Numbered from the stretch's first letter, positions 1 through 64,000 are shown. The stretch is DNA of 64,000 bases from Geosiphon pyriformis uo1 (GCA_016748015.1 JAAOMT010000384.1:211263-275262); one strand, 5' to 3'. Numbers and translations: made by a program. The notes: generated from the letters alone by a model not told the origin.

Positions 1-7
1 CTGTCCA

Positions 8-1200
8 TTAAGTTTGTTTTGCGTTTAGATGAGTGTTTTTGTTATGAAGCCATTTGAGTCCAATATTATCAGTGATAATATCAAATTCTTTGGGTCTGAG
101 GTAAAGATTGAAATGATGTAGGGCCCAAATTACTGCTGCAGTTTCTAATTCTGTTGCAGGGTAGTTCTTTTTGGCTGGTTTCAATGTTCTGCTAACATAA
201 GCAATTACTCGCTCATTTCCATTGTCATCTAACTGTGATAGAATGGCACCAAAGGCAGTATAAGAGGCATCTGTTGCTAACCAGAATCTGTTGCTGAAAT
301 CTGGGTAGGCAAGAATTGGAGCTGTTATTAGTTTTTCTTTGAGGATTTCAAATGCGTTTTGGTGTTCAGCAGTCCATTTGTATTCAACTTTTTTGGTGGT
401 AAGCTGGTTAAGAGGTTTTGCAATTTCTGAGAATTCTTTAATAAACTTCTGATAGTAGGAGACTAACCCTATGAATCCTCTTAGTTCTGTAGTGTTTTGA
501 GAAGTTTTGAAGTTTTTGACAGCGCTGATTTTTCCAGGGTCCAGTTTGATTCTATCTTTATTAACAATGTGACCAAAGAAGGCCAAGCTTGTTTTTCCAA
601 AGTAGTATTTTTCAATGTTGAGTTTCAGTCCTGCTTTTTGTAATCATTGAAAAACTTCTCGCAGGTTTTTTAAGTGTAATTCAAATGATGGAGAATAAAC
701 ATCAGTATCATCAAGATAAATAACTACTGACTTCCAAAAGAGTCCTTTGTACACAACATCCATTAATTTCTGAAATGTTGCTGGTGCATTGCATAATCTG
801 AAAGGCATTACATTGAATTCGTAATTTCCTCCTTGGATTGTGAAGGCTGTTTTGGGACAATCTTTGGGGTCCATGGCAATTTGCCAGTATCCACTTTTTA
901 GATCTAGTGTTGAAAAGTATTTGGCCTTTCCAAGAGCATCCAACATATTATCAATTCAGGGAAGAGGATAGGCATCTCCAATGGTGACACTGTTGAGTTG
1001 TCAATAATCAACACAAAATCATATCTTTCCATTTTTTTTTTAACTAAGACCACAGATGAGGCCCATGGACTCATTGATGGTTAAATAAGCACATTGTTGA
1101 GCATCCGTTGTACTTTTTTGCAGATAAATTGGTGACTTTCTGGAGCAACTCGGTAGGCTTACTGTTGTCTTGGTTTGACATCTTCTGTATAGATTTGGTG
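8..1200 (-). pseudogene. pol: Gypsy A reverse transcriptase and RNase H
   Basis: FSTLDLKSGYWQ, KTAF, MPF.LCNAPATFQ, IYLDD; RNase H WLATDAS...IITDN. Confidence 0.93.
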
Positions 1201-1749
1201 CTGAACCAAATCAGTTCTTCCTAAGTTATTGTTGTTTTTGGCAAAGATATCAGCAAATTCTGCAATTAGTTCTTTGAGCTGGTTCTGTTGTTGTGGTTCA
1301 AGTTGTCCCATGTTGATTCGAGATAGTTTTTCCATAACAACATGGTAGTTTTTAGAGCTGGGGTTTGGGTTGATTTTTGGTAGTAAATGTCCAATAATTT
1401 TAGAGAAATTGGGGACTATTTGGAGTAATTCTTGTTGAAAGATATTACTGTGAATAACTCCAATTTTTAAGTTATTTAATAAAACTATGGGATAATTATT
1501 GGGGTTGTAAAAAGTAACTCGGACTTTCTTTGTTCCTTCTGGGATGTAAATATTTGGGATCAAGATATTATGTTTCAAGCAGATTTGTTTATTGGACTCA
1601 AAAATTTGTTGGGTGGTTGTTGGCTTTGGGCAGATATAGATTTCAGGGTGTTCTCCGAAAGGTGAAATAGTGATTGGTTGGGAAAGACATAAAATCTGGT
1701 GAGACTCATTTTGTTTATTGAGAGCTATGTTTACTGGAACTTCAAATCG

Positions 1750-2110
1750 TCCAGTTGAACCAAAACCTTGTGTTCCTCTTTTGCTTTTTCTCAATTGTTC
1801 TCTTTGATTGATTAACTGTAAGCCCAAAATGTTGATTAAGGATAAATAGATAGCTTGAGCAATTTTTTCAGCATGTTCAATTTTGAAAGGTTTATTGGTT
1901 TCATTTTGGAGTATTACTGTTATGTCACCAGTATATCCAGCATCAATTATTCCTCCTCTGACATTGATTCCTTTGCTTGCCAGAAAGGGCAATTTTGAGG
2001 TTGATTTTTGTGAAAGATTTGGGTTTGAGAACAAAAGTATCCTTGTCTGGATATCTTAGGTCATATCCAGCATCAATTTCATGTGCTTTTTCAGGTTTTA
2101 TTCCTTGTCT
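1750..2110 (-). pseudogene. dut: dUTPase domain of Gypsy A pol (motif-2 region deleted in this copy)
   Basis: AHEIDAGYDL (motif 1), GGIIDAGYTG (3), KIAQ (4), RGTQGFGSTG (5). Confidence 0.9.
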
Positions 2111-3145
2111 GTTGTTGAAGTATTTGAGTTGTAAGGCAGGCTGATTTTCGATGAGATAGATGGGTGTTGCTTCAATTTCTTCTGTTGCTTTAAGTTCTCC
2201 AAATTCAATTTTATTTTCATCATTTTCACTGGACAGGGGAATGCTAAGAACATAGCATTCAGGGCACTATTGCTCATTACAAGACATTATGCATTTTTCA
2301 CACAATTTAATGTTCATTTGCTCTAGCTGTTGGGCTTGAGCTTCTTTGGTTGGGTAAGTGTGACTGGCAATTTGGTGATATACTTCTACTTCATCTTTGT
2401 AGTTGTATCCAGCAATTTCAAAGGTGTATGCAATGTATTCTGATTTTTTCATTTGACGAACATTTTTTTGAGTGACTCTATTGATTAAAACTATTGCTAG
2501 ATTGAAAATCATTTTGGCATCATTAGGGTAATAGTACAGTTTGTTGAGGGTGCTGTTGTAAGCAGCATCTATAGGGGTTCTTCTTGTTACTTTTTCTGAG
2601 ATTAAAAAGGCATATTGGCATGTTTGATCACAGACTCCTTCTCTGAATGCAACATCAATCCAGTTGCATTCATTAAGTAATCGTTCTCCACAAGTCAAAC
2701 AGGGTGTTCCGTCCCATTTTCCACTTCTTTTGACTAGGTGTCCCTATCATTCTTGGTGGCAGAATTTGTAATAGTAACAGGTATGGTTTCCATATTCTTC
2801 CTCAGGTGAAATACAAGCTTCTATTGATAAGAGTTTCTTGTGGCAATCTTTGCATTTGAGTGGAATGTAAGAGTGTTGTTTTTGTGGTTCTGGTTTTGAA
2901 TAGGAGACATTCCATCTGGATGTCACTGGTTCTTTTGTTTTAAGAGAATTGTTTGTTGAAAAATACTGTTGTTCAGTTTCATCAGCCCAATTGGAGGTTG
3001 ATTCAAGTGCTATAAATGTTTCAATGATGGGTTTTTCTTCTTTTGGTTCGAATTCAAAAGCCAGAGTTTTTTCGAAGTGTTTGTTGAATGTACCACAAGT
3101 GGCAGATACCCAGGTGTGTTGTCCTTGGTAGGAGATTGTTAACTC

Positions 3146-5460
3146 TTATGTCTCCCAATTCAGATTAGCATTGGCTTTTTGGAGCCAATTGTTTCCAATG
3201 AGAGCTTGGTATTGGGGAGCATCCATGACCAGAACTTTAACTAAAATGGTGATTCCATTAATTGTGAATGGGAAGTTGTTAATTTCTCCTACTGGAGTCT
3301 TTTTCATGCCATTGGCAGTAATGATTACTGTCTGAGCTGGTTGGTCAATATTTCTCTTTAACTGTTGCATTAACTGGTAGGTGATGATGCTTCCAGCAGA
3401 TCCACTGTCTAGAATTAAGTAAATTGCCTTTCCTTTGACTTTTGCTTCAGTGTACATAGCAGTGATTGCTTTTTGTTTGTTGATGGCTGCATTGCCAAGC
3501 AGGAATGGTAACTCATTTGCTTCGAACTCAAAAGAGAATATATCTGAAAGATTGGCATTTTCAGCAATTCTGGCTGGTAGAATTGTGGTAGGAGTATAGG
3601 AAGGGTTTTGTTGTTGTGCTGCAGCTCTACCTTCTGAGAGTGCAGTATGGCAAAAATCCTGTTCTTCTGACATCGTAAGATAATTAAGTTGAGTATGATA
3701 GTGGTTGGGTCTATGTGGATTCGAATTTTGAGTGGTTAACTGGTTGTTGGAATTTAATCTGTTGTTGTTTGTTGGAAAATGGTTTTGTGGTGTAAATTGA
3801 TTATGTTGAACCAATCTTCTAGCTGGTACTTGATATTGTGGTGTGGATGGTTGTTGATACTGTTGTTGAATTGGTTGTGGAGCAGGTTGATAATAGTGGT
3901 TTGGATATTGTGGCCTTGGTAAATATTGAGCTGGTGGTGGTGGATAATATGATTGTTGTGATTGGGAATAACATTGATTATTCCTCTGTTGTTACTCTCA
4001 TTGTAATTTTCTACAATTGCATTTCCAGTATCCTGGAATTCCACAATAATGACAATTTTGGATTTGGTTGTTGGATGGTGGTCCAAAGTTGTTTTGATTG
4101 TGTCGTTGTGGGGGTTGGTATTTTTGTGATTGTTGTGATTGCTGTGGTGGCTGTTGTTGCTGTTGGTTGGTGAAGTAGTTTTCAACTTTCTTGGTTAATT
4201 GGTCAATTTTTTCTTCAGCTGCTGAGCTGGTTTCTCTAATAGCCAGATTAACAAGTTTGGTATGGTTGGCTTTTTCCATGGTCATTTCATAGTTTTTCGC
4301 CTGTTGAATAGCAGTGGCTAAATTTTCTGGTGCATGTGGGCAAACTTTCTTGATAAGTTTGTCTTTTAGTCCAGCAATGAATTGATTCAAGATTTGTGCA
4401 TTGGAGTAGTATTCATTGGTTTCTAATTGGCGAATCCTTCTAAGCAGTTTTTTGAATTTCCCAAGATAGGTCATAACTAATTCACTTGGTTCTTGCTTGA
4501 TATTTCAGAACCAATTTCGAAAGGTGATAGAAGTGTTATTGTCAGTGAACTGTTCTAGAAAAGCAGTTTTGAATGCTTCCCAGTGTTCTGGTGGAGCTTC
4601 CAAGTTTTCAAACCATTCACCAGCTGTTTCTTGTAAGAAGTATGGAATTGCTTTTAACATTCTGGCAGCGTTCCAACCATTTGCATCTCCTGCTTTTGAG
4701 ACTTTGTCAAGCCATTCTTGAGGACTGGTTTCACTGTCTTCTCCTGTGAACTCAGGGATTTTTGCGATATATGTGGAGACCATTTCTTCTTCATTTTCCG
4801 AGTCTTCTGTTTTTTGTTCTGATTTGGTTTCTTCACTTCAATTTTCTGCTAAGTAGTCAATAAGGTTTGTGCTGGTTAATATTGGTTCCTGTTGTTGAAT
4901 AGGGCTTTTGGGTGACTGAAAATTTTCTATTCTTGAAAACTGAATAAGTGGTGAGCTTGGTGTTTGCAGTTGAGCAAGTGAAGCTGGAAATGATGTGATT
5001 GAGAGTGGTAATTTAAAGCTGGTTCTATGTTCTGGAGTTTGTAAATGTTTGGCAGTGGTTTTAAGTGTATTGGGAGTGGTTCTGAGTTTTTGTTTCCTTT
5101 TTCTTTTTCCTTCTTCTGTTTCTAATTCAAAACCAAGAGAAAATTTCTGTTCTACTGGATAATTCTCTTCACAATACTGAATGATATTGAAGTTGAGTTC
5201 TTGGAAATATGTTTCAAGTGTTTGACTGTTAAAATCCTGAGTGTTTAGACGAGAGTGATGTACTAAGCTTTCATATAAGTTGTGTCTAATTTCTGAAATG
5301 TTGTAGTCTCCAAAAAGATAATTGTTGATGCAATTTTCAATGTACTAGTAAAGCATTTTCTTGAATGTTTCAATTCCGTCTGGGATGTTAAATCTCTGCT
5401 TGCAGTGGGTGTAAATTGACTGATAATACTCTAGAGTTCTTGGATCTGTTTGAGTTGCCA
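3146..5460 (-). pseudogene. gag: Gypsy A gag (capsid, CCHC knuckle) and aspartic protease, disrupted by stops
   Basis: IPEFTGEDSETSPQEWL...NGWN..RMLKAIPYFL capsid-type motif; CHYCGIPGYWKCNC knuckle; LILDSGS protease; gag ORF 3998-4474 and PR ORF 3146-3814 in same frame. Confidence 0.85.
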
Positions 5461-5490
5461 CTTTTGAAGTTGTTGTTACTGTGTTATTTC

Positions 5491-5505
5491 TATGGGAGAG
5501 CACCA
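5491..5505 (-). promoter_or_regulatory. Primer-binding site of Gypsy A (TGGTGCTCTCCCATA)
   Basis: TGG-initiated motif 2 nt after LTR end; resembles PBS of families B and C. Confidence 0.75.
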
Positions 5506-5507
5506 AA

Positions 5508-6448
5508 TGTTACTGGAGATTTTTGGTCTCTTCTTAGCTGTTAATTCACGATTATGGAAAGTGTTTGAACCTCTGATAACTGAATTTATCTTCAAATTAT
5601 CTCCGATAATTTGAACTGCTGGGCTTATAAGTGGAATGGCCAATTCTATGCCAGTTGCTTTGTGTAGTTACGTTGTAGCAAATGTCAACTCTTTCCCAGG
5701 AATTGCTTGTCTGGAAGCTCACTAAAAATGTGTAGTTACTTTGCTGTGAAAGTCAACTCTTCTACAGAAATCTTGTCTATAGGCTACCCTAATGATTATA
5801 ATAAGAAAATAAAAGAAAAAAAATAAAAGAAATGTAAAAGAAATAGAATTCTGTCAAGGGAAACATTTTCTATCCAGGTCTGGAGTCACTAACAGTTTAC
5901 TGAAATTGGTAACTAATCAATTTCAAAACGTTAATTGGGTTTTGGGGATTTTCCAAGTGTAATAATTAAAAAATTTGGTTTTTTGAATTATTTGATATTT
6001 ATTTCTTTTTGTGTGTGTAAAAACGGTTCTAAGAGGTAAATCTAAAGTAAAATACATTTTCTCAAAGAGAAAAGCTCTTTTTTTATACAACTTGTCATAA
6101 CACTATTCTATGAACTTGAACTTTGCTCTTTTCTATAATTTCACTGAACTAAAGATACATTTCGGCAAACTACAAGTTATTTCTGCAAACTATTAAATAT
6201 TTTGGTAAACTATCAATTATTTCGGCAAATTTCTATAAATTTTGGTGAACTCTTGAATGTTACATAGTTCGGGGTATTGCATGATTGATCATCACAATTA
6301 GGTTACATTTATGTTATGTACAAATTGGGTTATTAATTAAATGATAATTTCGGATATTTTGCTAAATGTAATAAGTGATAATTTGAAATAATAAAAATTA
6401 TAAGGGTAATTTCATGCTAAACAATATCTCTTATTTTATCTGGTAACA
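5508..6448 (-). repeat. 5' LTR of Gypsy A (~941 bp)
   Basis: Minus strand starts TGTTACCAG at 6448 and ends CCAGTAACA at 5508; followed by TT + TGG PBS; partner LTR outside window. Confidence 0.85.
6161..6260. repeat. 20-bp-period array in LTR A, five units with core TTTCGGCAAACT
   Basis: Units at 6161, 6181, 6201, 6221, 6241. Confidence 0.8.
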
Positions 6449-9400
6449 CTACTAAGGGAGCAGTAGCTAAAAAAATCAGGAAACTTTTGGGAAACATTGT
6501 ACAGAACAAAGAGATTATCATAGTTGCAGGCAATTTGAATGAAGATCTGTTATCCAAGTCACTGAAGGAAACATATGTTACAAATAAGGCCAAAGCTTGT
6601 CCAACTGCTGCAACATTACAACATATAAATTTAGTGGATACACATGGAGCATATGCAACAAACAATCCAGAAAAGATGTGGGCATCAAATGGTGTACAAA
6701 AAAGATTGGACTATGTGTTTACTGATACAGTTACAGCCTCACTGGTCACAAATATTGGGGTGATTAATGTTAATAAATCTTTTAGCACAGATCACAAAGC
6801 AGTGGTAACAATCATCTGATCTGATAAAATCTTGGCAGGCACTAAAAAATCTAGATCTGGAAAAAAGAAGTGTAGCACAACTATGATTGATGTTAAAAAG
6901 GCATCTGGAAATCTATGCTAGAGAAATTGATCGACTAACAGATGAAGCACAAAGAAAATCAATAGATAACAGCAATGATGATCTAAACCAGATGTGGCTT
7001 ATAATCAAAGAGACTGTGTTACAAGCTGCTGAGTGCCTACCAAAAAGGAAAGTGGGAGCCTAATTTGCACACACAAAGAAAGAATGCATAAATCACAAAC
7101 TTGTTAAGATTGTTGCTAATATAATCAAACTAATAAGAGTAAACAATGCAGATATGCATGATAACAATGTTATGCAGTTGTTGGCCAAATGGAAACAGCT
7201 GAAACCTGAGGCAGTTAATGCATATCTGATGACTCTCCCAAAAGATAAGCTAATTATAGAATTACTCAACACTGTGAGCTAGGATCAGACTATAACAGCA
7301 GAGACAGATAGTGGACAATATCATTAGAAGACAACAAAACTTTGATCTAAACAAAGAAGCTATGATCAAAAGCATTATGAACAGAAAAAGACAAAGAATT
7401 GTACTTGACCATGTAATTAAAGAAGGCGAATTTCATAATGATCTTGATGAAATTAAAAAGCTAGTAAACAAAAAAGCCCAAGGGTAGACCAGAACAAGAA
7501 GCATTGAGCCTAACCTATGAAAAGTTGGAAACACAGATTTGAGCTGATTGAAAGCATTCCAGACCATGTCTTTGATGGTGTAATAGATGAATTAACCAAT
7601 GAGGAATTTGAACACATATTGAGCCACACACCCCATAACAAAGCTCCTGGTCCATCAGACATTCAGGCTGAACTCTGGAGGAAGACTGGGCCTAATACCA
7701 AGTCTAAACTGAAAACATTGCTCAATCCTTGCATTAAAGCCTAAGGAGTGGAGAGTAGCACAAGTTATACTGATTCCAAAGCCAAAAGAATGGAGTGGCA
7801 ATATTGACATCACCAGGCCAATCACACTCATTGAAAGCACCAGAAAAATCTTAACAAAGATTCTAACTGCTAGGATATCAAAAGCATGTGAACTCCACAA
7901 TGTCCTAAAAGGTTACAATACTTCTGTATTAAAGAATATCTCCACAGCAGTGCCTATTCATGTAATTAATGCTGTAGCTGAACATGCAAGAGAATTTGAT
8001 AAGAAGGCTTGGTTTACATTTCAGGACATGAAAAAGGCATATGATTCAGTAAGATGGAAACCCATGGAAGCTGCACTAAAAAGAATTAAGATGAACAATA
8101 GGTTTACTGAGCTGTTTGGCTTAATGCACAACAATAGAAGCAACAAGATTATAACTGAATTTGGGTTAAGTGACAAATATCAAGTACAAGATGAACTGGA
8201 TCAGGGGAAACAAGCTCACCCATTATGTGAAGAATTTTCTATGACCCCTTACTGTGCAAAGTAAAACAAGCCAATTATAGTCAGGGATACAAACTGACAG
8301 CAGCGTGAAAAAAGTGGGATAATCAATTGGATACACAATCTCTGTTGGTATCAGTGAATCACCTTGCCTTTGTCAATGACACAGTGTGAATAGCTAACTC
8401 AAGACAAGGAATACAAAGTATTTTGGACACAGCCAGCTCCTTTTTTAGAATAGTGGATATTGAGATCAACTTAGATAAGACTGAGACAATGGTGGTCAGA
8501 CCCTCCAAAGAGAGATCTTCAATGGTTAAGCCACTAAAATTTGGTCCAGACAAACAAATCTTGAAATTGTTGAATCCATCTACATGTACCCGATATTTGG
8601 GGATATGGATCAGAGCAGATGGAAAAAATGAAACTGTTCTAAAAATGATAGGAAAAAACACATAACTGAGAAACAGGCTATTTACATTTTTAACAGTGTA
8701 CTCAGTCCAGCTATTGAATTCAGATCTCAGTTGACTCATATTTCTAATAGCTGGGCTAGAAAATGGACTTCAAAGATTTCGGCCACTGTGAAGAAAAAAG
8801 CAAAACTTTCAGTAGATTTCCCAGCCAGTGCCATGCATTATTTATCCTTGTATAACTTGTTCAAAATTGACAATATACAAGTGAAAAGCAAGATCACAGA
8901 TTTGTTAGTTAGATTGAACAGTGCTGATATTGCTGGAATGACTACAAAAATCAGACTAATCAACTTGCAGGCACAGAGATGGTCAGCTCATAGTATACTT
9001 GAATATTTCACTAATGAATGATCTAAGCCAGAGGTTAATCTTATAGCAAACATTATACAGATGATGAAAAAAAGAAGCATCTCATTCAAGAGCAATGATA
9101 ACACACATGGGATATCTGAATCTTCAAGACCACAGGCATATTTAATTGAGTCTATCTTATCTTCAAGTGAAATCTACATTAAAGTTAAAAGCTTACTAAG
9201 AAAGGAAAACATGTTGTACTTGCATCAGATACAGAACAAAGATGAGTCATTGATGACATAGATGGACTTCACAAGGAAGTACAGACAAAGCGATAATGGT
9301 AGAATTCCCAGATGGTTTAAGATTTTAGAATCTACAATCATTATGGATGAGTACAGAAACATTGATGTAGCACAATGTAAGACATTGGGTATGCACATAC

Positions 9401-11016
9401 TGACTAACCAAATACCAGATGATTTAAAAACAATGCAAAGAGACACTATTTATATCTATATCCCTGACACTTTACTACCACAATGGAAGTGTGTATGAGA
9501 GAAGTTAAGACTCAGGAAAGAAATAGAAATATCAACAGATGGATCACTGGTAAAAGCTGATTCTGAGGAAGCAAGAGGAGCAGCTGTTTTCATAACACAT
9601 GGGATAGAAACCAAATTTGGTATAGCAGTTGATGGAACATTATCATCGACAAAAGCAGAGGCAAAGGCTGTATTGTTAGCTTTGGAAGCAGTACCTTATA
9701 GATGCAAACTAACAATAAACACGGATAGTCAAGCAGTGATGGCAACAGCTCAAAGATGATTATCCAAAAATTCTCCCCTGTCTATTAGAAATCAGCACAA
9801 AACTTCAAACTGGCACACATGGAATGCAATCAGAGCAATAATAAGAGAAAAGAGGATTGATCTCAACATGAACAAAGTGGCTGCACATGCTGGTATATTA
9901 GAAAATGAGAAGGCTGACAAACTAGCCAAAGGATCTACTACTCTTGATACAGTGAGGTGGGCCTACAATGCTAAGGAGACAGCATACATTCCTGTTTGTG
10001 GAGAAGTTGAATTGGATCTAAACATCAGGCAATTTTTGAACAAACAGGCTAGTCTTCAATCAGCTTTAGACTGGATAAGCAACAACAAAGTCCAAGAGAC
10101 AATAGGATCTTTAGACCAAGATATAGACTGAATATGCACAGCCAAGATTTGGAACTGGAATGGAAAGATGTCATCAGGCTTCACCTCAGCTGGTTCTTCA
10201 GCAATGCACACATTTATTATGAAATCATTTCACAACATGCTGCCAACAGCAGAGGTGCTATACAACAGATGTCTCCATGTATATCTGAATAATCTTTGCA
10301 AGACATGTCACAGGGAAGTGGAAACCAACCAGCACTTTTGGGAATGCTCTCTGAATACCCAAAAGGACAAGACACTAATTGATGACATAAAAGATAAGTG
10401 GATACAGTGCCTTTTAGAGGCTGTGAGAGGGGGATGCAAAGCCCATAATACTGACGAGAAGATTGTACTGTCTAATGAATACATTATGTCAACATTTAAC
10501 ATAGATCTGCTATGTAAAGGACTGATCAATAAGCAATTTAGAAGGATCAATGCTTTTTCTGACATCAATCTAAGAATTAGCAATAATGTATTAATTAAGG
10601 GCAGTTACTCAAGCAAGGAATAAATTGTGAGGAGAACATTGCAAATTGCAAACTGAATGGGAAAAAACAATGGGTATTGATAATAGGGTCAAGAGAATCC
10701 AACTGGTAGTTCCAGTATACATAGTACTTCAAAGAATAGTGGTAAAAATAATAGCAAACCCATAGTCAAAATAGGTGATGTTTCCATACAGTGTAATGGT
10801 ATACTGACTAATGTTTTTTGTGGTAGGAGTACTTTGTGTAATAGTGTGATACCCCATAAATTTTTTGGTTATACTAGTATGTAGTTAGGCATAACCACTT
10901 AGTGGTTGTAATTTAGATTATTGGATGAGTTGGCTTTATGAAAAGGTCACATTTTTTAAGTGTGACTAAACTAATAAAAGACCAGCATGGCTACATGTTA
11001 ACAAAAAAAAAAAAAA
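6449..11016 (+). mobile_element. LINE copy L1, 3' ~4.6 kb of ORF2 (APE C-term, RT, RNase H, zinc knuckle), 3' UTR, poly(A); decayed
   Basis: RLDYVF/STDHKAV (APE), FQDMKKAYDSV, RNase H (TDGS, TDSQ, KVAAH..ENEKADKLAK), CKTCHREVETNQHFWEC, stop 10882-10884, poly(A) 11003-11016. Confidence 0.93.
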
Positions 11017-13978
11017 TAGAGATTAGATAGATATCTTCTTTGTGATTGGGTTTGTCTCTTCTTTGGCAGATGTTACAGGTTTTGATGTATTCAGCAATGT
11101 CTTTTCCCAAGGTAGGCCAATAATAGCAAGCTAAAGTTTTCTGAATTGTTTTTGTTTTTCTAAAGTGTCTAGTTAATGGGTCAATGTGCATGTTGTATAT
11201 TACAATTTCTCTCTCTTCAAATTTGATGACTCTTTGAGGGTGGTTAGGATCTTTTTTATTTCTTTTATATAGCTGGTTCTGGTGAATCAAATAGAAATTT
11301 GATTGTTTGTGCAAATGTTCTCTTTGCTGTTGAGTGTATTCCAGTAAGTATTGTCTTTTACCCAAAAATTCCATTAAGGCAGAGTAGTTGTCCAAGTCCA
11401 TTATTGTTTTTTTCAAAAGAGAAGTTACTAATAGTTAAGTTGATTTGGTTTGAAAGGTTGTATTATTACTAGATGGTAAGTCTAGAGAGAGTGTTAGTGT
11501 TTTGATGATTTGCTCCTTTGTGGTGTTGAATCTCATAGTCAAATTCATTCAAGTAGAGTATCTAGTAAGTTATTCATTTGTGTTCCAGCTTCTTTTTATT
11601 GCACAGCCAAACCAAGACTTGATGATCTGTTACCACTAAGAATTTTGCACTAAGAAGATATTAATTCCAGTAACTAGTGGCCCAAACTACTGCTAAACAT
11701 TCTTGTTCAGTAACTGAATAGTTTTTTTCTGCTGGTGTGAGGGACCTACTGGCATATGCTATAATATGTTCTCTGCCATCTTCATCTTTTTGTGAGAGGA
11801 CAGCACCAAGTCCATAACCAGATGTATCAGTGTAAAGGATAAAAGATTGGTCCAGATCAGATTGCTTGAGAATTGGTTCAATAACAAGTTTTTTCTTCAG
11901 AATTTCAAAAACTTTTTGTTAATAAGTGCCCCAGTGATAATTGACATTTTTTCTGAGTAGCTGATTAAGTGGAAAGATGATTTTGGAGAAATCCTTGATA
12001 AATTTATGATAGTAAGAAGCCAAATCAAGGAAAAAGCATAGTTCAGGAACATTTATTGGTTGTCTAATGTTTTGAACTTTTTCAACCTTAGCTGGGTCAG
12101 GGAAGATTCCATCTTTTGTAATAAGATGACCAAGAAACTAAGTGGATTGACATCCAAAAAAAGATTTAATTGGGTTGATCTTGAGACCAGTATTTCTGAG
12201 CAAGTCAAAAACTTTTTGCAAGTGTTCAAGATGTTCATTCCAGGTTTTTGAGTATACCATTATGTCATTCAAATAGACCAGAACAAAGTTTTCTTTTACT
12301 GTTTCAAACACTTTGTCCATTAAGCATTGAAAGGTGGGAGAAGCATTGGTGAGACCAAAAAGCATGAATGTGAATTCATAAGTGCCATATTTGGTAATAA
12401 AAACAGTTTTTTTTCTGCTTTCTGGATCCATCTCTACTTGCCAGAATCCAACAGTTAAGTCAATGGTTGAAAAGAAAGCAGCACTATTGAATTTATCTAG
12501 CATTGCATCAATTTTGGTGAGTAGGTATATGTCTCTTATAGTGATGGTATTTAATTGGTGGTAGTTGACACAGAAGCATAGAGTTCCACCTTTCTTGGAT
12601 ACCACTACAACTGGGAAAGCCTATTCACTCTTGGTTTCTTGTATGAATCCAAGATCTTTCATTCAGTTTATTTCTTTCTTGATAAACTCATCATTGTATC
12701 AATTGGATTGATAAGGCTTTAAATGAATGGGATGAGTTTCTTTTGTGGTGATGGTGTGTTGTATCACATGAGTTTGTCTATGTGCATTACCTTCTTTTGA
12801 AATAACTGGGCTATTTCTAGCCAACAGATTTTCAATGTCCACTTTTCTTTTTTTAGGGGAAGGTTTTCTTTGTTCTACAACTAGTAATTGGATTTCAGAT
12901 GGTTCATTCTCAAAGAACTTCTGTACTATTTTTAGTTCTTCTCTGGATATCAAACTAATTGGTTCCCAATCTTTGTAATAGATCAGGCAGAACTTGTATT
13001 CATCACTAGGGAAATACAAAGGTTTATTGCACCAGCACCTGACACAAGAACCATACCATTAATAACTGTATTTTGCTTTCTTGCCAAGTTTTCTATCAAA
13101 GGTTCTTTTGAGAATATCATAGTAGAGCCAGCAGATCAGCTTGTCATTTACCATGATTCCTTTTTTGTCAGCTTTAACATTGTCTAGTGGCTTGCCATTG
13201 CTGGTGAAAATAGTATAAGCAAGTTCAGCAGTTTCTTTTTGTTCTTCTTGATCTTCTTCTTCATTGCTCTCATCATCATCTGATTCATCTGATTGTTCTT
13301 CTTCTTGGTTTTGCTTGGATACTGGAGGAGTTGTCCAATGGCAACATTTAACCACAATGGGCTTTTCATTACATCTGATAGTTAGCTCACAAAGTTCATA
13401 ATCAAGTAGTGCTTTAGCTTTTTTAAGCCATTCATTGCCAACAATTATGGTGTATTCTTTTGCTTCAGATACTTCCATATCAGTTTTAATGCTGATATCA
13501 TTGATGCGAACAGGAATAGCTTTGGCTATGCCCAGGTCTTTCTTCTTGTCATCATGTACATTGGTTATTGGTTGAGTGGAAGGCTCATCAATTTTTCTGC
13601 TAATTGCTTCAAGAAAGTGTTTGGCAATTACACTAACAGATGATCCACTGTCTAGGATCAGATCAATAAAGTAACCAGCCACTTGAGCTTTACAGATCAG
13701 AGGGGTAACATTGCTATTATCAGTGAGTTCAGCTTGGCGAGGTCATTTGTTGGTCTTTGGTGTTTTCTCCTTTGGTATTAATGATTTATGAAGATCTTTT
13801 CTAAACTGTAGATGAGTCATTAGTTGGCCAAATGTAATGTGTGCTGGGGTTTCTATGAGATCTTTAACAACAGAATAGGGGCCAGATTTTTGTATTATTT
13901 CTGGGGGTTCCAACTTTGGAGGATTTTTAAAAACTTTAGCTTTTGGGGGCTTATTGTTATCAGTAGTTGATGTGGAGG
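11017..13978 (-). mobile_element. pol: Gypsy family B fragment B0 (PR, RT, RNase H, integrase N-term)
   Basis: LILDSGSSVS, STIDLTVGFWQ, YTDTSGYG, H..H...CNIC integrase zinc finger; co-linear with 56200-59170. Confidence 0.92.
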
Positions 13979-14102
13979 ATGACTCCACAAAAACTTTTTT
14001 TCTCTCTTTGACTGCTACCATACAATTTACTATGGAAATTAAGTTTTTTGCAAAGAGATCTTTAAAACATAATATTTTATTACTAACACAATAGACTTAA
14101 AA

Positions 14103-16364
14103 GTGTCTGACAACTACACCTTTAGTGAAGTGACACCAGTCATGCAAAGAAGTATAAATGAAGAGACTATTAAAAATAATAACCAAGTAGAATTAAACAT
14201 AGCTTCTGCTATAGACAAAGAAGAAAACAACACAATTTCACATAAACTGACAACAGTGGAAACTGCTAAGTCTATTACACCTCCATTCAGATTTGAAACT
14301 AACAACAGACAATTTAGAACTGTAAACACAAGTAGTAGAGATGACACACCTTTCAGAATTACTAACACAGCAAAAAGAACAGCTCCACATAGGCAAGTGG
14401 CAGACTTTTCTCCAACAACAGACAACAGACTAGAAGGAAAACTGACAAAAAGTACAAACACATTGGAAGAATAAGTGTAAAAGGGCTAACTGAAAAATTC
14501 AACCAAGTAATTAAAGAAGACTTATCCAAAAACATAACAACACAAACCAACAACTTTGTTTTACAACCAATGTTCAACAAAGGGGGAAATAGCAACAAAT
14601 TCCAAATGAAAGCTTGGACTGGTGAAAAGGGGGCCTTAAAGTCTCTGAAAAAAATAGATAGACCTTCAAAAACACCTAAAAAAGACAGTAAAAGAGCTGC
14701 ACAAATAGAAGCTGCTTTGAGAAAGTGCAATCTTGATATTTTGAACAGGATTAACAGTGGAAATTCTGTGGTGGAAAATGAGGAGCAAATGAACAATTTA
14801 TTTGTTGCAAACAAAGATAAGGCTGATATGAATGACACTGCAGAGGACATGGAAGACTCTGAATTGGGCTTGTCTAGCAGAATAGCAAGTCCAAGTCCAG
14901 GCCAATATAGGAGTAAATCACTTGGCAAAAAACCCATGTTCATGGAACCAAACTACGAGGAAGGATGGAAAACTGTGGTTCATGGAACAAAGAGACATGT
15001 GCTCTTTGTGCAGGCATTAGATATACTGGAAAAAAACATGGGAAAAAAGGTGGGATGGATTTACAACCTGCTGGGGGATGTTAGCTATCTCTTGGAGGCT
15101 GTGATGGCAAAAAACCAAAAAATCAGAATGGATTTCCCTTAAGTGGCTGGAAGGGATCAGGCCAAAGAAGTCCTAGCAAATAAGGAAATAGATTCTTTTC
15201 TGATGGCTATTAATGGCATTACCAACCTGATGGCAGGCCAAAGGAAAGTCCTGGTGAGAGATATTCCCTTAGGAATTTCAGATAGAGAAGTAGGAGCTGT
15301 CATGAAAGAATTTGGTGAAGTTAAAAAAAGTGACTGAAAAATGGCAATCAGCTGTGGTTGAGTATAACAACCAGGAAGAGGCAACCAAAGCCATAAACCA
15401 ATGGTCAACCATGATCAGAAGGATGCAGTCAGAATTTATCCAATGATTGGAACCCAAAAAGTTGTTGAGCAGAGAAAAACCTGGGAAGCTAAATTGGTGG
15501 ACTTACCACAAAATTGTACTGCTCACTACTTGAGTACCACACTGGACCAGATCAAAGCCCAATCTTGCTTTATCCCAAGAACTAGCAAGAATTACACAAG
15601 GATGGGCTGTGCTTACATAGGATTTGACAGTAAAGCCAGCCACAACAGTGCTACCAAAAAGCCCTTAGTAATTGGAGACACATTGGTGCATTGGGTACCT
15701 ACTGATGCCAAAGAGTGTCACTTTTGTTACCAAGTAGGGCATTTAGTCTCCAAATGTCCAATTCTACACAAGAAGAAGGAAGGAGATACAAAGAAAGCTA
15801 CCAACAATATTAGATTGGCAAAGCTGTATGTTAGAAAGAATGTTCCAGAGGAATCCATCAAAGACTTTGGTGGAAAATTATATGCCGAAATGGTTGCACT
15901 CAGACTGCCTCATAAGCTAAATAACACAAACTCAAACAGATCTCCGAGAACTGGTCTACAAGTGAACAATAAAGAAGGACAACCAAAAAAGGGGATCAAC
16001 CAACTATGGAAGGCTGAAATTGATAAATTGAGACAACAGATTAACAAAATGGCCAAACTGCTGAGTGCTGTGACTGCCAAGCTTGGAGTAACAGTAGAAA
16101 AAGAAAAAGACATATTGGTTGCTCAACAGCAAAGTAACATCTCAGAAAATAAAAGAGGCAGAGACCAGGGTACTAAGCCAGAGCACTACATCTAAGTCTG
16201 ACCTGGAAGAGAAAAAAGAGGCATATGATCCAGAGAGGGAAATTAGGGTAATTAAAGAAACATTGGAACCCATTCTGGAGTTGCTAAAGCAAGTAAAAAA
16301 ACAGGGTGGCTGGGGCGATCCTGCTGCTGGGGAATCTAAACTTATAGAAACAGATGATGTGTAG
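14103..16364 (+). pseudogene. LINE ORF1 (RRM-like repeats, CCHC knuckle, coiled coil), frameshifted
   Basis: VLVRDIPLG...EFGEVKK, AKLVDLPQNC, CHFCYQVGHLVSKC, AEIDKLRQQINKMAKLL; stop 16362-16364. Confidence 0.8.
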
Positions 16365-19300
16365 CACACCTGATCCCAACACAGAACAGAACTATTCCAA
16401 CATCAATACTTGGAAAGTTGGTACTATTAATGTTAGAGAACTTAATAATCCTGGCAAAGCTGAAAAAGTGCTACAATGGTGTATAGGAGAATAATTTGAC
16501 TTCATAATTATTACAGAAACTTAACTAACTCCTACCAAAGAAAAGGAAGTATTTTTTAGCTCTGATGAATACCACACCTTTTGGAAGTCAAGTGCTGAGA
16601 AACAAATGGGATGCACCATGTGGAAACAATCAAGGAATATCATGGGAGGCTGTTACATTTGGTGTTGAAATTTAGGGGTAGAATCAGTGTGCATATAGTA
16701 GGGTTGTACATGCCTGCTTCCAAATCACCTACTGAGAAGGCAGTAGCAAAGGAGATCAGAAAACTTTTGGGAGACATTGTGCAAAACAAAGAGATAATCA
16801 TAGTTGCAGGTGATTTGAATGAAGATATGTCATCCAAATCACTTGAGGAAACATTTGCTACAAATAAGGTCAAAGCCTGTTCTACTGCTACAACATTGCA
16901 ACATATGAATTTGGTGAACACACATGGAGCTTATACAATAAACAATCCAGAAAAGACATGGGCATCAAATGGAGTACAAAGAAGATTAGACTATGTGTTT
17001 ACTGATGTAGTTACAGCCTCAATGGTTACAAATATTGGGGTGGTAGATGTTAATGAATTATTTAGCACTGATCACAAAGCAGTAATAACAATGTTCTGAT
17101 CTGACAGAATCAAATCTGGAAGAAAGAAAAGTAGCATGACTATGATTGATGTTAAAAAAACATCTGGGGTACAATGGGAAATCTATGCAAGAGAAACTGA
17201 TCAATTGACAGATGAAGCACAAAAAAAATCAGTAGATAACTGCAATGATAATCTAAACCAGATGTGGCTTACAATCAAGAAGACTGTGTTACAAGCTGCT
17301 GACTGCCTACCAAAAAGGAAAGTGGAAGCCCAATCTACACACACTAAGAAAGAATGTATGGATCACAAACTTGTTAAGATTATTGCTGATATAATCAAAC
17401 AAATAAGAATAAACAATACAGATATGTATGATATCAATATTATGCAGTTGTTGGCTAAATGAAAACAGCTGAAACCTGATGCAGTAACTGCATATCTGAT
17501 AACTCTCCCAAAAGATAAGCTTATTACAGAATTAATCAGCATTAAGAAAGAATACAGATCAACACTGCAAGCTAGAATCAGGCTACAACAACAGAGACAG
17601 ATCATGGACAATATGATTAAAAGACAACAAAACTTTGAACTAAACAAAGGAGCAATGATCAAAAGCATTTTGACAAAGAATAGTACTAGACCATGTCATT
17701 GAAGAAGGCAAATTTCATGACAATCTTGATGAAATCAAAAAGCTGGTAAACAAAAAAGCTCAAGGTTGGACTAGAACAAGAATTCTTGAACCTGAGCTAT
17801 GGAAAAGTTGGGAAAACAGGTTTAAGCCAATTGACAGCATTCCAGATCATGCCTTTGATAGTGTGATGACTGAAATAACAAATGAAGAATTTGAACACAT
17901 ACTAAGTCACACATCTCACAACAAAGCCCCTGGCCCATCAGGCATTCAAGCTGAGCTCTGAAGGAAAGCTGGGCCTAACACCAAGTCCAAACTGAGAACA
18001 TTGCTTAATACATGCATAGAATTGGCAAACATGCCAGAGGAGTGGAGAATAGCACAAGTCATACTGATTCCAAAGCCAAAAGAATGAGGTGGCAATATTG
18101 ACATTACCAGACCAATCACACTCATTGAAAGTACCAGAAAAATCTTAACAAAGATTCTAACTGCAAGGATATCAAAAGCATGTGAGCTACACAATGTCCT
18201 AAAAAGTTACAACACCTCAGTTTTAAAGAATACCTCTACAGCTGTGCCAATTTATGTAATTAATGCTGTAGCTGAGCATGCAAGAGAATTTGGTAATGAG
18301 GCCTGGTTTACATTTCAGGACATGAAAAAGGGATATGATTCAGTTGGTTGGAAACCCATGGAAGCTGCACTAAAAAGAATCAAGATAAACAATAGGTTTA
18401 CTAAGCTGTTTGGCTTGATGCATAACAACAGGAGTAATAGAATCATAACCAAGTTTGGATTAAGTGATGAATATCATGTACAAGATGGGCTAGATCAGGG
18501 GGAAACAAGCTCACCCATTATGTAAAGGATTTTTTATGACCCCTTACTGTGTGAAGTGAAAGAGACCAATTATAGCCAAGGGTACAAACTAACAGCTGAG
18601 TGGAAAAAGTGGGACAATCATATGGACACACAATCTCTGTTGGTATTAGTAAATCACCTTGCCTTTGTTGATAACACCGTGTGAATAGCAAACTCAAGAC
18701 AGGGAATGCAGAGTATTCTAGACACAGCCAGCTCCTTCTTTAGAATGGTGGACATTGAGATCAACTTGGATAAGACTGAAACAATGGTGGTCAGATCCTC
18801 TAAGAAAAAATCAGTGGCAGTTGAGCCACTGATATTTGGGCCAAACAAACAACCTCTGAAACTGCTGGATCCATCTACATGTACCAGATATTTGGGAGTG
18901 TAGATCAGAGCTGATGAAAAAAATGAAACTGTACTAAAAATGATTGGATCTGACATTGAAGCAGTGTGTGGAGTTATTAGGAAAAAACACATTACTGAAA
19001 AGCAGATGATCTACATTTTCAACAGTGTACTAAGTCCAGCAATAGAATTTAGATCTTAATTGACCCATATTCCAAATAGTTGGGCCAGAAGATGAACTTC
19101 AAAGATCTCAGCCACTGTAAAGAAAAAGGCTAGACTTTCAGTAGATTTCCCAGCCAGTGTCATGCATCACTCATCCTTGTATAACTTGTTTAAAATTGAT
19201 GATATACAAGCAAAAAGCAAGATCACAGATTTGTTAGTTAGATTGAACAGTAATGATATTGCTGAAATGGCTACCAAAATTAGACTAGCCAATTTACCAC

Positions 19301-19628
19301 AAAAATGGTCAGCTCATAATATACTTGAATATCCCACTGATGAATGACCTAAGCCAGAGGCTAATCTTAAAGACAATATCATGCAGATTATGAGGGAAAG
19401 GGGCATCTCACTCAAAAGCTCTGGTAACACAGATGAGATACCTGAATTTTCAAGACCACAAGCACACTTAATTGAGACCACTATAGCTTCATGTGCAATC
19501 TACACCAAAGTTAGAGGCTTACTAAGGAAAGAGAACATTTTGTATTTGCATCAAATGCAGAACAGAGATGGATCATTAATGACATGGATGGACTTCACAA
19601 GAAGATACAGACAGAGTGACAATGGTAG
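16354..19628 (+). pseudogene. LINE ORF2 (AP endonuclease, RT), disrupted
   Basis: MMCSTP...KVGTINVR, AGDLNED, RLDYVF, STDH, RPITLIE, FQDMKK.YDSV, LDQG, AFVD. Confidence 0.9.
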
Positions 19629-20258
19629 TGTTATGGTTGAAACCCATAATTTTTATTAATTATCACATGTATTAGCCACTGATGTCATATAATTAGCCAC
19701 TCTATTTTTAGATAGTGATCATTGACCTGGTCATTGACCACTTTCAATAGCTATATAAGCAATAAGTCTCTTAGCTGTAGAAAATCATCTCTTAGACAAG
19801 AATCAAATAAATAAAAATAACAACTTTCATCTCAATCATTCTCTTATCGCTAATTTCCCTTTCCCTACCTTTAAGTATCCAAACATCTTAGGATAAAAGA
19901 TTACTTGTTGGCCTTTTCCTGATGTATATAATTGTAGCATTTGAAGATTATTTGAATAAACGTGACTAAAAAGCACAAGTTGATACCTAATATTGAATTC
20001 TAAGAGTGCCGACATGAGGCATAGAATTATACCAGTGGTAATCAATTGTTGACAGTACAGACTATCCTTCTACCTTCAGATTCCCCAGTTACTTTTGAAA
20101 AGAATAGCGACTGAGATATTTTATGAGACTGATCTTGCACATTAAATCCATATTCATTCAATTCACTCATTGAAGTTAAATCCTCTTTGATTATTTCCAT
20201 CACCCTACAATTCTGTTCTCTCTTACTATCCATTAGCTTGTTACTCCAATCCATAACA
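19629..20258 (+). repeat. Family B LTR (630 bp)
   Basis: TGTTATGG...CCATAACA inverted ends, TATATAA and AATAAA; homologous to 38055, 53786, 60759. Confidence 0.93.
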
Positions 20259-20264
20259 TAAAAG

Positions 20265-20281
20265 TGGTGCTCCCTGTAAGG
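20265..20281 (+). promoter_or_regulatory. PBS of Gypsy B (consensus TGGTGCTCCCTGTGAGG; also 54433 and 61490)
   Basis: Conserved in three copies after LTR end plus TAAAAG spacer. Confidence 0.8.
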
Positions 20282-21839
20282 TTGTCAAAATCCACTTTGT
20301 TTCCTATTGTATGGGTGATTATTCATACCTGCCACAACAATCAGAAGAACACTTTAAAGCACACAACAAAAATGATCTAGACTTTATTGAACTCAATCTT
20401 TTGCTCTCTTGCTTGATTTGCTTTCCCATTGAAGAACAATCCAGCAAACAATTCCAAGACTTTTGGAACTGGTTCTTGAACGAGCATTCAGCTGAAACCT
20501 ACACAGCTTATACAATCTATTACTTTGACCAAGCTTATTTTGAAGATGACTTTGAAGGAAGAAACAACAGTATCAATCAGCTTTTATATTCTGCAATCTT
20601 TGAACAACAGCCCCCTGATTTTGAATATCTGAATCATCAAATCCACATTTGGATTGCTGCCCATCAATCAACAGAAACTCCTCTTGAAGCAGAAGAAGAA
20701 AGCTATCAAACTGCTCCTGTTTTTGATTTTTTTTCAAGTGAATCAGAACACTCCACACAAACAGTTACACCTGAACCAATGGCTCAAAAATCTCTGCAAC
20801 AAAACATTCTGATTGCCCTCCAAGGTATACAGACTGCTTTAGAGCAAAGAAACAACACCCCATTACCATTATTCAGAGGTAATGCCCAAGATCCAATTGA
20901 ATGGTTGGATGACTTTGAGAGAGCTGCTACAGCCAACCAATATGATGATGAGTACAAGTTTCAAATTGTTGGTGGCTACCTCCAAGGCTCTCCTGCTACC
21001 TGGTTCTCACAGGAAACTGATGCTGGTGCTTACCAAAAAATCATTAGATGGACACCAACAAATGCTGGAGAAGAAAACACTTCTTTTACAATCTGGTTTG
21101 AAACTAAATTTAGAACTCCTATCTTAATATCTAAATGGTGCATGGAATTAGAAAAAAGAACCCAAGGTCTTGGTGAAGTTGTAACTGAGTATGCCAAAGC
21201 AATCAGAAAATTAATCAAGTGAGTAGATTCTGGAAAAAACTGGACAGAAGAGCAAAAGATTTATTCCTTTACAAAAGGATTAAGAACTGATCTTTCCTAT
21301 ACTCTTTGGTCTCTCCTGGTTCTGAAAGACAATCTTACAATGAACATAGCTATTGAGCTTGCCCAACGAATTGAAGATAACCAAAGGATGCATTTGGGAT
21401 CCACACTTCCAGTTTTTGCTCCTGTTCCTATTATGGCCTCTGCTCCTCAATGGCTGCCACTTCTTTCACTGCTCAAACTCCAGATCCCAATGAACAATTA
21501 ATAAATAGACTCACAGCCAATCTTGCCCATTTGTTAGAACCCTTAGCTCAAGCAGTCAGAGAAAATCAACAACTCCAAAGACCCAGATTTGAACCCTGTT
21601 TTAATCAACCCCAACAACTCCCTTATCAAAGACAACAAAATCGTGTTTTATCACTGTGGATTAACTGGACATTTCTCCAGAGATTGCAACAATTCTCCCC
21701 TGCCTCCTCCAGCTCCTAGAAACAATGACAATCAAAACAACAGAACCATCAATAACAATGTCTCCAATCAAAAAACCAATCATGCCAACATCAATTTCTT
21801 TGAAGAGGATCCCTTAGTTGAAGCTACTGTTTATTAGTC

Positions 21840-21880
21840 TTTAAACTGGTAGGTGCACCTCCAAAGGGTGAGAGTGCAAG
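21840..21880 (+). promoter_or_regulatory. Putative -1 ribosomal frameshift signal (T TTA AAC plus downstream stem); also 56020 and 63077
   Basis: Heptamer in X XXY YYZ register just before gag stop; pol lies in the -1 frame in B4 and B5. Confidence 0.75.
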
Positions 21881-22813
21881 CCAATCAGAAGAAAACCTTT
21901 TTTATGCTTTTAACTTAACTGATGATGACCATGACATAGATGAACTTGCAATCAACACTTCTGAATCAACAAAAAAGAAGAAGAAAGCCAAGGTTGATTT
22001 TGTTATAGATCCAAAGAAAACCTCCACATCAACTGCTTTTTTTTTTTTTGTTAATGTATAGCCATGCTGGTCTTTTATTAGTTTTGCCCCACCTGAAAAT
22101 ATAGCATTTTCATAAAGCCAACTCACTCAATAATTTAAATTACAAGATGTGGCTAACCACTAAGTGGTTAAGCCTAACTACATGCTAATATAACCAAAAA
22201 ACCTAAGGGGTATCACACTATCACATAAATTAACTTTACTACTAAGACTCTCATTAAGTATCTTATTACAACTTGTGAATCTATCACCCATTTTAACTCT
22301 GGTTTTGCCACTATCACTACCACTACTCTTTAATATTTTATGTACATTAGACACATTTGATATGCTCCTCTTAGCAATGTTATCAATACTTACAGATTTC
22401 TCACACTCAGTTTGTAATTTGCAACGTTCTTTCCACAATCTTTTTCTTGCTTAAGTCACCACCCATTTACACACCTTAATTAATATATTATTGTTAGTCT
22501 TCTGATCAATATCAGCAAATGCATTGATTCTCCCAAATTGCTTATTGATTAATCCTTTGCATAACAGGTCTATGTTGGATGTTGACTTGATGTACTCATT
22601 AGACAAGACCACCCTTTCAGCATGGTCTGAAGATCTATGTTTTTTTCCTACAGCTTTTGACAAGCACAGCATCCACTCTTTTTTTATGTCATCTATTAGT
22701 GTCTTGCCCCTCTGAGTACTTAGAGAGCATTCCCAAAAGTGCCAGTTGGTTTCAACTTCCATGTAACATACTTTGCAAAGGTTGTTTAAATACACCTGGG
22801 GACATCTATTACT

Positions 22814-25241
22814 AAAAAAAACTCTTTCTCTCCTAAATTTCATGACCACAAATAGAGCTAAGAGTAAAAAAGTTGCAAACGTTACTTTTCCTATAGTAAC
22901 TAATAAAGTTTTAACACAAGAGGGCCTCTCTGTTATTGAAGCAGCTAGACAAAATGTTCTGGCAACATTTCCTTTAAAAAATAATAGTAATAAGCTGCCT
23001 TTAGCAGCTTCTGGTTTATTTTCTTCACCTTTGGCTGGTAGTTCTTCTTCAGTCAAAGTTTTTTCAAAAAGACACACTTGGGTTAGTCCCAGTGTTGTCT
23101 CCACTACTTCAAAAAGCCCAAAGATTTTTAATAACAGGCCAGTCAACAAGTTGGTCTTTCCTGCTCTCACTACTCCCACTATTACTTCTACTACTACTGC
23201 TTCACAAATGGCTGTAAAAGCAAAAAATCCCAAAAAACAGCAGCAGGCAGTTGCAACTGCCATGGTCACACCAAACCTCTTTGTGGTTCCAGATGAGATC
23301 TTCAGTAAGATCTTCACAGCAGCAGCCAGCTCTATTCCTGATATGGATGGCAACAGCAGCAGCACATCTCCCAAGATGGGCCAAGATCAACCACTGGCTG
23401 TGTTGCCTGATGTGGTACTCTCCAGCAGATCATCGCCAATCCCAGTAGCAAAACAGTCCATCAATCCAGATGATCTCAAAGATTGGGCTAATCAGATGGA
23501 AATGGAATCATCTGTGCCCCCCCAGTTTCTGGTGCATCTGATGCTGGTGCTTGGGAGAATGTGAATGGATGTCAAAGGTTCTCTGGTTGGGTGGCCTCCA
23601 ATCTTGTACCTGGTGCTATGTTTAAGATTAAGATGGCTTTGCTCAGTTCTTTGTTTCAGTTGATGCCTGGTTGTATTGGGCTTAAATCTGTTTCACGAGA
23701 TGCTGTCAAGTTGTTCTGTGTGGAATTTGCATCTCAGGAGTGTCTAAATGGTGCTACCAAAGTGGCCATTGGTGATGAGGTTTTTTTGACCACTCTTAAG
23801 ATTGCATGGTCTTCAGGAGTGACCTCTGTTTCTTCCTCTTCTTTGTCAGTTATACTGCGCAATGTACCCTTGGGTGCCTCTTCTGATGACATCAAATCTG
23901 CTCTTGGCGTCTTTGGCGTTGTCACTTCTGTTAAGTTGAAGCCTGCTGGCTTATGGCAATATGCTGTGATTAACTTTAAGAACATTTCTTCTGCTGCTGC
24001 TGCTCTCTCTAACTGGTCTGTGTTGGTCAGAAAAGATAGTGTTAGGATTCTTCCCATTGCCAACCAAAAGGAGGTTATCTCCTCAAGAGATGCTTTCAAA
24101 GCTAAGCTGGTTAATTTTCCATTTGGCTGCACTGCATTTAAGATAAGTGATCTGGTCTTCCAAGTTGGTGGCCATACGTGTTTCATTCCCTGCTCCCCTG
24201 ATTCCTATCAATGTCAACACTTTGCTGTGGTGACCTTTGATTCCTTGGAATCTTTAAATGCTGCTGTTTCAAAAACCAGTACCTTATGTGGCTGCCGCAT
24301 CTGGTGGGAAACTCCTGGATGTCATCACTGCTATAGATGTCAAAGTTTGGATCATTTGGCTGTGGACTGCAAGGTGTTGCCACCTCTCCCTCCCAAACTC
24401 TTCTAATTCCGCTGGTGGTCCCGCCTTTCTCAAGTCATCTCTTGTTGGAGCTAAATTCTACGCCAAAGCTGCCACCTCTGTGGTTCCTCCTGTTGCTGCT
24501 GCTGCTAATATGGGTCTGGCTTTCAGTACCTCCTCCAAAGTTGTGGTGCCACTGTTGCCGGTTGCCTCCTCTGGTTCAGATGTTGCTGTTAATGCTAGAT
24601 TGGCTTCTCTGGAAACCCAACTTAGTGAGCTGTCTTTGTTGATCAAATCTATAGTTGAGCCTGTGAGTTCTTTGGTTGCATTGGTTACTACGTTATTGTC
24701 TACTCCACCAGTTATAGCAGAGACAATGAAGGAAAGTGTGATTGGATTGGGAAACCAAATTAAGGCTGTTTGTGCTGTGGCTTCTGTGCTACAAAAGGAA
24801 ATGGGGGCCCTCAAGTTGAGGAGTGAGAAGGTACACTATAACATATCTGATGATGAAGACATGGATGATGATGATGATGATGGTAATGTTAAAGATTTTT
24901 TGGTCTATGATAATACATTTGATGCAATGATGGAGTTATGAGAGGTTCAATCCTCTAATATCAAGTCCGATCCAGATCAGACAGCTAAGTGGATGAGCAG
25001 TCTCGTTAAGAGTAGTCATAAACTGGTATGCATTATGGGTAAGATGTATGAATTAGATATGTTTAATACATTAGGTAGCAAAGGTAGTACTAGCATGTAG
25101 TTAGGGCTTTCCACTTGTGGTTAGCCGCATCTTGTAATATGTATTATTGGGTGAACTGGCTTTATGAAACCGCCACATTACTGTGGACTAACTAATAAAC
25201 AACCGGTGTGGCTACATGTTAACAAAAAAAAAAAAAAAAAA
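22814..25241 (+). mobile_element. ORF1-only non-autonomous non-LTR element H1 (half-LINE-like), complete
   Basis: ~20-23 bp TSD (22791-22810 / 25242-25261), poly(A), LINE-like 3' tail, single ORF1-like gene, no EN/RT. Confidence 0.88.
22842..25100 (+). pseudogene. H1 ORF1-like protein (~750 aa reconstructed): S/T/P-rich N-term, RRM-like repeats, CCHC knuckle, coiled coil, acidic tract, conserved C-terminal domain
   Basis: VILRNVPLG..DDIKSALGVFGVV..WQYAVINF, AKLVNFPFGC, CYRCQSLDHLAVDC; ORF pieces 22773-23564, 23561-24406, 24258-24941; ends KGSTSM*. Confidence 0.8.
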
Positions 25242-25515
25242 TACACTTGAGAACATCTGTTGTATAGCATCTCTGCTGTCAGTAGCATGTTGTGAAATGA
25301 TTTCATGATAAATGTTCTTATTGCTGAGGAACCAGCTGAGATGAAGCCTGAAGACATTTTACCATCCCAGTTCCAAATTTTGGTTGTGCACTCCCAGTCT
25401 ATCTCCTGGTCTAAGGTCCCCAATGTTTTACATACTTTGCTATTTCTCATCCAATCCAAAGCTGCTTGAAGCCCAGTCTGTTGGCCCAGAAAATGTCTAA
25501 TATTCAGATCTAATT

Positions 25516-27915
25516 TTTTTTTTTATGTTAATGTGTACCCACACTGATTGTTTATTAGTTTTGTCCAACAATAAAGTTGGCACTTTCATAAAGCCAGCTC
25601 ACCCAATAATACAAAGTTTACAAGATGTGGCTAACCACTTAATGGAAAGCCCTAACTACATGCTAGTACTATCTTTGCTACTTAATGTATCAAACATTTC
25701 TAATTCGTACATCTTACCCATAATGCTAACAAGCTCATGACTATTTTTAACCATACTACTCATCCACTTAGCAGTCTGATCAGGACTGGATTTAATACTG
25801 GAAGACTGATCTTCCCATAGGTGCATCATGACATTTATAAACTGAAAAATCTTTATCTTCATCATCATCATTATCAACATCATCAACCATCTCATCAACA
25901 TCTGATCTATTCTCCAAGCAAATCCGTTCACTTATTGTCTCAAGACATGTTAATCTTTTCTATATCACAGTGGCAACAGCAGCCAAGCCTTTATTTTGCT
26001 TAGCCAACCCATCTACACATTCCTTAACTGACACATTCATGGCAGATGGAGTAGACAGCAATTTGGTAACCAATGCAACCAGAGCACCAACAGGTTCAAC
26101 CAAGGATTTAATCAACACAAATAGTTCACTAAGGTGGAATTCAAGAGAATTCAACCTAGATTCAACAGCAGTATTGGGAACAGAGGAAACAGCAGGCAAC
26201 ACAGGTGTTGTAGTTTCAGGAGAACCACCAAGATCCAATTCCATATCAGCAGCAGCAGCACCAGGAGGAACCACAAAAACAGCAGCCTTGGCATAAGATT
26301 TAGATCCAACAAATGAAATTTTTGGGGCCACCAAAGGTAGAAGAGGCAACTTCTTGCAGTCCACAGCAAAATGATTCAAGTCTTGATACCTGTAGTAGCA
26401 GTGACACCCAGGAGTTTCCCACCAGATGCAACAACCACGCAAGGTACCAGTTTTTAACACAGCAACATTCAGAGATTCCAAAGAATCAAAAGTAACCACA
26501 GCAAAGCATTGACGTCAATAAGATTCAGAGGAGTGAGGAATGAAACATGTATGGCTACCAACTTGGGAGACCAAATCACTTATCTCAAAGGCAGTACAGC
26601 CAAATGGAAGATTGACTAACTTAGCTTTGAATGCATCTCTTGAGGAAATAACCTCCTTTTGGTTGGCAACAAGAAGAATCCTAACACTATCTTTTTTGAC
26701 CAATACAGACCAGTTAGAGAGAGCAGCAGCAGCAGAAGAAATGTCCTTAAAATTAACCACAGCATATTGCCATAAGCCAGCAGGCTTCAACTTAACAGAA
26801 GTGACAACGCCAAAAATGCCAAGAGCAGTTTTGATGTCATCAGAAGAGGTACCCAAAGGTATGTCACGCAGTGCAACTGACAAGAAAGGGAAGAAACAGA
26901 GGCCACACCAGAAGACCATGCAATCTTAAGAGTGGTCAAAAACACCTCATCACTAATGGCCACTTTGGTGGCACCATTTAGACACTCCTGAGATGCAAAT
27001 TCTACACAGAACAACTTAACAGCATCTTGTGAAACTGACTTAAGCCTAATACAACCAGGCAGTAACTGAAACAAAGAACCAAGCAGGGCCATTTTGATCT
27101 TGAATGTAGCTCTAGGTACTAGATTGGAGGCCACCCAACCAGAGAACCTCTGATAACCATTCACATTTTCCCAAACACTACCATTAGCAGCACCAGAAAC
27201 TGGGGGAGGGACAGTTGATTCCATTTCCATCTGATCAGCCCAATCTTTGAGATCATCTGAATTGATGAACTGTTTTGCTACTGGGATTGGTGATGATCTG
27301 CTGGAGATTACCACATCAGACAATATAGCCAGTGGTTGATCTTGGCCCATCTTGGGAGATGTGTCACTGCTGTTGCCATCCATATCAGAAAGAGGGCTGG
27401 CTGCTGCTCTGGAGATCTTACTGAAGATCTCATCTGAAACCACAAAGGGGTTCAGTGCAACCATAGCAATTGTGACTGCCTGCTGCTGTTTTTTGGAATT
27501 TTTGGCTTTTGCAGTCATTTGTAAAGCAAAAATAGTAGTAGTAGTAGTAGTGGGAGTGGTGAGAGCAGGAAAGACCAACTTGTTGACTGGTCTGTTATTA
27601 AAAATCTTTGGACTTTTTGAAGTAGTGAAGACAACACTGGGACTAACCTGAGTGTGTCTTTTTGAAGAAACTTTGACTGGAGAAGAACTACCAGCCAAAG
27701 GTAAAGAAAATGAACCAGAAGCTGCTAAAGGCAGCTTATTACTATTATTTTTTAAAGGAAATGTTGCCAAAACGTTTTGTCTAGCTGCTTTAATAACAGA
27801 GAGACCCTCTTGTGTTGAAACTTTATTAGTCACTATAGGAAAAGTAACATTTGCAACTTTTTTACTCTTAGCTCTATTCGTGGTCATGAAATTTAGGAGA
27901 GAAATTGTTTTTTTC
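25516..27915 (-). mobile_element. ORF1-only element H2, complete
   Basis: 13-bp TSD TTCAGATC(T/C)AATT (25503-25515 / 27916-27928), poly(T), same 5' end and ORF as H1 (ATG 27887, stop 25656). Confidence 0.88.
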
Positions 27916-30900
27916 TTCAGATCCAATTCCACTCCTTCACAAAGGGAAATGTAGCTAATGTCCTTATTGCTGTAGGCCCACCCTATTGTGGCTAAAGCAG
28001 TAGCTTCTTTGGCAAGTTTGTTAGCCATCTCATTTTCAGTTATATCAGTGTGTGCAGCCACTTTGTTTATGGTGAGATCAATTCTCTTTTCACTTATTAC
28101 AGCTTTGATTGCATTCCATGTGCACCAGTTAGAGGTTTTGAGCTGATTCCTAACAGACAGAGAAGAATCTTTGGACAACCACTTCTGAGCTGTTGACACT
28201 ACTGCTTGGCTATCTGTGTTTAATGTCAGTTTACATTTGTAAGAGACTGCTTCCAAAGCCAATAGTACAGCTTTTGTCTCAGTTTTTGTTGATGATAATG
28301 TCCTGTCAACTGTTATGCCAAAGTTGGCATCAATTCCATGTGTCACAAAGGCAGCTGTTCCTTTAGTATCCTTAGAACCAGCTTTTACCAGTGAGCCATC
28401 AGTTGATATTTCTATTTTTTTTCTGAGTCTTAACTTTTCTCATATGCTCCTCTATTGTGATATTAAAGTTTCTGGAATTTGGATGTAAATAGAGTCCCTT
28501 TGTATCATTTCCAGATCATCTGGTATTTGATTATCAATCTTTTGCATTCCCATTGCTTCACATTGTGCTACATCAATGTTTCTGTGTTCATCCATGATGA
28601 TTGTAGACTCTAATATCTTAAACCAATTGGATATTCTATCATTGTCACTCTGTCTGTATCTTCTTGTGAAGTCCATCCATGTCATTAATGATCCATCCCT
28701 GTTTTGCACTTGATGCAAATACAAAATGTTTTTCTTCCTTAGTAAGCCTCTAACTTTGGTGTAAATTGCACATGAAGCTATAGTGGTTTCAATTAAGTAT
28801 GCTTGTGGTCTTGAAGATTCAGATATCCCATCTGTGTTACCAGAGCTTTTGAGTGAGATGCCCCTTTCCCTCATAATCTGCATGATATTGCCTTTAAGAT
28901 TAGCCCCTGGCTTAGATCATTCATCAGTGGGATATTCAAGTATACTATGAGCTGACCATTTTTGTGCCTGTAAGTTGGCTAGTCTGATTTTGGTAGTCAT
29001 TCCAGCAATATCATTACTGTTCAATCTAACTAACAAATCTGTGATCTTGCTTTTTGCTTGTATATCATCAATTTTAAACAAGTTATACAAGGATGAGTGA
29101 TGCATGGCACTGGCTGGGAAATCTACTAAAAGTCTAGCCTTTTTCTTTACAGTGGCTGAGATCTTCGAAGTCCATCTTCTGGTCCAACTATTTGGAATAT
29201 GGGTCAATTGAGATCTAAATTCTATTGCTGGACTTAGTATACTGTTGAAAATGTAGATCACCTGCTTTTCAGTAATGTGTTTTTCCTAATAACTCCACAC
29301 ACTGCTTTAATGTCAGATCCAATCATTTTTAGTACAGTTTCATTTTTCCCATTAGCTCTGATCCACACTCCCAAATATCTGGTACATGTAGACGGATCCA
29401 GCAGTTTCAGAGGTTGTTTGTTTGACCCAAATATCAGTGGCTCAACTGCCACTGATTTTTTCTTAGAGGATCTGACCACTATTATTTCAGTCTTATCCAA
29501 GTTGATCTCAATGTCCACCATTCTAAAGAAGAAGCTGGCTGTGTCTAGAATACTCTGTATTCCCTGTCTTGAGTTTGCTATCTACACGGTGTCGTCAACA
29601 AAGGCAAGGTGATTTACTGATACCAACAGGGATTGTGTGTCCATATGATTGTCCCACTTTTTCTACTCAGCTGTTAGTTTGTACCCTTGGCTATAATTGG
29701 TCTCTTTCACTTCACACAGTAAGGGGTCATAAAAAATCCTTTACATAATGGGTGAGCTTGTTTCCCCCTGATCTAGCCCATCTTATACATGATATTCATT
29801 ACTTAATCCAAATTTGGTTATGATTCTATTACTTCTGTTGTTATGCATCAAGCCAAACAGTTTAGTAAACCTATTGTTTATTTTAGTGCAGCTTCCATGG
29901 ATTTCCAACCAACTGAATCATATGCCTTTTTCATGTCCTGAAATGTAAACCAGTCCTTATTACCAAATTCTCTTGCATGCTCAGCTACAGCATTAATTAC
30001 ATGAATTGGCACAGCTGTAGAGGTATTCTTTAAAAGTGAGGTGTTGTAACCTTTTAGGACATTGTGTAGCTCACATGCTTTTGATATTCTTACAGTTAGA
30101 ATCTTTGTTAAAATTTTTCTGGTACTTTCAATAAATGTGATCGGTCTGGTGATGTCAATATTGCCACCCCATTTTTTTGGCTTTGGAATTAGTATGACTT
30201 GTGCTATTCTCCATTCCTCTGGCATGTTTGCCAATTCTATGCATGTATTAAGCAATGTTCTCAGTTTGGACTTGGTGTTAGGCCCAGCTTTCCTCCAGAG
30301 CTCAGCTTGAATGCCTGATGGGCCAGGGGCTTTGTTGTGAGATGTGTGACTTAGTATGTGTTCAAATTCTTCATTTGTTATTTCAGTCATCACACCATCA
30401 AAGGCATGATCTGGAATGCTGTCAATTGGCTTAAACCTGTTTTCCCAACTTTTCCATAGCTCAGGTTCAAGAATTCTTGTTCTAGTCCAACCTTGAGCTT
30501 TTTTGTTTACCAGCTTTTTGATTTCATCAAGATTGTCATGAAATTTGCCTTCTTCAATGACATGGTCTAGTACTATTCTTTGTCAAAATGCTTTTGATCA
30601 TTGCTCTTTTGTTTAGTTCAAAGTTTTGTTGTCTTTTGATGATATTGTCTATGATCTGTCTCTGCTGTTGTAGCCTGATTCTAGCTTGCAGTGTTGATCT
30701 GTATTCTTTCTTGATGCTGATTAATTCTGTAATAAGCTTATCTTTTGGAAGAGTTATCAGATATGCAGTTACTGTATCAGGTTTCAGCTGTTTCCATTTA
30801 GCCAACAACTGCATAACATTGTTATCATGCATATCTGTATTGTTTACTCTTATTTGTTTGATTATATCAGCAATAATCTTAACAAGTTTGTGATTCATGC

Positions 30901-33900
30901 ATTTTTTCTTAGTGTGTATAGATTGGGCTCCCACTTTCCTTTTTGGTAGGCAGTCAGCAGCTTGTAACACAGTCTTCTTGATTGTAAGCCACATCTGGTT
31001 TAGATTATCATTGCAGTTATCTACTGATTTTTTTTGTGCTTCATCTGTCAATTGATCAGTTTCTCTTGCATAGATTTCCCATTGTACCCCAGATGTTTTT
31101 TTAACATCAATTATAGTCATGCTACTTTTTTTTCTTCCAGATCTGATTCTGTCAGATCAGAACATTGTTATTACTGCTTTGTGATCAGTGCTAAATGATT
31201 TATTAACATCTACCACCCCAATATTTGTAACCATTGAGGCTGTAACTACATCAGTAAACACATAGTCTAATCTTCTTTGTACTCCATTTGATGCCCATGT
31301 CTTTTCTGGATTGTTTATTGTATAAGCTCCATGTGTGTTCACCAAATTCATATGTTGCAATGTTGTAGCAGTAGGATAGGCTTTGACCTTATTTGTAGCA
31401 AATGTTTCCTCAAGTGATTTGGATGACATATCTTCATTCAAATCACCTGCAACTATGATTATCTCTTTGTTTTGCACAATGTCTCCCAAAAGTTTTCTGA
31501 TCTCCTTTGCTACTGCCTTCTCAGTAGGTAATTTGGAAGCAGACATATACAACCCTACTATATGCACACTGATTCTACTCCTAAATTTCAACACCAAATG
31601 TAACAGCCTCCCATAATATCCCTTGATTGTTTCCACATGGTGCATCCCATTTGTTTCTCAGCACTTGACTTCCAAAAGATGTGGTATTTATCAGAGCCAA
31701 AAAATACTCCCTTTTCTTTGGTAGGAGTTAGTTTAGTTTCTGTAATAATTATGAAGTCAAATTATTCTCCAATACATCATTGTAGCACCTTTTCAGCTTT
31801 GCCAACTTTCCAAGTATTGATGTTGGAATAGTTCTGTTCTGTGTTGGGATCAGGTGTGCTACACATCATCTGTTTCTATAAGTTTAGATTCCCCAGCAGC
31901 AGGATCGCCCCAGCCACCCTGTTTTTTTACTTGCTTTAGCAACTCCAGAATGGGTTCCAATGTTTCTTTAATTATCCTAATTTCCCTCTCTGGATCATAT
32001 GCCTCTTTTTTCTCTTCCAGGTCAGACTTAGATGTAGTGCTCTGGCTTAGTACCCTGGTCTCTGCCTCTTTTTTTTTTCTGAGATGTTACTTTGCTGTTG
32101 AGCAACCAATATGTCTTTTTCTTTTTCTACTGTTACTCCAAGCTTGGCAGTCACAGCACTCAGCAGTTTGGCCATTTCATTAATCTGTTGTCTCAATTTA
32201 TCAATTTCAGCCTTCCATGGTTGGTTGATCCCCTTTTTTGGTTGTTCTTCTTTATTGTTCACTTGTAGACCAGTTCTTGGAGATCTGTTTGAGTTTGTGT
32301 TATTTAGCTTATGAGGTAGTCTGAGTGCAGCCATTTCAGCATATGATTTTCTACCAAAGCCTTTAATGGATTCCTCTGGAACATTCTTTCTAACATACAG
32401 TTTTGCCAATCTAATATTGTTGGTAGCTTTCTTTGTATCTCCTTCCTTCTTCTTGTGTAGAATTGGACATTTGGAGACCAAATGCCCTACTTGGTAACAA
32501 AAGTGACACTCTTTGGCATCAGTAGGTACCCAATGCACCAATGTGTCTCCAATTACTAAGGGCTTTTTGGTAGCACTGTTGTGGCTGGCTTCACTGTCAA
32601 ATCCTATGTAAGCACAGCCCATCCTTGTGTAATTCTTGCTAGTTCTTGGGATAAAGCAAAATTGGGCTTTGATCTGGTCCAGTGTGGTGCTCAAGTAGTG
32701 AGCAGTACAATTTTGTGGTAAGCCCACCAATTTAGCTTCCCAGGTTTTTCTCTGCTCAACAACTTTTTGGGTTCCAATCATTGGGTAAATTCTAACTGCA
32801 TCCTTCTGACCATGGTTGACCATTGGTTTATGGCTTTGGTTGCCTCTTCCTGGTTGTTATACTCGACCACAGCTGATTGCCATTTTCCAGTCACTTTTAG
32901 TTAGACTTTTTTAACTTCACCAAATTCTTTCATGGCAGTTCCTACTTCTCTATCTGAAATTCTTAAGGGAATATCTCTCACCAGGACATTCCTTTGGCCT
33001 GTCATCAGGTTGGTAATGCCATCAGTAGCCATCAAAAAAGATTCTATTTCTTTATTTGTTAGGACTTTTCTGGCCTGATCTCTTCTAGCCACTTAAGAGA
33101 AATTCATTCTGATTTCTTGGTTTTTTGTCATCACAGCTCCCAAGAAGTAGCTGACATCTCCCAGCAGGTTGTAAATCCATCCCACCTTTTTTTCCATGTT
33201 TTTTTCCAGTATATCTAATGTCTGCACAAAGAGCACATGTCTCTTTGTTCCATGAACCACAGTTTTCTATTCTTCCTTGTAGTTTGGTTCCATGAACATG
33301 GGTTTTTTGCCAAGTGATTTACTCTTATATTGGCCTGGACTTGGACTTGCTATTCTGCTAGACAAGCCCAATTCAGAGTCTTCCATGTCCTCTGCAGTGT
33401 TATTCATATTGGCCTTATCTTTGTTTGCAACAAATAAATTGTTCATTTGCTCCTCATTTTCCGCCACAGAATTTCCACTGTTAATCCTGTCCAAAATATT
33501 AAGATTGCACTTTCTCAAAGCAGCTTCTATTTGTGCAGCTCTTTTACTGTCTTCTTTAGGTGTTTTTGAAGGTCTATCCATTTTTTTCAGAGACTTTGAG
33601 GCCCCCTTTTCACCAGTCCAAGCTTTCATTTGGAATTTGTTGCTATTTCCTCCTTTGTTGAATATTGGTTGTAAAACAAAGTTGTTGGTTTGTGTTGTTA
33701 TGTTTTCGGATGAGTCTTCTTCAATTATTTGGTTGAATTTCTCAGTTAACCCTTTTATGCTTATTCTTCCAATGTGTCTGTACTTTTTGTCAGTTTTTTC
33801 TTCTAGTCTGTTGCCTGTTGTTGGAGAAAAGTCTGCCACTTGCCTATGTGGAGCTGTTTTTTTTGCTGTGTTAGCAATTCTGAAAGGTGTGTTGTCTTCA

Positions 33901-34263
33901 CTACTTGTGTTTACACTTCCAAATTGTCTGTTGTCAGTTTCAAATCTGAATGGAGGTGTAGTAGGCTTAGCAGTTTCCACTGTTGTCAGTTTATGTGAAA
34001 TTGTGTTGTTTTTTTCTTTATCTGTAGCAGAAGCTATGTTTAATTCTACTTGGTTATTATTTTTAATAGTCTTTTCACTTATACTTCTTTGGATGACTGG
34101 TGTCACTTTATTAAAGGTGTAGTTGTCAGACACTTTTAAGTCTGTTGTGTTAATAATAATATATTATGTTTTAAAGGTCTCTTTGCAAAAAACTTAATTT
34201 CCAAATTTAAGGCATAGTAAATTGTATGATAGCAGTCAAAGAGAGAAAAAAAGTTTTTTTTTT

Positions 34264-34404
34264 GATCAGGTCAATGATCAGGTCAATGGTCAGATTATTG
34301 ATCAGGTCAATGATCACTTACTAAAAATAGAGTGGCTAATTTATGTGACATTAGTGGCTAATACATGTGATAATTAATAAGAAGTATAAGTTTCAACCAT
34401 AATA
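34264..34404 (-). repeat. Family B LTR, 5' ~140 bp, interrupted by LINE 5' end
   Basis: Reverse complement of LTR start with ATTGACCTGATC repeats; no PPT upstream so 5' or solo LTR. Confidence 0.85.
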
Positions 34405-37400
34405 ATATTTTCAGAAGAACCTTTGACAGAAAACCTAGCAAGAAAGCAAAATACAGTTATTGGTGGCATGGCCCTTATGCATGGTGCTGGTGCAATAAAC
34501 CTTTGTATTTACCAAGTGATGAATGCAAATCTTGTCTAATCTACTACAAAGATTGGGAACCAATTAGCTTAATACTTCGAAAAGAACTTAAAAAAGTACA
34601 AAAGACCTTTGAGAATGAACCACCTGAAATCTAATTACTAGTTGTAGAACAAAGAAAATCTTCCCCTGAAGAAAGAAAAGTGGACATTGAAAATCTGTTG
34701 GCTAGAAATAGCCCAGTTATCTCAAAATAAGGTGATATCTCTGGATGAACCCATGTAATACAACACACCATCACCACAAAAGAAACTTATCTCATCCATT
34801 TGAAGCCTTATTAATCCAATAGACACAATGATAAGTTTATTAAGAAAGAGATAAACCAAATGAAAGATCTTGGATTCATACAAGAAACCAAGAGTAAATG
34901 GACTTTCCCAGTTGTAATAGTATCCAAGAAAGATGGAACCCTACACTTCTGTGTTGACTACTGCCAATTAAATGCCATTACTATAAGAGACATATACCCA
35001 CTTCTCAAGATTGATGCAATGCTAAATAAATTCAATGGTGCTGTTTTCTTCTCAACTATTGATTTAACTGCTAAATTCTGGCAAGTAGAAATGGATCCAA
35101 AAAGTAGAAAAAAAACTGCCTTTATCACCAAGTATGGCACCTATGAATTCATAGTCATGCTTTTTGGTCTTACCAATACTCTTTTCACTTTTCAATGCCT
35201 AATAGATAAAGTGTTTGAATCAGTAAAAAAAAACTTTGTTCTGGTTTACTTGGATGATATAATTGTATATTCAAAAATCTGGAATGAACATCTTGAACAT
35301 TTACAAAAGATTTTTGACCTGCTCAGAAATGTTGGCCTTAAAATCAACCCAATCAAATTTTTCTTTGGACACCAATCCACCCAGTTCCTTGGTCATCTTA
35401 TTACAAAAGATGGAATTTTCTCTGACCCAGCCAAAGTTAAAAAAGTTCAGAACATTAGACAACTAATAAATATTCCTAAACTACACTCTTTCTTTGGTTT
35501 GGCCTCTTATTATTGCAAATTTATTAAGAATTTTTCCAAAATTGCCTTTCCTCTCAATTAGCTATTCAGGAAAAATGTCAATTATCACTGGGGCACTCAT
35601 CAACAAAAAGCTTTTGAATTTTTGAAGGAAAAACTTGTTACTGAACCAATTCTCAAACAACCTGATTTGGACCAATCTTTTATCTTCTACACTGATGCAT
35701 TTGGCTATGGACTTGGGTCTGTCCTTTCACAGAAAGATAAAAATGGTAGAGAACATGCCATAGCATATGCCAGTAGATTTCTCATACCAGCAGAAAAGAA
35801 CTATTCAGTTACTGAACAGGAATGCTTAGCAGTAGTTTGGACTACTAGCTACTGGGATCAATATCTTCTTGGTGCAAAATTCTTAGTAGTAACAGATCAT
35901 CAAGTCTTGGTTTGGCTGTACAAAAAAAAGAAGCTGGAACACAAGTGAATAACTCACTGAATACTCTACTTGGATGAATTTGACTATGATATTCAACACC
36001 ACAAAAGAACAAATTATCAAAATGCCAATGCTCTCTCTAGACTTACTATCTAGTGATAGTACAACTTCTCAAACCAAACCAACTTAATCATTAGTAACTT
36101 CTTCACAAACAAACACAATAATGGACTTGAACAACTACTCTGCCTTAATAGAATTTTTGGGTAAAAGACAATACCCACCTGAATACACTTAACAGCAAAG
36201 AGAACATTTGTGCAAACAATCAAATTTCTATTTGATCCACCAGAACCAATTATACAAAAGAAACAGAAAAGATCTTGACTGCTCTCAGAGAGTCATCAGA
36301 TTTGAAGAAAGAGAAATTGTAATATACAACATGCACACTGACCCATTAGCTGGACACTTTGAAAATACAAAAACAAATTAGAAAACTTTAGCTTGTTATT
36401 ATTGGCCTACCTTGGGAAAAGACATTGCTGAATACATCAAAACCTGTGACATCTGCCAAAAAAAAGGCAAACTCAATCACAAAGAAGATATCCATCTAAT
36501 CTCTGTTGGTCAACCATTTGACAGAATTGGTATAGATGTTGTTGGACCTTTAACAATCACTCCTGATGGCAACAGATATATTATCACAGCTACTGACTAT
36601 CTTACAAAGTGAGTAGAAGCAAGAGCCACCCCAGACCAAACAGCAGTCTCAATAGCCAATTTCATTTATGAAGATATCATTTGCTGTTATGGCTGCCTCA
36701 AAGAACTTTTATCTGATAACTTTGTAAAAAAATGGGAATACATTATAAACTTTCCTCTTTTTATTACCCCTAAACAAATGGCCTAGTGAAACGTTTCAAT
36801 AGAACATTATGTGAAACCCTAGCCAAAACCAGTGAAGAAACAAACTTATAAGACAAAGTACTGCCTTTAGCTTTGTTTGCTTATAGAACTGTGAATCATG
36901 ACATAACAAGTTATGAATCTTTTTATCTGCTCTATGAACACATGGCAACACTACCAATAAAAACTGACATTGAAACAATATCTTTTAAAAAGATCACAAT
37001 AAGAAATTACAAAGACATTTTGCAAAGAAAACTTGGTACCATTCTTGACTCCTTGGTAGAAGCATGAATAATTGCTTTTGAAAAGATAAAACAGTTCCAA
37101 AAAAAGCTTAAGAAAAAGAAAACCTATAAAACACTTTCTTTAAGTATTGGTGACTTGGTACTAGAATACCATTCTGACAGAGACAATGTTTATGGTGATA
37201 AATTTTCTAGCTGGTGGAAAGGACTTTTTATAGTCAACAAAGTTTTGAACAATGGTTCTTATATTCTTTAAGATCAATTCAGAACAATCTTTAATGATCA
37301 TTCTGTTCATGATACATGACTTAAGAAATATTATAAACGATCTGATTGGCTGCCTGTTATAATAATACCAACTCAAATGATCAGCAAAAATCAAGTATAA

Positions 37401-38694
37401 ATAAATGCACTATTCCCAAAATAGAGGTATCTTCAATTGACATGAACAATTATTTTTTGGATCAAAACATTCAAAATGTCTTCTATACTCTTCATGAGTA
37501 TTGGATCAAAAACTATCCAAATGCTACTCTGACTATTGGAAAACAAACCACCATAACTAATAACAATAGAACACATACTGTTATTAGACCAAAGAAAACT
37601 ACTACCAGAAGAGAAAGAATTGGTAGTAAAATGGATAAATATCTGTTGGAAAGTATAACAGCAGTTATACTTTCACCTTCCAACACAATTGGAAAAACAC
37701 TTCAAAAAATTTTATCTATAGACAAAAACTTGTCAATTAGAACTCTATGGTCACCTTGGTAAAATCATAAAGAATATAAAACTCATGAAGAAAACAACTT
37801 CAGAAATACAGACAGAAATTTTGGGCATTATATGGTTAGATGTCTCAAGAGTTTTAATTATTGCTAAAAGAGCCAAAACTTTAATACAAAGATTTAGTCT
37901 CTTGAATACAAAACTTATTTTGCCAAGTGTTATATACTTTATTCACAAAAGACTTTAACAAACTAGTTAGCTTTGAGTTAGATAAAACCCTTCCAATAGA
38001 TTACATCATAAATAGCTTGATTTTATCAAAGCTCAATCTCTTTGGAGAGGATAATGTTATGGTTGAAACTTATACTTCTTATTAATTATCACATGTATTA
38101 GCCACTGATGTCACATAAATTAGCCACACTATTTTTAGAAAGTGATTATTGACCACTTTTGACAGCTATATAAGCAATAAATCTCTTAGCTGTAGAAAAA
38201 TATGAAAAAATAAAAAAATCAAGGAAATAAAATAAATAAAATAACAACTTTCATCTCAATTATTCTCTTATCACTAAATTTCTCTTTCCCTATCTTCAAG
38301 TATCTAAACATCTTGAGATAAAAGATCACTTGTTGGTTATTTTTTATCCTTTTTCTGAAATGTGTAATTGCAACATTTGAAGATTATTGAATAAAACATA
38401 ACTGAAGAGTACATTTGATACCTGATATTGAATTCTAAGAGTGTTGACATGAGACATAAAATTATACCAGGCATGATCATTTGTTGACAGTACAGACTAT
38501 TCTTCTATCTTCAGATTCCCTGGTTATCTTTTGAAAAGCATAGCAACTGAAATATTTTATGAGACTGATTTCACACATTAAATCCATACTTATTTAATTT
38601 GTTCTTTAAAGTTGAATTCTCTTTGATTTCTTTCATTACTCTACAATTCTGTTTTCCCTTGCTATTTGTTAGCTTGTTATTCCAACCTGTAACA
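34405..38694 (+). mobile_element. pol: Gypsy family B fragment B2 (RT, RNase H, INT, ORF3, PPT, 3' LTR 38055-38694)
   Basis: VYLDD, YTDAFGYG, PFDRIGIDVVGPL, ORF3 from 37442, PPT GGAGAGGATAA 38044-38054. Confidence 0.93.
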
Positions 38695-38865
38695 ATATAT
38701 TAAGTAGCAAAGATAGTGCTAGTGTGTAGTTAGAGCTTTCTATTTGTGATTAGCCACATCTTGTGATTTTGTATTATTGGGTAAACTGGCTTTATAAAAA
38801 TGCCACACTACTGTGGACATAACTAATAAATGACTGGTGTGGCTACACATTAACAAAAAAAAAAA
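38695..38865 (+). mobile_element. ORF1-only element H3, 3' tail and poly(A)
   Basis: Homologous to 25066-25241. Confidence 0.85.
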
Positions 38866-40966
38866 GTAGTTTTGCCATTTCATTAATCTGTTGTTTCAAT
38901 TTATTAATTTCAGCCTTCTATGGCTGGTCTGGATTTTTTTTTGTTGGTCTTTTTTGTTATTTACTTGTAAACCAGCTTTTTGAAACTCATTTAGATTTGC
39001 ATTGTTCTTATTATTAGAAGGGTCTAGTGCTGCTATTTCAGCATATAATCTTCCTTCAAATGCCTTGATGAGTTCTTCTGGTACATTCTTTTTAACATAC
39101 AACTTGGCCAATTGTATGTTGTTGGTAACTTTCTTGGTATTCTCCTCCTTTTTTTTAAGCAAAGTAGGGTATTTTGAGACCAAGTGTCTTATTTGATAAC
39201 AAAAATAGCACCTTTTAGCATCAGTAGGCACTCAATAAACCAATGTGTTCCTAATTATTAAGAGCTTATTGGTAGCATTGTAATGGCTGGTTTTACTATC
39301 AAACCTTATATAAACACAGTCTATTTTGATGTAGTTTTTGCTAGTTCTTGGAATAAAGCAGAATTGAACTTTGATTTGATCCAAGATGATATTCAGATAG
39401 TGAACAGTACAGTTTTATAATAGGCTAATAAGCTTAGCTTTCCAGATTTTTCTTTGTTTAATAATCTTTTGGGTTTTTATTATTAGATAAATTCTAACTG
39501 CATCTTTTTTGATCAGAGTTGATCATTGATTCACAGCTCTAGTTGCTTCTTTTTGGTTGGTAAACTCAACTACTGCTGACTGCCATTTTCCAGCCACTTT
39601 GATTTAGATCTTTTTAACCTCCCTAAATTCTTTTATGGCAGTTCCAACTTCTTTGTCAAAAATACTTAAGAGAATATTTTTAACCAGAATCTTCCTTTGA
39701 CCAGCCATTTGGTTGGCAATGCCATCAGTTGCCATCAAGAATAATTTAATTTTCATATCTACCAAGATTTTTCTAGCTTGATTTTTTCTAGCAATTTGGG
39801 AGAAATTTATTCGAATTTCTTGGTTTTTCATTATTACAGCTCCTAAAAGGTAACTGATATCTCCCAACAGATTGTAAATCCACCCCACCTTTTTTTCTAT
39901 GGTTTTTTCTGGTATGTCTAATATCTGCACAAACAAAACATGTCTCTTGGTGCCATAAACAACAGTTCTTCATCCTTCTTCTTGGTTTGCTTCTATAGAC
40001 ATGGCATTTTTTACAAATAATTTGTTATCTTTTTAGCCTGGGCTTGGACTTGGCACTCTGCTTGAAAGACCTGATTCAGAGTTTTTCATATCTTCTGTAG
40101 TCTCTTCTGAATCGGCCATATTTTTGTTTGTTTCAAATAGATTGTCTATTTGTTTATCAAATTTCTCTGCAAATTTTTCTTTGTTAATCTTGTCCAAAAT
40201 CTCAAAATTGCATTTTTTCAGAGCTGCTTCAATCTGTGCTGCTTTTTTAGCATCTTCAATAGACAGTTTGGATGGTCTATTTAATTTTTTTAGGGACTTT
40301 GAGGCCCTTTTTTCACCAGTTCAAACTTCCATTTGAAATTTATTACTGTTTTTCTTTTTGTTGAACATTAGTTGCAAAACAAAATTGTTGGTTTGGTCTG
40401 TTGTTTTATCAGTAAGTTTCTTTTTAATGACCTGGTTGAATCTCTTTGTTAAGCCTTTTACACTTATTTTTCTTAAGTGTCTGTATTTTTTGTTGGATTT
40501 TTCTTTTAGTCTGTTGCTTATTATTAAAAAAAAGTCACTTACTCTCCAATATAGAGCTGTTCTTTTTGATGTATTGGCAATTCTAAAGGGTGTGTTGTCT
40601 CCACTGCTTGTGTTTACACTTCCAATTATCTCACTGTTATGTTCAAACCTAAATGGAGGTGTTATAGGTCTTGAATTTTCAAATGGTATTGGATTTAATA
40701 CAATTGTATTAATTTCTCTCTTCTATGTATTGATAGTGAAATTTTTTTCCACTTGGTTTTTACAATTGGTAATATTTTTGCTTGTGTTTTTGTTTATAAC
40801 TGTTGTTACTTCACTATTAGTATTGTTGTCAGACATTTTTAAGTCTGTTTTAATAATAAAGTGTACTATAATTAAAGATATTTTTTTGCAAAAAAACTAA
40901 TTTTCTAAATTTGAGGCATAGTAAATATTGTGATAGCAGACAAAGAAAGAAAAAAAATTCTTTTTT
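38866..40966 (-). mobile_element. LINE copy L4, 5' end and ORF1 (older subfamily)
   Basis: CYFCYQIRHLVSK, 5' signature at ~40940-40966. Confidence 0.88.
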
Positions 40967-41274
40967 CTAACAAATAATATTTTATTCCAAGATGTTCAAA
41001 TACTTAAAGATAGGAAAAGGAAAATTAGCAATAAAAGAATAATTGAGATGAAAGTTGTTATTTTATTTATTTTCTTTCTTTGATTCTTATATGCTTTTCT
41101 ATAGCTAAGAGATTTATTGCTTATATAGCTATCAAAAGTGGTCAATAATCAGATCAACAACTAGATTAATGATTAGGTCAATAATTACTATCTAAAAGTA
41201 GAATGGCTAATTATATGACATCAGTGGTTAATACATGTAATAATTAATAAGAAATATAGGTTTCAACTGTAATA
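40967..41274 (-). repeat. Family B LTR, 5' ~310 bp, interrupted by L4
   Basis: Reverse complement of LTR start incl. 12-bp repeats and TATATAA. Confidence 0.85.
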
Positions 41275-43419
41275 ATATAATTTAGTAGTTGATTGACCAC
41301 TTTGTTTTCTTTTTTTTTTCTACTGTTACTTCAAGTTTGGCAGCCATAGCATTCAGTAATTTAATTTCAGTCTTCCATGGCTGGTTTGCTTCTTTTTTTT
41401 GTTGGTCTTTTTTGTTGTTTATTTGTAAACCAGCTTTTTAAGAACCACTTGGGTTTGCATTGTTCCTATTATTAAATAGATTTAGTTCTGCCATTTCAGC
41501 ATATGATCTTCCTCCAAAGGCCTTGATGAGTTCTTCTGGTACATTTTTTCTGACATACAACTTGGCTAATTATATGTTGTTAGTAACTTTCTTGGTATTC
41601 TCCTTCTTTTTTTTAAGTAAAATAAGACATTTTAAGACTAAATGTTCTATTTGATAACAAAAATAACACTTTTTAGCATTAGTAAGTACTCAGTAAACCA
41701 ATATGTCTCTGATTACCAAGGGCTTATTGATAGCATTATAATGACTGGCTTCACTATCAAATCCTATATAAACACAGTCTATTCTAATGTAATTCTTGCT
41801 AGTTCTTGGAATAAAGCAGAATCAGACTTTGATTTGATTCAGAGTAGTGCTTAGATAGTGGACAATACAATTTTGTGGTAAGCCAACAAGCTTAGCTTTC
41901 CAGGTTTTTCTCTGTTCAATGATTTTTTAGATTTCTATCATTGAGTATATTCTAACTGCATTTTTTCTGATCAAAATCGATTATTGGTTTACAGTTCTAG
42001 TTGTCCTTTCTTGGTTGTTAAATTCAACTACTACTGACTGCCATTTTCCAGTCACTTTGGTTTGGACTTTTTTAACCTTTCCAAATTCTTTCATGGCAGC
42101 TCCAACTTCTCTGTCAGAAATACCTAAGAGAATATCTCTAACCAGAATCTTTTTTTGACCAGCCATTTGGTTAACAATGTTATCAGTTGCCATCAAGAAT
42201 AATTCAATTTTTATATCTGCTAGGATCTTTCTAGCTTGATCTTTTTTAGCAATTTGGAAGAAGTCTATTTAAATTTCCTGGTTTTTTATCATCACAGCTC
42301 TTAAGAGGTAATTGACATTCCCTAACAGATTGTAAATCCATCCCATCTTTTTCTCATGTTTTTTTTTGGTATGTCCAATATCTGTACAAAAAGCACATAT
42401 CTCTTGGTTCTATAAACAACAATTCTTTATCTTTTTTCTTGATTTGCTTCCATAGACATGGTATTTTTTTCAAATGATTTGCTACTCTATTGGCCTGAAC
42501 TTGGACTTGACACTCTGCTTAAAAGACTTGATTCAGAGTTTTTCATGTCTTTTACAGTTTCTTTTAGATTGGCCATATCTTTGTTTATTTCAAATGAATT
42601 GTTCATTTGCTTATCAAATTTCTCTACAGATTTTCATTTGTTAATCTTATCCAAAATCTCAGAATTGCATTTTTTCAAAGCTGCTTTGATCTGTGCTGTT
42701 CTTCTAATATCTTCCTTGGGCAATTTGGATAGTCTATTCAATTTCTTTAAGAACTTTGAGGCCCCCTTTTTACCAGTTCAAGCTTCTATTTGAAACTTAT
42801 TATTGTTTCCTTTTTTGTTAAACATTGGCTGCAAGACAAAATTGTCAGTTTGGTTTGTTGTTTTATCAATAAGTTTTTCTTCAATGACTTGGTTAAATTT
42901 CTTTGTTAAGCCTTTTATACTTATTTTTTTTAAATGTCTGTATTTTTTGTTGGGTTTTTTTTCTAGTCTATTGCCTATTAGTGAAAAAAAATCAGCCACT
43001 TTCTAATGTAAAGCTGTTTTTTTTGATATATTAGCAATTCTAAAAAGTGTGTTATCTCCACTACTTGTATTTACACTTCTAATTGTCCCACTGCAATGTT
43101 CAAACCTAAATGCAGATGTTATAGGTCTTGTATTTTCAAATGTTGCTGGGTTTGGTATGATTGTGTTATTTTTTTCTTTTTTTATATTAACAGTGAAATT
43201 TTTTTCCATTTGGTTTTTATAATTGGTGGTATTTTTGTTTGTACTTCTGTTTGTGACTGTTGTTACTTTACTATTAGTATTGTTATCAGACACTTTTAAG
43301 TCTGTTATAATAATAAAGTGCACTATAATTAAAAATATTTTTTTGCAAAAAAACTAATTTTCTAAATTTGAGACATAATAAATAATATAGTAACAAACAA
43401 AAAGAGAAAAAAGTTTTTT
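41275..43419 (-). mobile_element. LINE copy L5, 5' end and ORF1 (older subfamily)
   Basis: ILVRDILLGISDREVGAAMKEFG, 5' signature at ~43400-43419. Confidence 0.88.
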
Positions 43420-43422
43420 CCT

Positions 43423-45238
43423 CTACCAATTTTTTCTTTTCTGGTAGTGGTTTTCTTTGGTTAATAACAGTATGTATTCTACTGTTATTAGTTATAGTAG
43501 TCTGTTTTCTAATAATTAGGATAGTATTTGGATAATTTTTGATCCAATACTCATGGAGAGTATAAAAAGCATTTTGAATGTTTTAATTCAGAAAATAATT
43601 GTTCATGTAATTGAAAATACTTCTGTTTTGGGAATGATACATTTATTTATACCTGATTTTTGCTAATCATTTGGGTCAGTATTACTACAACAAATAACCA
43701 ATTTGATTATTTGTAATATTTTTTGAGTCATGTACTATGAACAAAATAATTATTAAAAATTGTTTCATATTAATCTTTTAAGATATAAAAATTATTATTC
43801 AAAACTTTGTTGACTATAAAAAGTTCTTTCTACTGGCTAGAAAACTTATTACTATTGATATTGTCTCTGTCTGAGCAATATTTCAAAACTAAGTTATTAA
43901 CACTTAAGAAAAGTATTTTATAGGTTTTCTTTTTTTTAAGCTTTTTTTAAAACAGTTTTATCTTTTCAAAGACAATTATTTGTGCTTCTATCAAGGAGTC
44001 AAAAATGGTACCAAGTCTTCTTTGCAAAATGTTTTTGTAATTTCTTATTGTGATTTCTGTAAAAAGTATTGTTTCAATATTAGTTTTTATTAATAGAGTT
44101 GCTATTTACTTATAAAACAGATAAAAAAATTCATAACTTGTTATGTCATAATTCACAGTCCTATAAGCAAACAAGATTGAAGACAATACTTTGTCTCATA
44201 AGTTTGTTTTTTTATTGGTTTTGGCTAATGTTTTATATAGTGTTTTGTTAAAATATTCTATTAAGCCATTTGTTTAAGAGTGGTAAGGAGAAGAAAATTT
44301 ATAACATATTCCTATTTTTCTACAAAGTTTTTCAATTAGTGTACTAAAAAAAGCTCTTTTTCTATCAAATAAAAGTTTTTTGGTACAGCCATGATGACAA
44401 ATGATATCTTTATAAATGAAATTGGCTATTAAGACTACTATTTGGTCTGAAGTGGCTCTTGCTTCTATTCACTTTGTAAGATAGTTGGTAACTGTAATAA
44501 TATATTTGTTGCCATTAAGAATTATTGTTAAAGTTTAACAATATCTATACCAATTCTGTTAAATAATTGACTAACAGAGATTGGATGAATATTTTTTTTA
44601 TAATTGGGGGGTTTTTTTTTTGGCAGATATCACAAATTTTGATGTATTTAGCAATGTTTTTCTCCAAAATAGACCAATAATAGCAAGCTAAGATTTTTTG
44701 AATTGTTTTTTTTTTTCAAGTGTCTAGCTAATGAATTAGTATGCATGTTATAAATCACAATTTCTCTTTCTTCAAATTTAATAACTCTTTGGAGGTGGTC
44801 AGAATCTTTTATAAAGTTGGTTTTGGCAAATCAAATTTCTATTTGATTGTTTATACAAATGTTCTCTTTGTTATCAAGTGTAATCTGGTAGATATTGTTT
44901 TTTACTCAGAAATTCTATTAGTACAGAGTAGTTATTTAAGTCTATTATCATGTTTGGTTAAGGAAGAGTTACTAATAATTAAGTTAATTTGGTTTATAAA
45001 AGTTGTACTATCACTGGATGATAAGTCTGAAAAGAGCATCAGCATTTTGATGATTTGTTTCTTTGCAATGTTGAATGTCATAGTTGAATTCATTCAAGTA
45101 GAGTATTCAATGAGTTATTTTTTTGTGTTTTAGCTTCTTTTTGTTGCATAACCAAACCAAAGTTTAATGATCTGTTATTACTAAAAATTTTACATCAAGA
45201 AAATATTTATTCCAGTAATTAGTAGTCCAAACTACTGC
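43423..45238 (-). mobile_element. Gypsy family B fragment B3 (RNase H end, integrase, ORF3 start), heavily decayed
   Basis: Reverse-complement co-linearity with 58490-60320. Confidence 0.85.
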
Positions 45239-45998
45239 TTTTTTTTATTAACATGTAGACACACTGATTGTTTATTAGTTTGTCTAACAATATAGTTGGC
45301 ACTTTCATAAAGCCAGCTTACCCAATAATACAATATCACAAGATACAGTTAACTATAAGTGAAAAGCTCGAACTACATGCTAATACTATCTTTGCAATCT
45401 AATATATTAAACAAATCTAATTTATATATCTTACTCATAATGCAAACAAGCTTATAATTACTCTTAACAAGACCACTCATCTATTAGCAATCTAATTAAG
45501 ATTAGATTTGATACCAGAAGATTAACTCTTCCATAATTCTATTATTGTATCAAATGTATCATTATAGACTGAGAAATTTTTATTATCATTATCATTATCA
45601 TCATCATCATTATTATCATCATTATTATTATCATCATTATTCATGTCTTTATCTTCAGATATATTAATAAAGCAAACTTTCTTACTTCTTTTCCTAAGAT
45701 CCATCATTTTTTTTGCAGCAAAAAAGCCATAGTACTAACAGTTTTAATTTGGGTTGCTATTCCAATCACACTTTTCTTCAATGTCTCCATTACAACAGGC
45801 AAAGTAGACAGTAATTTAGTAACCAATACAACCAGAAAGCCTATAGACTCAACTAAAGATTTTATTATAAAAGACAGTTCACCAAAATGGGTTTCCAGAA
45901 AAGCCAATTTAGCATTAACAACAGCATCCAAAACAGAGGAAACAACAGACAACAGAGGTGTTAAAGCTTTAAAGGGGCACCAAAAACTGGATCCACAT
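45239..45998 (-). mobile_element. ORF1-only element H4, 3' ~760 bp
   Basis: Poly(T), shared tail, VNAKLAFLETHFGELS coiled coil, acidic tract, FDTIIELW. Confidence 0.85.
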
Positions 45999-46947
45999 TG
46001 TTATTCATAAAGAAAATATATAAAAGAAAATAGTAGAAAAACAGATAAACCAATAAAAAAGTAGTAGTTAATACATTATTACTTATAGAATATAGGAAGT
46101 ATATTAGCATATAAATTAGCCAATCAGAAGTAGCTGTAGTAAATATGGAATTTTAGAATTTCTCTCAAAGGAATTGCAGGATTCCAGAAATTTCAGAAAT
46201 TTCATATAAGAAATTGCAGAATTTCAGAATTTCAGAATTCCTCTCAAAAGAATTGCAGAATTCCAGAAATTCCAGGATTCCTAGTGTAAAAAATTGAAGA
46301 ATTGAGGAATCTTAATTATGTATATATAGTGGTAGTATTAGAAGTAGAAAAGGCAGATCTCTCAGTTTAGATTTGATCTAAGCAACTTTTCTATTTACAA
46401 ACATCAATAAATAATTATTCACTATCTTAATCTATTCTTCACTATCAACATTTTATGTTGATAGTAATTGATACTTAATTACACTGGAACAATAGCTCTT
46501 GATCACAGCTATCGATAAGATACTAATATTTATTGTCTTGACTAAACTTCTTTATTTTATTTTTTTATTTTTTATTTTTTATTTTTTTTATTTTGTTATT
46601 ATGTACAAATTGATTAAAAGATTAAAACACTGAGTTATTGACATCACAAATAGTCTGGTAAAAGACCCAGAAATAAGGGTAGAATTATATATATATTAAC
46701 AGATAGCTTACCAGAAAGACACAACTGCCAGAATAAAACTGGTTACCAAGCTAAGAAAAAAATTAGACAGAATTGTGATTCCAGGAAGCTACAACAAAAT
46801 CACAATTGAATCTTTGTCTATTATACAAAAGACTCAACCAAAACTTTCAAACAAACAATTTTCAGATATTACCAATGTTATCAAGTAAATTAGCACCAAG
46901 TTATGGGTTTGTTATTTGATTTGAGACTCCAATAATCATTTGTAATA
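45999..46947 (+). repeat. 5' LTR of Gypsy C (~949 bp)
   Basis: TGTTAT start at H4 junction, GTAATA (decayed GTAACA) end before TT+TGGTGCTTCCTGTGAAG; CCAAT, TATATATA, AATAAA. Confidence 0.75.
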
Positions 46948-49900
46948 TTTGGTGCTTCCTGTGAAGTATAATTTTACAGAGAACCAGTACCAACAACAAT
47001 TATTCAAAAGTGGCAAAATTAGAAATAATAGAGACAAACCATTTAGAATTTGCTAAATCCTTATTTTAACAATACAGCCAACAATTAGGCTTAACCAACA
47101 ACCATTATTCAGTGGAATTAGCCTTTAACTTTTATGTTAACAAAAGAATCACAGATTTTCTTGGAAGACCAGTTGACATTAAATCAGCAAGAAAAAATTT
47201 CTATACAAAATTAATCCAACACACCAGCTTATCACAAAATCACAGTTTTACATTAATCATCAGAGAAATTAATCAAGAAATTGAAAGATACACTCAACAA
47301 CAATTTTCTATTACCTATGCAGATAAAGGTAAAAGAAAGTTACAAACACCAGCAGCAACTCCAAAAAAAATACAATTACCAACATAAAAAAAACAAAAAA
47401 TTGAATCTCTATTATATCTATCATATTATTATACACTTAAAAATACTATCAATATTGTATCAACAAGTGTGTCCACATTAAATACAACATCAACATTTGA
47501 ATAATTCTCATTTTAAAGTAAACAAAAGAAAGCAAAATTATTGGGAACTTCAAATTATGATCTCCAACACTATTAGGATTTTAATCACTGCCATCTTAAC
47601 CAGATTTCAGAACTGTGAATCTCTAAAAGATAACTGAATCAAAAGAAGAGGAAGATGACAATCAGAAATTTAATTACCAGAATTTGATTGTAGAAAACCC
47701 AGAAGTTGAAACTCCAAATATTCAAATTCAGAAAAATCAGAATAATTCTAATTCCAATAATTAGCAAAATCAAAACAATTCAAATTCCGACATTAATAAT
47801 CAACAATACTTACTTCTAGTAATCATTATTAATTTACTACCAGTTACCACATAACAACAGCTATTGCCACAATTTCAAATTCAGTTACCACCTCAACAAT
47901 AACAACAACAACAATCAAACTTGAATCCAATAGTCTATGCCCCAATAACAAAACTCAAAAAGTTCATGGGCAAAGAGAATAATGCCCAAATATGACTCAA
48001 TGATGTTGAAAAAGCCATTATAGTCAATAGATAGAACAATATGAGAGCCTTCTAAGCCATTCCATATTTTTTTCAGAATACTGCCAACTCTTGGTATTAG
48101 AGTTTGGCCCAGAAACTCCAAACTTTTGATGCATTCAAGCTAGAATTTCTAAGATATTTTAGCAATAACAATAGCATTAATCACTTGGCTAATACATTTA
48201 CCACTATTAAACAAAAAGAAACTGAAATAGTCATTACTTACTTGGAATGCTTCTACAGAAATCTGTGCCAAATTTAGACAATACAGGCTGATTATTTTAC
48301 AGTGCCACAAATTCTAAACCAATTCATTAAAGACCTGTACAGTAGTATTCTTTAATACATATGTTTACTATATTTAGCAAACTTTTAAGCCACAGTCACC
48401 CATGCCAGAGATTTTGATGCAGTTATCTATGCCAAAAATTTTGAAGCCACTAAATTAGAAGCCAACCATATTCAAGCTGTAAATCTAGTAATGAATAGAT
48501 CATCTGACTTGGATTTCAAATTGAAACAATTCAGTGACTCAATCAATCAGAAATTAGAGAGATATTTAACTAACAACTATTAGGCAATTTATCAACCTTC
48601 ACAATAATGCAATAATTAAGAAAACTTTAATCATTTCCAAAATTAATCACATCTATTATTATCAACCAATCAACAGTGGCAACAGAAAATGCATGTTTGC
48701 TACTATTGTGGTAAACAAGAATACCTACAAATTGACTGCTGTCATTAATTAAATAACCAATAATCGGAAAATCAATATTGAAACCCCAATTGCCAGTTTC
48801 AAATTCCAAGTTATCAAACAAATTCAGACTTATATTATCAGAATTACCTACCAATAATGCAGCAACCAATATATTAACTGCCAATATATCAGACTCCAGC
48901 ACCCATAATATATTAACCACAGCCACAAGTAATATACCAATCTCAGCAAATTCAAACACCACAAAATCCAACTTTAATGTCACATAGAAACCAAAAACCG
49001 AAATCTATTTAACAAAACTGGAGATCAGTAATAATTGTTTATTAACTGATCCCCAGTTCATTTACCCAACAATTAAGATTGTGCCAGCAGAGTTTAGGAA
49101 CTGAGTATATCTAAAATCCAAATTCTTAGAACTATTTAAGTCTTCTGGTTACCCCAGAAGACGTTTTATCTAATAATGTGGAAACCAACCAAACACAACT
49201 ACTCACTAGTAACATACCTCCAGCCATTGTTACCAATGACAAATCACTAGTAGCAATCTTTTCATTCAAACTTAAGAAACTATTATCTATGCCTTTGTTT
49301 AGTAGAGCTGCGCTTGAAGAAAAATCAATCACCACTATGTACACTAATGCTAAATTTGATGACCACTTCATCAAACTCATATTAGATAGTAGATCAATAG
49401 ACAGTATTATCACATAACAACTTATGAACCAATTAGGTTGCTGAGTTGATCACACTGTCAACACCAAAATCATAACAGCTGATAGAGTAACCAAAACTCC
49501 AATTGGCAAGATTAATGACCTTCCCATAGAAATTAATGGCATCATTGTATCAATCAAGATATTAGTTATGGAAACTACTCAGTACTAAGCATTCATTGGC
49601 AATAACTGGTTGTCCAAAACCAACATAATGCTTGATTGGAACATGCAAGAGCTCTAACTTAGCCAGAACAGTTAACACACATATGTACCAGCCACATATG
49701 GCCACTTCAAGCCTATTACCACACCATCAGCACCCCTCATTGAGTTTAACAATGAAGAAAAAAAACCTACTTGGAAAACATACCAAATTTTTTGGGCCAA
49801 TAACAACCATAATAAGTTATTACCAATTCTAAACTGGGAAGAAAAAACCAAAGGAAAAAGGAAAACAAGAGAAGAAAACATACCTAAAGAGACCAATGAC

Positions 49901-50869
49901 AACATGAAAATTAGCAGTTGGGAAAGTTTATACTCCACAGATACCAGGCCAGAACCATCTTATATTTTTCTCAAATGCAAAGACTGCAAAAAAAAACTGT
50001 CTTCCATGGGAGCTTGGGTCACACCAAATGAAAATTACTAGATGTGAACTCATTACTACTGCAAACCATGCCACTGCAAATGCTATGGTTATTCTAAAAA
50101 ACAAGGCAAGTGAGACAACAAACTATGTCTTGCTTGTAACAAACAACTACTGGATGAAAGAATATGGAATAACATTCCTGAATGAGAAAGAATATATGAT
50201 GCTTCATGTCAGTACATGATTCTCATAAGTGACTAGATCAGTTGTGAAACACCCATCATGGCAGTCTGGCACTGAGCAATAATTTGTTTGGGCAGTTATT
50301 CACATGACGAAGATGAGATTTGGAGAATAACAAATGCAAAAATTGAAAGAGCCATGTCCAGTAAAATCTTGAAAATTAAAAATAATTTTTCAGAACCAGT
50401 TGACATTATACTCATCCCAAATTCAGATGCTTTTTTTGACATAGAAACAGATTCAAAGAAGTTTTATAAGCACTATTAAAATTTGGCACCAACAAAAGAA
50501 AAGCAGAAACAGCATTTGGAAGAAATAAATATCTGATTATGTAACCACTGTTTGATTCTATGTGATTTTCAGTATTGTAATAAGTGTGACTTTATCTACA
50601 ATCCATTACCATGCATGATCTACACAATTCCAAAGGAAGACAAACCAATCAGCAGCTGTGTATTGGAATTGGAATTACTGTTTAATCCTAATTCAAACTC
50701 TGACAACAACAATAACAATAACAATGATTTCAGCTCCATCCAAATTGGCAATAGCAATAACAGCAATTCAAACTCAGATTCAAATCCCAAACAATACATT
50801 GTGCTTCCTGATCTTACCAAGGAACAGGAATTGAAATGGTTTAGTAATAATGATAAAAGTATTATGTCA

Positions 50870-51270
50870 AAATGTGCACATAATACTAATACAGAGTTTG
50901 ATCTGAGATATCTAGGAAAAAATGCCATCAAATTGGAACCATATTCATGCATCTGCATTAATCTCAAAGTAGCACTGGAAATCCCAGCAATAACAATGGT
51001 TCAATTAGCATCTAAGAGTAATTTAGCAAAAAAGGGAATCAACATCAGAAGAGAAATAATTAATGCAGAATATGTGGAAAATATTATTGCAATGCTACAA
51101 AATGACTCAGAAAAGACCTATATCATAGAGCCAAACAAAAAAATAGCACAAACAATATTCCTGCCTCTGGTTAAAATAGCCTAATTAGTATTAGTAAAAA
51201 ACAGGGAAGAATTAAGAATTACAGCTAGAGAGATACAGAGATTTGGATCCATAAGTAGAATAGATGTACC
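50870..51270 (+). pseudogene. dut: dUTPase domain of Gypsy C pol
   Basis: AHNTNTEFDL, LASKSNLAKKG, EIINAEYVE (decayed GIIDAGYVG), KIAQ, decayed RGIQGFGS. Confidence 0.8.
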
Positions 51271-54200
51271 AGTTAATATGACAGAGGAAAAAATTGTTGA
51301 CAAGGAAGAAATTATTTTCACCTATCAATTAATTTTTATTTTACCATATAACCAGTACATGTTAGCCATAAAAAAAAAGTAAAGGATCAGATTCAAATTT
51401 TTAAAGCAAAAGCAACACTTTGTGAATTAGGAAAGATTGGATTAGTTAATTTACACATATTTGCCAAGAACCACAGTCACATTAAAATTTCCATTTACAA
51501 CAACATAGAAGATATTATTAAGATACCAGAAGAGACCACTATTAGATATTTAATCACCAAAATTGAAAACCAACCACCAAACTCTATTCCAGATTTTCCA
51601 CAACTGTATAGATATGTAGATATCACATTACAAACAATATATGGACAAGAAGAATATTATCTGCTCTAACCAGAACAATTGGAACAGATAAACTTGAAAA
51701 ATCTAGATTCACTACAATATATGCAGCTTAAGATGTTACTTAATAATTTCAATGACATTTTTGCCAGTAAAAACAAATTTAGCAGAATTGACATAATCCA
51801 GCATCAGATCAAAACTGGAGATGCAATGCCAATCAAACAAAGAGCATACAGAATACCACCAGCCAGCCATGAGATCATTTATCAAGAAATCAATCAGATA
51901 CTTGACAACAGGCTAATTCAGCCATCAATAAGCCCATGGTTATTACTAGTGGTACTAGTCTATAAAAAAAATGAGAAAATTCGTTTTTGTGTGAATTACT
52001 GGAAACTGAATAGAATAACCAAAAGAGATAGCTACCCAATTCCAAAGATCCAAGAGCTGTTTGATGCTTTTGTAGAAAAAAAATAGTTCTCAACTTTAGA
52101 CTTAGACAGTAGTTATTAATAAGTAGTCATAAAACCAAAAGACAAAAAGAAAATGGTTTTTACAACTCAAAAAAAAAATTTCAAATTTGAAGTTATGCCA
52201 TTTGGCTTGATGAATGCTTCTGCCACATTTTAACAGTTCATGGAAATTGTCTATACTAGACTGCTATAGAAATCAATAGTCATATATTTGGATAATACCA
52301 ATGTGTTCTCCAAAACATTTGATGATCATTTGCATCATCTCCAACAAGTATTTGAAAGACTAAGAAGAGCAGGACTAAAGTTAAATTCCAACAAATGCTT
52401 CTTTGGAAAAACAAAATTAAAATTTTTGGGATATGTAGTAAGCAAAGATGGAATCAAAACAGATTCAAACAAAATTGAGATAGTCAAAAACTTTCCAATA
52501 TCTACCAACTTGACTAAATTATGAACATTCTTGGAATTTGTAAGATACTACCACTGTTTTATTAAAAATTTTTCTAAAATAGCTTAACTATTACACCAGC
52601 TCTAAACAAAAAACACCAAGTATGATTAGACAGAAACCCAGCAAAAAGCTTTTAATACATTAAGAAAAAAGCTTATTTAAGCTCCAGTATTGATCTATTC
52701 AGATTATAGTAAGCCATTCATAATTATAACAGATGTGTCAGATCAAGCATTGGGAGTAGTACTATCTTAGAAAAAACCAAATGAACAAGAACACCCAGTA
52801 GCTTACATCAGCAGAAGCTTAAATCCAGCTGAAAAAAACTATAGAACTTCAGCACTAAAACACTTAGCTATCTATTGGGCTGTTATCAAATGAAAAGAAT
52901 ACTTAAGTCAAAGTTTGATATTTATACTGATCATAAAAGATTGACTTCAATCCAGAAGCAAGAATTTAGAAAATAAAACTTTCACTATTTAATTATACAG
53001 TACATTACAAAAAAAGAAAAGAAAATAGAAATGCCAATGGTTTGTCGAGAATAAAATAAATCTAAGAACATTTTAACCCAAAAATATAACCAAAAATATA
53101 ACAAAAGATGAACACACAAAAATATCAACAACTCCAGCACTATATAAATACTTAACAGTTCAAGAAGAAATTATCTCAAAAGGAACAAAACAACATAAAA
53201 CAACAATCAAAATATTTTATCAACTATCAAAATATACTTTACTAAAAAAACAAAAGGAATTCAGATCAACCAACCAGAGTAATTACAGAATCAGAAAAAG
53301 AAACAATATTATTCAACATATACTCAGATCTAACAGCAGGACATTTTTACAAAGAAGCAATTATAGAAAGAACCAAAAAAAGATACTATTTGGCATTAAT
53401 GTATCTAGATATCATCCAATATGTTTAAAATTGTAATGCTTGTCAAAGAAAAAGAGGAACAAAATCCAGTAAGTTATTGAGACCAATTAAAGTGAGACAA
53501 CTATTTAATCACATTGGAATTGATTTAGTCAAACTATTGACAATAACCAGTAAAAGCAACAGGTATATTGCAGTAGTCATAGATTATCTTATTAAATGGC
53601 CAGAAGCAAAAGCCATTCAAAGAACAGATGCAGAATCCATTGTCGAATTCATTCATCAAAATTTGATTTGTCAATATGAATATCCAAAAAAACTATTATC
53701 AGATTAAGGAACTCACTTTGTGAATAGAATATTGACAAAATTAAGTTAAAGATTTGGGATAAAAAGACCATTATTATTACTATACTGTTATGGTTGAAAC
53801 CTATACTTCTTATTAATTATCATATGTATTAACCACTAATGTCATATGATTAGCCACACTATTTTTAGAAAGTGATCATTGACCTGATTATTGACCTAGT
53901 CATTGACTTAATTATTGATCACTTTTGATAGCTGTAGAAAAGCATGTAATAACAAGCATCTGAATAATCAAGAATAAATAAAATAACAACTTTCATCTCA
54001 ATCCTTCTCTTATTGCTAATTTCCCTTTCTTTACTTTCAAGTATCTGAACATCTTAAAGATAAAAGATTACTTGTTGGCCTTTTCCTGACATATATAATT
54101 GTAGCATTTAAAGATTATTTGAATAAACATGACTGAAAAGCACAAGTTGATACCTGATATTGAATTCTAAGAGCACCAACATGAGACATAAAATTATACT

Positions 54201-57200
54201 AGTGGTGATTAATTGTTGACAGTACAAATTATCCTTCTACCTTCAGATTCCCCAGTTACTTTTGAAAAGAATAGCAACTAAGATATTTTATAAGACTGAT
54301 CTTGTACATTGAATCCATACTCATTTAATTCATTCTTTAAAGTTGAATTCCCCTTTGATTATTTCCATTACCCTACAATCCTGTTCTCCCTTGCTATCTG
54401 TTAGCTTGTTACTCCAACCTGTAACATAAAAGTGGTGCTCTCTGTGAGGTTGTCAAAATCCACTTTGTTTCTTATTGTATGGGTGATTATTTATATCTGC
54501 CACAACAATCAAAAAAACATTTTAAAGCACACAACAAAAACAATCTAGACTTTATTGAATTCAATTTTCTGCCCTCCTGCTTGATTTGCTTCCCTATTGA
54601 AAAACAATCCAGCAGACAATTCCAAGACTTTTGGAACTGGTTCTTGAACGAGCATTCAGCTGAAACCTACACAGTTTATACAATCTATTACTTTGACCAA
54701 GCTTATTTTGAAAACAACTTTAAAGGAAGAAACAACAGTATCAATCAGCTTTTATATTCTGCAACCTTTGAACAACAGCCCCCTGATTTTGAATATTTGA
54801 ATCATCAAATCCATATTTGGATTGTTGCCCATCAATTAACAGAAACTCTTCTTGAAACAAAAGAAGAAAGCTATCAAACCGCTCCTGTTTTTGATCTCTT
54901 TTCAAGTGAATCAGAACACTTCACACAAACAGTTACACCTGAACCAATGGCTCAAGACCCTCTGCAACAAAACATTTTGATTGCCCTCCAAGATATACAG
55001 ACTGCTTTAGGGCGAAGAAACAACACCCCATTATCATTATTCAAAGGTAATGTCCAAGATCTAATTGAATAGTTGGATGATTTTGAAAAAGCTGCTACAG
55101 CAAACTAATATGATAATGAATACAAGTTCCAAATCATTGGTGGCTATCTTCAAGGCTCTCCTGCTACTTGGTTTTCCCAAGAAACCAATGTCAATGCTCA
55201 GCAAAAAATTATTAAATGGATACTGGCAAATGCTAAAGAAAATAGCACCTCTTTTACTACCCAGTTTGAAATGAAATTTAGAACTCCCATCTTAATCTCT
55301 AAATGGCATATGGAATTAGAAAGAAAAACCCAAGGTTCTGATAAAGTTGTGACTAAATATGCTAAAGCAATCAGAAAACTAATCAAACGTGTAGACTTTG
55401 GTAAAAATTGAACAGAAGAGCAAAAGATTCATTCTTTTACAAAAGAATTGAGAACTAATCTCTCATATGCTCTTTGGCTCTTTTTGGTCCTAAAAAATAA
55501 TCTCACAATGAATATGGCCATTGAACTTGCTCAGCAAATAGAAAACAATTAAAGAATGCATCTTGGATCTACACTTCCAGTTTTTGCTTCTGTTCCTATT
55601 ATGGCTCCTGTTTCCCAAATGGCTGCTACTTCTTTTGCTGCCCAAACTCAAGACCCAAATGAACAGTTGATAGATAGACTCACAGCAAATCTTGCTTGGC
55701 TATTAAAACCATTAGCCCAAGCAGTCAGAGATAATCAGCAATCTTAAAGACCCAAATTTGAGCCATGCTTCAATCAACCTCAGCAACCACTTTATCAAAG
55801 ACAACAAAATCGTGGCCCACCTGTGTGTTATTTCTGTGAATTAACTGGATATTTCTCAAAAGATTGCAACAACTCTCTCTTACCCCCTCCAGCTCCCAGA
55901 AACAATGATAATCAAAACAACAGACCTATTAACAACAATGTCCTCAATCAAAAACCTAATTATGCCAACATCAATTTCTTTGAAAAGGATCCCTTAGTGG
56001 AAGCCACTATTTATCAGCCTTTAAACTGATAGGCGTATCTCCAAAGAGTGAAAGTGCAAGCCAACCAAAAGAAAACTCCTTTTATGCTTTCAATCTAACT
56101 GATGATGACCATGACATAGATGAACTAGCAATCAACACTTCAGAAACAACAAAAAAGAAGAAGAAAGCCAAGATTGATTTCGTTCTAGATCCAAACAAAG
56201 CATCCACATCAACTGCTAATAACAATAAGCCACCAAAGGCTAAAGTTTTCAGGAATTTTCCAAAGTTAGAACCCCCAGAAATTGTACAAAAATCTGGTTC
56301 TTATTCAGTTGTCAAAGATCTCATGGAGACTCCAGCACACATAACTTTTGGCCAGTTAATAACCCATCCACAGTTCAGAAAAGATCTTCACAAATCCCTA
56401 ATCCCAAAGAAAAAAACACCAAAAACTAACAAACACTTTCACCAAACTGGACTTGCTAACAATAGTAATGTCACCTCTCTAATCTGTAAAGCCCAAGTGG
56501 CTGGTTACTTCATTGACCTAATTTTAGACAGTGGATCATCTGTAAGCATTATTGCCAAACACTTTTTAAAAGCAATTGGCAGAAAGATTGATGAACCTTC
56601 CACTCAACCAATAACCAATGTACATGGTGATAAGAAAAAAGGTCTGGGCATAGCCAAAGCCATTCCTGTTCGCATTAATGGTATCAATATTGAAACTGAT
56701 ATGGAAGTTTCTGAAGCCAAAAAATACACCATTATAGTTGGCAATGAATGGCTTAAGAAAGCCAAAGCTCTACTTGATTATGAACTGTGTGAATTAACCA
56801 TCAGATATGGTGAGAAGCCCATTGTGGTTAAATGCCACCATTGGACAACCCCTTCAGTAACCAAGCAAAACCAAGAAGAAGAACAATCAGATGAATTAGA
56901 TAATGATGAGAGCAATGAAGAAGAAGATCAAGGAGAACAAGAAGAAACTGCTGAACTTGCCTATACTATTTTTACCAGCAATGGCAAACCACTAGATAAC
57001 GTTAAAGCAAATAAAGAAGGAATCAATGTCAATGGCAAGATGATTTGTTGGCCTTACTATGACATACTCAGAAGAACTTTTGATAGAAAGCCTGGTAAGA
57101 AAGCAAAATATAGTTATTGGTGACATGGCTCTTGTGCCTAGTGCTGATGCAATAAACTCTTGTATTCTCCAAGTAATGAATGCAAATTATGCCTGATCTA

Positions 57201-60132
57201 TTACAAAGATTGGGAACCAATCAGCTTGATACCTAGAGAAGAATTGAAAGAAGTTCAGAAGTTCTTTGAAAATAAACCACCAGAGATCCAATCACTAGTG
57301 ATAAAACAAAGAGAACCCTTACCAGAAGAAAGAAAAGTTGACATTGAAAATCTGTTGGCTAGAAATAGCCCAGTTATCTCAAAAGAAGATAATACCCCCA
57401 GAAGAACCCATGTGATACAACATACTATTACTATTAAAGAAACTTGACCCATATACTTAAAGCCTTATCAATCCAATCGCCACAATAATGAGTTCATCAA
57501 GAAAGAAATAAAACGAATGAAAGATCTTGGATTCATACAAGAAACCAAAAGTGAATGGGCTTTTTCAGTTGTAGTGATATCTAAAAAAGGTGGAACTCTA
57601 TGCTTCTGTGTTGACTACTGCCAATTAAATGCCATCAATATAAGAGATATGTACTCACTCCTCAAAATTGATGCAATGTTAAATAAATTCAATAGTGCTG
57701 CTTTCTTTTCAACTATTGACTTAACTGCTGGATTCTGGCAAGTAAAAATGGATCCAGAAAGCAAAAAGAAAACTGCTTTTATTACCAAGTATGGCACCTA
57801 TGAATTCACAATTATGCTTTTTGGTCTCACAAACACTCCTCTTACCTTTCAACGCCTAATAGACAAAGTGTTTAAATCAGTGAAAGAAAACTTTGTTCTA
57901 ATTTATTTGGATGATATAATGGTATACTCAAAAATCTGAGATGAACACCTTAAACATTTGCAAAAGGTTTTTGATCTGCTCAGAAATGCTGGCTTCAAGA
58001 TAAATTCAATTAAATCTTTTTTTGGACACCAATTCACCCAGTTTTTTGGTTATCTTGTTACAAAAGATGGAATCTTCCCTAACCCAGCTAAAGTTAAAAA
58101 AGTTCAGAACATTAGACAACCAATGAATGTTCTTGAACTATGCTCTTTCCTTGGTTTGGCCTTCTATTACTGTAAATTTGTCAAAGATTTCTCTAAAATT
58201 GCCACTCCTCTCAATCAGCTACTCAGAAAAAATGTCAATTATCACTGGAACACTCATTAACAAAAAGCTTTTGAAATTCTAAAGGAAAAACTTGTTACTG
58301 AACCAATTCTCAAACAATCTGACTTGGACCAACTTTTTATTCTGCACACTGATACATCTGGCTATGGACTTGGTGCTGTTCTCTCCCAAAAAGATAAAGA
58401 TAGCAGAGAACATATTATAGCATATGCAAGTAAAACTCTTACACCAGCAGAAAAGAACTATACAGTTATTGAACAAGAATGCTTAGCAGTAGTTTGGACT
58501 ACTAATTACTGGGATCAATATCTTTTTGGTGCTAAATTCCTGGTAGTAACAGATCATTAAGTCTTGGTTTGGCTGTGCAACAAAAGAAAGCTGGAACATA
58601 AACAAATAATTTGCTGGATATTCCACTTGAACAAATTCGACTATGAAATTCAACACTACAAAGGAGCTAATTATCAAAACACTGATGCTTTTTCCAGACT
58701 TACTATCTAGCAATAATTACAACCACTCAAACCAAACCAACTTAATTATTAGTAACTCCTCTTTTAACAAACACGATAATGGACTTGAACAACTATTCTG
58801 CCTTAATAAAATTTTTGGGTAAAAAACAATACCCACTGGAATACACTTGACAACAAAGAGAACATTTGCGCAAACAATCAAATTTCTATTTGATTTGCCA
58901 AAACCAACTATATAAAAGAAACAGAAAAAATCCTGACTGCCCTCAAAGAGTCATAAGATTTGAAGAAAAAGAAATTGTAATCTATAACATGTATACTGAT
59001 CCATTAGCTGGACATTTTGGAAAAACTAAAACAATTCAGAAAACTTTAGCTCGCTATTATTGGCCTACTTTAGGAAAAAACATTGCTGAATACATTAAAA
59101 CCTGTGACATCTACCAAAGAAGAGGAAAACCCAATCATAAAGAAGACATCATCCAATCTCTGTTGGCCAACCATTTAACAGAATTGGTATAGATGTTGTT
59201 GGATCTTTAACAATAACTCCTGATGGCAACAGATACATTATCACAACTACTGACTATCTTACAAAGTGAGTAGAAACAAGAGCCACCCCAGATCAAACAG
59301 CAGTCTTAATAGCCAATTTCATTTATGAAGATATCATTTGTCACTATGGCTGCCCCAAAGAACTATTATCTGATAGAGGAAGAACTTTTTTCAGTACACT
59401 GGTTGAAGAACTTTGTAGAAAAATGACAATACATCACAAACTTTTCTCCCTTTATCACCCCTAAACAAATGGCCTAGTGGAACGTTTCAATAGAACACTA
59501 TATGAAACCTTAGCCAAAACAAGTGAAGAAACAAACTTATGGAACAAAGTACTGCCTTCAGCTTTGTTTGCTTATAGAACTGTGAATCATGACATAACAA
59601 GTTATAAACTCTTTTATCTGCTTTATGGACAAATGGCAACACTACCAATAGAAACTGACATTGAAACAATACTCTTTGAAAAAATCACAATAGGGAATTA
59701 CAAAGATATTTTTCAAAGAAGACTTGGTATCATTCTTGACTCATTGGTAGAAGCACAAATAGTTGCTTTTGAAAAGATAAAACAGTTTCAAGAAAAGCTT
59801 AAAAAGAAGAAAACTTATAAAACATTTTCTTTAAGTATTGGTAACTTGGTATTAGAATACCATTCAGACAGAGACAATGTCTATGGTGATAAATTTTCTA
59901 GTCAATGGAAAGGACCCTTTATAGTCAACAAAGTTTTGAACAATGGTTTTTATATTCTTCAAGATCAATCTGGAACAATCCTCAATGATCATCCTGTTCA
60001 TGGCACACAACTCAAGAAATATCACAAACGACTTGATTGGTTGTTTGTTGTGCTAATACTGATTCAAATGATCAACAAAAATTAAGTATAAATAAATGCA
60101 TCATTCCCAAAACAGAAGTATCTTCAATCAAC

Positions 60133-60789
60133 ATGAACAATTATTTTTTGGATCAAAACATTCAAAACACTTTCTATACTTTCCATAAGTATTGGATCAA
60201 AAACTATCCAAATGCTACTTTGACTATTGGAAAACAGACTACCATAACTGACAACAGTAGAACACATACTGTTATTAGACCAAAAAAAACTACTACCAGA
60301 AAAGAAAGAATTAGTAGCAAAATAGATAAGTATCTGTTAGAAAGTATAACAGTGACAATATTTTTACCTTCCAGCACAATTGGAAAAACAATTCAAAAAA
60401 TCTTACTCATAAACAAAAACTTGTCATATGGAAGGCAATTAGAACTTTATGGTCACCTTGGTGAAATTATAGAGAATATGAAACTCATAAAGAAAACAAT
60501 TTTAGAGATACAGACAGAAATTTTGGGCATTATACAGTTAGATGTCTCAAGAGTTTTAACTATTGCTAAAAGAGCCAAAACTCTAATACAAAGATTTGGT
60601 CTCTTGGATACAAAACTCATTTCGCCTCAAGTGTTATATACCTTATTGATAAAAGACTTTAACAAACTAGTTAGCTTTGAGTTAGATAAAATCCTTCCAA
60701 TAGATTACACCATAAATAGTCTAATTTTGCTGGAGCTTAATCTCTTTAGAGAGGATAATATTATGATTGAAACCTGTACTTCTTATTAA
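60133..60789 (+). CDS. Gypsy B ORF3 downstream of integrase, ~218 aa from ATG, unknown function
   Basis: Open frame MNNYFLDQNIQ...; homologues at 37442, 43423-43607 (-), 63586; reads through PPT into LTR. Confidence 0.7.
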   Translation: MNNYFLDQNIQNTFYTFHKYWIKNYPNATLTIGKQTTITDNSRTHTVIRPKKTTTRKERISSKIDKYLLESITVTIFLPSSTIGKTIQKILLINKNLSYGRQLELYGHLGEIIENMKLIKKTILEIQTEILGIIQLDVSRVLTIAKRAKTLIQRFGLLDTKLISPQVLYTLLIKDFNKLVSFELDKILPIDYTINSLILLELNLFREDNIMIETCTSY

Positions 60790-63700
60790 TTATCACATAT
60801 ATTAGCCACTGATGTCATATGATTAACCACACTATTTTTAGAAAGTAATTATTGATCTGATCAATGACCTGAATATTGATCTGATTATTGACCTGATTAT
60901 TGACCTAATTATTGACCTAATTATTAACCTAGTTGTTGATTTGATTATTGACCACTTTTGATAGCTATATAAGTAATAAATCTCTTAGCTGTAGAAAAGC
61001 ATGTAATAACAAACATCTGAATAATCAAGAATAAATAAAATAACAACTTTCATCTCAATCCTTCTCTTATTGCTAATTTTCCTTTCCCTACTTTCATGTA
61101 TCTGAACATCTTAAAGATAAAAGATTACTTGTTGGCCTTTTCCTGATGTATATAATTGTAGCATTTGAAGATTATTTGAATAAATGTAACTGAAAAGCAC
61201 AAGTTGATACCTGATATTAAATTTTAAGAGTGCTGATGTAAGGCATAGAATTATACCAATGGTGATCAATTTTTGACAGTACTGACTATCCCTCTACCTT
61301 CAGATTCCCCAGTTACCTTTGAAAAGAATAGTGACTGAGATATTTTATAAGACTGATCTCGCACATTAAATCCATACTCATTTAATTTGCTCTTTAAAGT
61401 TGAATTCCCCTTTGATTATTTTCATCACCCTACAATCCTGTTCTCTCTTGTTATTTGTTAGCTTGTTACTCCAACCCATAACATAAAAGTGGTGCTCCCT
61501 GTGAGGTTGTCAAAATCCACTTTGTTTTCTATTGTATGAGTGATTATTTATACCTACCACAACAATTAGAAGAACACTTTAAAGCACACAACAAAAACGA
61601 TCTAGACTTTATTGAACTCAATCTTTTGCCCTCCTGCTTGATTTGTTTCCCTATTGAAGAACAATCCAGCAGACAATTCCAAGACTTTTGGAACTGGTTC
61701 CTGAACAAGCATTTAGCTGAAACCTACACAGCTTATACAACCTATTACTTTGACCAAGCTTATTTTGAAGACGACTTTGAAGAAAGAAACAACAGTATTA
61801 ATCAGCTCTTATATTCTACAACCTTTGAACAACAGCCCCCTAATCTCGAATATCTGAATCATCAAATCCACATTTGGATTGCTGACCATCAATCAACAGT
61901 AACTCTTCTTAAAACAGAAGAAGAAAGCTACCAAACAGTCTCTATTTTTGATCTTTTTTTAAGTGAATCAGAACACTTCACACAAACAGTAACTCCTAAA
62001 CCAATGGCCCAAGATCCAATGCAAGCAAACATCCTGGCTGCCCTCCAAGGCATACAAACTGCTTTGGGACAAAGAAATAACACCCCACTACCATTATTCA
62101 GAAACAATATACAAGATCTAATTGAATGATTGAATGACTTTGAAAAAACTGCTACAGCTAACCAATACGATAATGAGTACAAGTTTCAAATTGTTGGTGG
62201 CTACCTCCAAGGCTCTCCTGCTACCTGGTTCTCACAGGAAACTGATGCTAATGCCCATCAAAGAATCATTAGATGGATGCCAGCAAATGCCAGAGAAAAC
62301 AACACCTTTTTCATAACACAGTTTGAAAACAAGTTCAAAACTCCAATCTTGATATCCAAGTGACACATAGAATTGGAAAGAAGAACTCAAAGTTCAGGAG
62401 AAGTAGTAACTGAATATGCCAAAGCAATCAGAAAGTTAATCAAACAAGTGGACTCTGGAAGAAACTGGACAGAAGAACAAAAAATTCATTCCTTTACAAA
62501 AGGATTGAAAACCGACTTATCCTATGCTCTTTGGCATCTCTTGGCTCTAAAAGATAATCCTACAATGGACATGGCCATTGAACTTGCCCAACGAATTGAA
62601 GACAACCAAAGAATGCACTTGGGATCCACACTTTCAGTTTTTGCTCCTGCTCCTGTTATGGCTTCTGCTCCACAAATGGCTGCTACTTCTTTTGCTGCCC
62701 AAACTCAAGACCCAAATGAACAGTTGATAGATAGACTCACAGCAAATCTTGCTCAGCTATTAGAATCATTAGCCTAAGCAGTCAGAGATAACCAGCAACC
62801 CCAAAGATCCAGATTTGAGCCATGTTTCAATCAGTCTCAACAACCACCTTATCAAAGACAACAAAATCGTGGCCCACCTGTGTGCTATTACTGTGGATTA
62901 ACTGGACATTTTTCAAGAGATTGCAACAATCTTCTCTTATTCCCTTCAGCTCTCAGAAACAATGATAATCAAAACAACAGAACTATTAACAACAATACCC
63001 CTAATCAAAGACCTAATTATGCCAATATCAATTTCTTTGAAGAGGATCCCCTAGTTGAAGCCACTGTTTATCAGCCTTTAAACTGGTAGGTGCACCTCCA
63101 AAGGGTAAGAATGCAAGCCAACCAGAAGAAAACCCTTTTTATGCTTTTAACTTAACTAATGATGACCATAACATGGATAAACTAGCAATTAACACCACAG
63201 AATCAACAAGGAAGAAAAAGAAAGCCAAGGTTGATTTTATTTTGAATCCAAACAAACTATCCACATTAACTGCTGATAATAATGAGCCACCAAAGGCTAA
63301 AGTTTTTAAGAATTCTCCAAAGCTAGAACCCCCAGAAATAGTACAAAAATCTGACCTTATTCTGTTGTTAAAGATCTTATGGAAACCCCAGCACATATTA
63401 TCTTTGGCCAGCTAATGACCCATCTACAGTTTAGAAAAGATCTTCACAAATCTCTGATTCCCAAAAAGAAATATTACAAACAATCTGATTGGTTGCCTGT
63501 TGTAGTAATACTGACTCAAATAATCAACAAAAATCAAGTATAAATAAATGCACTATTCTCAAAACAGAGGTATCTTCAAATCAACATGAACAATTATTTT
63601 CTGAATCAAAACATTCAAAATGTCTTCTATACTCTCCATGAGTATTGGATTAAAAACTATCCAAATGCTACTTTGACTATTGGAAAACAGACCACAATAA

Positions 63701-64000
63701 CTGATAGCAATGGAACACATACTGTTATTAGACCAAAAAAAACAACTACCAGAAGAGAATGAATTGGTAACAAAATAGATAAATATCTGCTAGAGAGTAT
63801 AACAGCAACAATACTTGTACCCCCCACCACACTTGGAAAAACAATTAAAGAAATCTTACCCATAAACAAAAACTTGTCATATGGAAAACAATTAGAGCTC
63901 TATGGTCGCCTTGGTAAAATCATAGATGACATGAAGCTCATGAAGAAAACAACTTTAGAGATACAGGCAAAAATTTTGGGCATTATACAATTAGATGTTC
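60759..64000 (+). mobile_element. gag: Gypsy family B copy B5, tandem with B4 via shared LTR; pol deleted; runs off right edge
   Basis: PBS 61490 directly after B4 3' LTR, gag ATG 61536, jump at ~63470 from pre-protease region to integrase tail, ORF3 from 63586. Confidence 0.92.
60851..60954 (+). repeat. 12-bp tandem array (ATTGACCTGATY) x8.7 in LTR U3
   Basis: Directly countable units from 60851. Confidence 0.9.

Follow-up and report, generated by a model that had tools for sequence, protein, structure and literature searches.

To our knowledge, few parasites of LINEs that encode only ORF1 are known (HAL1, TRE5-A.2 and HeT-A). HeT-A, found at Drosophila telomeres, is a long-lived non-LTR element that carries only Gag/ORF1 and has no RT of its own, and its Gag is distinct from the Gags of its RT-encoding partners TART and TAHRE. 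It is a domesticated telomere-maintenance element, which attaches to chromosome ends without TSDs. L1 copies RNAs mainly via their poly(A). According to PMC5753468, which cites Smit 1999 and Bao & Jurka 2010, HAL1 is a non-autonomous LINE derivative encoding only ORF1p, with several origins in mammals. In Dictyostelium discoideum, TRE5-A.2 is a derivative of TRE5-A.1 that consists of a 5' module, ORF1 and a 3' module, with ORF2 missing; experiments showed that full-length elements supply the ORF2 protein for its mobilisation in trans, and that it requires its 3' module, which is a structured RNA (PMC3159450). In SINE-LINE pairs, the non-autonomous partner bears the 3' tail of the LINE and this tail is recognised by the LINE RT (PMC5786205, PMC3747384). 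In fungi, the EKA family (Avrk1/Avra10) of Blumeria graminis is a large ORF1-derived family that came from RNase H-bearing LINEs (Satine and Kryze) and is annotated as genes; its members are LINE copies, either truncated or degenerate, in which the zinc-knuckle half is lost, and some were co-opted as effectors (PMC4641428). LINE ORF1 proteins themselves fall into the type-I and type-II classes of Khazina and Weichenrieder, type I having the RRM upstream of the CCHC knuckle, as summarised in PMC4120745.

Here we describe an ORF1-only family, referred to as H, in the genome of Geosiphon pyriformis. Judged from its sequence, H is probably a family of protein-coding non-autonomous non-LTR elements that are copied in trans by a LINE ORF2 protein. 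This parasitic strategy, already known from HAL1, TRE5-A.2 and HeT-A, would here occur in a new lineage. To the ORF1-only LINE parasites H adds one with a type-I ORF1, a structured 3' tail shared with a LINE and a long independent history. It also bears on the question of why an element lacking RT keeps its own ORF1 protein, where cis-preference and competition for the helper's ORF2 protein are of interest.

H copies in the window and in the genome

The window, that is the whole stretch of DNA analysed, is 64,000 nt long. A sequence-only reading had proposed two complete copies of ~2.4 kb in opposite orientations, H1 and H2 (Table 1), and these are borne out: the two are homologous end to end (82% identity), share the start A(n)C..TTTCTCTCCTAAATTTCATG and terminate in poly(A). 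The TSDs of variable length proposed for them hold as well. Both copies are inserted in one LINE with EN, RT and RNase H, and a paralogous LINE copy contains each of the two targets once and uninterrupted (9975-10320); these empty sites confirm both insertions. The opposite base compositions that had been noted were also recovered, the sense strand of H having 32% T and 26% A and that of the LINE 39-41% A and 21-24% T. The two 3' fragments are both real, but the second ends at 45958 and not at 45998. The single gene of ~750 codons has about the expected length in H1 and H2, but its frame is broken in both. These two copies are presumably dead relics. A second candidate ORF1-only family in the window, made of LINE 5' halves (38865-40964 and 41363-43419), was rejected, as its end points are heterogeneous genome-wide and most of its copies enter ORF2.

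Table 1. Positions of H copies, LINE copies and their parts within the window
Feature	Position	Strand	Remarks
H1, full-length ORF1-only element	22814..25241	+	younger, main subfamily; other copies 90-94% identical
H1 5' terminus / 5' UTR	22814..22841	+	AAAAAAAACTCTTTCTCTCC...; first ~20 nt like LINE 5' terminus
H1 ORF1-type gene, 753 codons	22842..25100	+	broken: two frameshifts and one TGG>TGA
H1 3' tail	25092..25223	+	from stop-codon block AGCATGTAG on; LINE 3' UTR homology, conserved hairpin
H1 poly(A)	25224..25241	+	18 nt
H1 left TSD	22789..22812		~22-24 bp, 4-5 mismatches
H1 right TSD	25240..25263		first As ambiguous with poly(A)
H2, full-length	25514/25516..27915	-	older subfamily, ~83% to main family
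H2 ORF, 744 codons	27887-25656	-	broken
H2 tail	25664-25525	-	
H2 poly(A)	25524-25514	-	
H2 TSD copy, 5' side of element	27916..27927		ATTGGATCTGAA in LINE sense; 12-13 bp, 1 mismatch
H2 TSD copy after poly(A)	25503..25513		
5'-truncated H copy with poly(A)	38694..38865	+	last 172 nt, 85%
5'-truncated H copy	45239..45958	-	H positions 1736-2418, 74%
Host LINE	22037..34260	-	7.4 kb without the two inserts
Host LINE ORF1 remnants	32047-34133	-	
Host LINE EN	31157-31645	-	
Host LINE RT	~29878-30393	-	
Host LINE RNase H	27960-28346	-	
Host LINE ORF2 C-terminus	25242-25515 and 22178-22813	-	
Host LINE ORF2 stop	22178-22180	-	
Host LINE 3' tail and poly(A)	22037..22190	-	homologous to H tail
Second LINE copy, 5'-truncated	6449..11016	+	73-81%; own tail 10872-11016; source of H1/H2 empty sites
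Third LINE copy	13989..19628	+	95% identical to host LINE (positions 3-5625)

In the 128-Mb genome of G. pyriformis, at least 31 full-length H copies share the same two ends. Scoring covered the best 65 matches, and only 40 of 1166 first-look candidates; within the best 65, 31 extend from one terminus of the 2.4-kb unit to the other, members of subfamilies at 79-82% identity among them, and none continues beyond the H ORF into an EN-RT ORF2. H is therefore a discrete family rather than a series of deletions, as the sequence-only reading had it: EN and RT are missing from a recurrent unit with fixed ends. The unit consists of a 28-nt 5' UTR, one gene of ~750 codons, a 3' UTR of ~125 nt and a poly(A) of 10-60 nt. 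TSDs range from 9 to 24 bp; compared with controls that have mismatched flanks, 22 of 30 copies score significantly, reaching the 99th percentile or higher. Copies truncated at the 5' end are present, and extra 5' nucleotides were also observed. Together, the discrete ends, poly(A), TSDs, 5' truncations and extra 5' nucleotides are hallmarks of target-primed reverse transcription; like other LINE-type retroposons, H has a poly(A) or A-rich 3' end, variable TSDs and 5' truncation, and no terminal repeats.

The main subfamily probably represents a single, star-like burst, with a mean pairwise identity of 91.6% and copies ~4% away from their common source. Besides it there are several diverged subfamilies, each of them amplified, and the same-ended unit persists across subfamilies that have diverged by 20-30%. 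Insertions are dispersed in repeat-rich islands and do not target tRNA genes, and nothing points to a host function; of 30 copies, 11 lie inside LINE or H copies. H copies are markers of such islands, and LINE activity can be dated from the order in which they are nested.

At least 266 gene models of G. pyriformis annotated as 'hypothetical protein' match the H protein (E <=0.001). At least the closest of them, including G9A89_009494 and G9A89_009495 in the window, are models of H elements, so that gene counts are inflated. A published survey noted that the number of genes carrying TE insertions in their exons is unusually high in this species (PMC11952901).

The H protein and selection on its core

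In the H ORF, Pfam detects RRM_1 (3e-10) and, as a borderline match, zf-CCHC; it finds no EN or RT domain in H, nor is there any further domain-bearing ORF of 150 aa or more within the unit, in agreement with the RRM and CCHC gene first read from the sequence. RRM_1 spans residues 340-392 and is followed by another RRM-like unit (403-492) and by the knuckle C-x2-C-x4-H-x4-C (497-512). In the AlphaFold model, residues 240-492 contain three RRM-like beta-alpha units and residues 583-671 form helices. The protein has a disordered N-terminus and long C-terminal helices, and the closest fold matches are tandem-RRM proteins. RRM units followed by a CCHC knuckle place the protein among the type-I LINE ORF1s. 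It has no Transposase_22 match, and its architecture, RRM-CCHC plus C-terminal helices, together with the RNase H of the putative helper LINE, sets it apart from HAL1 proper.

The substitution counts, taken against per-column majority states, show purifying selection on the RRM-CCHC core between H subfamilies. With related copies counted as independent, core changes between subfamilies number 108 S and 73 N (N/S 0.68), whereas private decay has an N/S of 1.71 (p = 3e-5). The difference is also significant for H2 by itself (p = 0.01), whose core dN/dS is 0.25 against a within-burst baseline of 0.61, and synonymous changes in the core equal or outnumber non-synonymous ones in six of the seven older copies. 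The N-terminal and C-terminal thirds are near the neutral baseline between subfamilies. Within the main burst there is no signal of selection (N/S 2.18 for shared and 2.05 for private variants), a comparison without power because of the star-like phylogeny.

These counts bear on an alternative that we consider unlikely, namely that H is a passive deletion derivative, a remnant of a LINE which retained cis signals at its 5' end and 3' tail and was copied like a long SINE, its ORF being a relic without a part in propagation. The ORF is indeed broken in all 31 copies examined, the main burst lacks a signal of selection, and the two outer thirds look near neutral. However, a relic would not readily account for the conserved core, nor for a frame of ~750 codons that can still be recognised where subfamilies have fallen to 70% nucleotide identity and, at 50% amino-acid identity, in a sister family. 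The identity to the host LINE ORF1 is only 24%, which indicates that the frame was kept through long independent evolution.

Relationship of H to LINEs

The similarity between the H ORF and the host LINE ORF1, which had been judged distant, is just that (24% identity, E 5e-20). In the phylogenetic tree, H-type proteins form their own clade (SH-aLRT 99) apart from all LINE-linked ORF1s found. H is therefore not a recent deletion of the host LINE. The H ORF groups nearer to the ORF1 of another Geosiphon LINE, the P0215/P0248 type (29-31% identity), than to that of the host LINE, and a LINE other than the host may thus be the helper. Among the LINE copies compared, which are 75-80% alike and include only two close relatives of the host copy (91-95%), no intact contemporaneous helper was identified.

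At the termini, H and the LINE are closer. A block of ~145 nt, comprising the last codons, stop codon and 3' UTR of H, is homologous to the ORF2 stop and 3' UTR of the LINE, with 73% identity across this tail versus 41% just upstream, and both reading frames stop within the same AGCATGTAG block. The ORF2 C-terminus is contiguous with the shared tail in at least 40 LINE copies, and H thus has the kind of 3' tail expected for the partner of a stringent-type LINE. A tail motif has 160 exact matches in the genome versus none for the reversed control; the first 100 comprise ~61 of H type and ~39 of LINE type. A hairpin occupies the same position in the LINE, in the main H family and in copies of the H2 type, with stems that differ among them. 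A convincing hairpin is confined to the stretch between blocks GGCTTTATGAAA and AACTAATAAA; for the whole tail, RNAalifold yields only a weak consensus of -12 kcal/mol, in which compensatory pairs are few. LINE copies start with A(n)CTTTTTTTCTCTC and H copies with A(n)CTCTTTCTCTC, a similarity of ~20 nt in low-complexity sequence.

The shared 3' tail and 5' terminus, neither of which had been noticed in the sequence-only reading, make it more likely that H depends on the LINE. As tail identity is no more than 73% and the hairpins of H and the LINE have different stems, it is something we infer that one RT recognises both. Most likely, H would have spread by borrowing the copying enzyme of the resident LINE. 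In this scheme, H would be transcribed from its own 5' end and its RNA coated by its own ORF1 protein; the LINE ORF2 protein, acting in trans, may then recognise the shared structured tail and poly(A), nick the target and reverse-transcribe H.

It seems very unlikely that H is instead a by-product of an unseen autonomous LINE with an H-type ORF1, whose ORF2-less transcripts, arising recurrently by internal deletion or splicing, would be copied by their parent. A rare parent might be missed among the 1166 first-look candidates, of which 40 were scored, and the H ORF is indeed closer to the P0215/P0248-type ORF1 than to that of the host LINE. However, such a parent is hard to reconcile with the failure of any of the best 65 matches to enter ORF2, with the lack of any EN or RT domain in the annotated H-type gene models, which are up to 1376 aa long and 68% or more identical, and with a nearest LINE-linked ORF1 that is only ~30% identical to the H ORF. 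Furthermore, the unit has kept the same ends across its diverged subfamilies, and its tail is the one attached to the ORF2 of the host LINE family. No long gene model joins an H-type ORF to EN/RT; two models, P0026 and P0149, are read-throughs spanning nested insertions.

Processed pseudogenes of a cellular RRM-CCHC gene with an mRNA often retroposed by LINEs would likewise share a 5' end and have poly(A), TSDs and one ORF, but this origin is highly improbable given the LINE homology of the final ~145 nt, which takes in the stop codon, a protein that groups with LINE ORF1s sitting upstream of RT/RNase H (its distant relatives on metagenome contigs are located upstream of such genes), several diverged and amplified subfamilies, and no intron-bearing source gene seen.

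Comparison of H with described systems

If H is a protein-coding parasite copied in trans, TRE5-A.2 is a close parallel: H also keeps an ORF1 gene, a LINE-like 5' terminus and a LINE 3' tail with a hairpin. Mobilisation in trans was demonstrated experimentally for TRE5-A.2, whereas for H we infer it. TRE5-A.2 is a recent deletion that shares the ORF1 of its helper, whereas the H ORF is 24% identical to that of the LINE, falls in its own clade and is found in several old subfamilies. Moreover, TRE5-A targets tRNA genes, whereas H has no such target and more than a third of the copies considered (11/30) lie within LINE or H copies.

H would work like HAL1, being also a non-autonomous LINE derivative that encodes only ORF1, but it is not a member of HAL1. 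HAL1 is derived from L1 and has a type-II ORF1p (coiled coil-RRM-CTD, Transposase_22), whereas H has a type-I ORF1 and a putative helper LINE that bears RNase H. Unlike the poly(A)-based copying of L1, H and its LINE have a specific 3' tail in common. The hosts differ as well, a mammal for HAL1 and a fungus for H.

EKA is not a discrete ORF1-only mobile unit, whereas H has poly(A), TSDs and ends of its own. Compared with SINEs, which are short, do not code for protein and are transcribed by pol III, H is 2.4 kb long and encodes a protein of ~750 codons under selection.

HeT-A resembles H in being ORF1-only and in having an ORF1 distinct from that of its LINE partners; H differs in being dispersed, with ordinary TSDs and no sign of a host function. 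Tentatively, the H-type ORF1 clade, comprising H and the sister family at ~50% identity (thousands of first-look matches, without the tail of the host LINE), may be an old independent lineage of protein-coding LINE parasites, whose own RNA-binding protein is selected, which switched helpers by exchange of 3' tails and which recently out-amplified its helper. If so, it would be a fungal counterpart of HeT-A/TART, but one that forms a genome-wide selfish system.

Two H copies nested in a LINE

The window contains two full-length copies, H1 and H2, of H, a family of 2.4-kb ORF1-only poly(A) elements, as well as two 3′ fragments, as the sequence-only reading had described. In a repeat search of the window, H1 and H2 pair as inverted repeats (22815-25113 versus 25643-27914, 70-94% identity), and they are 82% identical over their whole length. 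Each of their targets is present once, uninterrupted, in a paralogous LINE copy at 9975-10320 of the same window. These empty sites prove both insertions and both target site duplications (TSDs), whose lengths are those first proposed (about 20-23 and 13 bp). The ORF runs from an ATG to the TAG within the block AGCATGTAG and spans 753 codons in H1 (22842-25100) and 744 in H2. The length of about 750 codons attributed to this gene is correct; the frame is disrupted in both copies. The sense strand is T-rich in H and A-rich in the LINE, again as claimed.

The host LINE, in which H1 and H2 lie, contains ORF1 remnants with CCHC, an AP-endonuclease (EN), a reverse transcriptase (RT) and an RNase H. 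Its 5′ end falls on the same first nucleotide in at least 30 genomic copies, and in at least 40 copies the ORF2 C-terminus runs directly into the same tail (the 3′ end from the stop-codon block onward) and poly(A).

H elements, LINE copies and dispersed repeats in the window
Feature	Position	Strand	Remarks
H1	22814-25241	+	Full-length; 5′ start AAAAAAAACTCTTTCTCTCCTAAATTTCATG; 3′ end A18
H2	25514-27915	-	Full-length; 5′ start same as H1; 3′ end A11
H 3′ fragment	38694-38865	+	
H 3′ fragment	45239-45958	-	
Host LINE	22037-34260	-	7.4 kb minus inserts; H1 and H2 nested inside
LINE copy	6449-11016		
LINE copy	13989-19628	+	
LINE 5′ halves	38865-40964, 41363-43419	-	3′-truncated; 5′ UTR and ORF1
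~145-bp repeat	34265-34410, 19631-19733, 38051-38154, 41140-41278, 53782-53918, 60755-60897		
~300-bp repeat	34402-34700, 12822-13120, 57068-57357		

Several other features of the window were observed. The LINE copies at 13989-19628 (+) and 27916-34260 (-) are 95% identical, inverted and 8 kb apart, and the sequence flanking one copy on its 5′ side is similar to that on the 3′ side of the other; the pair could have arisen by segmental rearrangement instead of by two insertions. The two LINE 5′ halves, 75% identical to the host LINE and 2457 bp apart, break off close to an A-rich stretch that shortly precedes the ORF1 stop. They do not constitute a discrete family, because copies of this sort end at heterogeneous positions genome-wide. 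The ~145-bp repeat is frequently found close to the 5′ ends of LINEs, whichever way it is oriented, and could either mark a hot spot for insertion or just be a small element of high abundance. The ~300-bp repeat has many genomic copies at ~91% identity and may be a SINE or MITE. In the public NCBI annotation, H1 and H2 are the protein-coding genes G9A89_009494 and G9A89_009495 (22814-27915), and the gene model P0026 (940 aa) is a read-through from the LINE RNase H into H2. The 120 best protein hits are all "hypothetical proteins" of G. pyriformis, and at least 266 proteins so named in this species match the H protein.

Genomic copies and selection on the ORF

Scoring in the genome searches was limited to the best-scoring candidates. 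With H1 as the query against the 128-Mb assembly, the best 40 of 1166 first-look candidates gave 65 scored matches, of which 31 cover both termini. These complete copies are mostly 90-94% identical to H1; three subfamily copies are at 79-82%. The main subfamily, which includes H1, is star-like (mean pairwise identity 91.6%, nearest neighbours 92-95%), which indicates a single burst that stemmed from one source or a few. H2 represents an older subfamily, ~83% identical to the main one. In 22 of 30 copies, TSDs of 9-20 bp score no lower than the 99th percentile of controls with mismatched flanks, and about one third of the 30 carry 6-27 additional nucleotides at the 5′ junction. Eight of the 30 are inserted in LINE copies, three in other H copies and three in the ~145-bp repeat; most of the remainder have small repeats no more than 500 bp away. 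The three insertions in the ~145-bp repeat are within about 40 nt of one another.

No intact frame was found among the 31 copies, and no intact helper LINE was seen among the LINE copies scored. The longest H frame, 706 codons (L024), is terminated by a TGG>TGA change absent from 21 of 30 copies. Private substitutions in the 30 copies (L001-L030) are 57% C:G>T:A (ts/tv 3.2), singleton changes show no clear dinucleotide context, and CpG is already depleted (33 CpG in majority states). H1-H2 divergence is mosaic: the first 380 nt are 94% identical, the middle 86-88%, the C-terminal ORF third 70-77% and the tail 83%, with dS along the ORF ranging from 0.14 to 0.66. Such a pattern suggests that subfamilies have recombined or that rates are strongly uneven.

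Within the main burst there is no signal of selection, as expected from neutral decay after insertion. Between subfamilies, dN/dS in the RRM-CCHC core (codons 221-520) is 0.25 for H2 versus the main family, against 0.61 for within-burst pairs. Single-nucleotide codon differences of H2 in the core are 23 synonymous and 15 non-synonymous, versus 58 and 99 in private decay (p = 0.01). Seven older copies pooled give 108 and 73 against the same baseline (p = 3e-5, too optimistic because the copies are related), and in six of these seven copies synonymous changes are at least as numerous as non-synonymous ones. The outer thirds of the ORF, N-terminal and C-terminal, evolve near baseline rates. Purifying selection therefore acted on the RNA-binding core during the diversification of the ORF1-only lineage.

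The H protein and its relatives

The RRM and CCHC content proposed for the gene holds: Pfam detects RRM_1 (3e-10) and, with a borderline score, zf-CCHC, and the zinc knuckle (C-x2-C-x4-H-x4-C) is canonical. An AlphaFold model (mean pLDDT 50; 65-87 across most of the folded core) predicts a disordered N-terminus (1-213), RRM-like units at 240-311, 337-395 and 403-492, and two long helices at 583-671. Its closest PDB folds are tandem-RRM proteins. This architecture is that of a type-I LINE ORF1 as defined previously (PMC4120745).

The suggested distant similarity to the local LINE ORF1 is confirmed by an alignment to its C-terminal half (24% identity, E 5e-20). Distant relatives (26-32%) occur in Entrophospora and soil metagenomes, one of the latter upstream of RT and RNase H genes. 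In the phylogenetic tree, H-type proteins (the H family, intermediates and the sister family B) form one clade (SH-aLRT 99). The LINE-linked ORF1s make up two groups outside it, and the host LINE ORF1 falls in the more distant of these. None of the gene models with an H-type ORF contains EN or RT. H thus did not arise from the host LINE by a recent deletion, in agreement with the sequence-only reading.

Family B consists of ~700-aa ORF1-type genes ~50% identical to H. It gave 5511 first-look candidates; all 64 scored were full length, three without stops. The copies are dispersed over many contigs (for example, G000:C659:642422-644545, C651:1005194-1007296 and C705:145684-147804, outside the window). 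H residues ~37-106, although predicted to be disordered, include near-invariant residues across the H family (family A) and family B (for example, K91-P93-K94-F96-N97-N98-R99...N102-K103-L104-V105-F106). This stretch is missing from the host LINE ORF1 and may be a short linear motif.

Shared termini, proposed mobilisation and known systems

H and the LINE are homologous over the final ~145 nt of each element. Mean identity between 31 H and 12 LINE tails is 73%, compared with 41% in the 35 nt directly upstream. The homology begins at the stop codon (H ORF ...STSM-TAG, LINE ORF2 ...YISM-TAG, both within the AGCATGTAG block), so H carries the last codons of the LINE and its entire 3′ UTR. The tail motif TGGCTTTATGAAA-(20-45 nt)-AACTAATAAA has 160 exact genome matches, versus 0 for a reversed control; by our count, the first 100 listed comprise ~61 H and ~39 LINE types. 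An exact match lies near 15 of 19 family-A loci and 0 of 36 family-B loci, so family B lacks the host LINE-type tail. Between the two invariant tail blocks is a hairpin of conserved position, whose stem sequence varies by lineage: AGCCATGC / GTGTGGCT in the LINE, CCACA / TGTGG in main H and CCAAC / GTTGG in the H2 type. It folds at -3 kcal/mol or below in 23 of 31 H tails and 10 of 12 LINE tails (mean z ~ -3 versus shuffled sequences). The 5′ termini are also alike over ~20 nt (LINE A(n)CTTTTTTTCTCTC, H A(n)CTCTTTCTCTC), a similarity that is only suggestive because the stretch is short and of low complexity. The link between H and the LINE is new in this analysis.

Anatomy, insertion hallmarks, ORF1 kinship, shared tail and selection are the demonstrated part of the account. 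In the mechanism that we infer, transcription would begin at the conserved H 5′ terminus, and ORF1 protein encoded by H itself would coat the RNA. The LINE that shares the tail would provide an ORF2 protein that recognises the 3′ tail and poly(A) in trans, and insertion would then proceed by target-primed reverse transcription. The ORF1-only family noticed in the sequence-only reading is confirmed, and its interpretation as a half-LINE mobilised in trans is supported and extended.

HeT-A is an ORF1-only element that H probably resembles in its mode of working. The model that experiments have established for this arrangement comes from Dictyostelium: TRE5-A.2, which is ORF1-only, is mobilised by ORF2 protein from TRE5-A.1, and a structured 3′ module of TRE5-A.2 is essential (PMC3159450). 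H, also ORF1-only and with a structured 3′ tail, probably works alike, its mobilisation in trans being presumed. H would also work like HAL1 (PMC5753468), although it is not a strict HAL1 because it lacks an L1-type ORF1p. Unlike H, the Blumeria EKA family consists of truncated LINE copies (PMC4641428). Elements of the H kind are not mentioned in a survey of AMF transposons (PMC11952901). H is a further example of the already known ORF1-only kind.
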